A stretch of 64,000 nt of DNA, taken from contig DASTXL010000001.1 in assembly GCA_035758565.1 (NCBI GenBank), positions 139,242 to 203,241 of the forward strand, read 5' to 3'. Within the stretch, counting starts at the first letter, position 1, and every line of letters starts with the position of its first letter. The position numbers and the translations under genes were made by a program. The notes under the pieces were generated by a model that worked only from the letters and a program-made list of their open reading frames with translations, had not been told where the DNA came from and made no database searches. This DNA comes from Candidatus Saccharimonadales bacterium. GTDB lineage: Bacteria; Patescibacteriota; Saccharimonadia; Saccharimonadales; UBA10212. This document shows, in pieces, positions 1 through 64,000 of the stretch.

Positions 1-623
1 TAGTAACCACTCTGACCAAGCGGATGAGCGAAGACTTAGCCGAATATCTGCAAGAGTTAAATATCAAAGTTGCTTACATTCACTCCGAAATCGACACGTT
101 GGAACGCACCGATATTCTTCGCGACTTGCGACTGGGTGTTTACGACGTGCTGGTCGGTATTAACTTGTTGCGTGAAGGCCTGGACTTGCCAGAAGTATCC
201 CTAGTAGCTATCTTGGATGCCGACAAAGAAGGTTTTTTGCGTAGTGAGCAAGCCTTAATCCAGACAGTTGGCCGCGCCGCCCGCCACGAAGAAGGCCGGG
301 TGATTATGTACGCCGATAACATAACCGGTAGCATGAAGCGTACGATTGATGAAACATCCCGTCGCCGCGAGATTCAAAATAAATACAATAACGAGCACGG
401 CATTACGCCGCGCGGCATCCAGCGTGAGATTACTGAAGGTTATTTGCCGCGGTCGGCCAAAGAGGAAGCGCCCAAAGTTGATCTGCGCAAAATCCCTAAA
501 GACGAATATAAACATTTGGTCAAAGATCTAACGGCCCAAATGGATCTGGCGGCGGCCAACCTAGAATTCGAAAAAGCCGCCGAACTGCGCGACCTAATCG
601 AAGAAGTCAAAAGCAAATTATAA
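1..623 (+). CDS. uvrB: Excinuclease ABC subunit B, C-terminal part (5' end outside window)
   Basis: Frame open from window edge (..[15 protein letters not shown]..). Contains [35 protein letters not shown] helicase C-terminal motifs and the terminal [19 protein letters not shown]-type helix. Confidence 0.93.
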
Positions 624-700
624 AGTTTTTGTAACTTGAGGAGCGCTTGCTGCGGGGGTGAGAGTCGCCAATACTGACTCCCACCCCAACCCCTGAAGGT

Positions 701-991
701 CTACGCCGCTTTTACGGCCTTGTAGAACTTCCACCCTCGTATGGGCATGAAGGCAAGCCCGATCACGCCGAGGACGTAGGCCATGAGCGACCCACTCCAG
801 TCCTGGGCGCGAGAACGGTCAGGAAGGTTCGTCAGCATGGCAGCAAAGAATGCCACCACCCCGCAGATGTACCAGACCGCACCGGCGATCTGCCATCCGT
901 GACCGCCCCAGAAGAACGCTGCCGCTTCGACGCCAGTAATGAGCACGGCGGCGAAGACGCTAATCAGAAGATCTTTCTGATGCTGTTGCAT
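701..991 (-). CDS. Small hydrophobic membrane protein (96 aa), unknown function
   Basis: ATG preceded by GGAGGTG (complement of 997-1003) at 5 nt. GC3-rich codons. 3-4 hydrophobic segments. Confidence 0.55.
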   Translation of the reverse strand: MQQHQKDLLISVFAAVLITGVEAAAFFWGGHGWQIAGAVWYICGVVAFFAAMLTNLPDRSRAQDWSGSLMAYVLGVIGLAFMPIRGWKFYKAVKAA

Positions 992-1030
992 GTTTTCACC
1001 TCCTTTCGAGACGAGTCGATTTGCTCGGGG

Positions 1031-1357
1031 CTAGCCGGTGAGGACCGGGGCATGGCTGTCGCCTCGGCGCTCGATCGTGCTGACGATCCACATGGCGCCG
1101 ATGACGACGATGACCGCGAACGCAATGACGACCACGGCGAACAGCCAAAGGGCGTCCTGCACGTTGTCGACGCGTGGCATTCGAGCGCCAGCTTTGTCGA
1201 CCATGTGGCCCGAGACAAGGACCACGACGCCAATGATCGCCCAGAAGGCGGGGACAGCCCACCACGATAGCCGGAAAAGGCCGTACGAGACGGTGACTTC
1301 TGCGGCCAGAACGAACAGCCCGGCGAAGACGAACCATCTTGCGCCTAGGAGTTTCAC
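1031..1357 (-). CDS. Small hydrophobic membrane protein (about 108 aa), unknown function
   Basis: ORF track start at 1366 overlaps the SD itself. The GTG at 1357 lies 8 nt after GGAGG. About 4 hydrophobic segments. Confidence 0.5.
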   Translation of the reverse strand: MKLLGARWFVFAGLFVLAAEVTVSYGLFRLSWWAVPAFWAIIGVVVLVSGHMVDKAGARMPRVDNVQDALWLFAVVVIAFAVIVVIGAMWIVSTIERRGDSHAPVLTG

Positions 1358-1390
1358 TGCTTTCACCTCCTTCCCAAGGTGAGTCAGGGT

Positions 1391-1579
1391 TCATTCACCG
1401 GTGCCCAGAATGAGCACGATGGCGAACGGAACCGCGAACGAAAGGCCGCAGGCTTCCATCAGGTTGTGCGGCCACCCGAAGATGTAGTGCAATGCCGCGA
1501 AGATCGCAGACAAGGGCACTCCTACGACGATTCCCGCCGGAACTGCGACGCTCAGTACGCCCCAATCGTCAGACTCCAT
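1391..1579 (-). CDS. Small hydrophobic membrane protein (about 62 aa), unknown function
   Basis: ATG at 1579 lies 5 nt after GGAGG (complement of 1585-1589). Two hydrophobic segments. Confidence 0.45.
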   Translation of the reverse strand: MESDDWGVLSVAVPAGIVVGVPLSAIFAALHYIFGWPHNLMEACGLSFAVPFAIVLILGTGE

Positions 1580-1779
1580 CTTCACCTCCTTCCGAAGGTG
1601 GATCTAGATTTGCTCCTCAAGTTGCGTCGGCTCCGTAGCGGAGCGGTAGCTTGACGCCTTTGGGAGCACGATAAAGCAAATTATACAATTTTTATAAAAA
1701 TAGGAATACCAGGGAAGAGGGCAGAGTAGTCGCTTCTTGAGTGCCAAAGTTTCCCTTAGCTAAAAATCTAAAGACCGGT

Positions 1780-1815
1780 AAGACCGGCGCGCTCGCTCTT
1801 GAGCGCGCCGGTCTT
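1780..1815 (-). terminator. Perfect 15-bp GC hairpin downstream of the 133-aa gene
   Basis: AAGACCGGCGCGCTC-gctctt-GAGCGCGCCGGTCTT. Confidence 0.6.
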
Positions 1816-1824
1816 CGGGAAGGT

Positions 1825-2226
1825 CTACGCCGTCGCCGGCAGCGCGATGCTTGTCTGCTTGGGACGAGTCGAGAGGAACACCTTCCTCTCGAGATACATC
1901 CTGTCGGCGAGTTCCATCGCTGGCTGCTCGATGTTGCCCCAGGCGTTGAGCTCGTTGACCTCGAGCGCGAACTGCGTCTTGCTCAAGGCGAGTCTCTTGA
2001 CCGACTGGTTGGCGAACAGCGTCGCGATGAACTCGCGCACGTAGCTGTCGAGCTCCTCGAGCCGAATCGGTGCGCCACCGCAGGTCAGCTCGAGCTTGCC
2101 AGAGCCGGTGCGCTGAACGACGATCTCGTCCTTCTTGAAGTGGAAGTGCCCGACGACGGACCTCCGCAGCCCGTACCAGCGAGTGAAGTCGTCCACGCGC
2201 TCGAGCGGCATGCAGTGCTTAGACAC
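1825..2226 (-). CDS. Hypothetical protein (133 aa), GC-rich codon usage
   Basis: GTG start with a G-rich SD-like run about 6 nt upstream. Soluble-looking protein with no motif I recognise. Confidence 0.5.
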   Translation of the reverse strand: MSKHCMPLERVDDFTRWYGLRRSVVGHFHFKKDEIVVQRTGSGKLELTCGGAPIRLEELDSYVREFIATLFANQSVKRLALSKTQFALEVNELNAWGNIEQPAMELADRMYLERKVFLSTRPKQTSIALPATA

Positions 2227-2385
2227 AGCCTACCCCCCTTCTTAAGATGTTTGACTACTCTGCCAGTCATAAAGAAGCCCACTTGCCTAAAGTTAGCCCT
2301 ATGACGCATTAAATCTTAGCACCGTTCAACCAGAAATATAACAGTGATATTTACCACGCTTGTTTGTTATAATTTAAAGAAGATT

Positions 2386-2676
2386 ATGAGCAAACTTACC
2401 CGAGAAGACGTCTTGAAATTGGCGCATTTAAGCAGGCTGAAGTTATCTGAAGAAGAAATAGAAAAGTTTCGTAGCGAGTTATCAGGAATACTTAGCTACG
2501 TTGAACAATTAGATGAAGTGGACGTTGCGGACTTAGCGCCAACCTATCAAGTAACGGGTTTGAAGAACGTCACTAGAAAAGACGAAGTCAAAGATTACGG
2601 CTATAAAATTGAAACATTGTTGTCTAATGCTCCGGCCATTCAAGACAATCAGTTCAAAGTAAAGAGAGTTTTATAA
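2386..2676 (+). CDS. gatC: Asp/Glu-tRNA amidotransferase subunit C
   Basis: MSKLTREDVLKLAHLSRLKLSEEEIEKF.. is typical of GatC. Lies directly upstream of gatA. Extended -10 TGtTATAAT at 2364-2372. Confidence 0.88.
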   Translation: MSKLTREDVLKLAHLSRLKLSEEEIEKFRSELSGILSYVEQLDEVDVADLAPTYQVTGLKNVTRKDEVKDYGYKIETLLSNAPAIQDNQFKVKRVL

Positions 2677-2677
2677 A

Positions 2678-4093
2678 ATGCCAAATTCTTGGCCAAAAAT
2701 AGCGGATATAGTCGCGTCTGTGCAAAAAGGCGAAACTAAAGCTATCGATCTAATTGAAAAATCACTAACTGCCATTAAAGAAAACGAAGAGTATAAAGCC
2801 ATAATCAGTACACTAGAAGACCGCGCACGCGAACGCGCGCACGAGATAGATCATATGGTAGCCAGCGGCAAAAACCCAGGCAAACTGGCAGGTGTACCAT
2901 TTATTGCCAAGGATAATTTCTTGGTATTCGGCGGTAAAACTACAGCTGCAAGTAATATTCTTAAACCCTTTGAAGCACCATACCAGGCTACGGCGATCAA
3001 TAAACTAGAGGCCGAAGGCGCCATTTGTGTGGCTAAAGCCAACCTGGACGCTTTTGCTCACGGCAGTTCTACCGAAAACAGTGATTTCTTTACCACTTTG
3101 AATCCGCACGATAAAACCCGTGTGCCGGGCGGCAGTAGTGGCGGTTCGGCGGCGGCGGTTGTGCTCGGTATGGCGCCTTTTGCGCTCGGCACCGATACTG
3201 GCGGCTCCATTCGCTTGCCAGCCAGCTTTACCGGCAGCGTTGGCTATAAACCGACCTATGGTTTAGTCAGCCGTAGCGGTGTGATTGCCATGGCTAGCAG
3301 CACAGATGTAATCGGGCCAATTGGGAGTAACGTAGATGACGTGGCGTTGGTGCTTGATGTGATGGCTGGCAAAGACGAGCTAGATAGCACTACGATTGAT
3401 CGCCAAGATACTTATGTCGCCGGGCCAGCTAGTTTCAAGGGCAAAAAAGTTGGCGTTGTCAAAGAGTATTTTGAAGGCCTAGAAGGCGATGTTAAGCGCG
3501 TTGTAGACCAGGCTATTGAAAAGCTTCGTTCCGCAGGCGTCGAGATCAGTGAGATTAGCTTGCCAAGTTTGCCGTTGGCGCTCGCGGTTTATTATATTAT
3601 TTGTCCGGCTGAAGTTTCGTCTAATTTGGCCCGCTACGACGGCCAGCGCTACGGCTATTTTGCCGACAAAGCTAGAGATTTAAACGAAAGTTACGAGCTG
3701 GCGCGCGAAGAGGGTTTTGGCACGGAAGCAAAGCGTCGTATTATGATTGGCGCTTATGTGTTGAGCTCTGGCTATTACGACGCCTATTATAAGAAAGCGC
3801 AAACGGTGCGGACAAAAATTATCAAAGAAATGGATGAGGCGTTCGCGAAATTTGATTTTTTGGTTGGGCCGACAGCACCTATGACTGCTTTTAAAATTGG
3901 CGAAAAAACCGCTGACCCATTGCAAATGTACTTAACTGATATCATGACCGTAGCTGCCAATATTACCGGCAACCCAGCTATCAGCGTGCCGGCCGGCAAG
4001 GTTGATGGTTTGCCGGTTGGTCTGCAGATGATAGCCGACCGCCGTCATGATGCAGAATTATTATCAGCGGCAAAAGGGTTCGAGGAGCTATAG
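2678..4093 (+). CDS. gatA: Asp/Glu-tRNA amidotransferase subunit A
   Basis: Amidase signature GGSSGGSAAAV..GTDTGGSIRLPA. Confidence 0.95.
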   Translation: MPNSWPKIADIVASVQKGETKAIDLIEKSLTAIKENEEYKAIISTLEDRARERAHEIDHMVASGKNPGKLAGVPFIAKDNFLVFGGKTTAASNILKPFEAPYQATAINKLEAEGAICVAKANLDAFAHGSSTENSDFFTTLNPHDKTRVPGGSSGGSAAAVVLGMAPFALGTDTGGSIRLPASFTGSVGYKPTYGLVSRSGVIAMASSTDVIGPIGSNVDDVALVLDVMAGKDELDSTTIDRQDTYVAGPASFKGKKVGVVKEYFEGLEGDVKRVVDQAIEKLRSAGVEISEISLPSLPLALAVYYIICPAEVSSNLARYDGQRYGYFADKARDLNESYELAREEGFGTEAKRRIMIGAYVLSSGYYDAYYKKAQTVRTKIIKEMDEAFAKFDFLVGPTAPMTAFKIGEKTADPLQMYLTDIMTVAANITGNPAISVPAGKVDGLPVGLQMIADRRHDAELLSAAKGFEEL

Positions 4094-4501
4094 ATGACTG
4101 TTATTTTTCTGCTTGGCATAATCGTTTTTGGTGTTTTGGTCCTGATGTTAGTAGCCACGATTGGAAAGCGCCGCTTCGGCCCGTCCGGAGAAAAGTATTT
4201 CCAGGAAAAATGGGTTGAACTTTTAACTCGCGTCAGAACGCCGGAAGGCATGGTATTAGCCGTAATTGACGCGGATAAATTGTTAGACGAAGCCTTACGC
4301 AAAAAACATTACAAAGGCAAAACCACTGGGGAGCGGCTTGTTGCAGCTCAGCGCGACATTAAAGACAACGACTCTGTTTGGTACGCGCATAAATTGCGCA
4401 ATCGCTTGGTACATGAACCGGACGTTAAGCTCAGAAAAAATGAAGCTCAAAATGCATTGGCTGGTTTCCGTGCCTGCCTTAAAGATCTGGGAGTACTTTA
4501 G
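4094..4501 (+). CDS. Membrane-anchored protein with RNxxxH (HEPN-like) motif, unknown function
   Basis: N-terminal TM helix (VIFLLGIIVFGVLVLMLVATI). C-terminal AHKLRNRLVHE matches Rx4H. Abuts the gatA stop and the gatB start with no gaps. Confidence 0.6.
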   Translation: MTVIFLLGIIVFGVLVLMLVATIGKRRFGPSGEKYFQEKWVELLTRVRTPEGMVLAVIDADKLLDEALRKKHYKGKTTGERLVAAQRDIKDNDSVWYAHKLRNRLVHEPDVKLRKNEAQNALAGFRACLKDLGVL

Positions 4502-5929
4502 ATGAGTGATTACTTGCCGACAATCGGAATCGAAACGCACGTTCAGCTAAAGACCAAAACCAAGATGTTTTCGGCTGTGGGCAATGATGCTCGAGACGCG
4601 GCGCCAAATACTTTGATTAGCCACATTGATGTCGGTATGCCTGGCGCTTTGCCGGTTTTGAACGAAAAAGCTTTGGAGCTTGCTTGCCGAGCCGCTTTTG
4701 CACTAAATACTACTCCGCAGAAATTCTCTAAGTTTGAACGCAAGCATTATTTTTATCCGGATTTGCCCAAAGGCTATCAAATTACTCAGTATGAAAACCC
4801 AATTATTATCGGCGGCCATGTAGAATTGCCGGACGGCAAAAAGATCGGCATCACCAGGGCGCACCTGGAAGAAGATGCCGGCAAAAACACTCACCCGGCC
4901 AGTGCTGATTATAGCTTGGTGGATTTGAACCGCGCTGGTACGCCGCTGCTAGAAATTGTCAGCGAGCCGGACATTCATAGTGCCGCTGACGCTAAAGCTT
5001 ACGTACGCGAACTTTATTTACTTATGAAATATGCAGACGTTTCTGATTGCGACCTGTACCTCGGCCACATGCGTTTTGACGTGAATGTCAGCGTTAGCAA
5101 AGATCCCAGCAAACCCGGAATCCGCGCGGAAGTTAAAAACCTGAATAGTTTCCGTAGTGTAGAGGCGGCGATTGAGTACGAAATTAAAAGGCAGACTGAA
5201 CTTTTAGAAAATGGCGAAAAGGTTGTGCAGGAAACCCGCGGCTGGGACGAAGATAAGCAAGTTACAACCAGCCAGCGCAGCAAAGAAGAAGCCGAAGATT
5301 ATCGCTACATGCCCGAACCGGACATCCCCCCAACCGAACTTAGCGATGAATTCATTGAAAATATCAGAAAAGACATGCCCGATCTGCCAAGCTATTACAG
5401 AAAAACGCTGAGCGATATTGGAATTGATAAGAAAGCAACTGAAGATATTGTTGCTATTCCCGACGTAGCTAGAAATGTCGACCTTGTATATCGCTACGAT
5501 GGCAAGTTGAATGCAAAATTCGGCAGACGGATAGCGTTCTTGCTTTTACGCCCACAACCCGAAGAGCCGGACAATACTGACGCAAAAGTCGACATAAGCA
5601 TCAAGAACCTTGTTAAATTATGCCAGATGGCAGAAGACGGACTATTAAGCTCTACGGCCACTAAGGAAATTTTCGATGAGATGCTTATCTCTAAAAATGA
5701 TCCTGAGCTAATTGCAAAAGAAAAGAAACTAATTCAGGTTTCGGATGAAGGGGCGATTGAAGAAATTGTTAAACAAGTCATTGCCGAAAACGAAAAAGCC
5801 GCCAATGATGTTAAGAATGGCGAAATGAAAGCTATCAGCTTTTTGGTCGGCCAGGTCATGGCAAAATCCAAAGGCCAAGCCAATCCGGGTTTAGCTCAGG
5901 CAATAATCAAAAAACAACTGGGGGTATAA
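4502..5929 (+). CDS. gatB: Asp/Glu-tRNA amidotransferase subunit B
   Basis: IGIETHVQL..RKHYFYPDLPKGYQITQ..HLEEDAGK motifs and a C-terminal GatB/YqeY tail. Confidence 0.95.
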   Translation: MSDYLPTIGIETHVQLKTKTKMFSAVGNDARDAAPNTLISHIDVGMPGALPVLNEKALELACRAAFALNTTPQKFSKFERKHYFYPDLPKGYQITQYENPIIIGGHVELPDGKKIGITRAHLEEDAGKNTHPASADYSLVDLNRAGTPLLEIVSEPDIHSAADAKAYVRELYLLMKYADVSDCDLYLGHMRFDVNVSVSKDPSKPGIRAEVKNLNSFRSVEAAIEYEIKRQTELLENGEKVVQETRGWDEDKQVTTSQRSKEEAEDYRYMPEPDIPPTELSDEFIENIRKDMPDLPSYYRKTLSDIGIDKKATEDIVAIPDVARNVDLVYRYDGKLNAKFGRRIAFLLLRPQPEEPDNTDAKVDISIKNLVKLCQMAEDGLLSSTATKEIFDEMLISKNDPELIAKEKKLIQVSDEGAIEEIVKQVIAENEKAANDVKNGEMKAISFLVGQVMAKSKGQANPGLAQAIIKKQLGV

Positions 5930-5930
5930 A

Positions 5931-6824
5931 ATGGCGCAAAAACCAATTAGAAAAGCGGTTATCGCAGCCGCCGGCTTCGGCACACGTTTTTTGCCGCAGA
6001 CCAAAGCGATGCCCAAAGAAATGCTGCCAGTCGTAGATAAACCGATCATTCAGTATGTAGTCGAAGAACTCGTAAACGCCGGAATCGAAGACATCATAGT
6101 CGTTACCGGCTATTCCAAACGGGCGATTGAAGATCATTTTGATAATCCCAGCCAAGACCTTGTTAGCAATCTTAAAAACGGCGGCAAAGACGAGCTTTTA
6201 GATCAAATCAAAAAAATTGCCAACCTCGCGAACTTTGTTTATGTGCGCCAAAAAGGTCCATACGGCAATGCTACGCCGCTTTTGAATGCTGAACATTTGA
6301 TTGGCGGCGAACCTTTTATTTATACATGGGGTGACGATTTCATATTGTCCAGCCCGCCGAGATTTTCGCAATTAGTGAGGGCCTACGATCAGACCAAAGC
6401 TTCGGCAATTTTTGCTTGTTTGCCGGCCAAACACGAAGAAGACTATAAACGCTACGCCTTTGTGGGCGGCAGCGAGAGGCAGGGCCAGTTGTTGCGGATG
6501 GAAAGAATCATAGAAAAACCCGGTAGCCGGGAGTCCTCGCCATCCAATTTAGCCAGTCTGAGCGGTTACGTTTTTGATTCAAAAATCTTTGACTACATAA
6601 AACAGGATTTAGAGAAGCTGGAGCCCAAGCATGAATTAATTTTTCAGCCGTCGGTGCAGCGTATGATGGATGATGGTCTGGACGTTTATGCATGCGAAAT
6701 CGACGGCACGTATTACGACACCGGCAATAAGCTCGAGTACCTTAAAACGGTTGTCGACTTTGCGCTAATGCACGATGATATCAAAGATGACTTTGCCGAC
6801 TATTTGCGCCACTTGACACTGTAG
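5931..6824 (+). CDS. galU: UTP-glucose-1-phosphate uridylyltransferase
   Basis: AAGFGTRFLPQTKAMPKEMLPVVDKPIIQYVVEE N-terminal signature. Confidence 0.9.
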   Translation: MAQKPIRKAVIAAAGFGTRFLPQTKAMPKEMLPVVDKPIIQYVVEELVNAGIEDIIVVTGYSKRAIEDHFDNPSQDLVSNLKNGGKDELLDQIKKIANLANFVYVRQKGPYGNATPLLNAEHLIGGEPFIYTWGDDFILSSPPRFSQLVRAYDQTKASAIFACLPAKHEEDYKRYAFVGGSERQGQLLRMERIIEKPGSRESSPSNLASLSGYVFDSKIFDYIKQDLEKLEPKHELIFQPSVQRMMDDGLDVYACEIDGTYYDTGNKLEYLKTVVDFALMHDDIKDDFADYLRHLTL

Positions 6825-6839
6825 CGTTATACTTGGCTT

Positions 6840-7097
6840 ATGAATACAGCAGCCCTAGTCTTACTAATAATTGTTAGTTCGGTTCTGTCCGTTTTTTTGG
6901 TTTTTCTGATCGTGGCCCTCGGCTACTTTATCAGCGTGCTTAAACAAGTAAAAAGAATTACGGCGCGCGCTGAGAGCGTGGCCGATACTGTAGAATCAGC
7001 AGCCAGTGCGTTTGAACGCGCCAGCTCGCCCATCGCGGTTATTAAATTAATCGGCAAGATCGTCGAACAGACGGCCGGCTTTAAAAAGAAAGGCTAG
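6840..7097 (+). CDS. Small membrane protein (DUF948-like)
   Basis: One N-terminal TM helix followed by a helical tail. Adjacent to a YtxH-like gene, as is common in Firmicutes. Confidence 0.55.
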   Translation: MNTAALVLLIIVSSVLSVFLVFLIVALGYFISVLKQVKRITARAESVADTVESAASAFERASSPIAVIKLIGKIVEQTAGFKKKG

Positions 7098-7103
7098 ACT
7101 CTC

Positions 7104-7520
7104 ATGAGAATGCGTAAAGATCCTAAAACTGGTCGAAAAATTGCCCTTGGCGCGGCAGTCGCCGGCATAGGCGGATATTTAGCCGGTGTTTTGACAGCCC
7201 CTAAAAGCGGCAAAGATACGCGGGATGATTTACAAGCTAAAGTTAATGATTTTAAAAGCGACGCCGCCGAACAACTGCAGGCTGCCCAAGCAGAATTAGG
7301 GGATACTCTTAAAAAAGCTCAGGCCAAAACGGTGGCTTTGAGTTCCCAAGCCCGTGATGAATTTAACGAGGCAGTAATCCGCGCTAAAGACGCCCAGAAC
7401 AAGGCTAAAATGGTGCTCAAGGCCTTAAAAGCCGGCGAAGCTGACGATCCAGAGCTTAACAAAGCCGTGAAGCAGGCCCGTCAAGCTCAGAAGAATCTTT
7501 CCAAATTCCTTAAAAGCTAG
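7104..7520 (+). CDS. YtxH-like protein
   Basis: N-terminal TM helix, then a KSGKDTRDDL motif and a long Ala/Lys/Gln-rich helix. Confidence 0.6.
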   Translation: MRMRKDPKTGRKIALGAAVAGIGGYLAGVLTAPKSGKDTRDDLQAKVNDFKSDAAEQLQAAQAELGDTLKKAQAKTVALSSQARDEFNEAVIRAKDAQNKAKMVLKALKAGEADDPELNKAVKQARQAQKNLSKFLKS

Positions 7521-7552
7521 TCTATCTGGCGCCAAATACGGTTATAAGCTGC

Positions 7553-7595
7553 GGTGCGCACTCTCTGTATGTAGAATACAGTTCGTTTGCGCACC
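7553..7595. repeat. Nested hairpin (GGTGCGCA...TGCGCACC enclosing CTGTAT-gtaga-ATACAG)
   Basis: 8-bp outer stem and 6-bp inner stem read directly from the sequence. The core is shared with 22715-22734. Confidence 0.5.
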
Positions 7596-7711
7596 TCGCT
7601 TCTGCCCATATTTTGCATCCAGCTAACTCTTTCATTCTCTTATTTGTGGCGTTGTAATTTAGGGTGCTGAGCAACCGTAAAGGGCTTAAGTTTTTGTATA
7701 ATTAACTTAAG

Positions 7712-10700
7712 ATGTCCGAGAGGGTAAAACTAAAACCATCTGATTATGTGCATTTGCACAATCACACTCAATATTCTTTGCTCGATGGGTTAACCAAAGT
7801 ACCGGCTTTGATTGACCGAGTCAAAGAAATGGGCATGGAAGCCGTTGCTATGACCGACCACGGCACCATGAGCGGCGTAATTGAGTTTTATAAAGCCGCG
7901 AATGCGGGTGAGATTAAGCCAATCATTGGCATGGAAGCCTATGTGGCGCCGCGAACTTATAAAGACAAAGATCCAGGCAAAGATCGCCAGTATTTTCACC
8001 TAACATTGCTGGCTATGAATAACGAAGGCTATCAAAACCTAATGCGACTATCGAGTATAGCCAACCTGGAAGGCTTTTATTATAAGCCAAGAATCGACCA
8101 TGACTTAATAGAGAAATATAACGCAGGCTTAATTGTCTTATCTGGCTGCATTGGCGGTGAAGTCAGCGATGCCCTTCGTGAGGGCCAGTACGACCAAGCT
8201 AAAAAAACCGCCGAATGGTATAAAAAAGTTTTTGGCGATCGTTATTACATTGAGATCATGGACCATGGCCATCCGGAGCATCCGTCGAGCTGGGCCGAGC
8301 AAGACAGGGTTAACAACGACTTATTAAAGCTCTCCAAAGAATTAGATATTCCGGCGGTTCTAACATGCGACGCTCACTATTTAAATCACGAAGACCAGGA
8401 AGCGCACGAGATTTTGCTCTGTGTTCAAACGGGCGCTTTCTTAACCGACGAGAACCGGTTTAGTCTTAAAGACTTTCATTTGCATGTTGCCGACCCTAAA
8501 GAAATTATCGAACGTTGGGAAAAAATCGATCCCAACTTAATAACCAACAGCAAAAAAATTGCCGATCGTTGCCGGGTTGATATTGAGCTCGGCGAAATAC
8601 TAATTCCAAAGTTCCCAACCCCCAACGGCGAAAGCGAAAAACAAATGCTGGATAAGTTGATTTGGCAAGGTCTTGCCTGGCGCTATGGCGGCAAAACTCG
8701 AGATGAAGCAGTTAAACTTTCGATCACGCAGGCCAAAAAATTATTAAGCCCAGAAATTATCGAGCGCGCCGAATACGAAATGGGCGTGGTAGATAGCATG
8801 GGCTTCAACGGATATTTCCTGATCGTTCAGGATTTTATCAACTGGGGCAAAGACCGCGGCATCGTGTTTGGTCCGGGACGGGGCAGTGCGGCTGGCTCGA
8901 TAATGGCTTATGGTTTAAGAATTACTGAGCTAAATCCGTTGGAATTTGATTTGCTGTTCGAGCGTTTTCTGAATCCTGACCGCATTAGCATGCCGGATAT
9001 GGACATTGATATTCAGGATACTAGGCGCGAAGAAGTCATTGAATATTGCGTAGACAAATACGGCCGCGAGCAGGTAGCCAACATTGTAACTTTCGGCCGA
9101 ATGGCCGCTCGCAACTCGGTGCGAGATGTGGCCCGCGTGCTTCAGGTCCCCTATGCGGAAGCTGATCGTTTAGCCAAAATGATTCCGCCGCCAATCCAGG
9201 GCCGTCACATTCCACTGACCACATCGCTCACGGAAAATTCAGACCTAAAAACCGAGAACGAAAAAAACGAGCAATCAGCAAGAGTCTTCGACCTGGCTAC
9301 CCGACTAGAAGGCACTATTAGAAGTCACGGCGTACACGCTGCGGGCGTGGTTATCGCTCCGGAAGACATAGTTAAATACACGCCGCTTGAAGTAGCCCAG
9401 AAAGGTTCTCTTGCCACTCAGTATTCAATGGGTCCAATCGAGGAGCTCGGCCTACTTAAAATGGATTTTTTGGGTCTATCTAACCTTACAATTATTAAGA
9501 ACGCTCTTCGAATCGTTAAAAAAGTTTATGGCAAAGATATCGATATTTTGTCTATTCCAATGGACGATCCAAAAACTTTTAAACTATTCCAGAACGGTGA
9601 TACCACCGGTGTATTCCAGTTTGAATCTGCTGGCATGAAGCGTTACCTAAGGCAGCTAAAGCCTACTGTTTTTGAGGATTTGGTAGCCATGAATGCTCTA
9701 TATCGTCCTGGGCCAATGCAGTGGATCGAAGATTTTATATCACGCAAAACCGGCAAAAAAGAAATTGAATACATGCATCCTGCCATGGAGCCGGCGCTTA
9801 AAAGCACCTACGGCGTGATCGTTTACCAAGAACAAGTCATGCAAATATCTAAAGAAATGTGCGGTTTTACCGGTGGCCAAGCCGACACAATGCGCAAAGC
9901 TATCGGTAAAAAGATTCCGGAAGTCATGAAAAAGCTCAAAAAAGACTTTATCGAGGGCGGTGTTAAAACCTCTGGTGCCGAGCGCAAATTAATGGAAAGG
10001 TTCTGGGGTCAGCTAGAAGATTTTGCGGCTTACTGTTTTAATAAATCCCACGCCGCTTGCTACGCCTTGATCGCCTACCAAACCGCCTATCTTAAATCGC
10101 ATTATCCGGCAGCTTTCATGGCGGCCTTAATGACTAGCGACTACGACGATACCGATCGTTTAGCCATAGAAATCACAGAGTGCAAACACATGGGCATTAA
10201 TGTTCTGCCGCCAGATATTAATGAATCTTTCCACGAATTTGCCGTGGTTAAGGCCAAAGAACAAGTTCGTTTTGGCTTAGACGCAATTAAGAACGTTGGC
10301 CACGGCGCCGTAGAAGAAATTTTGCGGGCTCGCGAGGCCAATGGCGGTCGTTTTAATTCGCTGGAAGATTTTTGCAAGCATGTTAACGCGCGGATTTGTA
10401 ATCGCAAAGCTTTGGAAAGTTTAGTTAAAGCTGGCGCGTTTGATAGTTTTGGCGACCGCGGCGTGCTTTATAACAACCTAGAAAATATCTTGAATTTATC
10501 TAACAAGATTCAAAAAGATGCTGCCAGTGGTCAGGTGGATTTGTTTGGCGAGTCGGATGTGGTCAGTGAAATGGCTCTGAAGCTAACGCTCGATACATCG
10601 GGGCCTGTTGCTTCGGCCCACGAACAACTTGGTTGGGAGCGCGAACTGCTTGGGCTTTATTTGAGTCGCAACCCGCTGGAGGCTTATCAGGAGATTCTCG

Positions 10701-11338
10701 AGTCAAAGGCGACGCCCGTCAAAGAAATATTCGAAGGCATGGACGGACTGAGCGTGACAGTGGGCGGCTTTGTGAGCGATATACGAGAAATTACTACCAA
10801 AAACGGGTCCAAGATGGCCTTTGTTAAACTCGAAGACATCAGCGGCGAAATCGAACTCGTGCTGTTTCCTAAAACTTATTTAAAGAGCGTTGATATATGG
10901 CAACGCGATAAAGTTATTCTGGCTCGCGGCAAGGTTGGCGGCGGCCGAGCTTCCGACCGTGGATCAGAAGTAAAAATCCTGGTTGATGATGCTGTGGCTT
11001 TGTCGCCAGAAGATGCGGCGGCTTTTGCCAAGGACAAAAAATCCTTCAACTATAATCTCAAAGACAAGCCTGTAAGAGCGGCGCGGACTGGCTCCGATCC
11101 GGTGGTAATCAGCCGCCAACGTCTCTATTTGCGATTAGAAGACAGCAAGAATCAGGAACTTTTGATGTCGCTTAAAGAAAAGCTGGATGGCCACAAAGGC
11201 CGAACCGAAGTCGTGCTGGTCACCGGCCCGCAAGATAACAAACAAATTATAAAATTACCGCAAACCATTGATATTAACGAGCAATGTTTGCGCGACCTGG
11301 CCGCCATCTTCGGCTCTACGAACGTAGTGGTCCGATAA
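7712..11338 (+). CDS. dnaE: DNA polymerase III alpha subunit
   Basis: 1208 aa. N-terminal PHP domain (HLHNHTQYSLLDG) with polymerase core and OB-fold regions. Confidence 0.96.
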   Translation: MSERVKLKPSDYVHLHNHTQYSLLDGLTKVPALIDRVKEMGMEAVAMTDHGTMSGVIEFYKAANAGEIKPIIGMEAYVAPRTYKDKDPGKDRQYFHLTLLAMNNEGYQNLMRLSSIANLEGFYYKPRIDHDLIEKYNAGLIVLSGCIGGEVSDALREGQYDQAKKTAEWYKKVFGDRYYIEIMDHGHPEHPSSWAEQDRVNNDLLKLSKELDIPAVLTCDAHYLNHEDQEAHEILLCVQTGAFLTDENRFSLKDFHLHVADPKEIIERWEKIDPNLITNSKKIADRCRVDIELGEILIPKFPTPNGESEKQMLDKLIWQGLAWRYGGKTRDEAVKLSITQAKKLLSPEIIERAEYEMGVVDSMGFNGYFLIVQDFINWGKDRGIVFGPGRGSAAGSIMAYGLRITELNPLEFDLLFERFLNPDRISMPDMDIDIQDTRREEVIEYCVDKYGREQVANIVTFGRMAARNSVRDVARVLQVPYAEADRLAKMIPPPIQGRHIPLTTSLTENSDLKTENEKNEQSARVFDLATRLEGTIRSHGVHAAGVVIAPEDIVKYTPLEVAQKGSLATQYSMGPIEELGLLKMDFLGLSNLTIIKNALRIVKKVYGKDIDILSIPMDDPKTFKLFQNGDTTGVFQFESAGMKRYLRQLKPTVFEDLVAMNALYRPGPMQWIEDFISRKTGKKEIEYMHPAMEPALKSTYGVIVYQEQVMQISKEMCGFTGGQADTMRKAIGKKIPEVMKKLKKDFIEGGVKTSGAERKLMERFWGQLEDFAAYCFNKSHAACYALIAYQTAYLKSHYPAAFMAALMTSDYDDTDRLAIEITECKHMGINVLPPDINESFHEFAVVKAKEQVRFGLDAIKNVGHGAVEEILRAREANGGRFNSLEDFCKHVNARICNRKALESLVKAGAFDSFGDRGVLYNNLENILNLSNKIQKDAASGQVDLFGESDVVSEMALKLTLDTSGPVASAHEQLGWERELLGLYLSRNPLEAYQEILESKATPVKEIFEGMDGLSVTVGGFVSDIREITTKNGSKMAFVKLEDISGEIELVLFPKTYLKSVDIWQRDKVILARGKVGGGRASDRGSEVKILVDDAVALSPEDAAAFAKDKKSFNYNLKDKPVRAARTGSDPVVISRQRLYLRLEDSKNQELLMSLKEKLDGHKGRTEVVLVTGPQDNKQIIKLPQTIDINEQCLRDLAAIFGSTNVVVR

Positions 11339-11473
11339 CCTTTTTTCTTAAGAACTAGGTTTTATTTTGGCCCAAAAGCAGTGCAGCATGTTCTTTTCCA
11401 AAGAACCAAATATTACGTTACTTTGGTTCGGCCAAAGTAACCAAAACCACCGGGCTACGTTTGAAGCTGGATT

Positions 11474-11589
11474 GAAGATAAACTAAATTGGCAGGCGCCG
11501 CAACAACGGCAAGCGGCCTCACCTCCTATTCTTCAAAGAATAGGCTCGGCACAGTTGCGGCTTTAATCCTGCCAATTTAGTTTATCTTC
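11474..11589. repeat. 116-nt hairpin with perfect 22-bp terminal arms
   Basis: GAAGATAAACTAAATTGGCAGG (11474-11495) is the exact reverse complement of 11568-11589. Inner 8-bp stems at 11497-11504/11554-11561 and 11525-11532/11537-11544. Confidence 0.7.
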
Positions 11590-11727
11590 ATCTGTTCAAG
11601 CCGATGCCCGGGCCCACCGCTGCATCGATAGCATAACGTTTAGCTTGGAGCTGTGCAGCTAATCCAGGCTTGAGGAAACTGATGAGGATTGCAGCTAAGG
11701 TCGGGCATGTGGAGACGACTTGCCCAA

Positions 11728-11834
11728 GTGATGTAAAACAGTCTGTCTTTAGAGTCTTGAAGTGTTTGACGAACAAATTTGCCAGTCGGCAATTTTGCGA
11801 GGAGTTCTTCAAGCAAAGACTGGTTTTACATCAC
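11728..11834. repeat. 107-nt hairpin with 17-bp arms (one bulge)
   Basis: GTGATGTAAAAC-AGTCT (11728-11744) pairs with AGACTGGTTTTACATCAC (11817-11834). Confidence 0.6.
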
Positions 11835-11950
11835 TTGCAAGTTCGGCGGAACCTAGCCCGAGAGTTTTGGCGCCACCTTTTCGGCAAAAGGTGGTGAAAT
11901 GTTTGTTACTTTACCAAAGTAGATATGAGGGCTGGTTCTGGCTAGCCATA

Positions 11951-12847
11951 CTATTTGATAAACCCGGCGGTTTGGTTCAGCAGGAACACCAGACAAGCAA
12001 TTATTAGCAGGCAAAAATCAGTTGCCGGATGGCGCAAAATATAACGCTCGCCCTGAGCAGCCGCGGTAGCAAAATAGCGGCGGTGCTTTTCGATAAATAT
12101 ACCCAAAGCAGCCAATCCCCCAAAGAGCAATATTACCGGCAGCCACGGCGACAAAGAACTGTTAAAGGCGGCAGCGACACGGGTAGTAGAGGCTCCCAGA
12201 GTCTGTCCTGTAAAATTAGTCTTTGGATTAACGAACACGCTGGCCGGTTGGGCGTAAAAAGCCACGACTATTGTCATAGGTCCGCCACCGGCAGCTGTGT
12301 AATTTGGATTATTAGCGTAGCCAAAGCCAACCTGGCTGTAGTTTTTATCAAGAATGTTTTCGCGGTGGTGAGGGCTGGCCATCCAAGCGTTCACTACAGC
12401 ATCATCGTCGTTAAAGCCGGCAGCTAAGTTTTCGCCCATGCTTTGGTAAACATAGCCGGTGGCCGTCACGAAACTCCAAGGAGCGACTCCTTGCGGTGTG
12501 TTATGACTCCAGTAATCGCGCTTAGCCATATCGTCGGCTTTGGCCTGAGCGGCCTTGGTAAGTTCGTCGTTAATTTTAAGGTCCGACTCACCGGCTTTCT
12601 CGCGCTGAAGATTAGTATCCTTTAATAATTGATCTGAGTTTTTGCTAGTCTGGTAGCCCAGAACCTTGCCGGTTAAATGATGCAACGGCACGGTTTGGAT
12701 AGCCAAGCTGAGCAGCAGGGCGGTGGCAATAAAAACAGGAATAAACGGCCAATAGACTTTTTCGAAAGCTTTGTGGTCTATGCCCTTGGGCTTGGGCGTA
12801 GCGGTTTTTCGAGTGTCGTATTTAGGATGAGTTTTGATTTTGGCCAT
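11951..12847 (-). CDS. CAP/SCP (YkwD-like) domain protein with N- and C-terminal TM segments
   Basis: DYWSHNTPQG..GENLAAGF..AVVNAWMASPHHRENIL..VGFGYA are CAP-domain motifs. Confidence 0.8.
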   Translation of the reverse strand: MAKIKTHPKYDTRKTATPKPKGIDHKAFEKVYWPFIPVFIATALLLSLAIQTVPLHHLTGKVLGYQTSKNSDQLLKDTNLQREKAGESDLKINDELTKAAQAKADDMAKRDYWSHNTPQGVAPWSFVTATGYVYQSMGENLAAGFNDDDAVVNAWMASPHHRENILDKNYSQVGFGYANNPNYTAAGGGPMTIVVAFYAQPASVFVNPKTNFTGQTLGASTTRVAAAFNSSLSPWLPVILLFGGLAALGIFIEKHRRYFATAAAQGERYILRHPATDFCLLIIACLVFLLNQTAGFIK

Positions 12848-12920
12848 CTTAGCTAGATTTTAAAATATTAAACTGTTTATGGCAATCGATCCCAAAACTT
12901 GCAAATTACTTTGTAGGTTT

Positions 12921-13580
12921 TGGGATCGAGGAGACGCCGTAGAGGCGTCTCCGTGCTCGATCCTTCGTTCATGCTCAGGCGCCGTAGTCGGCGATCGTCG
13001 CCTTGGCGTCGGCCATCGCGGTGTACTGCTCACCCGGCTTGTTCGTGTTGCAGAACCAGCGCGGGCGTTCCTCTTGGCCCTTCAGCCACCCCTCCCGCGT
13101 CTCGCGGGTGAGATAGTTGAACGTGACGGCGGCGTGACCAGCTTCCATTGCGTCCTGTAGCTCCGACTGGCCGCTGGCACCCGCGATGGTGCCATCGACC
13201 TTGGTCGAGAAGCCGTAGGTGAAGTCGCCATCGCCTGACTGGGTGAGGTCGACGTAGACGCCGAAGCCTGCCGGCTGTCCGTGGTCGCGGTGGTAGACCG
13301 CCTTGGCGATCGCATTCGGGACAAACCGCTCGCCCTCTGGGCCGATGGCGATCGTCGCCAGCAGCGTGTCGCTGCTGGGTTACCAGAGCGGCGCCATCGG
13401 GTTCAGGAACGCCAGGCCGAGGCTGTCGCGGCTGTACTTGCGGTCGGCGAAGAGCCTCTCCACGTGCTCGGCGCGCAGGACGGAGATGCGATCGACGATT
13501 GCGATCAGCATCTCGTTGGGCACCGTGTGGCTCCATGGATTCTGGAACACACGGACTTGCCGTGCCAACATGTGCACTCT
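12921..13580. other. GC-rich island C
   Basis: 38/60 G+C at 13021-13080 against 25/60 at 13621-13680 (hand counts). Confidence 0.7.
12975..13577 (-). pseudogene. GC-rich gene of unknown function interrupted by an in-frame TAA
   Basis: A single frame with GC3-rich codons runs from the ATG at 13577 (SD AAGGAG 7 nt upstream) to the TGA at 12975-12977. It contains a TAA at 13380-13382 (..NPMAPLW*PSSDTLLATIAIGPEGERF..). Confidence 0.6.
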
Positions 13581-13620
13581 CCTTGTCGAAGGATCGAAAC
13601 GTGCATATTTTACAATAAAA

Positions 13621-14115
13621 TTAATTAAATCTCAAGTGATACAGCGCTATGGCTGCGGCGTTGGCTACATTAAAGGATTCTTTTTTGCCAAACATTGGAA
13701 TCTCTATATGGAGTTTAACTTTCTTAAGCAGATTTTTATCTACACCTTCCACTTCGCTGCCGATTAACAAGGCTATTTTCTCGGGTGGCTGATACTCATT
13801 GAGTTTAATGGAGGTATTGGATTGTTCTAATGCAGCGACATCAAATCCTTCGGCATATAAATCGGCCAAAACGTCATTAATATCTTCGCAGTGCTGCCAG
13901 TCCACACTTTCTTCGGCGCCTAAAGCAGTTTTGTTTATTTGCTTGGATATTCTGGCAGCCAAATGCGGCAAGCGTGGGTCGTCGGCTATTTTAGGAAACG
14001 GCGTATAACCTGTTAAGTAAACTTTATTTACGCCCAGGCCGTCGGCTGTTCTTAGCAGGCTGCCCACATTATGAGTGGAGCGGATATCGTTGACTATCAA
14101 AACAATTTCTCTCAT
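13621..14115 (-). CDS. SpoU/TrmH-family RNA 2'-O-methyltransferase
   Basis: IRSTHNVGSLLRTADGLGV..LLIGSEVEGV..IPMFGKKESFNVANAAAIALY motifs. Confidence 0.85.
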   Translation of the reverse strand: MREIVLIVNDIRSTHNVGSLLRTADGLGVNKVYLTGYTPFPKIADDPRLPHLAARISKQINKTALGAEESVDWQHCEDINDVLADLYAEGFDVAALEQSNTSIKLNEYQPPEKIALLIGSEVEGVDKNLLKKVKLHIEIPMFGKKESFNVANAAAIALYHLRFN

Positions 14116-14348
14116 AACATCAGCATAAACTATTTACTGCTCGCTGACTTAAACGCGCGCGTTTGGATACTATGCAAGGAACCGGCGAAGCACGGAGCGT
14201 GGCTGTATTATAGATACTGCTAGCGAGTACTGTAGCCGGTGACGCCGCAGAGTACTAAAAGCGAGGTCAGTGTTTCGGGCTCTGCCCGAAAGCAGGAGCT
14301 CGCGGCGCGTGCGTTGAAGATGGTTGTGCTTTATACTAGAGTTTGAAT

Positions 14349-15941
14349 ATGGCTCAAGACGCTAGGACCATTGAGGAGACGGCTACACAACGCCGGGCGG
14401 GGGTTCTCAATCTCGCCTATGTTGATACTACTAAGGTGCATAAGCAGTTGTACCCGAATATTCTTGGTGTGACGGAACTTTATCAGCTCAAAATCATTCC
14501 GTTAGTAGCCGATGAGCACTACATTCAGTTCGGGGTTACGACTACTACTTCTCAGCAGACTATCAATAGCTTGCGCCAGCGTTTTAGTGACCAGCGCTTA
14601 GACTTTTCGCTTATAAGTGAATCCGGCTATCGCGACTACATGAAGCTTTATGATCCGCCCAAAGAAGTTCATTACGAAAATATCGAGCTGGCTGACAAAA
14701 CAGACATAATTGCCGAAGTTAGCGCCAGCTTAGAGCGGGTTCGCCCCGATGACATGCTGGCTTATTTGGTGCAGCAAGCATACAAGCTAAAGGCCAGCGA
14801 TATTCACATCGAAAATATGCGCGAAAACGTACGCATTCGCTTTAGAGTCGACGGCGTTTTGCATCCAGTAGCTTATTTAAGTCACGACAACTACCGACAT
14901 TTAAGCGCCAGTTTGGCCAGTGCGGCTAACGTATCGACGGCCTCCAAAGAAGCGCAAACAGGCCACATTAGCCGCCAGTACCATTTGGCCACCGGCGAAG
15001 ACATAACTCTAAACCTACGTGTCGAAACGGTACAAAGCGTTTACGGCATGGACGTAGTAATGCGTCTGTTTAATCTCAAGCTGGAATTCTTCAAGCTTGA
15101 AAATCTTGGCTTAAGTCCGGACGAGGCCGAAATAGTTAATGACGTTATTAAACATCCAACTGGCATGGTGCTGGTTGTGGGTCCGACTGGCAGTGGCAAA
15201 ACTACCACGCTTTACTCTTTGATTAACACGCTTAATACATCAGAACGCAAAATTATAACTCTCGAAGATCCAGTGGAATACAATATGCCTGGCGTAGTTC
15301 AGATTCCGGTAGAAGGTAGCTTGAAAGAACAGAGCTTTGCCGAAAGTTTGCGGGCCGTTTTGCGCCTGGATCCCGATGTCGTGATGGTCGGCGAAATCCG
15401 CGACCAAGACACCGCTAAAACAGCTTTGCAGGCTGCACTTACCGGCCACTTGGTACTGTCAACTTTTCACGCTAGCAGTTCAGCAGCAGCTTTGACCCGA
15501 ATGGTAGATATGATTGGCGTAAATCCGTTGTTTGCCAGCGCCATTCACCTGATTATGGCTCAAAGATTAGTGCGGCGTCTCGATGATGCTACCAAGCAGG
15601 CTTATAAACCAGACGAAACCTTAAAGGCTCAACTTAAAACTGTAATTGATACCTTGCCGCCAAATGTCTCGCGCCCTAATATCGACGATATAACTCTTTA
15701 TCAACCAGTCAAAACCGCCGAAAACCCATTTGGCTACAAAGGCCAAATGGCCTTGCGCGAACAGTTAATTATGACGCCTGGCGTTCAAAAAATGCTGGGT
15801 TTGCCGCCGGGGCAGCTGACGACTAACGGGCTCGAGCACCAAGCCGTAAGCGAAGGCATGTTGACCATGCTCCAAGACGGCGTCCTGAAGGCTATCGAAG
15901 GGCTTACGACTATTGAAGAGGTTTATAGGGTTGTTGGCTGA
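14349..15941 (+). CDS. pilB: Type IV pilus / type II secretion assembly ATPase (GspE/PilB family)
   Basis: Walker A VVGPTGSGKTTTLYS, Asp and His boxes, Walker B DPDVVMVGEIRD. The TTG at 14343 is an alternative start. Confidence 0.9.
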   Translation: MAQDARTIEETATQRRAGVLNLAYVDTTKVHKQLYPNILGVTELYQLKIIPLVADEHYIQFGVTTTTSQQTINSLRQRFSDQRLDFSLISESGYRDYMKLYDPPKEVHYENIELADKTDIIAEVSASLERVRPDDMLAYLVQQAYKLKASDIHIENMRENVRIRFRVDGVLHPVAYLSHDNYRHLSASLASAANVSTASKEAQTGHISRQYHLATGEDITLNLRVETVQSVYGMDVVMRLFNLKLEFFKLENLGLSPDEAEIVNDVIKHPTGMVLVVGPTGSGKTTTLYSLINTLNTSERKIITLEDPVEYNMPGVVQIPVEGSLKEQSFAESLRAVLRLDPDVVMVGEIRDQDTAKTALQAALTGHLVLSTFHASSSAAALTRMVDMIGVNPLFASAIHLIMAQRLVRRLDDATKQAYKPDETLKAQLKTVIDTLPPNVSRPNIDDITLYQPVKTAENPFGYKGQMALREQLIMTPGVQKMLGLPPGQLTTNGLEHQAVSEGMLTMLQDGVLKAIEGLTTIEEVYRVVG

Positions 15942-16064
15942 TTAAAGAAGCCTGCCCCGCACTAAATCCTGAGCGGAGAAGAGAATGAATAGTTCTATTT
16001 TGGAGCGTCAAGATTTTAGTGTCGGGGTCTACCGCGTCGTCGGCTAGCCATCAGTCAGCTGAAA

Positions 16065-16463
16065 CTAGGATTCGATTTGCCCTAGGGCCTTAGCCACTAG
16101 AACCGCTCTAACGGCTCCAGGAATAACATCTTCGCGTGAATAATAGCGAGGCAGTTCAACTACGACAGGCTTGTCTCGACCATCTAAAGGGTAGACTTCC
16201 AGGGTTTGCCCCGCCGCTTGGTGATCTGAAGTAAATATTTCGACGTCTAAAATTGGATTATCGCCCCGCATCACTCTAGCCCCATAAGAAGCGTTGCTGG
16301 CCCTGACTAACTCGCCGTCTCCAATGATCTCATCCGGAATAATGGCTTCATCCGTTACTACTATATTTTCACCTAATAAACTCATTTGTTCGCCGTCTGT
16401 TTCCGGGTTATAGAATATCTGGTCTTCACCAACCATCATGCTCATATTATTTAAATATAGCAA
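16065..16463 (-). CDS. Hypothetical acidic protein (132 aa)
   Basis: TTG start with AGGAGG 5 nt upstream. No recognisable motif. Confidence 0.55.
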   Translation of the reverse strand: MLYLNNMSMMVGEDQIFYNPETDGEQMSLLGENIVVTDEAIIPDEIIGDGELVRASNASYGARVMRGDNPILDVEIFTSDHQAAGQTLEVYPLDGRDKPVVVELPRYYSREDVIPGAVRAVLVAKALGQIES

Positions 16464-16521
16464 AGATGCCTCCTAAATAGTTGATTTATAGGGGTTTTTA
16501 AGGTAATATGATCTTTGACTT

Positions 16522-17106
16522 ATGCAAAGTTTAGCTCAGAAAATTAGTGACAAGCACAAGAAAAGCGCCGTAGTGACAATCAAGAGCGGTGACACCGTTC
16601 GCGTTCACCAAAAAATTGTCGAAGGCGGCAAAGAGCGCGTTCAGATTTTTGAAGGCCTAGTAATTCGCGTCAGCCGTACCAATTCCCTAACTAGCACCTT
16701 TACTGTTCGCCGCATTGCCAGCGGCGTAGGGGTTGAAAAGACTTATTTGATTCACTCACCAAATGTTTTGAAAGTAGAAGTTACCAAACGCAGCAAAGTT
16801 CGCCGCAACTACCTGACCTACATGCGCGCCCGCACCGGCAAGAGTGCCCGCTTGACCAGCGTTGATTTTGACCGCCGCGCCGTAAACGATGTTCACGATG
16901 CTGCTACTACCGCCGAAGAAGAGCGTATTGTTCACGAACACACCGAAGAGCACGAACCTCTAGCCGCAGAGGCTAAAGAACAAAAAGCCGAAGCTGAGGC
17001 AGAAGCCAAGGCCGAAGCGCCAAAAACCGAAGCCGAAAAACTAGAAGCCCAACCCCTAGAAAGAGCGGAAGCTAAATCTCCCGCTCAACAGCAAAATAAG
17101 GAATAA
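16522..17106 (+). CDS. rplS: 50S ribosomal protein L19 with C-terminal low-complexity extension of about 75 aa
   Basis: GDTVRVHQKIVEGGKERVQIFEGLVI..RRIASGVGVEKTYLIHSP core, then an EAKAEAEAEAKAEAPK-type tail. Confidence 0.9.
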   Translation: MQSLAQKISDKHKKSAVVTIKSGDTVRVHQKIVEGGKERVQIFEGLVIRVSRTNSLTSTFTVRRIASGVGVEKTYLIHSPNVLKVEVTKRSKVRRNYLTYMRARTGKSARLTSVDFDRRAVNDVHDAATTAEEERIVHEHTEEHEPLAAEAKEQKAEAEAEAKAEAPKTEAEKLEAQPLERAEAKSPAQQQNKE

Positions 17107-17131
17107 GTTTGCTTTTATTACAAAAACATTG

Positions 17132-17160
17132 TTGACAATGTTTATTAATTTTGTTATTAT
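17132..17160 (+). promoter_or_regulatory. Strong sigma70-type promoter
   Basis: TTGACA (17132-17137), a 17-nt spacer, and an extended -10 TGtTATTAT (17152-17160). Confidence 0.65.
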
Positions 17161-17166
17161 ATCGCC

Positions 17167-17760
17167 AACGTCGTGACTTCCGGAGAGCCACGTCTACCCG
17201 GTAGGGTCTAATCTCCGGCGGGTTTGGGAGCCTGATCACCATCAAGGGAGCCAAAACCTGGCCATAACGGAAGATTCCCACTGGCAAGACTTCGGTCTAC
17301 CAGATCTCCGTTCCTGTTAAAGTCGCGAGCTCAGCGCGCAAACATCAGGGTCCTTCGGGATGAGATGCGCCTTCGGGCACTGTCTGAGACGGGTCTTGAG
17401 GAAGACTCGCATTCGCTAGTGCGATATCGAGGGCATCGGCGCGGTGAACCGCAGTCGATGGTCGCACACAGTTCCCGCTGTCCTCTAGTCGTTTTACGGC
17501 TAGGCAGGAACTATTCCTCCTACAAAGCCGGGTTCCACCGAGTGGCGTCGCCTGAGGGCGGCCCGGACGTCCAAGACGTCACTCAACGTGTTCGGGTCGG
17601 TCGGCCTCCAAAGCTGATCGCACAAAAAAGCCGGGGCAAAGGTCCCTCCGGACTCCGCAAGAGAGATCCGGGAAAACCTAGGAGAGGATTGTAGCGACCC
17701 GACGCTGCGAACCTACCTCCCCCCGCTTGGTCTTCGGACCGAGCGGGGCTCTTTTCTTTT
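17167..17760 (+). ncRNA. Unclassified large structured RNA (about 590 nt)
   Basis: Bounded by the promoter above and the terminator at 17721-17760. GC-rich relative to its flanks. Many local stems and four C(UUCG)G tetraloops (17290-17295, 17353-17358, 17371-17376, 17732-17737), plus the stem CATCG..GCGG-tgaa-CCGC..CGATG (17434-17460). The only ORF is an Arg-rich shadow. Confidence 0.6.
17721..17760 (+). terminator. Rho-independent terminator
   Basis: CCCCGCTTGGTC-ttcg-GACCGAGCGGGG (12 bp including one G-U pair) followed by CTCTTTTCTTTT. Confidence 0.8.
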
Positions 17761-17776
17761 AGGCTATAATTCAAAT

Positions 17777-18454
17777 ATGAAAACGGTCGTTATAACTGGT
17801 TCTAGCAGGGGCATTGGCTTGGCTACGGCCCAACTATTTTTAGATAAAGGTTGGCGGGTTATAGGTACTTTTAATAAAACCGCCATTCCGCTTCAACACA
17901 AAAATCTGATTAGAGTTAGACTTGACTTGTCCCAGCCCAAAGATATTGCTGGAACCGCAAAATCTATCACCGAACATTCGTCGCATATTGACGCTTTGAT
18001 AAATAACGCCGGCGTAGCTCTGGACCAAAAAAGCGAAGGCATAGATATAGACGTTATTAGAAAGACTTTTGAGGTTAATTTATTTAACCTTGTTGATTTG
18101 ACTCAGCGACTCGTCCCGTTAATGGCCAAAGGCGCCCATGTCATAAACATAGACTCCAACTATGGAGCTCAATCATTACCAATCGATGATGACACCCATG
18201 TTGGCTACAGATTGTCAAAAGCGGCGCTCAATATGTATACGCGTATCCTAGCCTTCCATCTAAAAGGTCAAGGGGTAATTATTTCGTCTCTGGATCCGGG
18301 CTGGGTAAGGACGGACATGGGCTACGAAGCCGGTGATGATGTGTTCCAGCCAGATAGGGAAGCAGACGAGGTCGCTCAAGACATCTACGATATCGTGCAA
18401 ACGGTGAAAGAATCCGGCTTTTTTTGGCGCTTTGGCCAAAAACGTGAGTGGTAG
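17777..18454 (+). CDS. Short-chain dehydrogenase/reductase
   Basis: VVITGSSRGIGLATA cofactor motif, NNAG, and a YxxxK-type YRLSK. Confidence 0.85.
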   Translation: MKTVVITGSSRGIGLATAQLFLDKGWRVIGTFNKTAIPLQHKNLIRVRLDLSQPKDIAGTAKSITEHSSHIDALINNAGVALDQKSEGIDIDVIRKTFEVNLFNLVDLTQRLVPLMAKGAHVINIDSNYGAQSLPIDDDTHVGYRLSKAALNMYTRILAFHLKGQGVIISSLDPGWVRTDMGYEAGDDVFQPDREADEVAQDIYDIVQTVKESGFFWRFGQKREW

Positions 18455-18460
18455 CGCTAG

Positions 18461-19018
18461 TTAGCTTATTTGTATTTGAGGGGTGTCGATGTCCATCAGA
18501 GCGATGCGTTGCTCGTCTGGGTTGAAGGTCAACTTATTATAAACACTCGGTCGACTTCCGGCCTGATATTCTATAACCTCTGCCTGTGGCACAAAGAGCA
18601 AATCTTCGTCTTGAGCGGCGCTTAAACAAATAGAATCAAATCGGACCAATGATCCTATCGGTTTGGTGCCTGCGCCTACTGTCACCGGCTTATTGTCTGC
18701 CGGATTTAATGTGAAGGATTGATAGTCTATTGGGCTGTCTACTATCAAAAGAGCCTCATCCAGAATGTCGATAGTTAAACTATTGAACATAAGGGGCGCC
18801 TTGGCACCTACCAAACGTGAGTGTTCGGCGATGTCGTCGGCTATTTCTGCCATTTTAGTAACCGCTCTGATATATTTGCCCAAAATTCGATTAGCCTCGA
18901 TTACCTGAACTTCATAAACAGGAAAAGTGTAGTCGTTATCTAAATAAAGCTGAGCGGCTACCGGTTCGGCTTGTCGATCGGCCTGCCGGCGGTCAAATCT
19001 TCTTCTTCGAAAACTCAT
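18461..19018 (-). CDS. Hypothetical protein (186 aa from the internal ATG)
   Basis: The longer ORF (to 19165) would overlap rnhB. The ATG at 19018 gives MSFRRRRFDRRQ... No recognisable motif. Confidence 0.5.
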   Translation of the reverse strand: MSFRRRRFDRRQADRQAEPVAAQLYLDNDYTFPVYEVQVIEANRILGKYIRAVTKMAEIADDIAEHSRLVGAKAPLMFNSLTIDILDEALLIVDSPIDYQSFTLNPADNKPVTVGAGTKPIGSLVRFDSICLSAAQDEDLLFVPQAEVIEYQAGSRPSVYNKLTFNPDEQRIALMDIDTPQIQIS

Positions 19019-19061
19019 TAGCGGTATAATTGTAAATATCAATAGAGCGGGGGACTGTAAA

Positions 19062-19628
19062 ATAATTGGCATTGATGAAGTCGGTAGGGGCTGTTTGGCG
19101 GGGCCGCTTTTAGTGGTTGCCGCCCGGTCAAAAGGCGAATTGCCGCCAGGGCTTAAGGATTCCAAATTATTAACTCGTGCCCAGCGCGAAGCTTTTTATA
19201 AAAACTTAATTGAAGTCTGCGACTTTGGCGAAGGCTGGGTAAGCGCGGCCGAAATTAACAAACTTGGACTGGGCCGGTGCCTGAGGCTGGGAGTGAAGCG
19301 GGCAATTGATGATTTGCAGGTTGAATTAGACGAAGAGATTATGATGGACGGCATCGTCAATTACATTCCCAAAAAATTTATCAACCGTCGGTGCGAAGCT
19401 AAAGCCGATAATAATTATCCAATTGTTAGTGCGGCCAGCATACTGGCCAAAGTCAAACGCGATGATTATATGCGCAAACTAGCTATAAAATATTCCGAAT
19501 ATGGGTTCGAAAGCCACGTCGGCTACGGAACCAAGGCGCATTATTTGGCAATTCAAAAACTTGGCCCGCTTAAATTTGTTCATCGCACCAACTTTGCTCC
19601 GTTTCAGGAATTACCACAGCAGCTATGA
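19062..19628 (+). CDS. rnhB: Ribonuclease HII (start codon apparently non-canonical)
   Basis: The catalytic motif IGIDEVGRGCLAGP is encoded at 19065-19106. That is upstream of the first in-frame ATG/GTG/TTG (19095). GGGGGA at 19049-19054 could act as an SD for ATA 19062 or ATT 19065. Confidence 0.8.
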   Translation: MIGIDEVGRGCLAGPLLVVAARSKGELPPGLKDSKLLTRAQREAFYKNLIEVCDFGEGWVSAAEINKLGLGRCLRLGVKRAIDDLQVELDEEIMMDGIVNYIPKKFINRRCEAKADNNYPIVSAASILAKVKRDDYMRKLAIKYSEYGFESHVGYGTKAHYLAIQKLGPLKFVHRTNFAPFQELPQQL

Positions 19629-19963
19629 AAACTACCGAGCAAGGCAGGGCGGCGGAGGTAGCTGTCGCTAATCAATTAAAATCTCAGGGCTATGAAATTA
19701 TTGCCCAAAACTGGCGGACTCGCTTGTGCGAGATCGATATTGTCGCCAAAAAGAAAAAGACCATTTATTTTGTTGAAGTTAAGTACCGTGCCTCCAGCTT
19801 ACAGGGAGACGGGTTTGACCACATAACTGCTCGTAAACTACAGCAGATGACATTTGCGGCACGAAATTGGGTGGCCGAAAACGACTGGCGCGGCGACTAT
19901 TGCTTGCTGGCCGCAGCGGTCAGCGGCATTGATGCTAGCAAAATTGAAATGATCGAGCTTTAG
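19625..19963 (+). CDS. yraN: YraN-family (UPF0102) endonuclease-like protein
   Basis: GRAAE..A..YL..GYEIIAQNWR..CEIDIVA....IYFVEVKYR pattern. 4-nt overlap with rnhB. Confidence 0.8.
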   Translation: MKTTEQGRAAEVAVANQLKSQGYEIIAQNWRTRLCEIDIVAKKKKTIYFVEVKYRASSLQGDGFDHITARKLQQMTFAARNWVAENDWRGDYCLLAAAVSGIDASKIEMIEL

Positions 19964-22519
19964 CTATCGCTCTTTAAAGAAATCTTGGACTGAATCAAAG
20001 TCTCGCTTGCGCCAAGCGGCTTGCCACTCAATAGTTTCGAGTGCTTTTTTGTATTCGCGGCGGATACTTGGTGTTAGTTGTGGTTCAAAAAACTTTACGA
20101 AGTCCTTTTTAAATTCATCATCAGAAAATGAGCGAGCGGCGTAGGCTGGCATGCGGGCAAAGCCTAACTCTGCGCCCAAACTATTTTCTAGCCACTTCCA
20201 GTTTTCTTTCAGCCATTGCCAGGTAGCGTGCTTGGCGTGACGGTTAGCAAAGCTGTAGCCTACCCAGTAGCCAATGTCCTGCGCCCGCACTACCGGACTT
20301 TTAATCAGAGACAACGCTTCTTTATATAGTTCGGGCTGCTTAAAGCCGGTTAGGGCGCTGGCTAAAGTGACTTTTTCGCTGGCCGAGTTAGAGTCTTCGT
20401 AAAATTTCTTTAGTTTTTTAAATTCCTTATCGCCGCCCTTTCTTACCGCCGTGGCATAAATAACGCCTCGGATATCGGGTCGTTCGTCCTCTGGTTTGGT
20501 CATTTTTTCAAAACGGCTTAGCGCTTCTTTGACTACCTCTTGATTATTTCCAAGAGAAGCTAGCCCCAGTACGGTTGGGCGCAGCAAGCTATCGAAGTGC
20601 GTCTCTTTTTTGGCCTGTTCCCAGCCTAGCCGTTCAACCTGTTCGGCAGTTACCCGGGCAAGATATGGTTTCATTGCTTCAATCAACTCGTCGCTGCCAA
20701 ACACGCGGCGAATATCGGCCAAAACCATAGATATGGTGTCCCAGACGGGCGAACTGTGTTCGCTGTGGTAAAAACTCAGTAAATTAAGCGCTTGAGCGGT
20801 AGGTAAATAGCCAGAGCGAGCGGCGGAAAAACTATCGAAGAGTAAACCTAACCGCTCAGCTTCATTTAAACTACCCGCTTCAACGAGCGCTCCAAAGCGG
20901 GCATAAGTCTCTTTGTCGTAGGTTGTTAAATAAAAACCGCTGTGACCCTGATTTAGTAGAGGAGTATCAGAAGACCATTCGATAGAAGTGGATTTATCTG
21001 TGAGGGCGTCTAGTCCAATCATTGGGCAGTTCAGTGGTATTTGCCAGACTGTATCGGAGTTGTGTCCGGCACCATGGAGGGCAAAAAAGCGCTGTTGATG
21101 CAAGACTAGTTCGTCGTTATGATGCTTAACCGATAGCACCGGATAACCCGGTTCGCCAACCCATGTGTGCATAAATTCGCGAACTGGTTTGCCACTAATT
21201 TTGGCTAGTGCTGCCCAAAGGTCGTTAGTTTCTGTGTTGCCGTAGGCGTGAGTTTTTAAGTAATAGCGCAGACCGTCACGAAAAGCTTCACCGCCCAGAT
21301 AGGCTTGGAGCATGTGAATTACAGCCGAGCCTTTTTGGTAGCTAATGTCGTCAAAGATGGTGCGAATTTCGTCCGGGTGGTTGATTGGCACTTCTATTGG
21401 GTGAGTGTTTGCTAGTGAATCACTTCGAAGTCCTAAGAACTGATCGTCAACAATGTACTGAGCCCACATATCCCACTGAGGGAACAGCTCGTCGCAGGCC
21501 AGATATTCAATCCAGCTAGCAAAGCCTTCGTTAAGCCATAAATCAGTCCACCAACGCATAGTCACTAAGTTGCCAAACCACTGGTGAGCTAGCTCGTGAG
21601 CAATCACCATGGCGACGTATTGTTTCATTTCAATCGACGTGTTGGCCGGATCAACCAACAGAGCCTGTTCGCGGTAGGTAACCAGTCCCCAATTTTCCAT
21701 AGCGCCGCTAGAAAAGTCCGGCAGAGCTATCATGTCGAGTTTGGGCAGAGGATAGGGAATATCAAAATATTCGTTATAAAACTCCAGGCAGCGTACGCCG
21801 GTTTCAGTGGCGAATTCTGTAAATTTAGCATTGTCTGGCGTGGCGTAAGACCGAACGACCACACCGCTGTTGGTTTTTGCCTCGGTATAGGCCAGTTCTC
21901 CAAACACAAAAGCTACCAGGTAGGTGCTCATTTTGGGCGTGGTTTCAAATTCGGTTAATAATCCACCGCTTTTTTTAATTTGTTTTTTAACCGGCGTGTT
22001 GGCCAGTACGGTTTCGTTTTTACCGGCTGGTGTGAGCAGGCTCAAATCAAAAGTCGCTTTGGCTTCGGGTTCGTCAATGCACGGAAAAACCTCGCGGGCG
22101 TAATGGCTTTCGAATTGGGTAGCGATAAGTTTTTTATCCTGGCCGTTATGAGTAAAGTAACAAGGGTAAATGCCGTGCATTTGATCTGTTATTTTGCCGC
22201 TGAACTCCAGCTCGATCTCGTATTCACCTGCGTAAACCATCTCGGTTGAATGCAGGCGGACTTCGTCGTAAGTTTCGTGGCGGTTAATGCGGTCTATTTC
22301 AATTTGTAGTTCACCGCGTTTTTTATCAAACTTAGTGACTTTGGCCGACGTAAATTTAAGACCTTTTTGATGAAAGGTAAGCCGCTGGCTGGGCTTGCCA
22401 TGCCTGCGCCCGCGGATTTTGATAGTTCCAGCAAACGTCATGGCCTCTCGATCCGGGGCCAAATAAAGGGAATAATGTTCCGGCCGAAACTCCGCAACCA
22501 GTCGTTTTACTTTCTTCAC
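19964..22519 (-). CDS. pepN: Aminopeptidase N (M1 family)
   Basis: GAMENWG and HELAHQWFGNLVTMRWWTDLWLNEGFA zinc-binding motifs. Confidence 0.95.
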   Translation of the reverse strand: MKKVKRLVAEFRPEHYSLYLAPDREAMTFAGTIKIRGRRHGKPSQRLTFHQKGLKFTSAKVTKFDKKRGELQIEIDRINRHETYDEVRLHSTEMVYAGEYEIELEFSGKITDQMHGIYPCYFTHNGQDKKLIATQFESHYAREVFPCIDEPEAKATFDLSLLTPAGKNETVLANTPVKKQIKKSGGLLTEFETTPKMSTYLVAFVFGELAYTEAKTNSGVVVRSYATPDNAKFTEFATETGVRCLEFYNEYFDIPYPLPKLDMIALPDFSSGAMENWGLVTYREQALLVDPANTSIEMKQYVAMVIAHELAHQWFGNLVTMRWWTDLWLNEGFASWIEYLACDELFPQWDMWAQYIVDDQFLGLRSDSLANTHPIEVPINHPDEIRTIFDDISYQKGSAVIHMLQAYLGGEAFRDGLRYYLKTHAYGNTETNDLWAALAKISGKPVREFMHTWVGEPGYPVLSVKHHNDELVLHQQRFFALHGAGHNSDTVWQIPLNCPMIGLDALTDKSTSIEWSSDTPLLNQGHSGFYLTTYDKETYARFGALVEAGSLNEAERLGLLFDSFSAARSGYLPTAQALNLLSFYHSEHSSPVWDTISMVLADIRRVFGSDELIEAMKPYLARVTAEQVERLGWEQAKKETHFDSLLRPTVLGLASLGNNQEVVKEALSRFEKMTKPEDERPDIRGVIYATAVRKGGDKEFKKLKKFYEDSNSASEKVTLASALTGFKQPELYKEALSLIKSPVVRAQDIGYWVGYSFANRHAKHATWQWLKENWKWLENSLGAELGFARMPAYAARSFSDDEFKKDFVKFFEPQLTPSIRREYKKALETIEWQAAWRKRDFDSVQDFFKER

Positions 22520-22544
22520 TTATTCTATTGTACCAGGCTAAAAT

Positions 22545-22572
22545 TTGCAGGAAGTTAGAAATTTGCTATAAT
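22545..22572 (+). promoter_or_regulatory. Putative nusA promoter
   Basis: TTGCAG (22545-22550), a 16-nt spacer, and an extended -10 TGcTATAAT (22564-22572). Confidence 0.5.
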
Positions 22573-22616
22573 TAGAGCTAATGTCCGGCCGAATTGGTCG
22601 GATTTTTCATTCAGAA

Positions 22617-22784
22617 CAGAACTTTCACAACGCGTCAGCCTGCTTTCCGGTGAAGCCGGAAACTCCGCCGACGCTTTTGGCAAACTGCAGTGTTGTCGGC
22701 TGCGATACTCCGTCACTGTATTACAATACAGTTCCGTCCGTTTCTCGCCGACGCCTTGCAGTTTATCCAAATGTGAAACTTCTG
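22617..22784 (+). promoter_or_regulatory. Structured 5' leader of nusA (closing helix plus three hairpins)
   Basis: Closing stem 22617-22629/22772-22784 pairs at 12 of 13 positions. A second stem is GCGTC/GACGC (22632-22636/22750-22754). Hairpins at 22644-22662, 22667-22700 and 22715-22732. Confidence 0.45.
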
Positions 22785-22820
22785 ATTGGGTAACCTAAGA
22801 AAGGAAAAAACATCGTGGAA

Positions 22821-23987
22821 ATGGATTTTAAACAACTAGCCCAGGCTATAAAACTGATCGCCGAAGAAAAAAACCTACCGGAAGAGCAGGTGCAGGACGT
22901 TGTGCAGCAAGCTTTGGCTGCTGCCTGGCGCCGCGACTACGGCGACCGCGAGCAAGAAGTTCGCGTGACTATGAACTTAAACACCGGCGAAGTTACGGCT
23001 TATGTAACTAAAGAAGTCGTCGACGAAGTCGAAGACGAGCATACTCAAATTAGCCTTAGCCAAGCTCAGGTTATTCGCAAGAACGCCAAGGTTGGCGAGA
23101 CCGTTGAGCTAGAACAAAAGGTGGAAGACTTCGGCCGCGTGGCCGCTCAAACCGCCAAGCAGGTTATTATGCAGCGCTTGCGCGAAGCCGAGCGCGAAAT
23201 TGTTCTGGCTGAGTACGAAGACAAAATAGGCACTTTGGTTAATGGTGTCGTTGCCCGCGTAGAGGGCCGTGTAGTTCGCATGGAGCTCGGCCGCGCCCAA
23301 GGTTTATTGCCAGCCAGCGAGCAAATTCAAGGTGAACGCTACTACCCTGGCCAGCGCCTCAAACTATTTTTGAAGGACGTCGAAAAAGGCTTCCGTGGCC
23401 CACAGCTGATTGTCAGCCGCGGCTGCAAGGAATTTATCGAAGAGCTGTTTAAGGCCGAGGTTCCAGAAATGGAGGGCGGTGCGGTTGAAATTAAAGCCAT
23501 CGCCCGTGAAGCTGGTGTCCGTAGCAAAATCGCCGTTGCCAGCAATGTGCCTGGAGTTGACCCGGTTGGCACTTTTGTTGGTGGTCACGGTACTCGTATC
23601 AATGCGGTCCGCGACGAAATCGGCAACCAAGAAATGATCGATATTGTCGTTTGGGATGAAGACAAGGCCACTTTTGTTGCCAATGCCATGAAGCCGGCAA
23701 ATGTCGTTCGCGTTCAGCTTGGCAAAGAAGGAAAGGCTACTGTTGTTGTGGCCGAGGATCAGCTAAGTATAGCTATTGGTAAATCAGGTCAAAACGTCCG
23801 TTTGGCGGGCAAATTGACTGGCTATGAGCTGGATGTCGAAGCCGATAAAGCCAACTCTTCAGTGCCAGCTAGCGATGAAGAGCAGCCCGTTAGCACTGTT
23901 GAATCTAAGCCGGTAGTTCAGAAGCTCAAAAAGAAGACCGAGCTGGAAAGCAGCTTGCTCGAAGCTATCGAAGAACACGGAGAATAA
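22821..23987 (+). CDS. nusA: Transcription termination/antitermination factor NusA
   Basis: N-terminal domain, S1 domain and two KH domains (..GVDPVGTFVGGHGTRINAV.. and ..LSIAIGKSGQNVRLAGKLTG..). The GTG at 22815 is an alternative start. Confidence 0.95.
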   Translation: MDFKQLAQAIKLIAEEKNLPEEQVQDVVQQALAAAWRRDYGDREQEVRVTMNLNTGEVTAYVTKEVVDEVEDEHTQISLSQAQVIRKNAKVGETVELEQKVEDFGRVAAQTAKQVIMQRLREAEREIVLAEYEDKIGTLVNGVVARVEGRVVRMELGRAQGLLPASEQIQGERYYPGQRLKLFLKDVEKGFRGPQLIVSRGCKEFIEELFKAEVPEMEGGAVEIKAIAREAGVRSKIAVASNVPGVDPVGTFVGGHGTRINAVRDEIGNQEMIDIVVWDEDKATFVANAMKPANVVRVQLGKEGKATVVVAEDQLSIAIGKSGQNVRLAGKLTGYELDVEADKANSSVPASDEEQPVSTVESKPVVQKLKKKTELESSLLEAIEEHGE

Positions 23988-24386
23988 ATGGGCGAACCAC
24001 TGCGAATTGGTTCTGAAGACGAAGAGCCAGCCTCGTACCAAGTGCAAGACCCCCAGACGGGACTAAATTTTTATCGTTCTGTCAGTGGAGTAAACGGCGA
24101 AATCTCTGAAGACGCAGCTTCAAAAAGAGATTTTGACGACCAGGTCAATGCCGCCAAGTGTCGTACGCGAGCCCGCTGGCTCATGGTAATGGCCGACTAT
24201 GGCATTGAACCAAGGATGGCCAGCGAGCGCGAAGCTCTGGTGGATGCTTCTAAGCGTGGCTATAGGATGAACGGTTATGACCCAGAAAAGGCAGACTTAG
24301 TCGTGCATCCTCAAGAGGAGTATATTCGCTTGTTTGCCGGAAGCTTGGAAGCTATTGCTAAAAAATTAGACGGACGTCGAAAGTAA
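23988..24386 (+). CDS. Hypothetical protein (132 aa) in the position usually held by ylxR/infB
   Basis: ATG overlaps the nusA stop (TAAATG). No recognisable motif. Confidence 0.5.
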   Translation: MGEPLRIGSEDEEPASYQVQDPQTGLNFYRSVSGVNGEISEDAASKRDFDDQVNAAKCRTRARWLMVMADYGIEPRMASEREALVDASKRGYRMNGYDPEKADLVVHPQEEYIRLFAGSLEAIAKKLDGRRK

Positions 24387-24402
24387 AGACGCCAAGACGC
24401 AA

Positions 24403-24429
24403 TTAGCACTCTTGACTCGTGAGTGCTAA
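24403..24429. promoter_or_regulatory. CIRCE operator (HrcA-binding inverted repeat)
   Basis: TTAGCACTC-ttgactcgt-GAGTGCTAA is an exact match to the consensus TTAGCACTC-N9-GAGTGCTAA. The spacer carries a TTGACT -35-like hexamer. Confidence 0.88.
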
Positions 24430-24575
24430 TTTATGGTATTATTGGAGTACTGAATTAAAGCGATTCCGTTAAAGTCATTACAGCTAGCTTTAAGAAGTAA
24501 GAAATACAATAGCGGGTATAAGAACGATATAGAAAGGAGAAGTAACCAACAAACCCTATTGGTTACAAAAAATAG

Positions 24576-27071
24576 ATGATTCCAAACTCTCCAGACTTTC
24601 AAGAATTTTTAAGCCATTTAACTAATAATGCGTTGCACAGCTTAAAGCATGCTGACGCTATTGCCCGGGCCTCGGGCAGTGCTTATATTGGCACCGAACA
24701 TTTACTTTTGGGCGTGCTCGCTCAAGAGGGTTCAATGGCCTCTAAAATTTTGGAAAACCAGGGCATAACTCTGGATAGGGCACGTCTCGCCCTGAATCTT
24801 ACTCCTAAAACCTTAGTTATAAATATGGGCGGTAAGGGTTTGAGTGAGACTGCCAAGTTAACACTCAAAATGGCTTGGGAAATTGCCCAAGAGTTCAGTC
24901 AGGATTACTGCGGTACCGAACATATCCTCTACAGTATTTTGAGCCAAAAGAACGCCCGTGCTACCACGCTTTTGCGTGATATGAGCATTGATGTTGATCA
25001 ACTGTCTGCCGAGGTTGAACAATTCCTAAATCGCCAACAGTACGAGGGCGACCAAATGGCCGGCGCTGGCACTCGCCGCCGCGGCAAAAATGGCAAAAAG
25101 ACCGCTTTAGAGCATTTTGGCTCAGACCTAACCAAGCTCGCTCGCGACGGCAAACTCGATCCGGTAGTCGGCCGAGAAGCTCAAATCAAGCGCGTGATTA
25201 CTATTTTGAATCGCCGCACCAAAAACAATCCGGTACTGATTGGCGAGCCCGGCGTGGGCAAGACCGCTATTGTTGAAGGTCTGGCGCAGCGAGTCGTCAA
25301 CGAAGAAGTGCCTGACAGCCTACTGGACAAGCGTATTGTTACGCTTGATCTCGCTGGCATGATCGCCGGTACTAAATACCGTGGTGAATTTGAAGAGCGA
25401 CTCAAGAAAGTTATTGCAGAGCTCGAAGAAGACGCTAACACTATTGTTTTTATTGACGAACTGCATTTGATTGTCGGCGCTGGTGCCGCCGAAGGCAGTA
25501 TGGATGCCGGAAATATCTTAAAGCCAAGTTTGGCCCGGGGCAAAATCCAACTGATCGGTGCAACCACCACTGACGAATACGCCCGTTATGTAGAAAAGGA
25601 TGCTGCTCTAGAACGCCGATTCCAGCCGGTTCAGGTTCCAGAAACCAACATTCCAGAAACTATCGCCATCCTCAAAGGTCTTCGTGGCCATTACGAGGAA
25701 TATCATAATGTTAAAGTCAGCGACGAGGTTTTAGAGGACACTGTCCAATTTGCCAAACGCTATATTAATGACCGCTATATGCCCGACAAAGCCATTGACC
25801 TTTTGGACGAAACCGCTGCCTACCTGCGCGTTAACAAGGGTAAAACTCCACCACAGTTGCGCCAACTACAAAAAGAGCTAAAGCTCATCAATACCCGAAT
25901 TGAGGATGCTGTCGACAACGAAGACTACGAGAAAGCCGCTCAGCAGAAGCAAAAGGCCAGCCAGGTCAACGAAAAGATCAAGTCTTTAGAAGAGACCCTG
26001 CATGCCGGCAAGGCCATTACTTTAACTAGCGATGATGTGGCTGAGACCGTAGCCCGTATGACAGGCGTGCCGGTTACTAAAGTTATCAAGAGTGAGGCCA
26101 AGTACTTGATTAATCTTGAAAAGAATCTTGGCAAGTATGTCATTGGTCAGGACGAGGCGGTAGAAACTGTCGCCAAAGCAGTCCGCCGCAGCCGCTCAGG
26201 AATCTCTAGCGAAAAGCGTCCAATCGGCTCATTTATATTTCTTGGTCCAACCGGCGTTGGTAAGACTGAGCTTGCCCGCGTACTCGCCCGCGAGTTCTTT
26301 GGCAGCGAAGACGCTCTGGTTAAAATCGACATGAGCGAGTTCGGCGAACATCACAATGTTGCCCGTTTGGTGGGCGCGCCAGCCGGCTACATTGGCTACG
26401 ATGATGGTGGACAGCTAACTGATAAAATTCGCCGCCAGCCGTATAGCGTAGTCCTGTTCGATGAAATCGAAAAAGCTCATCCAGAAGTGTTCAACATGAT
26501 GCTGCAGATTTTGGAAGACGGAACACTATCGGATGCCAAGGGCCGCAAAATTGACTTCACTAATACGATCGTCATCATGACGAGCAATATTGGCGCCGAA
26601 AAGCTGCAAAAAGAAGCCAGCTTTGGTTTTGGCGCGGTTAAAGAAATTGATTTAGATAATTTAGACGAACTGCACAAGACCAACAAAGACAAAGTTTCCG
26701 ACGAGCTCAAGAAAATGATGCGCCCGGAACTATTGAACCGCATCGACAAAGTTGTTATCTTCCGTGCTCTAACTAAGAGAGACGCTCTTAGAATCTTGGA
26801 CCTGCAGCTTGACGATCTGCGTTCACGCTTGGTCAAAAAAGGTATTGGGCTGGAAGTCGACAAAACAGCCAAGGATTACTTGCTTGAACACGGTTACGAT
26901 GCTCACAATGGCGCCCGTCCGATGCGCCGCTTGCTACAAGAAACCCTAGAAGACGCCGTAGCTGCTGGTCTGCTGGACGAAAGCTATCATAAGGGCGACG
27001 TTGTTAAGGTAACCACTCACCAATCCAGAAATAAAACGCCCGAACTCGCTTACGCCGCTATCGCCGAATAG
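24576..27071 (+). CDS. clpC: ATP-dependent Clp protease ATP-binding subunit ClpC
   Basis: Two Clp_N repeats and two AAA+ modules ([15 protein letters not shown] and [15 protein letters not shown]). Confidence 0.95.
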
Positions 27072-27098
27072 TTCCCGGAACTGTATACTTTAGAGGCA

Positions 27099-28079
27099 AT
27101 GAAGCGGATACAAAAAGCTTTTAATGTCGTCTTGGCGCTTGCTTTGTTGTCTTTGCCATTTATTGGCTGGTGGCGGGCTCAGGCTATTGAAGATTGGTGG
27201 AAGTTGCGTGGCTACACGCCGCCGCCCAGCATAACGGAACTGGCTCAGCGCGATACAATGACGCCGCAGGCTACCCATGATTTTTATGTTAACCACCCCC
27301 AGTTGATTAACGGTGTCTCTAACTTCCGCCAGGATTGCCCCGAGAGCGAGCAGGCGATTGTTCTAGGATGTTACCATCCGGTGCAAAATGGCATTTTTGT
27401 TTATGTGGTTAACGACACTCGCTTAAATGGTGTCGAAGAGGTTACGGCCGCCCACGAAATGTTGCACGCCGCTTACGATCGCCTGTCTAGCGGCGACAAA
27501 AAGTACATCGATGGTCTGCTTGAAGATTACTACAACAAAGACCTGACCGACCAACGTATCAAAGATGAAATTAACGGCTACAAAAAGACCGAACCAAATG
27601 ACGTGGTGAACGAAATGCATTCGGTGTTTGGCACGGAAGCTTCGGATTTACCAGCACCGCTCGAGAATTATTATAAGCGTTACTTTAGTGATCGATCGGC
27701 GGTGGTGTCGCTAGCCGACAACTATCAAGAGGCCTTTACCACTCGAACTACCGAGCTAGATGCGTATAAAGTCAAGCTAGACGACCTAAAAGGTAAGATT
27801 ACATCCGAAGAGAATTCGCTGCAAAAACAGCTGAATCAAATTAACTCGGATCGTGCACGGCTAGACAGCATGGCTAACGGCGGTCAAACGGATGAATACA
27901 ACGCGGCTGTGCCCGGCTTTAATAACGAAGTAGACATTTATAACCAAGGTGTTAAACAACTTCAATCAGATATTAGCGAATACAACTCGCTGGTTAGCGA
28001 ATACAACTCTTTAGCCGGTGAGCTGCGTAGCTTGCAAGATTCGATCGACACCCGCCTGGCGCCTCAACCCGCTCAGTAA
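27099..28079 (+). CDS. Membrane-anchored HExxH protein with C-terminal coiled coil
   Basis: N-terminal TM helix, AAHEMLHAAY motif, and heptad-like repeats (SEYNSLVSEYNSLAGELRSL). Confidence 0.6.
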   Translation: MKRIQKAFNVVLALALLSLPFIGWWRAQAIEDWWKLRGYTPPPSITELAQRDTMTPQATHDFYVNHPQLINGVSNFRQDCPESEQAIVLGCYHPVQNGIFVYVVNDTRLNGVEEVTAAHEMLHAAYDRLSSGDKKYIDGLLEDYYNKDLTDQRIKDEINGYKKTEPNDVVNEMHSVFGTEASDLPAPLENYYKRYFSDRSAVVSLADNYQEAFTTRTTELDAYKVKLDDLKGKITSEENSLQKQLNQINSDRARLDSMANGGQTDEYNAAVPGFNNEVDIYNQGVKQLQSDISEYNSLVSEYNSLAGELRSLQDSIDTRLAPQPAQ

Positions 28080-28088
28080 CGCTTAAGC

Positions 28089-28973
28089 TTGCAATTATTC
28101 CTTGAAAAAGTGGAGAATACTGAGGTAATGGCCGAGCATTCCCCGCAAATTACCTATAACCTAGAAACCGACTCTCTGGAAATCAACAGCCAGCTTGATG
28201 AGGACATTAAAATTAGTGCCAGGCAGCAAATTATAGCCGAGGCGCTGGCTCGCGAACCGGGCGTAGAGGCCGAGGTCGAAAATGGCACCGTGAACACCAG
28301 AATAGAAGTTCTCAAACTAATGGCCGATGCCTTTAAAAATAAAAAAGACGCCGAGATCGCCTCGATAATCAATCGGATGGAATCATTGGTATTTGCCGAC
28401 CCGTTTAGTTCGGACCGCGTTATATCTCTTAGAGATTGGTTTGATCGGGCGGCCAAAGGCTATATTTTCCCTAGTTTTCAAAGATATATAAATGCCGGCA
28501 TTTCGGATGACGTGGCCAAAGAAACGCTAACTGCGATGGCTAGATCTTTTGGAAGTGAGCTAGAAAAAAGGGCAATAAGTGACTATAGCGGCTACTACGG
28601 CAAGCACACAACATGGTCTTTTGATCTGGGTTTGGCGCCAGCCAAGTTCGGCCTGGATAAGCTAGAAGAAACTCCTGAATTCTATGTAGAAACAACCGGC
28701 GAAGTGGCATGGAATAACCTAAAGCTAACCACTCTAGGGGATTGTGCTTGCTGGGGAGCCTTAGGCGAAGACAGAGGCCATATTCCGCTACGAAGTGATC
28801 GATTGCAGCTTTATCATCTGAATGCGCATAACTGGGATTACGCCAGGCAATCGCTGAGCATGGTTCTTGGGGTTGGCGTGTTGGCTCGGCACGCCGCGCA
28901 GTATGAGGGTCAAGAAGATATTTTCGCGGGCGTAGAGTGGACAGAGCCCCGCGAGATACCTAAAAGCTGGTAA
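28089..28973 (+). CDS. Hypothetical protein (294 aa)
   Basis: Long ORF with native codon usage. No recognisable motif. The ATG at 28128 is an alternative start. Confidence 0.55.
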   Translation: MQLFLEKVENTEVMAEHSPQITYNLETDSLEINSQLDEDIKISARQQIIAEALAREPGVEAEVENGTVNTRIEVLKLMADAFKNKKDAEIASIINRMESLVFADPFSSDRVISLRDWFDRAAKGYIFPSFQRYINAGISDDVAKETLTAMARSFGSELEKRAISDYSGYYGKHTTWSFDLGLAPAKFGLDKLEETPEFYVETTGEVAWNNLKLTTLGDCACWGALGEDRGHIPLRSDRLQLYHLNAHNWDYARQSLSMVLGVGVLARHAAQYEGQEDIFAGVEWTEPREIPKSW

Positions 28974-28992
28974 CTTAGGTAAAATGTAAATA

Positions 28993-30339
28993 ATGGCAAA
29001 GAAAACACTGGGAGTTCGGTACGTTTGCAGCAATTGCGGGGCGGAATATTCAACTTGGACAGGTAAGTGCCAAAACTGTGGTGAATGGAATACTCTAACT
29101 GAACAAGTCGAGATTACCACGGCTACTGCCGGCGCCAGCGGCAATCAACTCAAAATCCAATCAGTTACGGCCGCGGCCGCCGACAAAATGACTCGAATCA
29201 AAACTGGCATCGAAGAAGTTGATACGGTTTTGGGCGGCGGCTTGGTTGCCGGTAGCGTTAATCTGGTAGCCGGCCAACCCGGCATTGGCAAAAGCACCTT
29301 ATTGCTGCAACTTGCTTATCTTGCGGCTGACAAAAACAAGGTTTTATATGTCAGCGGCGAAGAGTCAGCTCGCCAGGTGGCCTTGCGTGCTGAGCGTCTT
29401 GGCGCCACTCGACAATCTTTGCAGTTGGCGGTATCTACGGTGGCTAACGACATCGCGGCTACTATTTCCGGTGGCGAATTCGATCTGGTGGTTGTGGATT
29501 CTATCCAAGCAATAGCCGTCAACGAGATAAACTCCGCAGCCGGCAATATCAGCCAAATAACTAACAGCACTCAACTACTAACAGCCGCCGCCAAAGCCAC
29601 TAATACAGCTCTGGTCTTGGTTGGCCACGTTACCAAAGAAGGTTCGATCGCCGGACCAAAGGTACTGGAGCATATTGTCGATGTGGTCATGCAGCTCGAG
29701 GGGGATCGCTACGGCGGATTTAAAGTTTTGCGCGGAGTAAAGAACCGCTACGGCTCAACCAACGAAGCCGGTATTTTTGAAATGACAGATACGGGCCTAA
29801 AGTCGGTACCCAACCCATCAGCGGCTTTGCTAGCTGAGCGTCAAGTTAGCGATGGTTCAATAGTACTGGCTACTATGGAGGGCAGCCGGCCGTTATTAGT
29901 TGAAGTCCAAGCTTTGGTTAATCCGACAAGCTATGGTTATCCAAAGCGCACAGCTAGCGGTATAGACCTCAACCGCGTTAATTTATTAGTCGCCATGCTT
30001 GAACGCCGTACTAAATTAAGGCTCGCTGAACGTGATATTTATATAAACATTGTTGGCGGTATTCGCTTAACCGAACCAGCGGCCGATCTAGCGGTCTGCA
30101 TGGCGATCGCCAGCGCGGCTAAAGGGATGCAGCTCAAAAAGAATGCCGTAGTGTTTGGCGAAGTTGGTTTAAGTGGCGAGGTTCGCCACGTACCCTTCCT
30201 TGAAAAACGTTTGGCCGAAGCCAAAAAACTCGGTTTTGAAGCAGCTATCGGACCAAAAGTGCGCTCTGGCAAAAAACCGGCATTCTTAACGAGCGTCTCT
30301 GATATTCGCAGCGCTCTTAACAGTTTTTTAGAAAACTAG
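28993..30339 (+). CDS. radA: DNA repair protein RadA/Sms
   Basis: Zinc finger CSNCGAEYSTWTGKCQNCGEWNT, Walker A GQPGIGKST, KNRYGST motif, and a Lon-like C-terminus. Confidence 0.95.
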   Translation: MAKKTLGVRYVCSNCGAEYSTWTGKCQNCGEWNTLTEQVEITTATAGASGNQLKIQSVTAAAADKMTRIKTGIEEVDTVLGGGLVAGSVNLVAGQPGIGKSTLLLQLAYLAADKNKVLYVSGEESARQVALRAERLGATRQSLQLAVSTVANDIAATISGGEFDLVVVDSIQAIAVNEINSAAGNISQITNSTQLLTAAAKATNTALVLVGHVTKEGSIAGPKVLEHIVDVVMQLEGDRYGGFKVLRGVKNRYGSTNEAGIFEMTDTGLKSVPNPSAALLAERQVSDGSIVLATMEGSRPLLVEVQALVNPTSYGYPKRTASGIDLNRVNLLVAMLERRTKLRLAERDIYINIVGGIRLTEPAADLAVCMAIASAAKGMQLKKNAVVFGEVGLSGEVRHVPFLEKRLAEAKKLGFEAAIGPKVRSGKKPAFLTSVSDIRSALNSFLEN

Positions 30340-30371
30340 TCTAAATTTTATCTCTATCGCCAGCGTGGCTT

Positions 30372-33300
30372 TCAAATACCGCCGTTACCACTGCCGTTGC
30401 CGTTGTTCCCGCCGTTGGTATTGCCGTTGCTCCCGCCGTTATTGTTGCCAGACGGCGCAGTAGAGGCGGTTACGGTTGTTTGATCGGTGCCCTGATAGAG
30501 CACGCTGTCTGTCACCGTTGCCGTAATTGTCAATGATCCGCTACTTGTTGGCGTGTAGGTAAATGAGTACGGACCTCCAGAAGCCGTCGGTATAGTTTTA
30601 ACAGTCTGTCCATTGACGCTGAAGGTGACCTCGCCTGGATACTGGGCATATTGGGCGTCGTCTAGAGGGTGAGTGCCTGGTGTAATAGCCGCTGAAATCG
30701 TACAGCTGGAATCACAATTGTTAGGATCGCCGTTAGGATCATTATTAGAAACAGTTAAGGTTATGGCTGGCTTAACGTCGCTACAATTATGAACATCATC
30801 GGTCGCCGACGATCCGCCACTACTGACAGCGCTGCTGCCTACACTTTGTTTACCGCCGTGGAAGATGTCTATGTTCCAGCTATCGGCGTTGCCATTGCTC
30901 ACTACCTGGCGAGCTTGGTCGGGCGTACAAGCTGTGGCAACCTTGCCTGAAACCTTATCGATTGTCTGGGAAGTACTAGCGCCAGTGCTTTTACCGCCCA
31001 CGTACCAAGACGGGAATAGGTCGTTGCTTGGGCTTGGTTCAATATCTCCGTAGTGAATGTGGTTGCGCACCACAAAGGCCGGCAGAGTTTTAATATCGGA
31101 AGGCTGCGTCCAGTTGGTTGGCTTGAGGTTGGCATGGGCGGCTTCCATCATGCCGCGAGTCAAAGGCTCGGTTAGCTGTTCCATAGAAGCGCCGCGGGCA
31201 GCAGATAGGTCGACGTTGCGGTTGTGGTTGCCCACCCAAGACACAACTGCGAATTGGGTTGACCAGCTAGCCATTAAGCCGTCATAGCCGTCGTTGGTCG
31301 TACCGGTTTTGACCGCAAAATTCCATCCATTGTCGTGCTGGAACTTATAGCCGCCTCGGGAAAGCGGAGTACAGGTCGTAGCGCTACAGCTCCCCGGCAA
31401 ATAACTAGCGTTCGGATCTGATAGCATATTATCTACTATGTATGCGGAATCCTGCTTAACAACCTGGTTGCCTTTAGGTTGCTTCCATTGATAAACAGTT
31501 TTACCGGCAGCATTGGTAATCTTTAAGATATAGGTTCTGGGAATAGCGCTACCAAGACGCCCTAGCGTAGAAAGACCGTTTACGTGATCATCTAGGTGCA
31601 GGAAAGCGCCATCGCCAATGGCCGAAGCGGTGTAGCACTGAGTAGTTTTGGTTAGGGCTTCATCGGAATAACAATTGTAGGTTTTCTTGTTTTCGCTTTG
31701 CAGGTAGGGGTTGTCCATCATTGCCGAGGCAGTAGATATGACCTTGTTAATCGAAGTAGTATGGCCGACGCTGGTGTCGTTTGGTACGGCTTCTAGCATG
31801 GCTTTCATGGCTGGTACGTTGCGCGAGCCGCCCAAGGCGTAGCGCAGGGTTAATGGTCCTGGGAAGATGTTGTCGTAATCGTATGCAGCTGGAGCAGTTC
31901 CGGCCGGGCACGGTGCAGAGCCGCGGACGTTCGGATTGTGGTTGCAGGTGTTTGGATAACCAGGAATAGCTTCTTTGACGTCGTATAGAACTGATCCGGC
32001 GCCCACATTGTTATTGTTATTAATCAACGTGGTGTAGTCATAGGGTTTAAAGCTTGAGCCTGGTGGAATCAAAATACCCGAAGCATAATTGTCCTGGCCG
32101 TGATCTGTATTTGTAAAATCGGTTCCGCCCACCAAAGCTTCAATCTGGCCAGTGGGTACGTTCTCTAACACGGTGGCTTCTTCGTCGGCCGCGCCGCCGG
32201 TCAGTCGCTGAACGCTCGACAGGTTAGAGGCGACTATATCTTCAGCTTTCTTTTGTAGGTCTAAATCAAGGGTGGTGATTACTTTCCAGCCACCGATTTT
32301 GGCCGAACCATTGCCGTCGCTGGGTACAAACTGGGTATCTAGCTGGTTTTTAGCGGCCAACACAAAGTAGGGTGCTTGGATCCCGGCGTACTTAGTTTGC
32401 TGCGGCTGAACCATGGCCAGAACATCTACTTTCTTAGCAGCCGAAGCCTGAGCTTTGGTTATCATGCCGTAATTCACCATTTGATCTAGCACATAGTTCT
32501 TGCGGCTTAGCAAAGCTTGCTTATCAAAGTTCACGGTGTCATACGGCGAATAATATGACGGGGATTGGGGAATTGAAGCCAAGAAAGCTGCCTGGGCAAG
32601 CGTTAGATCTTTAGCGCTCTCATGAAAGTAGTCGCTGGCAGCGGCCTGTACGCCATAATCCACACCGCCGTATGGCGCGGCGTTTAGATAGCCTGTTAGA
32701 ATTTGGTCCTTGGTGTAAGTTCGTTCTAGCTCAACTGCCAAAATTAATTCTTTGACTTTTAAGGCTATGGTGCGATTTTGGTTGAAGTCCTGGGTTAGTT
32801 TAACCAGCTGTTCGGTAATTGTTGAGCCACCTTGGCGTTTGCCGCCATGAACAACATCAACAACCGCGGCGCGAGCCACGCCTTTAATATCGAAGCCCTT
32901 TTCTTGATAAAAGTTGTGGTCTTCGATGGCTACCGTGGCCTGCTTCATGTAGTTAGATATAGAGCCGGATTGTACGGGAACGCGCTTAACGGCGCTGTAG
33001 TCCTGCCATAGCAAGTTCTTTCCGGTGCGGTCGTAATAACTGATACTGCCGCCTAGGTTATCGCCAGATATGTCTGTGATATGCGGCAAGTCCTTGCGGA
33101 AATACGCAAAGACGGCCAGCGTGAACACAAATAAGAAAAGAATGCCGATGCCGGCAACTTTAAGAGCCATAATGGCACCGTCTCGGCTCCACCAATATTC
33201 TTTAAGATGCTTAGGCTCAAGATGCCACAAAAGGCGCTTAACGCGCGATTTAGGCAGCCCCCGCAAGCGGTCGGCTTTTCGCAAGTATTTAGCCTCTCTC

Positions 33301-33398
33301 ATTGCCGTCCATTTTTGACCTAGCGATCGGTTTACCTTAATGGTTCGGCCGCTTCTTGTGGTCACGGTCTTATTGGTGCGGCTGGGTCGCTTGCTCAT
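30372..33398 (-). CDS. Class A penicillin-binding protein (glycosyltransferase plus transpeptidase) with Ig-like region and Gly/Asn-rich tail
   Basis: GT51 motifs (EDHNFYQEKG, GGSTITEQL), an SxxK-type SSFKPY, and the C-terminal tail GNNNGGSNGNTNGGNNGNGSGNGG. Confidence 0.9.
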   Translation of the reverse strand: MSKRPSRTNKTVTTRSGRTIKVNRSLGQKWTAMREAKYLRKADRLRGLPKSRVKRLLWHLEPKHLKEYWWSRDGAIMALKVAGIGILFLFVFTLAVFAYFRKDLPHITDISGDNLGGSISYYDRTGKNLLWQDYSAVKRVPVQSGSISNYMKQATVAIEDHNFYQEKGFDIKGVARAAVVDVVHGGKRQGGSTITEQLVKLTQDFNQNRTIALKVKELILAVELERTYTKDQILTGYLNAAPYGGVDYGVQAAASDYFHESAKDLTLAQAAFLASIPQSPSYYSPYDTVNFDKQALLSRKNYVLDQMVNYGMITKAQASAAKKVDVLAMVQPQQTKYAGIQAPYFVLAAKNQLDTQFVPSDGNGSAKIGGWKVITTLDLDLQKKAEDIVASNLSSVQRLTGGAADEEATVLENVPTGQIEALVGGTDFTNTDHGQDNYASGILIPPGSSFKPYDYTTLINNNNNVGAGSVLYDVKEAIPGYPNTCNHNPNVRGSAPCPAGTAPAAYDYDNIFPGPLTLRYALGGSRNVPAMKAMLEAVPNDTSVGHTTSINKVISTASAMMDNPYLQSENKKTYNCYSDEALTKTTQCYTASAIGDGAFLHLDDHVNGLSTLGRLGSAIPRTYILKITNAAGKTVYQWKQPKGNQVVKQDSAYIVDNMLSDPNASYLPGSCSATTCTPLSRGGYKFQHDNGWNFAVKTGTTNDGYDGLMASWSTQFAVVSWVGNHNRNVDLSAARGASMEQLTEPLTRGMMEAAHANLKPTNWTQPSDIKTLPAFVVRNHIHYGDIEPSPSNDLFPSWYVGGKSTGASTSQTIDKVSGKVATACTPDQARQVVSNGNADSWNIDIFHGGKQSVGSSAVSSGGSSATDDVHNCSDVKPAITLTVSNNDPNGDPNNCDSSCTISAAITPGTHPLDDAQYAQYPGEVTFSVNGQTVKTIPTASGGPYSFTYTPTSSGSLTITATVTDSVLYQGTDQTTVTASTAPSGNNNGGSNGNTNGGNNGNGSGNGGI

Positions 33399-33635
33399 AA
33401 AGTTTTTATATACTCCCTTTGCCAACAATTATAGCAAAATGCTTGTGTAAGCCAGCAGAAAAACACGGTAAATTTAAGGTATACTGGTGTTTAAAGAATA
33501 TGAAAACTTTCCTGAAAGGATGCTGATGAATTCCGTTAGACTTCACTTAACTCCCGTCCCTCGGTTGACGATTGAACCTCGGAGCTTGCTTCAAGACGCC
33601 ATTATAGCTTCTGATAATCTTTGGAGTCTAACGGG

Positions 33636-34883
33636 ATGAAATTATCCGAGGAACTGAGCTGGCGCGGGTTCGTCAACCAGACTACCTATAAAGACATTTC
33701 TGTTCTAGACAAGAAACCAATTAGTTTTTACTGGGGAGTGGACCCTAGCGCCGATTCTATGACGGTAGGCAACCTGGCTATAGCTATGATGGTTCGCCAT
33801 TTTATAAATCACGGTCATAAAGCTTATCTTTTGGTGGGCGGCGCCACTGGCATGATTGGTGACCCTGACGGCAAAGCTCAGGAACGTGATTTATTAACTC
33901 TGGAGCAACTCGCTAAAAACAAGCAAGCCATTGCGGGTCAATACGAGCGAGTTTTCCAAGGTTTAGATTTTGAAATAGTAGACAATTATGACTGGTTTAA
34001 GCATATGAATTATCTGGAATTTTTACGGGATGTCGGAAAGCACGCGCCAATGCGGCAGATGCTTGGTCGCGAGTTTGTTCAGAGTCGCCTGGGAGAAGAT
34101 GGGACTGGCATCAGCTATGCCGAATTTAGCTACTCGCTTATTCAGGGATACGACTTTTTGCATCTTCATCGCGAGAACGGCGTAGATCTTCAGGTTTGCG
34201 GAGCCGATCAGTGGGGCAACTGCATCGCTGGAGTCGATCTGATACGTCGTATTACCGGCGACGAGGCGCATGTGTGGTCAGCACCTTTGGTAGTTAATAA
34301 AACTACCGGTGTTAAGTTTGGCAAAACCGAAGCCGGCGCCGTCTGGCTTGATCCGGCCAAGACTAGCCCAACCCAGTTCTATCAGTTCTGGATTAATGTC
34401 GAGGACGAAAACGTCGAAGATTATTTGAAGATTTACACTTTACTATCCAAAACAGAAATAGAAAAAGTTTTAGAGGAACACGCCAAAGACACGGCGGCTC
34501 GAGTGGCCCAAACGGCTCTGGCCCAATCTGTGACCGAAGTAGTTCACGGCAAGGAGCTGGCTCACACAGCCGCCGTAGTCACCAAGATTCTTACTGGCGA
34601 GACGAATGTTGGCGATGTCAGCGAGGGTGTGATCGCCGAGGTCCGCAAGGAACTGCCTAGCGAAACTTTTCCAAAGCTGCCGACTGTTGTCGAGGCGTTA
34701 GTCGCCACTGGCCTAGCGTCATCAAATTCCGAGGCTCGCCGCCTAATAGCCAGCGGCGCCGTCTACATTAACGGCGAAGGCATGGCCAATCCAGAGCTCG
34801 AAAAAACTGATTTTAAAAACGGCCGCTTGCTTATCCGCCGCGGCAAAGCCTTCAAAGATTCAGCACTAATAGAAATTAAATAG
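33636..34883 (+). CDS. tyrS: Tyrosyl-tRNA synthetase
   Basis: A HIGH-region equivalent, the KFGKT (KMSKS-type) motif, and a C-terminal S4-like domain. Confidence 0.95.
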   Translation: MKLSEELSWRGFVNQTTYKDISVLDKKPISFYWGVDPSADSMTVGNLAIAMMVRHFINHGHKAYLLVGGATGMIGDPDGKAQERDLLTLEQLAKNKQAIAGQYERVFQGLDFEIVDNYDWFKHMNYLEFLRDVGKHAPMRQMLGREFVQSRLGEDGTGISYAEFSYSLIQGYDFLHLHRENGVDLQVCGADQWGNCIAGVDLIRRITGDEAHVWSAPLVVNKTTGVKFGKTEAGAVWLDPAKTSPTQFYQFWINVEDENVEDYLKIYTLLSKTEIEKVLEEHAKDTAARVAQTALAQSVTEVVHGKELAHTAAVVTKILTGETNVGDVSEGVIAEVRKELPSETFPKLPTVVEALVATGLASSNSEARRLIASGAVYINGEGMANPELEKTDFKNGRLLIRRGKAFKDSALIEIK

Positions 34884-34892
34884 GGATAATTA

Positions 34893-35666
34893 ATGGCAAA
34901 GACAACCACTGGTCAAGTTAGGCGCGCAGATCAATATAACGACCCAAAACATAACTACAAAGATTACTGGATCGGCCGTGATTATGAACACGCGGCCGAA
35001 GAAATGGCGATTACGCGCTTATTAAAAGGCAAGCACTTCGGGCAGGCTGTCGATGTCGGTGGCGGCTACGGCCGACTGAGCAAGTTTTTGACCAAGTTTG
35101 CCGATAAGGTGACCTTGGCTGAGCCCAGCCAGCAGCAACTCGATATCGCCAAAGATTTTCTAAAAGATACACCGCAAGTTGAACGCAGGCTTTTGCAAGC
35201 CGCTGATTTGAAGTTCAAAGATGGTGAAGTCGATCTGGTTCTGGTCGTGCGAGTTCTGCACCATTTGCCGGACCCTTCAGCCGAATTTGCCGAAATCGCC
35301 CGAGTGCTTAAATCTGGTGGCACATTTTTGCTTGAATTTGCTAACGACGCTCATTTTTTGAACCGCGTCCGCTACGGCCTACGCGGTAAGCGTGTGCCAA
35401 AAACTCCTGTAGATATCCGTAGCGCCGAGCACCGCCGCGAAGACGAGATTCCTTTCGTAAACCACCATCCAAAAACAATTATCAAGCAATTGCAGGCAGC
35501 CGGTTTTGAGGTAGAGAAAACTCTGAGTGGCTCCAACCTACGCTCCACTACTCTTAAGAAAACCCTTGGCGTTCGCCCGCTGCTGGCCGCCGAAAAGCTA
35601 ATGCAACCCATGCTGGCGCCGTTCTACTTTGGCCCCAGTGTCTGGCTCCGCCTCAAGAAGAAATAG
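34893..35666 (+). CDS. Class I SAM-dependent methyltransferase
   Basis: VDVGGGYGRL motif I with the downstream motifs. Confidence 0.8.
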   Translation: MAKTTTGQVRRADQYNDPKHNYKDYWIGRDYEHAAEEMAITRLLKGKHFGQAVDVGGGYGRLSKFLTKFADKVTLAEPSQQQLDIAKDFLKDTPQVERRLLQAADLKFKDGEVDLVLVVRVLHHLPDPSAEFAEIARVLKSGGTFLLEFANDAHFLNRVRYGLRGKRVPKTPVDIRSAEHRREDEIPFVNHHPKTIIKQLQAAGFEVEKTLSGSNLRSTTLKKTLGVRPLLAAEKLMQPMLAPFYFGPSVWLRLKKK

Positions 35667-35686
35667 CCACGCTATACTATTAATTA

Positions 35687-37723
35687 GTGGAACTTAATTC
35701 TCCGGTAACTGAACTTAAAGGCGTGGGGGATGAGCTGGCTAAGAAGCTGGCTATTTTACGCATTCAAACTGTTAACGATCTTATAGATTATTACCCTCGC
35801 CGATACGAAGACTATTCGCTTGTCACTAAGATAAAAGATTTAAAACCCGGCGCAATTACTATAGAAGCTACAATCACCCAAGCCACTGGCCGTTACGTGC
35901 GCCGCGGGATGCATATTACCGAAGCAATTGCCTCGGACGACACTTCTAGCGTGCGACTAGTTTGGTTCAACCAGCCTTATCGAGCCGGTGCGATCAAAGG
36001 CGGGCAGAAGTATTTCATCGCGGGTGAATACCAACTCAGCCGCAACCGTTTCAGCATCCTAAATCCCAGCGTCGAGCTAGTTAGCGATTTTCCGGTAAAT
36101 ACCGCCCGGATAATCCCGGTCTACCGCGAGACCAAAGGCCTCAAATCCTCGCAGATCCGTAAACTGGTCCGCGAGGCGATTATGCAAATTAAAGATCTGC
36201 CAGAGCACTTGCCAAAATGGATCTTGGAGCAGGAAAAACTGGTTAATTACGCTCGGGCAGTGACCGAAATGCACTTTCCTAGCGGTAACAAAGCCTTATC
36301 TATGGCCCAGAAACGCCTTGGCTTCGAGGAAGTTTTTGAGCTCAGCTTGGCGGCGCTGCTTAATAAGAAAGAGTTTGCCCAGGAAAAAGGCTTGCCGATT
36401 ACTTTTAATGAGCAGCTAGCCAAGGATTTCGTTAGCAAGCTGCCTTTCAAACTTACGAACGCCCAGCGCAAAGTCGTCTGGCAGATTTATCAGGATATGG
36501 AAAAATCCCAGCCGGCCAACCGGCTAATTGAAGGTGATGTTGGGTCTGGCAAGACGGTCGTTGCAGCCATGGCGGCTCTCATGGCTATGGAGCAAGGTTT
36601 TCAGGTGGCTTTGATGGCGCCGACAGAAATCTTAGCCCGCCAGCACGCCGAGACGTTATATAAACTTCTGGACAATGTTGGCTACGGCGGCCAGGTGGGT
36701 CTGCTTGTCGGCAGCCTAAAACCCAAAGCCAAAAGTTTAATGCACGAAAAGATCAAAAGCGGTGAAGTCCGCTTGATCGTCGGTACGCACGCGCTTATCA
36801 GCGAGAAAGTCGATATGCACAACCTCGGCCTGATAATCGTCGACGAACAGCATCGTTTTGGTGTGGATCAGCGCAAAAAACTACAGGCCAAAGCCGGACA
36901 CATGCCGCACGTGCTTCACATGACGGCTACGCCGATTCCCCGCAGCTTAGCCTTGACTCTCTATGGTGAGCTTGATATCTCTGTTCTGGACGAGTTACCT
37001 CCTGGCCGACAGCCGATAGAGACTAAAATAATCTCGCCTAATTCCAAAAGGCCTATTTACGAAAAGATCGATAAAGAACTCGCAGCCGGCCGGCAATTGT
37101 TTGTTGTCTGTCCGCTAATTACCGAAGACGATGCTAAAAGCGGCTTATCAGCCGAAGAAACATTTAAGCAACTATCCGAGCATGAATTTAAGCATCGAAA
37201 AGTTGCACTTTTGCATGGCCGTATGAAGTCAGCAGAAAAAGAGCAGGTAATGCAAGATTTTCTAGATCATAAATACGACATTCTGGTCAGTACAACGGTT
37301 ATAGAAGTCGGCGTGGACGTGCCGAACAGCACGGTAATGTTGATAATGGGTGCCGAACGTTTTGGCCTGGCCCAAATCCATCAGTTGCGCGGCCGGGTTG
37401 GACGCGGCGCTCACCAAAGCTACTGCTATTTAATGATGAGTGATTCTAAAGCACCGGGTCAGCGTTTACGAATCCTAGAAACCACAACCGACGGCTTTAG
37501 ATTAGCCGAATATGACCTAGAGTTGCGCGGCCCAGGCGCAATTTACGGCACCATTCAACACGGTGCCCTTGATCTGCGCGTTGCCAAATTAACAGATGTG
37601 AAGTTGATTGCCGCCGCCCGTAGAGCCGCCCAAGAGTTTATCGACAAAAAAGAAAATCTTAAAAAATATCCGCACCTAGAGCATCGTGTTTCGGACTTGC
37701 GATCTATAACCAATTTAAATTAG
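35687..37723 (+). CDS. recG: ATP-dependent DNA helicase RecG
   Basis: Wedge domain, GDVGSGKT, the DEQH box, and HQLRGRVGRG. Confidence 0.95.
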   Translation: MELNSPVTELKGVGDELAKKLAILRIQTVNDLIDYYPRRYEDYSLVTKIKDLKPGAITIEATITQATGRYVRRGMHITEAIASDDTSSVRLVWFNQPYRAGAIKGGQKYFIAGEYQLSRNRFSILNPSVELVSDFPVNTARIIPVYRETKGLKSSQIRKLVREAIMQIKDLPEHLPKWILEQEKLVNYARAVTEMHFPSGNKALSMAQKRLGFEEVFELSLAALLNKKEFAQEKGLPITFNEQLAKDFVSKLPFKLTNAQRKVVWQIYQDMEKSQPANRLIEGDVGSGKTVVAAMAALMAMEQGFQVALMAPTEILARQHAETLYKLLDNVGYGGQVGLLVGSLKPKAKSLMHEKIKSGEVRLIVGTHALISEKVDMHNLGLIIVDEQHRFGVDQRKKLQAKAGHMPHVLHMTATPIPRSLALTLYGELDISVLDELPPGRQPIETKIISPNSKRPIYEKIDKELAAGRQLFVVCPLITEDDAKSGLSAEETFKQLSEHEFKHRKVALLHGRMKSAEKEQVMQDFLDHKYDILVSTTVIEVGVDVPNSTVMLIMGAERFGLAQIHQLRGRVGRGAHQSYCYLMMSDSKAPGQRLRILETTTDGFRLAEYDLELRGPGAIYGTIQHGALDLRVAKLTDVKLIAAARRAAQEFIDKKENLKKYPHLEHRVSDLRSITNLN

Positions 37724-37738
37724 GCGTACAATTAGATC

Positions 37739-37930
37739 ATGTATTTTCTGACCGCCTTCTTACTGTTTTTAGTCTCTCTCGGTTTAGCGAAACTATCAGT
37801 CAGAATCAAATCGCCGAAGCTTCAAAAGGCCGCGATTGTTATATATGTAATTCCGGCGCTTTTTGGGCTTTACATCATCTTTACTTCGCTGTTTGGTCTC
37901 GGACTAGTCTTTTCTGGTTGGAGCTTTTAA
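37739..37930 (+). CDS. Small membrane protein (63 aa)
   Basis: Two hydrophobic helices. TACAAT (37727-37732) lies 6 nt upstream of the ATG. Confidence 0.45.
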   Translation: MYFLTAFLLFLVSLGLAKLSVRIKSPKLQKAAIVIYVIPALFGLYIIFTSLFGLGLVFSGWSF

Positions 37931-37984
37931 TTACGCCGGACTTGGTGGCCATAATGCCGTTTTTTAGGTATATTTCCAAGAGCT

Positions 37985-38443
37985 ATGGCAGCGGAGCTTA
38001 GGCCAAGGAACAATGATGAGTCATGTGTGCATGATGCTTTTGTGCATTCTTATAATGCGGGCCTGCTCGTGCCGTCGGTGAGCGAGATAATCCAACATGT
38101 CCCAGACAACTTTCCTATAAATTCACTGCGGCAACTCTGCTCTATGCTCAGAACAGAACTCCATGTTAACTGCAGCTCAATGGTTCCGTCTCGCGAGCCG
38201 TTAATACAAATCTTCGCCAACCCCATTAACCCTAAACTTAATGGCGAAATGGGTGGACATTTCGAGTTCCTGCGGCCGGTAGACCTCGATAGTTACCGGG
38301 TAGAACTTCCACACCTTATCCTAGTAGGCTTTATAGCTTTCAGGGAAATTGAGTGCACGCCCCTTAAACATGCGCCCGAAAAGCACCATATACCTAAGGA
38401 TATGAGTACAATGCAAGCCAGAGAGGAGGCTTTGGCGGCATGA
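37985..38443 (+). CDS. Hypothetical protein (152 aa)
   Basis: 4-nt ATGA overlap with rsmD suggests co-translation. No recognisable motif. Confidence 0.5.
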   Translation: MAAELRPRNNDESCVHDAFVHSYNAGLLVPSVSEIIQHVPDNFPINSLRQLCSMLRTELHVNCSSMVPSREPLIQIFANPINPKLNGEMGGHFEFLRPVDLDSYRVELPHLILVGFIAFREIECTPLKHAPEKHHIPKDMSTMQAREEALAA

Positions 38444-38967
38444 GAATTATTGCTGGCAGTTTAAAAGGCCGAGAACTTAAAAGCCCTCACGGGCATAAAA
38501 CCCACCCGATGAGCGACAAGATCCGCGGCGCGCTTTTTAACGTACTCGGCGATATTGAAGGACTTACTTTTTTGGATGCCTTCGCCGGTAGCGGCGCGAT
38601 AGCTTTTGAAGCCATAAGCCGCGGAGCAGAGCATGTCGTAGCGATCGATAACGACAAAAACGCTCAAGTGGCCATGATAGATAATGTCAAAGATCTAAAC
38701 ATCGGAAACATGCATGTAGTGCGGGCTGGAGCCAGCGCTTGGAGCGAAAACAACCTAGATAAACAATTCGATATAGTTTTGCTCGATCCGCCTTACGATA
38801 ATTTGCAAGTTAATCTTTTAGAAAAACTGGCAGATCGCCACGTAAAGCCCGGCGGATTGGCGGTATTATCCTTCGCCGGTAAAATCGAACCACCGGACCT
38901 GGGCCTAGAAATAGCGGCAAATAAAAATTATGGCGATTCGCAACTTATTTTTTACAGACGCGCCTAA
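38440..38967 (+). CDS. rsmD: 16S rRNA (guanine966-N2)-methyltransferase RsmD
   Basis: RIIAGSLKGR..P....RP...IR.ALFN..LDAFAGSGA..LDPPY motifs. Confidence 0.85.
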   Translation: MRIIAGSLKGRELKSPHGHKTHPMSDKIRGALFNVLGDIEGLTFLDAFAGSGAIAFEAISRGAEHVVAIDNDKNAQVAMIDNVKDLNIGNMHVVRAGASAWSENNLDKQFDIVLLDPPYDNLQVNLLEKLADRHVKPGGLAVLSFAGKIEPPDLGLEIAANKNYGDSQLIFYRRA

Positions 38968-38989
38968 CCTTATTTTTTAAGTTAATAGT

Positions 38990-39205
38990 GTGGAAGGCGG
39001 TAGATTTCCTGAATTTAACTGGCAAAACGAATCCTGGCTGCGCAAACTTGCCGGCTCGTTGCTAAAGCTCGTTAGGCACCAAGAACCACCCGAGCACGAC
39101 CCGTTAAATATACCGGACGCGCCTTATGATCCCCATAAGCCTGTTATTAGAGTTATCAGAAAAGAAGATCTAAAAGACCCGGATGACTGGGGATTCCCCG
39201 AATAG
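38990..39205 (+). CDS. Hypothetical protein (71 aa)
   Basis: ORF only, GTG start, no clear SD. Confidence 0.35.
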   Translation: MEGGRFPEFNWQNESWLRKLAGSLLKLVRHQEPPEHDPLNIPDAPYDPHKPVIRVIRKEDLKDPDDWGFPE

Positions 39206-39206
39206 A

Positions 39207-39235
39207 TTGATGATTCTTGACTAAGGAGGTAAAAT
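39207..39235 (+). promoter_or_regulatory. Putative tRNA-Leu promoter
   Basis: TTGATG (39207-39212), a 17-nt spacer, and TAAAAT (39230-39235). Confidence 0.5.
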
Positions 39236-39256
39236 AGCCTCTGTTCTGCACGACGC

Positions 39257-39341
39257 GGGGATGTGGTGAAATTGGTATACACGCGTGCCTTAGGAGCACG
39301 TGCCGCGAGGCGTGAAGGTTCAAGTCCTTTCATCCCCACCA
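39257..39341 (+). tRNA. tRNA-Leu (anticodon UAG), CCA encoded
   Basis: Acceptor stem GGGGATG/CATCCCC, 3-bp D stem, anticodon stem CGTGC/GCACG with loop cTTAGga. Long variable arm, T arm GAAGG-ttcaagt-CCTTT, and discriminator A followed by CCA. Confidence 0.9.
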
Positions 39342-39370
39342 TCACTTTAAAATCATATAGATACTACTTT

Positions 39371-39398
39371 AAACGGCCTCTGTAACAGAGGCCGTTTT
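39371..39398 (+). terminator. Rho-independent terminator after tRNA-Leu
   Basis: CGGCCTCTG-taa-CAGAGGCCG followed by TTTT. Confidence 0.75.
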
Positions 39399-39444
39399 GG
39401 TTTTAGTCGATTTTTGGTTTGTATTATACTTATGGTTAAGAGCT

Positions 39445-40458
39445 ATGAGAAAGATAAAAATACATTTCGTGTGCCTGGGGAATGCCTACCGCAGTCGATT
39501 GGCCGAGGCTTACGCGAAGTCCCTAAACCTAAAAGGCTTTGAGTTTAGCTCTAGCGGGGTTGCTGCGCATTTATTTGAGCAGCGAAAGCCATATTACGCC
39601 GATTTATTGGCTAAAAACCACATGCTTTTGCGTTTTTTGAGCGCTACCCAAGTGCAAACTTCTTCTAAGCTGCTCGATGAGCAAGACATGATAATTTTTA
39701 TGCATCCGGACGTGCTCGAGCAGGCTAAAAAAGAATACCAAATCAATATGTTCAAAGTTCATTGTTGGAATATCGACGATCTTTGGCAGATTTGCCTGGA
39801 GCGAAAGGTCAGCGAGTCTGACCTTGATAAGACCGTTAAGTTGGCCGAAGAGACTTTCCAGAAAATTAAGCGCGATGTAGACCGGTTGGCTAGTCAAATA
39901 ACCAAATCTAGTTGGGTAGATGTTATTAATTCCGATAACCAAGATGTTGGCTACGCCCAGTCGCTTGATACAGCCAACAAAAAAGGCCTGTGGCATCGTT
40001 CGGTGCACGCCATGATTCGCTTGCCCGATGGCCGCTACGTAGTAGAAAAGCGCTCTAATAAGATTATTTTTGCTCCCGGATTGCTTGATATAACCGTCGG
40101 CGGCTCCTTAGATCCTGGCGAAACGCCGGAGCAAGCGGCGATCCGCGAAATAAAAGAAGAAATCAACGTAGAAATCCGGCCCGATCAGCTCAAACTTTTG
40201 AATATCACAAAAGGCTCCCACTATCGTCCGAAATACAATCGCTATAGCCGGGGTTTTTCTTATAACTATTTTGTGCAGCTGGAGCCGGGCCAGGGGCTGC
40301 TAAAACCGCAACAGAGCGAAGTCGCCCAGCTCATGTTGGCCACGCACCCGCAAGCCAAAAAACTGGTGCGCAACCACCGGCTAAAACATTTTGGCCGGCT
40401 AAACTACGCCTATAAGCTTTACCGCGACAACCTGAAATTGGCCGAAGAGCTGGCTTAG
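39445..40458 (+). CDS. Fusion protein: LMW phosphotyrosine phosphatase/ArsC-like domain plus Nudix hydrolase domain
   Basis: CX5R(S) P-loop IHFVCLGNAYRSRLAE. Nudix box GGSLDPGETPEQAAIREIKEEINV. Confidence 0.75.
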   Translation: MRKIKIHFVCLGNAYRSRLAEAYAKSLNLKGFEFSSSGVAAHLFEQRKPYYADLLAKNHMLLRFLSATQVQTSSKLLDEQDMIIFMHPDVLEQAKKEYQINMFKVHCWNIDDLWQICLERKVSESDLDKTVKLAEETFQKIKRDVDRLASQITKSSWVDVINSDNQDVGYAQSLDTANKKGLWHRSVHAMIRLPDGRYVVEKRSNKIIFAPGLLDITVGGSLDPGETPEQAAIREIKEEINVEIRPDQLKLLNITKGSHYRPKYNRYSRGFSYNYFVQLEPGQGLLKPQQSEVAQLMLATHPQAKKLVRNHRLKHFGRLNYAYKLYRDNLKLAEELA

Positions 40459-40459
40459 C

Positions 40460-41179
40460 TTAGGGCAATTTTTTGAGCTGCTGGTAACGGATAGCCGGGG
40501 CTATGGAATAAAGCGCGCCTAGGATAAAGCTGGCCAGACTGCCTATGATCGGCACAATCCCAACTATGCTTAGCAAGAACATTACGCCAATAACGCCCCA
40601 AACAGCGCCTGTATTCTTGTTGCTGAGCTCGTGGCTGCCCTCTAGCGCTTCTTTGACGCCACACTTTTTATCTAGCATTACGTAAGGTGCGAACATGTAG
40701 CGCTTAATCATAAACAGGCCAGGAATTATTAATAAAACAAACCCAATGCCAATAATGATAATCATCGCTATGAATAGTTTGACCATGTTCGGCCACATTT
40801 CTTTGACGGTTTGCCAGGCGCGATCTAGTGTTGGCTCTTTGTCTTCGGCGGCGTCGAGCTGGGCGCGCTGGGTCATAATCTGCACAATAGTTCCGCCGAT
40901 TATGGCGATCAAAAACCACAAAATCGAAAAACCTATAAAGGCTGCGTTGTAGCCGCCTGGCAGCGTCCAGCCGTAGTTGGCGTCGGAGGTCCTGGTCCAG
41001 TAATGGTGGCCATGAGCGGGCGTATCAACCCAGCTGTGTAGCCAAAATAGTAAGGGCAAAATATAAAGTATGCCAAAAACGTTGAAGTACTTTATAAACA
41101 AATCTTTGCTTGGCGTAAATAACTCAAATGCGCTAGGCAGATATAAGGGCGATGATCGGCGAGCTCTATGTTTGGCCAT
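40460..41179 (-). CDS. Polytopic membrane protein, unknown function
   Basis: 5-6 hydrophobic helices. TATAAT (complement of 41190-41195) lies 10 nt upstream of the ATG at 41179. Confidence 0.6.
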   Translation of the reverse strand: MAKHRARRSSPLYLPSAFELFTPSKDLFIKYFNVFGILYILPLLFWLHSWVDTPAHGHHYWTRTSDANYGWTLPGGYNAAFIGFSILWFLIAIIGGTIVQIMTQRAQLDAAEDKEPTLDRAWQTVKEMWPNMVKLFIAMIIIIGIGFVLLIIPGLFMIKRYMFAPYVMLDKKCGVKEALEGSHELSNKNTGAVWGVIGVMFLLSIVGIVPIIGSLASFILGALYSIAPAIRYQQLKKLP

Positions 41180-41238
41180 TTCAACAACCATTATACTACT
41201 AGCGGTTAAGTTTACGGACTGTATAATTAAGGCAGATT

Positions 41239-42474
41239 ATGAGTTTAAATACCCAACCCTATAAAGGGACGCGCGATTTTTACCCCGAAGACAAACGCAT
41301 TCAAAAATACATGTTTGGCAAGATTCGCTCGGTGGTCGAAAGTTTCGGCTATCAGGAGTACGACGCGCCCATTTTAGAAAGCTTTGATATTTATGCCGCC
41401 AAGACTGGTGAAGAAATCGTTAACGAGCAGCTTTATTATTTTGAAGATAAAGGTGGTCGAAAAGTAGCTATTCGACCAGAGATGACACCGTCTGTTAGCC
41501 GCATGGTAGCCGCTAGGCGCCAAGAATTAGCTTATCCACTGCGCTGGTACAGTATTCCTAACTTATGGCGGTACGAACAGCCGCAGCGCGGTCGCTTGCG
41601 CGAGCACTGGCAGTTAAACGTCGACATTTTTGGGGTGGAAGGTTTGGAGGGCGACGCCGAAATTATTCAGGTTGCTGACGCTGTATTACAAGGCTTTGGC
41701 GCCAGCCGAGATATGTACGAAATCCGCATTAATTCTCGCAAGTTATTGCAAAAAAGAATCGAAGCGGCCGGTCCAAAAACAGACGTTGCGGATATAACTA
41801 GGTTGATCGATCACTTCGAAAAGTTGAGCCAGGACGAATTTAAAGCAAGCTTGGCCGATAAGGTTGAGAACCCAGGCGAGTTATTCGATTTTTTGACTAA
41901 AGATGGTGGTTCGGAAGAGACCAAGCACCTAGAAGAGCTCTTAAATTCCATCGGAATTACTAATGTAAGGTTTGTGCCATCGCTGGCGCGCGGCTTTGAT
42001 TACTACACCGATATCGTGTTCGAAGTCTTTGATACCAACCCAGAAAACAACCGCTCGATGTTTGGCGGCGGCCGTTACGACGGCCTGGTTGCATTATTCG
42101 GCGTCGAACCGGTTCCGACTGTTGGTTTTGGCATGGGCGATGTAACTCTGCGTAATTTCTTAGAGAGCCACGACTTATTGCCAAAATTATCACCAGAAAC
42201 TGACGCTATCGCGATTTTGATTGGTGATGTTTATAACTCAGCTCAAAAGGTCTTGAGTGAACTTCGCAGCAAAGGCGTGAATATTGCCGTAGATTCTAGC
42301 GGACGCAAACTCGATATGCAGCTCAAGCACGCTATTAAATCCGGCACGCGATATGCGCTATTTATCGGCGAGGCGGAACTCTCCAGCGGCCAATTTAAGC
42401 TACGCGACCTAGAAAAGGGAAGAGAGCAGCAATTGCCACTAGACCAAGTTGCCGAAACGTTAGGCGTTCGCTGA
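41239..42474 (+). CDS. hisS: Histidyl-tRNA synthetase
   Basis: GTRDFYPED, the class II motifs (RPEMTPSVSR, YEQPQRGRLREHWQ, GGGRYDGL), and an anticodon-binding domain. Confidence 0.95.
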   Translation: MSLNTQPYKGTRDFYPEDKRIQKYMFGKIRSVVESFGYQEYDAPILESFDIYAAKTGEEIVNEQLYYFEDKGGRKVAIRPEMTPSVSRMVAARRQELAYPLRWYSIPNLWRYEQPQRGRLREHWQLNVDIFGVEGLEGDAEIIQVADAVLQGFGASRDMYEIRINSRKLLQKRIEAAGPKTDVADITRLIDHFEKLSQDEFKASLADKVENPGELFDFLTKDGGSEETKHLEELLNSIGITNVRFVPSLARGFDYYTDIVFEVFDTNPENNRSMFGGGRYDGLVALFGVEPVPTVGFGMGDVTLRNFLESHDLLPKLSPETDAIAILIGDVYNSAQKVLSELRSKGVNIAVDSSGRKLDMQLKHAIKSGTRYALFIGEAELSSGQFKLRDLEKGREQQLPLDQVAETLGVR

Positions 42475-42747
42475 TAGTGATTCTTCGTAGCGGCTCTTTA
42501 ATTTAGGGATGTCGTCCGGGTGCATTCCGCCGGCTTCACCTTGCCAGAAAATTCTCTTAGGATGAGTTGGCTGTTCATCGTCAAATCCGGTGGCGCGTAA
42601 GCCGTCCGCTAGACGATGTATTATAGGCCTAGCCTTGTCCCAGGACATACCGAGTGCGAGGGCTGCGACTCTATGGTGATTGGGCCAGACCATTAATTCC
42701 CTAGAGCCGGGGGATACGTGGTTAGGATCGTAAAATTCTTTATGCAT
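42460..42747 (-). CDS. Hypothetical protein (95 aa)
   Basis: ORF only. The 3' end overlaps the hisS 3' end by 15 nt. Confidence 0.35.
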   Translation of the reverse strand: MHKEFYDPNHVSPGSRELMVWPNHHRVAALALGMSWDKARPIIHRLADGLRATGFDDEQPTHPKRIFWQGEAGGMHPDDIPKLKSRYEESLSANA

Positions 42748-42799
42748 TTCTGATTGTTTATAGCATTTTTCTATTATTCAGGCTATAATCGCACATCGT

Positions 42800-44080
42800 A
42801 TGCAAATAACCCGTACAGATATATCACCAACCAAAATAAACCTGAACATCAAAGCTAGCGCTGACGAGCTCGAGCCTATTAAAAAGCACGTTTTAAGTAG
42901 TCATTTTTCAAACGTTAAGGTGCCGGGTTTTCGTGCCGGCAAGGCCCCAACTCATCTTATAGAAAAAAACATTAACCAGCAGCTGTTCCTCGATGAATTC
43001 ATGGAGCACGCCATCAACGAGCTTTATCGCCGTGCGGTCGAAGATCAAAAGTTCCGCCCGGTTGGCCAGCCCGAGATTCAGCTCAAAAAATTCGTGCCTT
43101 ATACCGATTTAGAGTTTGAGACCACCCAAGAAGTGATCGGCAAAGTAACCCTGCCAAATTATAAAACCATCAAGTTGGCTAAGAATAAGGCCAGCGTAAC
43201 TGCTAAAGACGTTGACGAAGTTATCAAATCGCTGCAAGGTCGCATGGCCGAGCGCACCGAAGTTGCCCGTCCGGCAAAAGATGGCGATGAGGTTACGATT
43301 GATTTTGCCGGCAAAGACGAGAGTGGCGAACCGGTTGCCGGTGCCGACGGCAAAGACTATCCGCTGGTTTTGGGCAGCAAAACCTTTATTCCCGGTTTTG
43401 AAGACAATCTAATCGGTATTAAAACTGGCGACTCCAAAGAATTCCAGGTGACATTTCCGGCCGATTATGGCGCCAAAGAACTACAAAGTAAAAAAGTTAC
43501 TTTTTCTGTCACGGCCAAGAAAATCAGCGACCTGGTCGAGCCTAAAATCGATGATGAATTCGCCGCCAAAGCCGGACCATTCAAGACTCTGGCCGAGCTT
43601 AAGGCGGATGTTAAAAAGCAGCTGACCAGCGAGCGCGAATGGCAGGTCGAACAAGATTACCAGAATGAACTTATTAAAAAGATCGCCGCCAAAGCCAAAG
43701 TTGAAGTTCCAGAAAGCCTGGTTGAAACAGAGTTGCAGCGCATGGAAGACGAAGAGCGTCGAAACTTAGCCTACCGTGGCCAAACCTGGCAAGAACACCT
43801 CAAAGCTGAAGGCGTGACTGAAGAAGAGCACCGTGATCGTCTCAAGCCCGACGCTGCAGAAAGAGTCAAGGCTGGACTGGTTTTGAGCGAAATTTCCGAA
43901 GCCGAAAAGATTGACGTCACGGCCGAAGAGTTGGCGGACCGCATTCAGATCTTAAAGTCTCAGTACCAGGATCCAACCATGCAAGCCGAGCTGGATAAGC
44001 CGGAGAGCCGCCAGGATATCGCCAATCGTCTGCTAACCGAAAAAACTATCCTGAAACTCGTCGACTACGCCACGTCGTAG
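42800..44080 (+). CDS. tig: Trigger factor
   Basis: N-terminal ribosome-binding region (GFRAGKAP), an FKBP-like domain, and a C-terminal arm. Confidence 0.9.
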   Translation: MQITRTDISPTKINLNIKASADELEPIKKHVLSSHFSNVKVPGFRAGKAPTHLIEKNINQQLFLDEFMEHAINELYRRAVEDQKFRPVGQPEIQLKKFVPYTDLEFETTQEVIGKVTLPNYKTIKLAKNKASVTAKDVDEVIKSLQGRMAERTEVARPAKDGDEVTIDFAGKDESGEPVAGADGKDYPLVLGSKTFIPGFEDNLIGIKTGDSKEFQVTFPADYGAKELQSKKVTFSVTAKKISDLVEPKIDDEFAAKAGPFKTLAELKADVKKQLTSEREWQVEQDYQNELIKKIAAKAKVEVPESLVETELQRMEDEERRNLAYRGQTWQEHLKAEGVTEEEHRDRLKPDAAERVKAGLVLSEISEAEKIDVTAEELADRIQILKSQYQDPTMQAELDKPESRQDIANRLLTEKTILKLVDYATS

Positions 44081-44102
44081 CCATCATATTTAATAAAATA
44101 GA

Positions 44103-44129
44103 TTAGCACTCTTGACCCGTGAGTGCTAA
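44103..44129. promoter_or_regulatory. CIRCE operator (second copy)
   Basis: TTAGCACTC-ttgacccgt-GAGTGCTAA is an exact consensus match. It differs from the clpC copy by 1 nt in the spacer. Confidence 0.88.
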
Positions 44130-44147
44130 TTTTAGTATCATATAAGC

Positions 44148-44303
44148 ATGGCTTTGCCTAAATATCCTCGCCCAACTAAAAAGACAGACGATTACGGACC
44201 GTCCGAGCAAACCAGAGAAGAGATTAAGCAAGGAAAAAGGCAGCGCAATCGAAGACTGATAATAAACTTTTTTATGAATTTGTTTGTAAATTCAGGGAGG
44301 TAA
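44148..44303 (+). CDS. Possible 51-aa basic small ORF between CIRCE and clpP
   Basis: ATG lies 6 nt after TATCAT (44136-44141). The stop lies 1 nt before the clpP ATG. Below the ORF-track threshold, with no homology evidence. Confidence 0.3.
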
Positions 44304-44304
44304 A

Positions 44305-44934
44305 ATGAGTAACCCGTCCAACCAAATTTTAGTCCCGACTGTTATCGAGCAAGAAGGCCGCGTGGAGCGCGCTTATGATATTTACAGTCGCTTGCTTCGT
44401 GACCGGATCATCTTCTTGGGCGACGACGTCAACGAACACACAGCCAATCTCGTGGTTGCTCAAATGCTATTTCTTGAAAACCAAGATCCCGATAAGGACA
44501 TTATTCTTTATATAAATAGCCCAGGCGGGAGTGTGTACGACGCGATGGCTATTTACGACACCATGCAGTATGTGAAGAGTGATATTCAAACAGTCGGTAT
44601 TGGTGTTCAGGCCAGCGCGGCGGCGTTTTTGCTAAGCTCTGGCACCAAAGGCAAACGATTCTTATTACCGCACGCAACTGTAATGATTCACCAGCCGTCC
44701 AGCGGGACTCGCGGTAAGGTTACCGACCAAGAAATTGATCTGCGTGAAGCTTTGCGCGTCAAGAAAATGATGGAAGAAATCATGGCTCGTAACACCGGTC
44801 GGAACCCTAAAAAGGTTCACGAAGACATGGAGCGCGACTTCTGGATGACCGCCGAAGACGCCAAAAAGTACGGCTTAGTTGACGAAATCATTGATACCCG
44901 CAAGCTGGCCGACTCCATTCCCAAAGCAGCCTAG
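44305..44934 (+). CDS. clpP: ATP-dependent Clp protease proteolytic subunit
   Basis: [40 protein letters not shown] catalytic Ser/His context. SD GGGAGG. Confidence 0.95.
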
Positions 44935-45162
44935 TTGACTATTCTACAACAGATTTTTAAACGCTACTGCTTGTAGCCTTGTGGAAAACCCTTTAATATT
45001 AATCTCAAGAAGTAGTGTACTTTGGTGCTTGCTAACGTTTATAAATTTTATAAATCCTCCCGCATGTCTCCAGGTAGTGGGCTTCGCTAACAGGCAAAAA
45101 AGCGAAAGAAATAAACAAGAAGTAACTATCAACTAAATCTATATAGGGAGTATTGCTCGCGC

Positions 45163-48100
45163 ATGGCAAAATTAGTGGCAACAACTGCAAAACGCACGTA
45201 CTTTACAAAATCAGACGACATTATCAACCCACCAAACCTGGTCGACCACCAGAACAAATCGTTCCAGTGGTTCGTAGAAGAGGGCCTTGGTGAGTTGCTA
45301 GCCGAAATCAGCCCGATTGACGATTACACCGGCGGAAAACTCAGCATTAAGTTCAAGGATTATCACTTTGAGGATCCAAAGATTACCGAGACTGAGGCCC
45401 GTGAGAATAACGTCAGTTTTGAGGCGCCTTTGAAGGCTAACGTCGAACTGACCAATAAAGTTACTGGCGAAGTAAAAGAACAAGAGATTTATCTTGGTGA
45501 CTATCCGTGGATGACATCCCGCGGTACTTTTGTAATTAACGGAGCTGAGCGCGTAGTAGTATCTCAGCTGATCCGCTCAAGCGGTGTCTTCTTTACTGCC
45601 GAACCGCATGGTGGTACCAGTCTGTACGGCGCCAAAGTCATTCCAGTTCGCGGTGCTTGGCTAGAATTTGAAACGGCCGCTAACGGCGCTCTTTATGTAA
45701 AGATCGACCGTAAGCGCAAAATTGCCGTTACTACCTTGCTTAAGGCTCTTGGCATGGACGAAACTCAGATTAAAGAAGCCTTTGCCCACGTTGACCAAGG
45801 CTCGGTTAATCATATTCAGGCTACATTAGATAAAGACCCAGCCCGCTCTCAAAGCGAAGCTTTGATTGAGGTTTACCGCCGCTTGCGCCCAGGCGATCTA
45901 GCTACTGTCGATAATGCCCGTAGCTTGCTAGAAAACATGTTCTACAACTTCAAGCGCTTTGACTTTGGTCGCGTTGGCCGCTACAAGATCAACAAGCGCC
46001 TGGATCTGGACGTTCCAAATACTACCGACAATCGGGTTATGCGCATTGAGGATCTCATTGCCATCGTTGCTGAGCTTATTCGCTTGAACAATACTCAAGA
46101 GCCGGCTGACGAAATCGACTCACTGGCCAATCGCCGCGTCAAATTAGTCGGCGAGCTGGTTCAACGCCAATTCCGCATTGGACTGCTGCGCATGGAGCGC
46201 AACGCCAAAGACCGCATGAGTATGAGCGAAATCGAGACCGTAACTCCGGCTCAATTGATCAACGCCCGCCCGGTTGTGGCGGCTGTGCGCGAATTCTTCG
46301 CCTCCTCCCAGCTTTCGCAGTTCATGGATCAAATCAACCCACTTTCCGAACTGGCTCACAAGCGCCGTCTTTCCTCAATGGGTCCTGGCGGTCTTAGCCG
46401 CGAGCGCGCCGGTTTCGAAGTTCGTGACGCTCACGCTACCCACTATGGCCGCATTTGTCCGGTAGAAACCCCGGAAGGTGCCAACATTGGTTTGGTACTT
46501 AACCTGGCCGGTTTTGCCCGCATTAACGAATACGGCTTTGTTGAGACACCTTACCGTAAGGTAATCAACGCAGTAACCCCTAAGGAAGCTGCCGGTCATA
46601 TCGCCCGCGCTGATCTGGTTGACGAAAAAGGCAAAGTTATTGTTAAAGCTGGCGCCGTAATTACCGACGCCGCCGCTAAAAAACTGGCTACAGTTAAATC
46701 GGTCGCTACTTGGCCGGTTAAAGCTAAAGTTACCGACAAAGTGGTTTATCTTGATGCCGCCGAAGAAGAACAGGCTGTCATCGCTGGTGCTGGTGTAGAA
46801 ATAGACGACAAAGGCTACTTCACAGAAGCCCGCGTCAGCGTCCGTAACCGCTTGGAGCCAGGTGAAGTCGAAGCCGACGAAGTTACCCACATGGACTCCA
46901 GCCTTGCTCAAACTATCGGCTCAAGCGCCGGTTTGATTCCGTTTATCGAAAAGAACTACGTGCTTCGTTCGCTGATGGGCTCTAACCAACAGCGTCAAGC
47001 CGTACCGCTGATCAAGCCGCAATCGCCAATTGTTGGTACTGGTATGGAGTCGATTGTTGCCCACAACACTGGCCAGCTGATCGTTGCCGAAGAAGACGGC
47101 GAAGTATCAAAAGCTACTGCCGACGAAGTCGTCGTTAAGTATAAGAGCGGTCGCAGCGCTAAGTATGAACCTGTTCACTTTGCCCGCTCTAACGAAGGCA
47201 GCTCTATCAATCAAACTGTCGTAGTCAACAGCGGTGATAAGGTTAAAGCCGGCCAACCGCTGGTTGAAGGCATGAGTATCGAAGGCGGCGAATTAGCTCT
47301 TGGTAAAGACCTTTTGACTGCTTTCATGCCATGGGGCGGCTACAACTTCGAAGACGCTATCATTTTAAGCCGCCGCTTAGTCCAGGACGATACGTTAACG
47401 TCAGTTCACATTGTTGACTACATGACCGAAGTTCGCGAGACCAAGCTTGGCCCAGAAATTGTTACACGCGATATTCCAAATGTATCCGAAGAATCACTGC
47501 GCCACCTAGACGAAGACGGAATTGTGCGCATTGGTGCCGAAGTTCACCCCGGCGACATCTTGGTTGGTAAAATTACGCCAAAAGGCGAGCAAGAACTTTC
47601 TAGCGAAGAGCGCTTACTGCGTGCCATCTTCGGCGAAAAAGCCAAAGAAGTCCGCGATACCTCTCAGCGCATGAGCACCGGCCGTCACGGCAAAGTCGTT
47701 GGCGTCAAGGTATTTAGCCGCGCCAACGGTCACGAGCTAAAAGCCGGTGTGATTATGCAAATTCAGGTGTTTGTTGCCCAAATGCGCAAGATTAGTGTTG
47801 GCGACAAGCTTGGTGGCCGCCACGGCAACAAGGGCGTCATTGCCCGCATTTTGCCGGTCGAAGACATGCCATTTACCGAAGACGGCACTCCAATCGATAT
47901 CGTTTTGAACCCACTGGGCGTTCCAAGCCGCATGAACATCGGCCAGCTGTTCGAGACGCACCTTGGCATGGCCGCCCGCGCCTTAGGCTTTAAGGTTGCT
48001 ACACCGCCATTTAACGGTGTTCCTATAGAAAAAATTCAGGATCTATTAAAAGAAGCTGGCTTGCCGCAAGACGGAAAACAGCAACTTTACGACGGCCGCA

Positions 48101-48702
48101 CCGGCGAACCATTCGCCGAGCGCACGACTGTCGGAAGCATGTACATAATTAAGCTAAACCATATGGTTTCCGATAAGATTCACGCCCGCTCGACTGGTCC
48201 ATACACCATGGTTACTCAGCAGCCACTCGGTGGTAAGGCGCAAAACGGTGGCCAGCGCTTCGGCGAAATGGAAGTCTGGGCACTCGAAGCTTACGGCGCC
48301 GCCAATACTCTTCAAGAAATGCTGACTATTAAGTCCGACGACGTTTACGGCCGCGCTAAGGCTTACGAATCCATCATTAAGGGCACCGAAATCCAGGGTC
48401 CAAAGGTTCCAGAAAGCTTCAACGTGCTTGTCAAGGAATTGCAAGGCCTTGGCCTTAAGGTAGACCTTCTGACCGAGGGCAAAGTTGTCGACGCCGAAGA
48501 AGTTTTGGCCGAACACATCAAAGATGAGTCCAAAAACGCTCCATCTACGGAGTCTGAGCCGACTACTGTTCACGACGCCGAAGTCACAGAAGAAGCTGTT
48601 GAGCACGAAATCATGCTCATGGACGATGAAGCCGAAAGTATTCCAACCGTAGGCTCGGAGGAATTAGAAATTACAAATGCCATAGAAGGGGAGGAGGCTT
48701 AA
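45163..48702 (+). CDS. rpoB: DNA-directed RNA polymerase beta subunit
   Basis: 1179 aa with conserved beta-subunit blocks (GDKLGGRHGNKGV, NPLGVPSRMNIGQ, and others). Confidence 0.97.
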   Translation: MAKLVATTAKRTYFTKSDDIINPPNLVDHQNKSFQWFVEEGLGELLAEISPIDDYTGGKLSIKFKDYHFEDPKITETEARENNVSFEAPLKANVELTNKVTGEVKEQEIYLGDYPWMTSRGTFVINGAERVVVSQLIRSSGVFFTAEPHGGTSLYGAKVIPVRGAWLEFETAANGALYVKIDRKRKIAVTTLLKALGMDETQIKEAFAHVDQGSVNHIQATLDKDPARSQSEALIEVYRRLRPGDLATVDNARSLLENMFYNFKRFDFGRVGRYKINKRLDLDVPNTTDNRVMRIEDLIAIVAELIRLNNTQEPADEIDSLANRRVKLVGELVQRQFRIGLLRMERNAKDRMSMSEIETVTPAQLINARPVVAAVREFFASSQLSQFMDQINPLSELAHKRRLSSMGPGGLSRERAGFEVRDAHATHYGRICPVETPEGANIGLVLNLAGFARINEYGFVETPYRKVINAVTPKEAAGHIARADLVDEKGKVIVKAGAVITDAAAKKLATVKSVATWPVKAKVTDKVVYLDAAEEEQAVIAGAGVEIDDKGYFTEARVSVRNRLEPGEVEADEVTHMDSSLAQTIGSSAGLIPFIEKNYVLRSLMGSNQQRQAVPLIKPQSPIVGTGMESIVAHNTGQLIVAEEDGEVSKATADEVVVKYKSGRSAKYEPVHFARSNEGSSINQTVVVNSGDKVKAGQPLVEGMSIEGGELALGKDLLTAFMPWGGYNFEDAIILSRRLVQDDTLTSVHIVDYMTEVRETKLGPEIVTRDIPNVSEESLRHLDEDGIVRIGAEVHPGDILVGKITPKGEQELSSEERLLRAIFGEKAKEVRDTSQRMSTGRHGKVVGVKVFSRANGHELKAGVIMQIQVFVAQMRKISVGDKLGGRHGNKGVIARILPVEDMPFTEDGTPIDIVLNPLGVPSRMNIGQLFETHLGMAARALGFKVATPPFNGVPIEKIQDLLKEAGLPQDGKQQLYDGRTGEPFAERTTVGSMYIIKLNHMVSDKIHARSTGPYTMVTQQPLGGKAQNGGQRFGEMEVWALEAYGAANTLQEMLTIKSDDVYGRAKAYESIIKGTEIQGPKVPESFNVLVKELQGLGLKVDLLTEGKVVDAEEVLAEHIKDESKNAPSTESEPTTVHDAEVTEEAVEHEIMLMDDEAESIPTVGSEELEITNAIEGEEA

Positions 48703-48703
48703 A

Positions 48704-52546
<3,843 letters not shown>

Positions 52547-52567
52547 ATTTGCTAGAATCGAGTACTG

Positions 52568-52981
52568 ATGCCTACAGTTAACCAACTTGTAAGAAAACCA
52601 CGCAAAAGTGCCAGCGACAAATCTAAGTCGCCAGCCCTGCTTCGCGTGACCAATAACCTAAAGACCAAAAGCTATGAGAAAGCTGGTCCATTCAAGCGCG
52701 GCGTTTGTATCCGCGTGACGACCAAAACTCCAAAAAAACCTAACTCCGCGCTTCGTAAGGTTGCTCGCGTGCGCCTGACCAACGGCCACGAAGTCTGGGC
52801 CTATATTGGCGGCGAAGGCCACAACTTGCAGGAGCATGCTGTTGTTCTAGTTCGTGGTGGCCGCGTAAAGGACCTTCCTGGTGTGCGTTACCATATTGTC
52901 CGTGGTTCGCTCGACCTTCAGGGCGTAGCTAACCGCAAACAAGGCCGCTCTAAGTATGGCGCCAAGAAAGAGAGCAAATAG
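52568..52981 (+). CDS. rpsL: 30S ribosomal protein S12
   Basis: [28 protein letters not shown]. Confidence 0.97.
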
Positions 52982-52998
52982 TGCGGTCCGCAATTTTG

Positions 52999-53089
52999 GC
53001 ACAACGCTGCGTCAGCACCTCCAGTACGCACTCGCAGTACGTTTCTGGTACAGCTCGCTTGCGTGCTTCGGTGCTTCCTTGCGCTGTGC
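52999..53089. repeat. Imperfect hairpin of about 90 nt in the rpsL-rpsG spacer
   Basis: GCACAACGC/GCGCTGTGC (8 of 9 positions paired), an inner GCACC/GGTGC stem, and a central CAGTACG..CAGTACG. Contains CTCGCTT. Confidence 0.4.
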
Positions 53090-53122
53090 TCAAACTAGCG
53101 AACCTTAAATTGGAGAGCTATC

Positions 53123-53602
53123 ATGCCTAGGAAGACTACCAAAGCCCTGGTCCGCGAAGCCGCTCCTGATCGTCTATACAACAGCACGCTCGTTGCTAAA
53201 CTCATCAACCGCGTTATGCTGGACGGCAAAAAACAGGTTGCTGAGCGCCTAGTTTACGGTGGCATGCAAAAAGCCGCTGACCGCCTAAAGGTCCAAAATC
53301 CTTTGGAGGTTTTCGAGCAGGCATTCTCTAATATTCGCCCGCATCTTGAGACTCGCTCGCGCCGTGTTGGTGGCGCTAACTACCAAATCCCATTTGAAGT
53401 TAAGGGTCAGCGTCAGCAACACCTAGCAATCATGTGGTTCGTGCAAGCTGCTCGTGCCCGCTCAGGCATGAGCATGGAAGACCGCATTGCTCTTGAACTG
53501 GTTGACGCCTATAACAACGGTGGCGCTGCAGTCAAGAAGAAGGAAGATACTCACCGCATGGCCGAGGCCAACCGTGCCTTCGCTCATTTCGCCAGAGGTT
53601 AA
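53123..53602 (+). CDS. rpsG: 30S ribosomal protein S7
   Basis: PDRLYNS..V.K.IN..M.DGKK..AE..VY, and the tail ..[13 protein letters not shown]. Confidence 0.97.
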
Positions 53603-53605
53603 CTA

Positions 53606-53884
53606 ATGCCTCCACTAAAAAAATTTCCAGAGTCACGGTTTGCCCGCGCTGGCTCTGATGAGGCGCGAGAGTTAGTAGATCAAGCACATAGCTCCGGTGA
53701 ATTCACTGTTTTTGAGATAACAGCAATGGAGGATTACGAGTCTCCACCCAATGAGCAGTATGATCCGTCGTTCTTGCTTTTTGTGCATAAAGAAGACGAT
53801 CTGGAACCCGTCGTAGATACTTTCATCGCGGAAAATGGGTTCATGGATGCTGAACTAGGTCACGAGTTAAAGATTGAACATTAA
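53606..53884 (+). CDS. Hypothetical acidic protein (92 aa) embedded between rpsG and fusA
   Basis: Starts 3 nt after the rpsG stop and ends 11 nt before fusA. No recognisable motif. Confidence 0.5.
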   Translation: MPPLKKFPESRFARAGSDEARELVDQAHSSGEFTVFEITAMEDYESPPNEQYDPSFLLFVHKEDDLEPVVDTFIAENGFMDAELGHELKIEH

Positions 53885-53895
53885 AGGAATAAATA

Positions 53896-55986
53896 ATGGC
53901 AGGGAAATTAGATTTAGAAAAACTCAGAAATATCGGAATTATCGCTCACATCGACGCTGGTAAAACCACCACCACCGAAGGCATTCTTTACCGTACCGGT
54001 TTGAAGCATAAGATTGGCGCTGTGCACGAGGGTGAGACCACTACCGACTGGATGGCTCAAGAAAAAGAGCGCGGCATTACTATTACTGCCGCCGCTGTTA
54101 GCTGCACCTGGAAAGGCCACGCTATTAACATTATCGACACCCCAGGCCACATCGACTTCACCGTTGAAGTAGAACGCAGCTTACGCGTTCTAGACGGTGC
54201 TGTGACCGTGTTTGACGGCAAAATGGGTGTAGAGAGCCAAAGTGAAACCGTTTGGCGCCAAGCCGACAAATATCACGTGCCACGCATCTGTTTTATTAAC
54301 AAGATCAACCAAACTGGCGGTGATTTCTATAAGTCTTTGGAATCAATCCACAATCGCTTAAACAAGCGCGCTTTTCCTATTCACCTGCCAATTGGTTTTG
54401 AGCAGTCGGTCAACGGCGTAGTCGATCTGATTACAATGAAGGCCTACACCTATAAAGAATTTACCGATCACGAGCTGATCGAAGGTGAAGTGCCGGCCGA
54501 CATGCTTGACCAAGCCAAGAAATACCGTTCACTTTTGATCGAAAACGCTGTTGCCGAAGACGAAGCCCTGCTCGAAAAGTACTTTGAAGTCGGCGAAGAT
54601 GGTCTATCAGAAGACGATATTCGCCTGGCTATCCGAAAAGCCGTGTTAACTGGTAATTTCTTTGCTGTAACCGGCGGCGACGGCCGTGGCGTAATCGTAG
54701 AAAAACTGCTTGATGCCATTACTGATTTCTTGCCCAATCCTTTGGATATCGGCTCTGTTTGGGGCACTAACCCTAAGACTGGCGACGAAATTGAGCGCAA
54801 ACCAGATTCAGCCGAACCCTTCGCCGCACTGGCCTTCAAGATCGCTACCGACCCTTTTGTTGGTAAGCTGGCCTTCTTCCGCGTTTATTCCGGTAAGGTT
54901 CAGGCCGGCAGCTACATCTTGAATAGCTCGACTGGCGAGAAAGAGCGCGTCGGACGTATCGTGCGTATGCACGCCGACAAGCGTGAAGATGTTACTGAGG
55001 TTGAGGCCGGCGACATTGCCGCCATTGTAGGCCTTAAAGGCACTACTACCGGCAACACGCTTTGTGACCAAAATAGCCCGATTATCTTAGAAAGCATCAC
55101 CTTCCCAGAACCACCGGTTTCTATCGCTATCGAGCCCAAGACCAAAGCTGACCAAGAAAAAATGAGCCTAGCTTTGCAGCGCCTGGCCGAAGAAGACCCA
55201 ACCTTCCGTGTCCGCGTTGATCACGAAACCGGTCAGACCATCATCTCTGGCATGGGTGAGCTTCACCTAGAAATCATCGTCGACCGCATGAAGCGCGAAT
55301 TCACCGTGGAGGCCAACATTGGCCAGCCGCAGGTCGCTTACCGTGAAACCATTCGTAAAGACAACGTTGAGCAAGAGGGTAAGTTCGTCCGCCAGTCTGG
55401 TGGCCGCGGTCAGTACGGCCACGTTTGGATTCGCCTTTCTCAAAACGAAGCCGGCAAGGGCTTTGAATTTATCGATTCTATCAAGGGTGGCGTTGTGCCT
55501 AGCGAATACGTTCCAGCCGTTCGCGCTGGTATAGAAGAAGCTATGAGCAACGGTGTTATCGCCGGCTACCCGGTTGTAGACATTAAAGCCGAGCTTTACG
55601 ACGGCAGCTATCACGAAGTTGACTCTTCCGAAATGGCCTTCAAGATCGCTGGCTCGATGGCCTTGCAGGAAGGCGTTAAAAAAGCCGCTCCAGTGCTGAT
55701 GGAGCCAATCATGAAAGTCGTAGTCGTGACTCCAGAAGAATTCATGGGCGACGTAATTGGCGATCTAAACGCTAAGCGCGGCCGAGTTGAATCTATGGAT
55801 GATCTCCAAAACGGCATTAAGCAAATCACTGCTTTTGTGCCGCTTGGCGAAATGTTTGGCTACACCACCAACCTTCGATCTATGACCCAGGGCCGGGCTA
55901 GCTCCAGCATGGAGCTCGACCACTATGCCGATGTTCCTGGCAACGTCACTCAAGACATCATTGCCAAATCCGGCAAATCGGCTTAA
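53896..55986 (+). CDS. fusA: Elongation factor G
   Basis: [27 protein letters not shown]-type NKINQ. Confidence 0.97.
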
Positions 55987-56055
55987 GTTTTCAAAAGCCT
56001 GACCTCTGCGAAATAAATCACTGCTCGCTTCTCCTATAGCTTGGATGATAAAATA

Positions 56056-57576
56056 ATGCCAAGGATAGGTGGTGTGATTAAGAAAAAAGTCAGCGAGGCT
56101 TCTCCTAAACGTTTGCTTCCAGAGCAAGCGCTTCGTTCGGTTACATCTAAAAGCGGCCTGGGCGTTTACGCTAGTTCGGATACTTTATTCAAAGATGCCG
56201 TCTTCGGCCGTGACTCTTTGGAGGTGGCCGAAGACTTGTTATATACCAAGCCAAAGTTGGTCAAGAACATAATACTGACGATTGCCAGCCTGCAGGGCGA
56301 AAACCGCCACAGCGCCAACGAAGAAGAGCCTGGCAAAATCATCCACGAATACCGAACCACCACTATTGACGGTAAACCCATTGACCAAGTATCGTTGCAG
56401 ATTTTTGACCGCCTAAGCCAGGAATGGGGCGGCTCGAGTACTGTTATGGCTTACTACGGCTCGATCGACTCCACGCCGCTATTCATTAGATTGTTAATAA
56501 GATACGTCCAAAAATACGGGCCCGGCATTTTGCTTGAGCGTGTCAAGCTCAGAAGCGGTGAGCTAGTATCGGTTTTAGAAGTCCTCGACAGAGCCGTTCA
56601 ATGGATGCTTGATAAGCTTAGTGAGTCAAAGTGCGGATTATTAGAATACGTCCGCATAAATCCTCACGGGATTAAAAACCAGGCCTGGAAAGATTCTGAC
56701 GAGTTTTACATGCACGCCAACGGCCGTCATGCCAACCACGAAAAGCCCATTGCTTCTATAGAAGTCCAGGCCCTGGCTTACGACGCACTGGTATTAACGG
56801 CGGAGCTTTTGCCATCTTGGTCAAAGTTAAAGCCAGTAGCCGCTCGTCTGCAAAAAAACACCGTAAAGCTGCTCTGGATGGAAAAAGAGCAGTATTTTGC
56901 CCTGGGATTTGACCACTCGGCCCGTAGTAGACGCCGTGTGCTTAAGGTTAGCACCGCGAATCCTGCCGAAATGCTTAATAGTCGTTTCTTTTTAGATATG
57001 GAAGAGACGGATCGTCAAAAATATGTAGGCGCGATTATCATGCACATTATGAGCTCGGATTTTTTGACCGATGCCGGTATCCGCAGCCGCTCACTCAGTG
57101 AAGCGAATTTGGTACACCACTGGGATTACCACGGCTCATTTGTTAGCTGGCCCAAAGAAACTTACGACATAGCTAATGGGCTACGGCTGCACGGTTTTCC
57201 CAGATTAGCGAACGAACTATTCAACCGCATCCTAAACATAACTCACGCTTCGCGCTCCTACCCGGAGTTTGTGTACGTCGACAGGCAAGGCCGGGTGCTG
57301 GGCACTGGCTTAGTTTCTAGCCACCACGGCGAGATTATTTTGGTCGAGGCCCAGAATCGCCCAGAAAGAATCCAGGCCTGGACGGTTTCTGCCGCTCTAG
57401 GCATTCTGGCCAGAGACAAAATGCCCAGACCTGATGCCGCCAGTGAATGGCAGAAGAAGCTCGAGAGTCAAATTCTAAAGTCAATTCCTCACGTGAACTT
57501 ACTGAAATCCAAAAAGGAGCTTAACGCTCGCTACCCGTCATATCCTTACGAGCTAAAAGGCGGATTAACAAGATGA
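56056..57576 (+). CDS. Amylo-alpha-1,6-glucosidase (GDE_C-like, six-hairpin glycosidase) family protein
   Basis: FGRDSLEVAE, GKIIHEYR, YYGSIDSTPLFI, NQAWKDS and IEVQALAYDAL blocks are typical of archaeal-type debranching-enzyme-like proteins. Confidence 0.75.
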   Translation: MPRIGGVIKKKVSEASPKRLLPEQALRSVTSKSGLGVYASSDTLFKDAVFGRDSLEVAEDLLYTKPKLVKNIILTIASLQGENRHSANEEEPGKIIHEYRTTTIDGKPIDQVSLQIFDRLSQEWGGSSTVMAYYGSIDSTPLFIRLLIRYVQKYGPGILLERVKLRSGELVSVLEVLDRAVQWMLDKLSESKCGLLEYVRINPHGIKNQAWKDSDEFYMHANGRHANHEKPIASIEVQALAYDALVLTAELLPSWSKLKPVAARLQKNTVKLLWMEKEQYFALGFDHSARSRRRVLKVSTANPAEMLNSRFFLDMEETDRQKYVGAIIMHIMSSDFLTDAGIRSRSLSEANLVHHWDYHGSFVSWPKETYDIANGLRLHGFPRLANELFNRILNITHASRSYPEFVYVDRQGRVLGTGLVSSHHGEIILVEAQNRPERIQAWTVSAALGILARDKMPRPDAASEWQKKLESQILKSIPHVNLLKSKKELNARYPSYPYELKGGLTR

Positions 57577-58700
57577 GAGTTGCCATTATCGCCCAACCGT
57601 ACGTATCTGTTCCGCCAAAGAAATACGGTGGCACCGAAAGAGTTATTTTTAATCTTATAAACGGTCTTTTAGAGGCTGGCCACGAGCCTATTTTGATTGG
57701 TCCAGGCGACTCTAAGGTTGAGTGTGAGCTGATACCCACAGTCGAAAAATCAATTTTTTTCCCGCGCACCAAGTCCGGACTTGCTAAATTTAATAAAGAA
57801 ATAGCCAAGATTAGTAGACGAACCGATAGGCTAATTAGGCAAACGTTGCCCAATGTCGACGTGATACACTCGCATGGTTTTGACATCCGCAAGTTTCAAG
57901 ATTTTCCGAACGTTACCACCTTGCACGGCCCGATACTTTTTGACGATATAGAAGACTTGTTATCGCCAAAACGCAAAAACATGAATTATGTTTCGATATC
58001 AAAAAACCAGCAAACTGTTTTGCCGCAACTTAGTTATCTTGGTGTTGCCTACAACGGCGAGGATCCTAAAGATTTTCCGATAGTTAAAAAGCCGCAAAAT
58101 TATGTCTGTTTTGTCGGCCGGTTTGACCGCGAAAAGAATCCTCATCTGGCTATACAACTGGCTATCCATTACGGCATCAAGATCAAGCTGGGTGGAAAAA
58201 TAGACTATCTTGGCAACGACTATTTTGAATCTGAAATTAAGCCGTACATCAAACACCCTCTCGTTGAATACTTAGGCGAGCTCGGGCCTAAGGAAGTCGT
58301 AGAAGTTCTCAGCAAGGCAAAATGCAACTTGCACCCCACAGGTTTCAGGGAGCCTTTTGGTTTGACAGTGGTTGAGGCCGCCTACTGCGGTACGCCAACA
58401 CTAGCTATTGCTCGCGGCTCAATGGCCGAGCTTATCGAAGACGGCCGAACAGGAATCTTAGTTGAAGATTTGATCGAGGGCTATAATCGCCTAGACGAAT
58501 GCTTCGCGATGGATAGGGATTATATTGCGCATCGCGCCAGAATGTTATTTAACTACCAAGCAATGACCAGAAGCTATATTGAAGCCTATGAAAAAGCGAT
58601 TGATATAGATAAGCGGCGCCGATCAGAAACTAATGCGCTGCGCAGCTTTGTTAAAAAAATTAGCCGCAATCCTTTTACGGATTACACCGTTATTCCTTAG
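57573..58700 (+). CDS. GT4-family (GT-B) glycosyltransferase
   Basis: PKKYGGTERV N-terminus and the C-terminal EPFGLTVVEAAYCGTPTLA..G.MAELIEDGRTGILV motif. 4-nt overlap with the upstream gene. Confidence 0.85.
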   Translation: MRVAIIAQPYVSVPPKKYGGTERVIFNLINGLLEAGHEPILIGPGDSKVECELIPTVEKSIFFPRTKSGLAKFNKEIAKISRRTDRLIRQTLPNVDVIHSHGFDIRKFQDFPNVTTLHGPILFDDIEDLLSPKRKNMNYVSISKNQQTVLPQLSYLGVAYNGEDPKDFPIVKKPQNYVCFVGRFDREKNPHLAIQLAIHYGIKIKLGGKIDYLGNDYFESEIKPYIKHPLVEYLGELGPKEVVEVLSKAKCNLHPTGFREPFGLTVVEAAYCGTPTLAIARGSMAELIEDGRTGILVEDLIEGYNRLDECFAMDRDYIAHRARMLFNYQAMTRSYIEAYEKAIDIDKRRRSETNALRSFVKKISRNPFTDYTVIP

Positions 58701-58799
58701 GTCTCTTAAGTTGACCAGTGCGCAAGAATATTAGAGCAATATAAGAGGTTTATCGTACAGAATTAGCCACAACTCTTTCTTCGAGCAGGCGATAATTCG

Positions 58800-58827
58800 T
58801 TGACAACAGAGTGAAAATCGTTAAAAT
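58800..58827 (+). promoter_or_regulatory. Promoter of the FabD-like gene
   Basis: TTGACA (58800-58805), a 16-nt spacer, and TAAAAT (58822-58827). The ATG lies 9 nt further on with no SD. Confidence 0.55.
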
Positions 58828-58836
58828 CAGGCCCAA

Positions 58837-59778
58837 ATGAGTATCGAATGTGGAGCTAGCGAAAAGGCCTCGATAGAAATCCCTGGTCAAGGTGCTCCTT
58901 TTTATGAACTCGTCCGTGACCTGTCTGACCCCAATGTAGTCGGGAGTGAGGCCAACGAAGTTGTCCAAGAGGTGTTCGAGGAGGTCCAACAAGCCACAGG
59001 TATAGACGTAGAAGCGGCTGCCCGCGAAATGGCCGAAGGTAAGCTGGTTACCCCAAGCATCGCCCAGGTTGTACTCTATGCAGCCGGATATGCTGGCGGA
59101 CGGGTACTTTTTAAGAAAGGCGTTAAAGCGGAATATTATCGGGGGCACAGCGCCTCGGCAATGGTTGCCGCCGGGTTGGCGGGCGTGATAGCCGTGCACG
59201 AAGGTGCTAAGTTAATGCAGAGGCGGGGCGAACATATGGCTGAAGCTGCTCATAACAACCCAGGCACGGTGGCGGTAACCGATCTATCGCTAGAGAAGTT
59301 GGCCGAAATTTGTAAAGCTTGCGGCGTTTATATGGCTAACCTCAATTCACCGGTGCAGACAATGATATCCGGACGAGTGCCCAACATTGTCCAGGCTCGA
59401 AAAATGATAAAGAGTCTAGGCTCAAGAGCGACAATTTTCAGGGATTGGAGCCAGGGCCCGGTGCATACGCCTTTTTTTCAAGAGGCCGAAGACAGATATC
59501 GCGCTGATCTGGCGGTACCGGAGGTGTCTGATCCGCAGGCGGGCTTCGTTAGGAACATCGATGGCGAGATAACGAATGATGCGGAAAGCATACGCGAAGA
59601 CCTGGGCGGCATCGCTCAACAGGTTAACTGGACCAAAGGCGGTCTGGCTCTGCTTGCCTCTGGCGTGCGCAGGTTTGTAGAAATCAGTCCGAAAAGCCGC
59701 AAAATTACGTCCGGCTTAGCCCAAGATCTAAGTCCAGATCACGAAATCCAAACCGGGCATCTTTTTGACTACCTATAA
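58837..59778 (+). CDS. FabD-like acyltransferase (malonyl-CoA:ACP transacylase family)
   Basis: Alignable by eye to FabD: PGQG.., GHSASAMVAAG (GHSxG), QRRG (Arg117 equivalent), NLNSPVQTMISG, GPVHTPFF, VNWTKG. Confidence 0.7.
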   Translation: MSIECGASEKASIEIPGQGAPFYELVRDLSDPNVVGSEANEVVQEVFEEVQQATGIDVEAAAREMAEGKLVTPSIAQVVLYAAGYAGGRVLFKKGVKAEYYRGHSASAMVAAGLAGVIAVHEGAKLMQRRGEHMAEAAHNNPGTVAVTDLSLEKLAEICKACGVYMANLNSPVQTMISGRVPNIVQARKMIKSLGSRATIFRDWSQGPVHTPFFQEAEDRYRADLAVPEVSDPQAGFVRNIDGEITNDAESIREDLGGIAQQVNWTKGGLALLASGVRRFVEISPKSRKITSGLAQDLSPDHEIQTGHLFDYL

Positions 59779-59794
59779 GCAGAGCTTTACCTCT

Positions 59795-59823
59795 TTACAA
59801 ACGGCTTGTCTTTACCTTATAAT
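59795..59823 (+). promoter_or_regulatory. tuf promoter
   Basis: TTACAA (59795-59800), a 17-nt spacer, and TATAAT (59818-59823). Confidence 0.6.
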
Positions 59824-59910
59824 TAACTGGTATAACCGCATGGTGGCTATTGCTGCTATGCACTAAACAAGTAAATCAATTAACAAGTAACTAATTTAAG
59901 GAGTCCGAGA

Positions 59911-61092
59911 ATGGCAGATTTTGATCGCAGTAAGCCGCACGTCAACGTTGGTACTATGGGCCATGTTGACCACGGTAAAACCACTTTAACCGCAGCTATT
60001 ACCACTGTTTTAGCTAAAAAACTTCCAAGCGACGTAAACAAGCCGATCGCTTACGACCAGATCGACAACGCACCCGAAGAAAAACAGCGCGGTATTACCA
60101 TCGCTACCTCACACCAGGAATACGAAAGCGAAAAGCGTCACTACGCTCACGTCGACATGCCTGGTCACGCTGACTACATCAAGAACATGATTACCGGTGC
60201 CGCCCAGATCGACGGCGCTATTTTGGTAGTTTCTGCCGCTGACGGCCCGATGCCTCAGACTCGCGAGCACGTGCTTTTGGCCCGCCAGGTTGGCGTTCCT
60301 AAAATCCTTGTTTTCTTAAACAAGATGGACCTTGCTGATCCAGAACTGGTTGAGCTTGTTGAAGAAGACGTTCGCGACCTGCTGGCCAAGAACGACTTCG
60401 ACCGTGACTGCCCAATCATCAAGGGTTCTGCTACTAAAGCTTTGGAAGGCGACGCCGCTAACGAAGACGCTATCATGGAGCTCGTTCACGCTATGGATGA
60501 CTATATTCCAGAGCCACAGCGCGACCTCGATAAGCCATTCCTAATGCCGGTGGAAGACGTTTTCTCAATCAAAGGCCGCGGTACTGTTGCTACCGGCCGT
60601 GTTGAGCAAGGTGTCGTAAAGGTTAACGAAGAAGTCGAAATTGTTGGTATCCGCCCAACTACCAAATCTGTCGTCACCGGTGTTGAAATGTTCAAGAAGA
60701 ACCTTGACCAAGGTCAGGCTGGTGACAACGTTGGTGTTCTGCTCCGCGGTGTTGAGCGCGATGACATTGAGCGCGGCCAGGTTCTTTGTAAGCCAGGCTC
60801 TATCACTCCGCACACTGAATTTGACGCTGAAGTCTATATCCTCACCAAAGAGGAAGGCGGCCGCCACACTCCTTTCTTCAAGGGTTACAAGCCGCAGTTC
60901 TACTTCCGTACCACGGACGTAACTGGCGAAGTTGAGCTCCCTGCAGACAAAGAAATGGTTATGCCAGGTGATACTGTAACCTTCAAGGTTAAGTTGATGG
61001 CTCCAATTGCTATGGACCAAGGTTTGCGCTTCGCTATCCGCGAAGGCGGCCGGACGGTCGGCGCTGGGGTTGTTACCAAGATCGACAAATAA
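59911..61092 (+). CDS. tuf: Elongation factor Tu
   Basis: [33 protein letters not shown]. Confidence 0.98.
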
Positions 61093-61110
61093 GCAGCAAC
61101 TACTGCAACG

Positions 61111-61145
61111 AAAAAGCCTCGGATAAAACCGAGGCCTTTTCTTTT
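61111..61145 (+). terminator. tuf terminator
   Basis: GCCTCGG-ataaaa-CCGAGGC followed by CTTTTCTTTTT. Confidence 0.7.
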
Positions 61146-61295
61146 TGGCTATTTTCGCAGTTTTTGCTCCGAGGCTCGCTCATCGTACCATTACGTACGA
61201 CTCGCTCGCTTCTCGCAAAGAACTACAAAACTATCTCAAAATGCAGCACTTGCTTGAACGAACCACTAAACTAGCTGTAATATAGAGGATAAGCG

Positions 61296-61964
61296 GTGGG
61301 CAGAAGGGTTGTCATGGACAGCATCGTCCACTTTTTTAATTCCAATTTTTTTATAGCCATCGTTACGTTAGCAGTAGGGTCTGCCGCCTATTTCGTTTAT
61401 AAAAAACAGCAAAAGGATCACAAAAAGGATGCAGCGAATATAATTTTGCTGGAAATTCAAAACGCTGAGAGAGAAATTAAAAAGGTCAAGTCTTCAATTG
61501 CTAACGAACAGCTCAAGCAAGACCTTCAAGTAATGCCCCTGGAAAGCTGGAGCAAATACAAGTACTTATTTGTTAGAGACTTTGACCGAGATGAATGGGA
61601 TGCAATATCTGATTTTTACAGCAGATGCCTGCTCATAGACGAGGCGGTCAAATATAATAACTCTGCCTTCTGGGACGATGTGGCACAAATTCGTGTCAAT
61701 AAACAACGAGCACTAGCATATTATGCTAAGACAGCGGTGGACGAATTAGACACTTCTCCCGAGGATGATGTTAAAGCTGAGTACATAAGAAAGTCAGATG
61801 CTTTTAACCTTTTTTACGCTGATTTAGAGCGGCAAGGAAAGTTTGGCTACGCTCCCGTTAAGCCAATTAACGATACAAAACTATACCTAGACGATCTGCA
61901 GATTAATTTATCTCAAACCACAGTCGGAACAAAACTAAAGCAACTGGCGAAAGTTAACATTTAA
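61296..61964 (+). CDS. Hypothetical membrane-anchored protein (222 aa; alternative ATG at 61314)
   Basis: N-terminal TM helix (FFIAIVTLAVGSAAYFVY). No other motif. Confidence 0.5.
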   Translation: MGRRVVMDSIVHFFNSNFFIAIVTLAVGSAAYFVYKKQQKDHKKDAANIILLEIQNAEREIKKVKSSIANEQLKQDLQVMPLESWSKYKYLFVRDFDRDEWDAISDFYSRCLLIDEAVKYNNSAFWDDVAQIRVNKQRALAYYAKTAVDELDTSPEDDVKAEYIRKSDAFNLFYADLERQGKFGYAPVKPINDTKLYLDDLQINLSQTTVGTKLKQLAKVNI

Positions 61965-62075
61965 CACTTTCTTTAAACTCAACTCTATTGTATAATCGCC
62001 TCTGTTAACTAATCGCGTGCGAGAACTTGGCGGTCACTCATAATCCCGTTCAAGATTACGCCGCAAGGAGAACCA

Positions 62076-62396
62076 ATGGCGGCGGTAAGCCCCAACCAGT
62101 TCCAGGAAGTCTATTCTGATATGGGCAGCAATCCGCTGATCAGAGAGGTGTATCACGCTCAGTTCGGCTTTATTCAAATCGAGGTGCCGGAAGGTACCGA
62201 CGAAACCAAGGCTGAGGTGCGTTTTTTGGAGCAAGGCTGGGAACCCTACCAGGCCAATGCCGTTGGTATATCAAGAGAAGGCTTTGTGGCTTCCCTGTCG
62301 GACGAGGGCAGGGTGAGGCAGTTTGCTGCTCTTGTGTTGCACGATCAGTTACAACAACTAGCTAACAATGAACAAAATGAAGAAAGGATTCATTAA
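62076..62396 (+). CDS. Hypothetical protein (106 aa) translationally coupled to rpsJ
   Basis: SD AAGGAG 6 nt upstream. The stop TAA overlaps the rpsJ ATG (TAATG). Confidence 0.5.
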
Positions 62397-62728
62397 TGGC
62401 TGAAGCCAAAGAACAAAACGATGGTAAGCAGCGGATTCGCATTCGCCTGAAGGCTTACGACCACAAAGTAATCGACCAAAGCGCCAAGCAAATTGTAGAT
62501 ACCGCCTTGCGTACTGGCGCCAAGATTGCCGGGCCGATTCCGCTACCGACTCGCAAGAGTACTTTTACGGTGGTTAAAAGCCCGCATGTCTATAAAAAAG
62601 GCCGCGAGCAGTTCGAGATGCGCGTGCACAAACGCCTTATCGACATTACTGATCCAACGCCCAAAACCATCGACAGCCTGATGAATCTCAGCCTGCCGGC
62701 TGGTTGTGACGCCGAAATCAAAATGTAG
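62396..62728 (+). CDS. rpsJ: 30S ribosomal protein S10
   Basis: [36 protein letters not shown]...FTV.KSPHV.K..REQFEMR.H.RLIDI. Confidence 0.97.
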
Positions 62729-62730
62729 TC

Positions 62731-63057
62731 ATGAAGATTGAAGACTTAGGCAGATCGTTTTCAGGGGATGGTGACGTAGTCCTGAGGCGGTTTGCTACTT
62801 CGTCGCCACTTAGCGTAGGACTTCTATCAACCGAGTTAGACAATCTAGTGGACACTCCTGCGGAAGTTACTGCGCAAACAGATGATTCCACATGGATTAT
62901 CGGATCCATAAGTTTGGGCAAAATATTCATCGATTTTGTTGATGTACGCACTGAAAGCGAAAGGTTACCAATTGAAATAGTGGCCTCACGCGATAAGATC
63001 AAGCAAGTGTTTACTTCTGATGAATCGGTCGTAGAGCTTGTGACCTCGCTGATGTGA
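62731..63057 (+). CDS. Hypothetical acidic protein (108 aa) where rplC is expected
   Basis: ORF starting 2 nt after the rpsJ stop. No SD and no motif. Confidence 0.4.
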
Positions 63058-63145
63058 GGAAAGTCACAGCGACGATTCAGCTTCGTAAGGTTAAATATAA
63101 GCGTGGGCGGAACTAAAAAACTGAGACATGTTTATAAGTCCGCTG

Positions 63146-63175
63146 AAAAAGAACCCGAGATGACGGGTTCTTTTT
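63146..63175. terminator. Bidirectional terminator
   Basis: AAAAAGAACCCG-agatga-CGGGTTCTTTTT forms a perfect 12-bp stem with A/T runs on both sides. Confidence 0.75.
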
Positions 63176-63379
63176 AGTTTTAATTTATCTATTAAAAAAT
63201 TAGCAACTATCCCGTGAGCGTGGTCACAGCTTAATGGTTTTAAGCTTTTAAAATAATAGGTTGCTCTGGAGATAGTTCAGAGCAAAGGTAGCCGAGCTTT
63301 ATCAACCGAAAGGAGGATTTTGCGGCTACAACACAAGCTATCGTTTCTCAACCATCTACCCTGTAAGGAGGGTATAGAC

Positions 63380-63940
63380 GTGAGTGAAGGAAGACTGGCC
63401 GGGATCCTGGGCGTTGCCTGCCGCGATCTGCGTGAGGGTCGCAACCTGCACGCCCTGCAGCTGTTCGGTTCGCTGGTGGGGGTGGAGTTCACCTACCAGC
63501 GGGACGCCCGACTGGGCGAGGCAACGGCCTTGGCTCGCATGGGTCGCTTCTCGGAGGCCGAGGACAAGCTCCAGCAGATCGTGAACGACTACTCGGAGCG
63601 GACGGTCTTCAAGGCCGACTCGCTCCGGGCACTGGCCGAGGTGCGGATCGTTCTGGGCAACCTCGAGGGGATCGACGACATCCTCGAGGAGGCCGCCCAG
63701 ATCTACCAGATCCACAGCTTCACCCGGCCCTGCGGTGCGATCGTGCATCTGCAGGCCCTGGTGGCCATGCGCCGCGGTGACATGGACGAAGCCGTGGAGA
63801 AGATCCGGTGGGCCACGACGCTCACCGAGATCAAGATCCCCGACGTCGTGCCGGCGGGCTTCGGCAGCATCGAGCCCCTGCACGACGGAACCGTGTCCGA
63901 GTCGACCGAGCTCATGACGCTGGTGACCAGCGCTGGCTAG
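63380..63940 (+). CDS. GC-rich helical-repeat (TPR-like) protein, island D
   Basis: GTG start 8 nt after AAGGAGG. GC3-rich codons. ALARMGRFSEAEDKLQQIV-type repeats. All overlapping ORFs look like shadows. Confidence 0.55.
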   Translation: MSEGRLAGILGVACRDLREGRNLHALQLFGSLVGVEFTYQRDARLGEATALARMGRFSEAEDKLQQIVNDYSERTVFKADSLRALAEVRIVLGNLEGIDDILEEAAQIYQIHSFTRPCGAIVHLQALVAMRRGDMDEAVEKIRWATTLTEIKIPDVVPAGFGSIEPLHDGTVSESTELMTLVTSAG

Positions 63941-64000
63941 GAGGCGGTAGCCCTAAAAACCCGGGTGGGATGGCGACCGCGGCTTTTACATAGCGCGGCA

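Follow-up and report, generated by a model that had tools for sequence, protein, structure and literature searches.

The window analyzed here, a stretch of DNA of 64,000 nucleotides (64 kb) with ~49% G+C, comes from Candidatus Saccharimonadales, a member of the Saccharibacteria (TM7) within the Patescibacteria (CPR), and is 68-76% identical to the DNA of other Candidatus Saccharimonadales MAGs. The genes in the window include nusA, clpC, radA, a gene for a class A PBP, tig, clpP, rpoBC, a gene for a type IV pilus ATPase, and gatAB; no hrcA, groES/EL or dnaK gene was found within these 64 kb. Two of the genes, clpC and clpP, are each preceded by a perfect copy of the CIRCE element, the operator of the heat-shock repressor HrcA, and these two sites are the subject of the present analysis.

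The clpC and clpP loci

The clpC gene (24576..27071, + strand) encodes an 831-aa AAA+ unfoldase in which the Pfam domains Clp_N, AAA, AAA_lid_9, AAA_2 and ClpB_D2-small were detected, and for which the best matches among the solved structures, extending from end to end, are the ClpC proteins of S. aureus and B. subtilis and ClpC1 of M. tuberculosis (E about 1e-236 to 1e-224). The protein contains the elements that are characteristic of the ClpC type, namely, two Clp_N repeats, two AAA+ modules, a short UVR-like middle domain and a ClpP-docking-type loop, in which the FGF tripeptide of the segment EASFGFGAV is predicted to mediate the docking of ClpP.

Immediately downstream, orf326 (27099..28079, + strand) codes for a protein of 326 aa that has a hydrophobic segment at the N-terminus, a HEMLH sequence of the HExxH type and a coiled-coil C-terminus; a search for a convincing Pfam family yielded none, and we describe the product as a putative HExxH membrane protein with a metalloprotease-like motif. 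Between orf326 and radA/sms (28993..30339, + strand) lies a lineage-specific ORF of 294 aa (28089..28973, + strand) that has neither a Pfam match nor a homologue in any of the fetched relatives. The gaps separating these genes are 9-27 nt (27 nt between clpC and orf326), and a terminator scan detected no + strand terminator among them. A homologue of orf326 follows clpC in 61 of the 88 related loci, and in 47 of the 88, radA follows the two. Thus arranged, clpC, orf326, the lineage-specific ORF and radA, the last gene, probably comprise a four-gene operon, with orf326 probably co-transcribed with clpC.

On the other side of clpC, the slot between nusA and clpC is filled by a 132-aa ORF (23988-24386) for which neither a Pfam match nor, among the fetched relatives, a homologue was detected; in the related locus L214, the same slot is occupied by hrcA-grpE, and in L103, by hrcA.

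The clpP gene (44305..44934, + strand), with a GGGAGG sequence just upstream, encodes a 209-aa protein with a Pfam match to CLP_protease (E = 1e-77) that is identical to the NCBI entry HEU5004651.1. Upstream of clpP lies the trigger factor gene (42800-44080).

Two perfect CIRCE operators in the window

CIRCE operator 1 (24403..24429, no strand assigned) reads TTAGCACTC-TTGACTCGT-GAGTGCTAA, and CIRCE operator 2 (44103..44129, no strand assigned) reads TTAGCACTC-TTGACCCGT-GAGTGCTAA, so that the two differ by a single base of the spacer. Both show the 9-bp inverted repeat TTAGCACTC-N9-GAGTGCTAA that characterizes HrcA operators, and both occupy the other hallmark of such operators, a conserved position at the promoters of proteostasis genes, here clpC and clpP. 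A search of the entire window that allowed up to 3 mismatches retrieved exactly these two sites, both without a mismatch, and none of 100 dinucleotide-preserving shuffles of the window contained a match. Operator 1 starts 17 nt after the stop codon of the upstream ORF and ends 146 nt before the ATG of clpC (24576); operator 2, located between the trigger factor gene and clpP, starts 23 nt after the trigger factor stop codon. A preliminary description of this DNA, made from the letters alone, had reported an exact-consensus CIRCE at 24403-24429, about 150 nt 5' of clpC, with a TTGACT -35-like hexamer within its spacer and a near-identical copy before clpP at 44103-44129, and every one of these statements was borne out, the hexamer being found at 24412-24417. 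Beyond ~3 bases, the sequences flanking the two copies show no relationship, so the possibility that the copies originate from a repeat or a mobile element was rejected.

Predicted promoters built around the operators

The TTGACT hexamer in the spacer of operator 1 (24412..24417, + strand) is identified as -35-like from its sequence and from its conservation in the clade, and is followed by an extended -10 element of clpC, TGgTATTAT (24434..24442, + strand), the hexamer of which, TATTAT (24437-24442), is 19 nt past the -35. The clpP promoter (44112..44141, + strand) consists of TTGACC (44112-44117) and TATCAT (44136-44141) separated by an 18-nt spacer, and matches 10 of the 12 consensus positions of a sigma-70-type promoter. 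At both promoters in the window, which are of the sigma-70 type, the -10 hexamer starts 7-8 nt 3' of the right arm of CIRCE. With the -35 inside the spacer and the -10 after the right arm, a repressor bound to the operator would occlude RNA polymerase. The start of clpC transcription is predicted near 24449; since CIRCE is 5' of the predicted start, it would act as DNA and would be outside the clp mRNAs that originate from these promoters.

The same geometry is recognizable throughout the clade. The spacer of the CIRCE upstream of clpC contains TTGAC or TTGCA in 57 of 58 unique sites, and TGnTAnnnT begins 1-4 nt past CIRCE in 46 of the 58, including 43 in which the distance is exactly 4 nt, as it is in the window. 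In 13 of the clade clpC sites, TTGAC occupies spacer positions 5-9 instead of 1-5, with no accompanying shift of the -10. The -35/-10 spacing of 19 nt at clpC in the window is long and TTGAC is mobile whereas the -10 is fixed, hence the role of TTGAC at clpC is less certain, and the extended -10 is probably the dominant promoter element there. Across the sites detected by the motif scan described below, a TATAAT-like -10 hexamer at 17 nt is present in 43 of 72 Saccharibacterial sites among the matches listed.

Several additional features of these promoters were observed. The two TTGAC registers at clpC (e.g., L129, L131, L133, L141, L147 and L168) give a spacing of either 19 or 15 nt from the fixed -10, and at clpP of the relatives (L201-L212), TTGAC is in the 5-9 register, which corresponds to the ideal spacing of 17 nt. 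Within CIRCE itself, positions 3 and 25 show paired changes (A/T in 25 sites, G/T in 17, G/C in 12 and A/C in 4), an association that is weak and confounded by relatedness. In many relatives, namely, Nanosyncoccus and gut/oral Saccharibacteria (L005, L017, L057, L118) and L201-L212, the ATG of clpC or clpP is located just 6-8 nt past the -10, which implies that these heat-shock genes are transcribed into leaderless mRNAs. In the annotation of Saccharibacterial genomes, CIRCE is a reliable guide to promoters and gene starts.

The clpP locus of the window departs from this compact organization: the distance from CIRCE to clpP is 175 nt (44130-44304) in the window vs 21-23 nt in six relatives, so that a second, unregulated promoter nearer to clpP is conceivable. 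The 175-nt stretch contains an ORF for a basic 51-aa protein (44148..44303, + strand) whose reality is uncertain and for which no homologue was found in any fetched locus. The ATG of this ORF is 7 nt past the -10, i.e. in the leaderless position, and its TAA stop is located 1 nt before the ATG of clpP, which suggests translational coupling.

Conservation across Saccharibacteria

A scan for the motif TTAGCACTC-TTGAC-N4-GAGTGCTAA, with one genome per GTDB species, detected at least 120 loci, and among the matches listed, these belong mostly to Saccharibacteria. For each site, the first long ORF downstream was identified, in the direction set by TTGAC, and the products were clustered. Among the matches listed, the genes downstream of the Saccharibacterial sites encode DnaK (27), ClpC (24), HrcA (10), ClpP (8), Hsp20 (3) and ClpB (1), with CIRCE directly upstream of clpP in 8 GTDB species. 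Every readable downstream gene in the Saccharibacterial loci is a proteostasis gene in the orientation set by TTGAC; the few remaining sites are too near the end of the locus.

Because such a scan selects for the motif, loci chosen by homology were tested as well. A metagenome scan with the window ClpC, restricted to sequences with an intact N-terminus and an identity of 62% or more, produced 66 loci, and in 64 of these, a CIRCE with at most 3 mismatches is located 21-197 nt upstream of clpC. The two other loci include just 87 and 127 nt of upstream DNA, too little to judge. In the relatives of Nanosynbacter lyticus TM7x within the data set, clpC is preceded by CIRCE at a distance of ~20-30 nt. 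Among distant ClpC/ClpB-like genes (42-48% identity), one of six has a CIRCE. The ClpP sample consisted of six relatives with 82-91% identity that were retrieved by a protein search, and in every one of the six, the distance from CIRCE to the ATG of clpP is 21-23 nt. When the regions 5' of clpC from 12 genomes are aligned, the sole invariant block consists of CIRCE together with TGnTATnAT. On the evidence of these comparisons, the presence of CIRCE at clpC and clpP is the norm across the phylum rather than a peculiarity of this genome, and HrcA control of ClpCP is well supported as a phylum-wide Saccharibacterial trait.

Two further observations were made on the distribution of CIRCE copies. 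Many Saccharibacterial dnaK promoters contain two copies ~45 nt apart (e.g., at 6965 and 7010 in L008, and in L022, L095, L112, L011 and L078), one of which lies within the promoter and has TTGAC as part of its spacer, and the second, slightly degenerate, is located just past the -10; the clp promoters of the window have one CIRCE each, in contrast to these tandem copies. Outside Saccharibacteria, a CIRCE with TTGAC in the spacer precedes ClpC/ClpB-type genes in a Fervidobacterium, Thermotogota MAG (L004) and in other Patescibacteria (L006, L044 and L111).

The repressor HrcA in the lineage

The canonical HrcA consists of ~340 aa, in contrast to the HrcA proteins of Saccharibacteria and other Patescibacteria (L079, L103, L213, L214 and others), which are a short form of 235-246 aa (about 236 aa). 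The winged-helix domain of the short form matches residues 16-96 of T. maritima HrcA (1STZ) with E = 4e-16, and the C-terminal part of the Pfam HrcA family is retained as well, with ~100 residues of the canonical protein missing; at least 8000 short HrcA proteins are present in public data. All 23 Saccharibacterial hrcA genes in the fetched loci have a CIRCE of their own, which by its placement is the classic autoregulatory arrangement. Two relatives combine the repressor gene and its target in one locus. L214 shares with the window the synteny CAP, T2SSE, L19 ... nusA ... clpC, radA, PBP, tyrS, methyltransferase, recG. Its hrcA-grpE pair fills precisely the slot between nusA and clpC, and separate CIRCE copies are located upstream of hrcA and of clpC; in L103, where the synteny is like that of the window, hrcA is located between nusA and clpC, and each of hrcA and clpC is preceded by a CIRCE. 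A search with the L103 HrcA as the query placed no hrcA on the source contig of the window among the best 120 of at least 8000 matches. The literature that we searched contained no studies of HrcA in Saccharibacteria, Patescibacteria or CPR, and no HrcA binding or expression data for any Saccharibacterium.

Probable control of the clp genes by HrcA rather than CtsR

In Actinobacteria, clpC and clpP have a dedicated transcriptional regulator, ClgR, that controls them under proteotoxic stress. An equivalent dedicated role in Firmicutes is described for CtsR (PMC3842655). Both are functional analogues of the arrangement reported here, with regulators and operators that are unrelated to HrcA and CIRCE. 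In Bacillus, ctsR-mcsA-mcsB precede clpC, in contrast to the window, where nusA and the 132-aa ORF are found, and to the hrcA of L103 and the hrcA-grpE of L214 in the corresponding location. Neither of the two neighbours of clpC in the window belongs to the CtsR family, and no ctsR, mcsA or mcsB gene was found upstream of clpC. The CtsR box (A/GGTCAAA-NAN-A/GGTCAAA, with up to 3 mismatches) was found neither in 24200-24575 nor in 44080-44305; the 11 matches in the window, barely more than the 5.9 expected, are all away from the clp promoters. The candidate reading in which CtsR controls these promoters was rejected on the absence of a CtsR box at either of them. With both the box and the ctsR gene absent at the clp loci of the window, HrcA appears to act alone on the clp genes, without a CtsR co-regulator.

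The preliminary description had taken the CtsR regulation of clpC in Firmicutes as the baseline and, on this basis, had proposed a rewired heat-shock regulon in which HrcA governs the Clp machinery. For an organism outside the Firmicutes, CtsR is not the appropriate baseline, and whether the regulon is 'rewired' becomes a matter of viewpoint. The control of Clp by HrcA has gained support, from the CIRCE copies at nearly all clpC loci and at all of the sampled clpP relatives, from the absence of the CtsR box, and from the location of hrcA behind CIRCE in the relatives; by contrast, the 'rewired' framing is not supported for an arrangement that is the norm in its phylum and has precedents for the control of AAA+ proteins by HrcA.

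In Streptococcus salivarius, clpP is subject to dual control by CtsR and HrcA (Chastanet and Msadek 2003, as cited in PMC3842655); the CIRCE/HrcA input is shared with the window whereas the CtsR co-regulator is not, there being no CtsR box or gene at the window loci. In Mollicutes, HrcA/CIRCE is described as controlling clpB and lon (PMC5138195, PMC7737663), and there are several similarities to Saccharibacteria: in Mycoplasma pneumoniae, M. gallisepticum and Spiroplasma, genomes are reduced, HrcA is the main stress regulator, AAA+ chaperones or proteases are under CIRCE, and some promoters have tandem CIRCE copies, like those of Saccharibacterial dnaK. The arrangement tig-CIRCE-lon reported for M. 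pneumoniae parallels the tig-CIRCE-clpP of the window (PMC5138195, PMC7737663). The differences are that Lon or ClpB, rather than ClpCP, is controlled in Mollicutes, that these belong to another phylum, and that the M. pneumoniae regulon includes groESL, which was not seen in the Saccharibacterial set.

A comparison with the canonical CIRCE/HrcA system shows both differences and shared features. In B. subtilis, CIRCE is located at or downstream of the transcription start; the Saccharibacterial operator, in contrast, contains the -35 and is predicted to be untranscribed. The Saccharibacterial targets also differ from the canonical ones in that they include clpC and clpP, and in that no groESL was seen behind CIRCE. 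The features in common are the operator, TTAGCACTC-N9-GAGTGCTAA, which is identical (PMC545781), the winged-helix HrcA, the autoregulation of hrcA and the presence of dnaK in the regulon.

Interpretation and alternatives

It appears very probable that both sites in the window are functional HrcA operators integrated in the core promoters that drive clpP and the clpC operon. Under this mechanism, a dimer of HrcA occupying both arms of CIRCE would cover approximately -46 to -20, over the -35 region, and would block RNA polymerase, so that the clpC operon and clpP would be repressed. Upon heat or proteotoxic stress, HrcA would be expected to lose its DNA-binding activity, with the ensuing derepression of the ClpC unfoldase and the ClpP peptidase together with dnaK, hsp20, clpB and hrcA.

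The most serious rival to the operator reading is that the palindromes are mainly RNA hairpins, that is, intrinsic terminators or stability elements for orf132/nusA and for tig; the two roles could coexist. Each CIRCE indeed starts 17-23 nt past the stop codon of the preceding gene, with TTTAT or TTTTAG on its 3' side, and, if transcribed, would form a hairpin of 11-12 bp with a free energy of -14.3 or -15.2 kcal/mol (z-scores of -3.5 and -5.1); furthermore, the flanks of Saccharibacterial sites are enriched in A upstream and T downstream. However, the U tract comprises just 3-4 residues, and the terminator scan called neither site. The exact 18 bases of the arms, which a terminator would not need, are kept in dozens of species before different genes, the identical sequence precedes hrcA, dnaK and hsp20 regardless of the upstream neighbour, and conservation extends from the palindrome to the directional TTGAC and the -10. 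We accordingly regard the hairpin explanation as improbable, and a terminator or hairpin role as a secondary function at most.

Somewhat less plausible still is the involvement of a regulator other than HrcA, or of an additional factor that, like CtsR or ClgR, would be specific for clp and would work alongside HrcA. This possibility draws on the fact that the hrcA gene of the window genome was not located, either in the 64-kb window or among the best 120 HrcA matches, on the lack of ~100 canonical residues in the Saccharibacterial HrcA, and on a conserved block in the clpC leader, GTAAAAnnnnTTACAGC...TAAG, which is found in ~28 relatives and might be a second control element. Against it, the operator matches the HrcA consensus exactly, the DNA-binding domain of HrcA is well conserved, the same site is present at hrcA in 23 of 23 cases, and the CtsR box is absent from the clp promoters; the leader block, for its part, has no Rfam match, consensus fold or consistent stem. 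Finally, chance or relic palindromes without a present function can be effectively dismissed, their probability being negligible in view of the complete lack of matches in shuffled sequence and of the conservation of position and orientation across the phylum.

As for the operator reading itself, it involves a known regulator and a canonical operator extended to new targets in a new lineage, and no new mechanism. With a textbook mechanism, what is gained is breadth and not a new principle. In Saccharibacteria and other CPR, genomes are very small, transcription factors are few, and hardly any regulon is known to have been defined by experiment; the present analysis offers a phylum-wide regulon prediction in which HrcA/CIRCE would preside over ClpCP, DnaK, the small heat-shock proteins and HrcA itself. 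Mollicutes and Saccharibacteria, unrelated lineages with reduced genomes, would then have converged on placing AAA+ proteases under HrcA. The control of Clp ATPases by HrcA may also be more widespread, or older, than the phylum Saccharibacteria.

GroESL and the scope of the regulon

In other bacteria, GroESL is described as the factor that keeps HrcA active. In the preliminary description, the question was raised whether dnaK and groEL also carry CIRCE; for dnaK, this is the case in the relatives, but a CIRCE-associated groESL was not observed in Saccharibacteria. Among the matches listed, which represent one spacer type, none of the 77 Saccharibacterial TTGAC-type CIRCE sites is followed by groES/groEL, and no GroEL was found in any fetched Saccharibacterial locus (L001-L214). 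In a comparative study, groESL is given as the sole constant member of HrcA regulons (PMC545781), and according to a supplementary data set in which the class is unstated, both groEL and groES are missing in 42 of 505 CPR genomes (PMC12641178 supplement).

A far-reaching extension, which we put forward only tentatively and consider on the whole doubtful, is that a single master regulator, the truncated ~236-aa HrcA, governs the entire proteostasis network of Saccharibacteria (DnaK/GrpE/DnaJ, ClpC, ClpP, ClpB, sHsp and HrcA itself), acting via operators with the -35 in the spacer, with GroESL either not belonging to this regulon or missing from the class. Should this be the case, HrcA would need to sense stress either unaided or via the proteins that it controls (DnaK or ClpCP), rather than by titration of GroE. 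The question raised is how HrcA senses stress if GroESL is outside the circuit.

The leader of clpC

The block GTAAAAnnnnTTACAGC...(C)TTAAG in the 5' leader of clpC, located at 24466-24496 in the window, is conserved in ~28 relatives (e.g., L146, L189, L123, L131, L137 and L169), and the complementary stretches that flank it differ between relatives. At gathering thresholds, Rfam identified one tRNA only in the window, and nothing was retrieved in 24380-24620 at E up to 10. The clpC leader of the window folds no better than shuffled sequences (z = 0.0), RNAalifold applied to 14 clpC leaders predicted no consensus pairs, and an ad hoc stem search in the clpC leaders yielded two incompatible classes of stems with marginal p-values. 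A structured RNA element in the leader is not claimed here, given the lack of an Rfam match and a consensus, the z-score and the inconsistency of the stems. Closer to the gene (region 24536-24578), an AGGAG sequence is located 35 nt 5' of the clpC ATG, and an 8-bp hairpin, GTAACCAA...TTGGTTAC (24542-24566), which is not conserved in relatives, lies between the two and could bring AGGAG and the ATG closer together.

Follow-up and report, generated by a model that had tools for sequence, protein, structure and literature searches.

The gene rpsJ (62396-62728, plus strand) encodes the ribosomal protein uS10 (Pfam PF00338 S10, E=1.5e-36; above cut-off in NCBIfam TIGR01049/NF001861, rpsJ_bact) and lies close to the end of the window, as the whole analysed stretch of 64,000 nucleotides is called here. 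It shares 78-95% identity with its counterparts in 80 Saccharibacteria loci. Its start overlaps the stop codon (TAATG) of a 106-aa ORF, hyp106 (62076-62396, plus strand), which is annotated as VFT49_01075, has no match in Pfam or NCBIfam, forms a cluster of one and gave no tblastn hit in the 80 related loci. A 108-aa acidic ORF, orph108 (62731-63057, plus strand), starts 3 nt past the rpsJ stop; the ORF itself had been reported by the original prediction. This predicted gene is of native composition (GC 0.45, GC3 0.43) and a strict ORFan that found only itself among 1.84 billion representative proteins; it is present on one other contig and has no match in Pfam, PHROG or PADLOC. Probably, hyp106 is the first gene of a small transcription unit hyp106-rpsJ-orph108.

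A perfect 12-bp hairpin with a 6-nt loop (AAAAAGAACCCG / CGGGTTCTTTTT) follows at 63146-63175, just as originally described. Its stem comprises five G-C pairs and is accompanied by an A5 tract on the 5' side and a T5 tract on the 3' side; the 3' arm of the stem itself ends in T5, and the tail after the stem is AGTTTTAATT. The element thus has the form of an intrinsic (Rho-independent) terminator, in which a stable stem-loop is followed by a U-run, and a stable fold is obtained for either strand (-18.2 and -17.1 kcal/mol, z -3.7 and -4.5). Its description as a bidirectional terminator is correct with respect to this two-strand form, but the window contains no convergent minus-strand gene, and only the plus direction has an evident use. 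The hairpin is predicted to close the rpsJ unit, which would leave rpsJ in a short transcription unit of its own.

The spacer between rpsJ and rplC

Extension of the contig confirmed that rplC does not follow rpsJ: it lies outside the window and starts 3,175 bp past the rpsJ stop. On the independently assembled contig L001 it is recognized by the L3_bact equivalog (E=1.6e-70), and past the spacer the order rplC-rplD-rplW-rplB-rpsS-rplV is intact (Pfam families, L001 genes at 3459-6539). The spacer itself is made up of five small units with genes on both strands, plus the terminator. These units are orph108, a GC-rich gene for a TPR-like protein, a gene for a 69-aa Gly/Lys-rich protein, a minus-strand gene for a 190-aa protein, and a second GC-rich patch (D2) that encodes a 29-aa hydrophobic peptide.

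Foreign-looking DNA at this position had been considered striking on the grounds that the cluster is almost invariant. A survey of 68 Saccharibacteria species-representative loci gives a different picture, as the gap between rpsJ and rplC has a median of 1,285 bp (range 134-6,082 bp), is shorter than 300 bp in only five loci and measures at least 1 kb in 41. Relatives therefore naturally separate the two genes, which is the situation that the original prediction had itself named as speaking against an insertion. The gap content is hypervariable, with 121 of 203 gap ORFs being singletons. A conserved membrane protein of about 90 aa is found at variable position in 36 gaps and is encoded neither in the window nor on L001, and the gap of 80 relatives holds no copy of the TPR gene.

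Directly upstream of rplC, a structured, terminator-like element consisting of a hairpin and a U-run is found. Its model R1 gives a single match in each of 61 loci, every time immediately before rplC, and does not match in the window. In the corresponding alignment 95.5% of cells are paired and 12 of 14 pairs show compensatory changes, a result reached by none of 500 shuffles. This suggests that the rplC-rplD-rplW-rplB-rpsS-rplV block possesses its own promoter and a structured leader RNA, and as this covarying leader is seen in 61 loci, the split appears typical of the lineage. Neither the rplC leader nor the 5'UTR or the long hairpin of the TPR gene corresponds to an Rfam family. The rpsJ-rplC junction is thus a lineage-wide variable spacer and not a broken operon. 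With the rpsJ unit terminated and the rplC block under its own promoter and leader, small genes could accumulate in between, and the anatomy suggests that strain-specific ones may gather there without harm to ribosomal gene expression.

In the canonical S10 operon of E. coli and B. subtilis, rpsJ is followed by rplC-rplD-rplW-rplB-rpsS-rplV and further genes, and an L4-controlled S10 leader is located upstream of rpsJ. The genes and their order from rplC on are the same here, and the leader with hairpin and U-run precedes the block in an attenuator-like manner. However, rpsJ does not abut rplC in one transcription unit but is detached by 3.2 kb (class median 1.3 kb), and the leader stands before rplC instead of rpsJ; Rfam was blank over 59000-64000, so that no regulatory leader was detected upstream of rpsJ. 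The element before rplC is a candidate new regulatory RNA that would govern the detached S10 block. Flexible genomic islets, in which strain-specific genes are inserted at operon boundaries, offer a second comparison. The spacer resembles them as it is hypervariable, mostly made of ORFans, situated between conserved genes and, in relatives, empty of the genes found here, but it lacks an integrase, tRNA or att site, and its atypical composition is a heritable family trait rather than a donor signature.

The GC-rich gene, its product and its transcript

The GC content is 0.385-0.445 at 63100-63399 and 0.67 from 63400 on. Both the originally noted GC jump near 63380 and the GTG-initiated gene with the Shine-Dalgarno sequence AAGGAGG were confirmed. 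An AT-rich upstream region including the 5'UTR (63200-63379, plus strand) is conserved across the TPR-gene family in DNA alignments and contains a GAAAGGAGG box at 63308-63316. The Shine-Dalgarno sequence follows at 63365-63371, and the coding sequence for 186 aa extends on the plus strand from the GTG at 63380 to a TAG stop ending at 63940 (NCBI tag VFT49_01090). A TTG further upstream (63320), which would give 206 aa, was not accepted as the start, because the region there shows indels and stops in relatives and is not conserved as coding. The coding sequence has a GC content of 0.66 with GC1/2/3 of 0.68/0.42/0.89, a pattern that identifies the plus frame as the coding frame; native genes are at about 0.48 with GC3 of about 0.5. 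The claim that shadow ORFs fill all six frames applies to five of them when ORFs of at least 60 aa are counted, and such ORFs are an expected by-product of high GC. An antisense 175-aa ORF (63356-63883) was discarded as a gene, since it has the wrong GC3 pattern and is broken in the related locus L082.

The suspected TPR-like nature of the product is borne out by its structural model (AlphaFold AF2, pLDDT 83), in which eight helices form four TPR-like hairpins, and by Foldseek, which finds TPR proteins (KLC2, sNASP, OGT and consensus TPRs) with probability 1.0 and TM-scores of 0.6-0.68. All seven Pfam TPR-type matches are below the gathering threshold, the best being TPR_MalT with 21.3 bits against a cut-off of 45. 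The protein therefore falls short of the curated sequence models while having the stacked helix-turn-helix superhelix of the fold. It shares the four helical hairpins with TPR scaffolds such as the kinesin light chain TPR, sNASP, the Rap/Phr regulators and PcrH-class chaperones, but differs from them by scores below the curated Pfam cut-offs and by a family-specific conserved motif, EIKIP(E/D)VVP(S/A)GFG(S)IE, in a disordered C-terminal tail. As the model combines a TPR scaffold with such a motif, the protein probably binds a partner protein.

Downstream of the gene, a GC-rich nested hairpin (CCCGGGTGGG...CCCGCCCGGG) begins on the plus strand, of which the window contains the 5' half (63960-64000) before its end cuts the element; the hairpin runs on to about 64015. 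On L001 (1496-1580) it folds with -44.2 kcal/mol, and the GC content drops past L001 position 1575. Equivalent 3' hairpins are found in members of the TPR family. The element is a probable terminator or stabiliser and would mark the end of the GC-rich segment. The extent of this segment, originally given as unknown, can thus be defined: it comprises only the coding sequence and the 3' hairpin, about 640 bp, and ends about 20 bp past the window.

Three minus-strand ORFs (1031-1390, 1825-2229 and 12975-13379) are likewise GC-rich, with GC3 values of 0.79-0.89, and so belong to the same compositional class, as had been stated for the islands A to C. Of the units in this class, island B belongs to a family (198-aa family-B protein) that is found in metagenome contigs and one named Saccharibacteria record only, and whose high GC3 recurs in the further genomes inspected. 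Pfam and NCBIfam gave no match for the other gap and island ORFs, PHROGs were blank, and PADLOC returned just two weak matches (E 0.002 and 0.008), to the TPR gene and to the 190-aa ORF.

In the TPR transcript, the 5'UTR and the sequence just past the stop appear to pair across about 600 nt, provided that the transcript ends are such that one RNA carries both arms, which we infer. The 5' arm GCTATCG (63337-63343, plus strand) pairs with the 3' arm CGGTAGC (63945-63951, plus strand), which lies 5 nt past the TAG stop, with a probability of 0.71 in the whole-transcript fold. The homologous arms of other family members covary (GTCATCGTT/AACGATGAC, GCCATCGTTC/GAACGATGGC and TTGCCGTTG/CAACGGCAA), and in 8/8 whole-transcript folds the pair probability is 0.67-1.0. 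Mean duplex energies are -25.2 kcal/mol for cognate and -20.0 for non-cognate arms, and -13.2 +/- 3.9 for native genes. In the TPR copy of the window, the helix is limited to 7 bp, one of them a G.U pair, and it is missing from the MFE structure. The unrelated, likewise GC-rich island B family has the same end-pairing design, including compensatory changes and a G.U pair. Islands A2, B and D2 have exact inverted repeats of 11-13 nt in their flanks, versus 6-9 nt for 47 native genes; flank repeats are missing from some GC3-rich genes in related contigs, namely a PG_binding family and three genes of L095. The 3' arm of A1, A2 and D2 is located past a terminator-like hairpin, a position equally compatible with DNA-level ends and with RNA pairing.

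A related arrangement is the 5'-3' long-distance interaction of type I toxin mRNAs. Here too a predicted helix joins the 5'UTR to a position just past the stop, and compensatory changes in two families together with the above pair probabilities point to such an interaction. The neighbouring D2 patch even encodes a hydrophobic peptide of toxin-like size (29 aa). In contrast, the TPR and family-B proteins are not small hydrophobic toxins, and the TPR unit shows a predicted soluble 186-aa protein in place of a small toxic peptide with a cis antisense RNA antitoxin. Furthermore, no antisense RNA was recognized, the TPR-family 5' arm is located about 20 nt upstream of the Shine-Dalgarno sequence and does not cover it, and the loop consists of about 600 nt of GC3-rich coding sequence. 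The proposed order of the unit would thus be an AT-rich promoter and 5'UTR, the Shine-Dalgarno sequence, the GTG, the GC3-rich coding sequence, the 3' arm and the GC-rich hairpin. By analogy with type I toxin mRNAs, such a GC-rich, end-closed mRNA may be long-lived and/or translationally gated.

Origin of the GC-rich composition

The TPR family comprises 13 proteins among 5.8 billion. It is known solely from metagenome contigs, and its three named members belong to Saccharimonadales. No homologue was found among these 5.8 billion proteins outside the family in a search that needs shared 5-residue words and that a remote high-GC ancestor could escape. Metagenome contigs yielded no match to the family alignment or to a conserved DNA pattern of 27 nt that was searched exactly; this pattern was likewise without match in viral contigs, as was tblastn in phage records. 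GC3 is 0.77-0.90 in the TPR members of all 12 loci inspected, while the rest of each locus averages 41-53% GC and the neighbouring genes mostly have a GC3 of 0.33-0.66. Three genomes preserve the gene order FAD-oxidase, ABC_tran, ABC2, (Band_7), TPR gene, and in them the TPR gene (57-69% identity) and its neighbours (41-79%) co-diverge. Identity at fourfold sites is 0.37-0.57 versus 0.32-0.42 expected from composition alone, and is thus near saturation. It is therefore suggested by these comparisons that TPR members are resident genes of loci with about 41-53% GC and are in part vertically inherited, a case based on three genomes, as the family is very small and most of its contigs are short. 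High GC3 would then be a maintained gene property and not a trace of un-ameliorated import.

We think it fairly probable that two separate things are superimposed at this locus, the variable rpsJ-rplC spacer and a self-contained, resident GC-rich gene unit with paired ends. The high GC3 may be maintained by selection that acts on the mRNA or by exchange with a GC-rich pool. Optimal-codon selection was dismissed as cause: fourfold sites of the TPR family hold G at 0.44 and C at 0.42, those of tuf G at 0.08 and T at 0.49, and as tuf avoids G-ending codons, the TPR codons differ from the usage in a highly expressed gene of the organism. GC-biased gene conversion is, by informal assessment, unlikely, since the GC step tracks the boundary of the coding sequence and non-conserved UTR positions are AT-rich.

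A more far-reaching proposal, which we consider possible but rather doubtful, is that some soil Saccharimonadales possess a class of small genes restricted to their lineage and sharing a common plan, consisting of an AT-rich promoter and UTR, a coding sequence with a GC3 of about 0.8-0.9 in a genome of about 48% GC, and an mRNA closed by covarying 5'UTR-3'UTR pairing. GC would here be selected at the RNA level for compact, RNase-resistant and translationally gated "stored" messages instead of recording a foreign origin, and separately the new rplC-leader RNA would govern the detached S10 block.

As alternative, a pool of GC-rich mobile cassettes might circulate among Saccharibacteria by transformation or integrative elements, with inverted repeats as DNA-level ends, independent acquisitions and the spacer as one landing site. 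The contexts of TPR members do vary (the rpsJ-rplC gap here, DUF1801 in L082, SnoaL in L084, a GH26 gene in L086), and L095 has a serine recombinase and a Replic_Relax gene in the vicinity of a family-B gene and three further genes of high GC3. IS1595 transposases are located nearby in L092 and L097. A direct repeat of 13 bp (AAAGCAAATTATA), present only at 610-622 and 1673-1685, flanks island A1 and resembles a target duplication made at the stop codon of uvrB. The position of the A1, A2 and D2 repeats outside terminator-like hairpins would also agree with mobile cassettes. On the other hand, the repeats are wholly different in sequence between families, with no shared recombinase site evident, and the arms behave like RNA helices, in that they accommodate G.U (G.T) pairs and show compensatory changes. 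No direct repeat of at least 8 nt flanks the TPR unit, and no mobility gene was found near any island in the window. As shared and direct repeats are both lacking, the TPR unit was not accepted as an integron cassette or MITE either. A pool alone also leaves unexplained why the genes but not the element backbones are GC-rich, and we regard it as an unlikely origin.

The original prediction favoured repeated acquisition from a high-GC donor. In this view the TPR gene would be a recent, un-ameliorated import into the S10 cluster, for instance from an actinobacterial host of the epibiont, and islands A to C would come from the same donor clade. The composition is indeed atypical, and the GC3 of 0.89, the G/C-ending codons and the GTG start resemble actinobacterial usage. 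Saccharibacteria in culture have Actinobacteria as hosts and show natural competence (PMC10633639), and Actinobacteria carry spacers against some Saccharibacteria phages (PMC10746230), both of which were counted in favour of an import, as were the absence of the TPR gene from the gaps of relatives and the density of GC-rich islets (4 in the 64-kb window versus 1 in about 1 Mb of related loci). However, the search for a donor of the 186-aa protein ended within the 13-member family, with no homologue in high-GC organisms and none in phage records, viral or metagenome contigs. The coding sequence is GC-rich in 12/12 loci of moderate GC, and GC3 is still high with synonymous sites near saturation, which speaks against a recent arrival. 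Synteny is conserved in three genomes, and the compositional step lies at the start codon, behind a conserved upstream region that is AT-rich. Integrase, tRNA target and direct repeats are lacking near the TPR unit (the only tRNA of the window is at 39257-39341). The island B family is equally restricted. Given the near-saturated fourfold sites, the partial synteny and the conserved AT-rich 5' region, a recent high-GC import is unsupported and, in our view, quite improbable. An assembly or binning artefact, with a contig chimeric near 63300-63400 that joins Saccharibacteria to high-GC DNA, might be suspected from the sharp GC step in a metagenome-assembled genome but has a negligible probability, as the independent Logan contig L001 (SRR25158471) is identical over 1,555 bp and then continues in native composition to rplC-rplV, the NCBI MAG has the same gene order on a single contig of 483,507 bp with consecutive tags (VFT49_01075 to 01100), the conserved AT-rich 5'UTR runs directly into the coding sequence, and the same GC-rich coding sequence with low-GC flanks recurs at 11 further loci that represent at least nine additional samples.

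Implications for Saccharibacteria

In the literature searched, no prior description of the rpsJ-rplC split, the rplC leader or GC3-rich Saccharibacteria families was found. Atypical GC is routinely read as horizontal transfer, but here it appears as a trait that gene families of a single lineage inherit stably. This calls for caution with island predictors and with claims of host-to-epibiont transfer in Patescibacteria. The variable spacer is a handy marker of strain-level gene flux, and the detached rpsJ together with the rplC leader would redefine the unit of ribosomal protein autoregulation in the Saccharibacteria class. If the GC-rich, end-paired design is deliberate, it would represent a new layer of post-transcriptional control in organisms whose regulation is barely known, and it is directly testable in genetically tractable Saccharibacteria. 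If the proposal of stored messages is true, these could, for instance, be used by an epibiont unable to make nucleotides while it is without a host or attaching to one.

The spacer between rpsJ and rplC

The window belongs to a metagenome-assembled genome (MAG) of a Candidatus Saccharibacteria member (Saccharimonadales) with about 48% GC, whose rpsJ (62396-62728) is 78-95% identical to the rpsJ of 80 Saccharibacteria species representatives. Upstream of rpsJ the gene order is rpoB, rpoC, rpsL, rpsG, fusA, three inserted genes, tuf and two ORFans. The fusA-tuf junction (within 56041-59778) is interrupted by a 511-aa orphan, a GT4 glycosyltransferase and a FabD-like acyltransferase, and the two ORFans lie in the tuf-rpsJ junction (61296-62396), a distance that spans 8-2,518 bp in relatives. 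Downstream of rpsJ, most features of the original prediction are present: a 108-aa ORF (62731-63057), a perfect 12-bp hairpin (63146-63175) with A5 and T5 tracts that folds well on either strand, and a rise in GC from 0.385-0.445 (63100-63399) to 0.67 from 63400, with a Shine-Dalgarno sequence AAGGAGG (63365-63371) 8 nt 5' of a GTG start codon at 63380. Probably rpsJ is co-transcribed with its two flanking ORFs, and this transcript would be terminated at 63146-63175.

Searching for exact copies of the 108-aa ORF retrieved the 6,748-bp Logan contig L001 (run SRR25158471), which is identical to the window across 1,555 overlapping bases and extends further. A chimeric junction near 63300, which would have made the arrangement an assembly artifact, is effectively excluded by this identity, by the NCBI MAG, which carries the same genes on a single contig under locus tags that run without a break from 01075 to 01100, and by the recurrence of the architecture of the GC-rich gene in other samples. 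On L001, this gene is followed by a 69-aa Gly/Lys-rich ORF, a minus-strand ORF of 190 aa, another GC-rich patch (D2, about 300 bp) that encodes a 29-aa hydrophobic peptide, a long hairpin (L001 3165-3233, beyond the window), and then rplC-rplD-rplW-rplB-rpsS-rplV, so that rplC does resume, after a gap of 3,175 bp. The long hairpin, located between D2 and the rplC leader, is very strong and consists of 19-nt perfect outer arms and an inner stem; the 321-nt region around it folds with z = -8.45, and no further copy was found in the window.

The S10 cluster had been regarded as almost invariant and its break therefore as striking, a view that the relatives do not support. Among 68 related loci containing both genes, the median rpsJ-rplC gap is 1,285 bp (range 134-6,082 bp), with at least 1 kb in 41 loci and less than 300 bp in only five. 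The gap content is hypervariable: the 203 ORFs with 50 aa or more form 140 clusters, 121 of them singletons, and none of the gap genes of the window genome is present in any of 80 related loci. The only widely recurrent occupant is a two-helix membrane protein of about 90 aa (HEHFxIDRKIEYA), found in 36 of the 68 loci (among L002-L081; for example L004 11840-12160) at varying positions, always on the plus strand; it has no Pfam family and is absent from the window and L001. Among Saccharibacteria, such a "break" of the S10 cluster is nothing unusual: strain-specific genes are tolerated in the rpsJ-rplC spacer, and relatives with the two genes naturally apart are what the original prediction had itself named as evidence against it.

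A consensus promoter (TTGACA-17-TGnTAnnCT) precedes rplC and is followed by a motif of about 65 nt (CTTGGT...AGGTC[stem]GAAACC...ACCAAG) with a T-run, so that the leader RNA closes with a hairpin and a T-run. A covariance model trained on 29 instances yields exactly one match per locus in 61 loci, always immediately 5' of rplC: on L001 at 3329-3397 (about 65774-65842 in contig coordinates, past the window end) and in 60 further loci within L003-L075. In the alignment, 95.5% of cells are paired and 12 of the 14 pairs show compensatory changes, a level reached by 0 of 500 shuffles; an Rfam search gave no match. With its own promoter and leader, the ribosomal block in this class begins at rplC, and rpsJ forms a separate short unit. 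The leader is possibly a new ribosomal-protein attenuator, with L4 or L3 as a candidate ligand.

Origin and product of the GC-rich TPR gene

The GC-rich gene (63380-63940, plus strand; VFT49_01090 of "Candidatus Saccharimonadales bacterium", on a contig of 483,507 bp) encodes 186 aa. Its codon-position GC of 0.68/0.42/0.89, compared with a GC at the third position (GC3) of about 0.5 in native genes, identifies the plus frame as the coding one. Overlapping shadow ORFs do exist, as a by-product of high GC, but at a cut-off of at least 60 aa they fill five of the six frames and not all six. As native composition resumes about 20 bp past the window end, the GC-rich "island" comprises only the coding sequence and a 3' hairpin, about 640 bp. 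The predicted TPR-like helical-repeat protein is borne out by its fold, since an AlphaFold model from the family alignment has eight helices (pLDDT 83) and matches TPR scaffolds in Foldseek at probability 1.0; every Pfam TPR match is below the curated cut-offs. A strongly conserved motif, EIKIP(E/D)VVP(S/A)GFG(S)IE (residues 148-165; 63821-63874), runs from the terminal part of the last helix into the first part of a low-confidence, apparently disordered C-terminal tail, and probably acts as a short linear motif for interaction. The protein would probably serve as a peptide-binding scaffold via its conserved EIKIPEVVPSGFGIE tail or its groove.

The original prediction assumed acquisition from a high-GC donor. 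A search of 5.8 billion proteins returned the protein itself and three relatives, and a profile search extended the family to 13 members, none of them from a high-GC organism and all named ones from Saccharimonadales; no further members turned up when metagenome contigs, viral contigs and phage records were scanned. In 12 of 12 loci fetched, the gene is GC-rich (GC 0.60-0.66, GC3 0.77-0.90) and the remainder of the locus is at 0.41-0.53. In three genomes the gene follows FAD-oxidase, ABC_tran, ABC2 and (Band_7) genes at a syntenic site, with identities of 57-69% for the TPR gene and 41-79% for its neighbors; judged from these sequences, the gene and its neighbors have co-diverged. Identity at fourfold sites between family members is 0.37-0.57, with 0.32-0.42 expected from composition alone, so that synonymous sites are near saturation and the GC-richness is close to equilibrium rather than an un-ameliorated remnant. 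Taken together, the sequence evidence speaks against foreign DNA from a high-GC donor, at least a recent one.

Two further explanations were rejected. The jump in composition where the coding sequence starts could be an insertion scar, but an AT-rich upstream stretch of about 200 nt, with a GAAAGGAGG box, a G(C/T)CATCGTT motif and the Shine-Dalgarno sequence, is conserved in the family and runs directly into the coding sequence, which indicates that the step is inherited with the gene. Translational optimization as the source of high GC3 is ruled out by the opposite fourfold usage of tuf (T 0.49, G 0.08), compared with G 0.44 and C 0.42 in the TPR gene.

Other GC-rich islands and the probable pairing of gene ends

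The other GC-rich patches of the window belong to the same compositional class, as had been proposed, in that their ORFs are GC3-rich. Island A1 (703-1603, minus strand) is a three-gene operon for small membrane proteins of 62, about 108 and 96 aa, with (A/G)AAGGAGGTGAA ahead of each ORF and a TATAAT promoter before the operon; Pfam and PHROG searches assigned no family, and only the middle ORF gave two weak sub-threshold Pfam matches. Island A2 (1825-2229, minus) holds one ORF, and island B (12975-13571, minus) a gene with a 198-codon frame. The frame of the latter is intact except for an in-frame TAA (13380-13382, minus), in place of the Gln (PLWQPSS) seen in four of four homologs inspected; either it reflects a nonsense mutation, or the gene is a pseudogene, or the sequence is in error there. 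The island B protein has 28 homologs at 62-84% identity, a single one of which is named, a Saccharibacteria protein. Family B has a GC3 of 0.72-0.88 (L093, L095, L097, L098), with most neighbors at 0.35-0.55 (measured in L093 and L095), and a third GC3-rich family, PG_binding_1, reaches 0.78-0.84 in three genomes (L086 7966-8712, L091 3992-4702, L092 11390-12118). L095 has four consecutive GC3-rich genes (5001-7586), with a serine recombinase and a Replic_Relax gene about 3-4 kb away. The phenomenon extends beyond the window, and the density of four islets in 64 kb, against one across roughly 1 Mb of rpsJ loci from relatives, marks them as a trait of a subset of Saccharimonadales.

During the search for insertion scars, perfect inverted repeats were met around A1 (633-644/1612-1623, 12 nt), A2 (1720-1731/2253-2264, 12 nt), B (12957-12967/13587-13597, 11 nt) and D2 (L001 2616-2628/3014-3026, 13 nt), compared with a longest exact 5'/3' flank complementarity of 6-9 nt in 47 native control genes. 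They point to 5'UTR-3'UTR pairing or to cassette ends. In family B, one arm is immediately 5' of the Shine-Dalgarno sequence and the other immediately 3' of the stop codon, and the arms covary: TTCGATCCTTC/GAAGGATCGA becomes TCAATCCTCC/GGAGGATTGA in L097, and a G.U pair is present in L095. The TPR family likewise has a conserved 5'UTR motif complementary to sequence 0-8 nt past the stop codon, with compensation (GTCATCGTT/AACGATGAC, GCCATCGTTC/GAACGATGGC, TTGCCGTTG/CAACGGCAA); the window copy pairs GCTATCG (63337-63343) with CGGTAGC (63945-63951), including one G.U pair. Partition-function folds of whole units of about 700 nt form the end helix with a probability of 0.67-1.0 in eight of eight cases (window copy 0.71), and mean 5'/3' duplex energies are -25.2 kcal/mol for cognate ends, -20.0 for non-cognate ends and -13.2 +/- 3.9 for native genes.

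In A1, A2 and D2, the 3' arm lies past a terminator-like hairpin, and A1 is flanked by a 13-bp direct repeat, AAAGCAAATTATA (610-622 and 1673-1685, its only copies in the 64 kb), which resembles a target-site duplication. For these three islands, the repeats may therefore be cassette ends at the DNA level. The first copy of the direct repeat coincides with the end of uvrB and stops one base short of completing the TAA stop codon.

The closest precedent for the 5'-3' pairing is found in type I toxin mRNAs, in which such a long-distance interaction keeps the mRNA stable and translationally inert (PMC6733600). In contrast to these, the products of the paired GC-rich genes are not small toxins, and the TPR-family arm does not cover the Shine-Dalgarno sequence. 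The TPR gene combines two known kinds of feature in a variant form, a compositional islet and a long-range mRNA helix. It may act as a unit of its own, with a GC-rich mRNA that, closed at its ends, would be long-lived or gated, and it presents a compositional puzzle that is worth following up at the transcriptome level.
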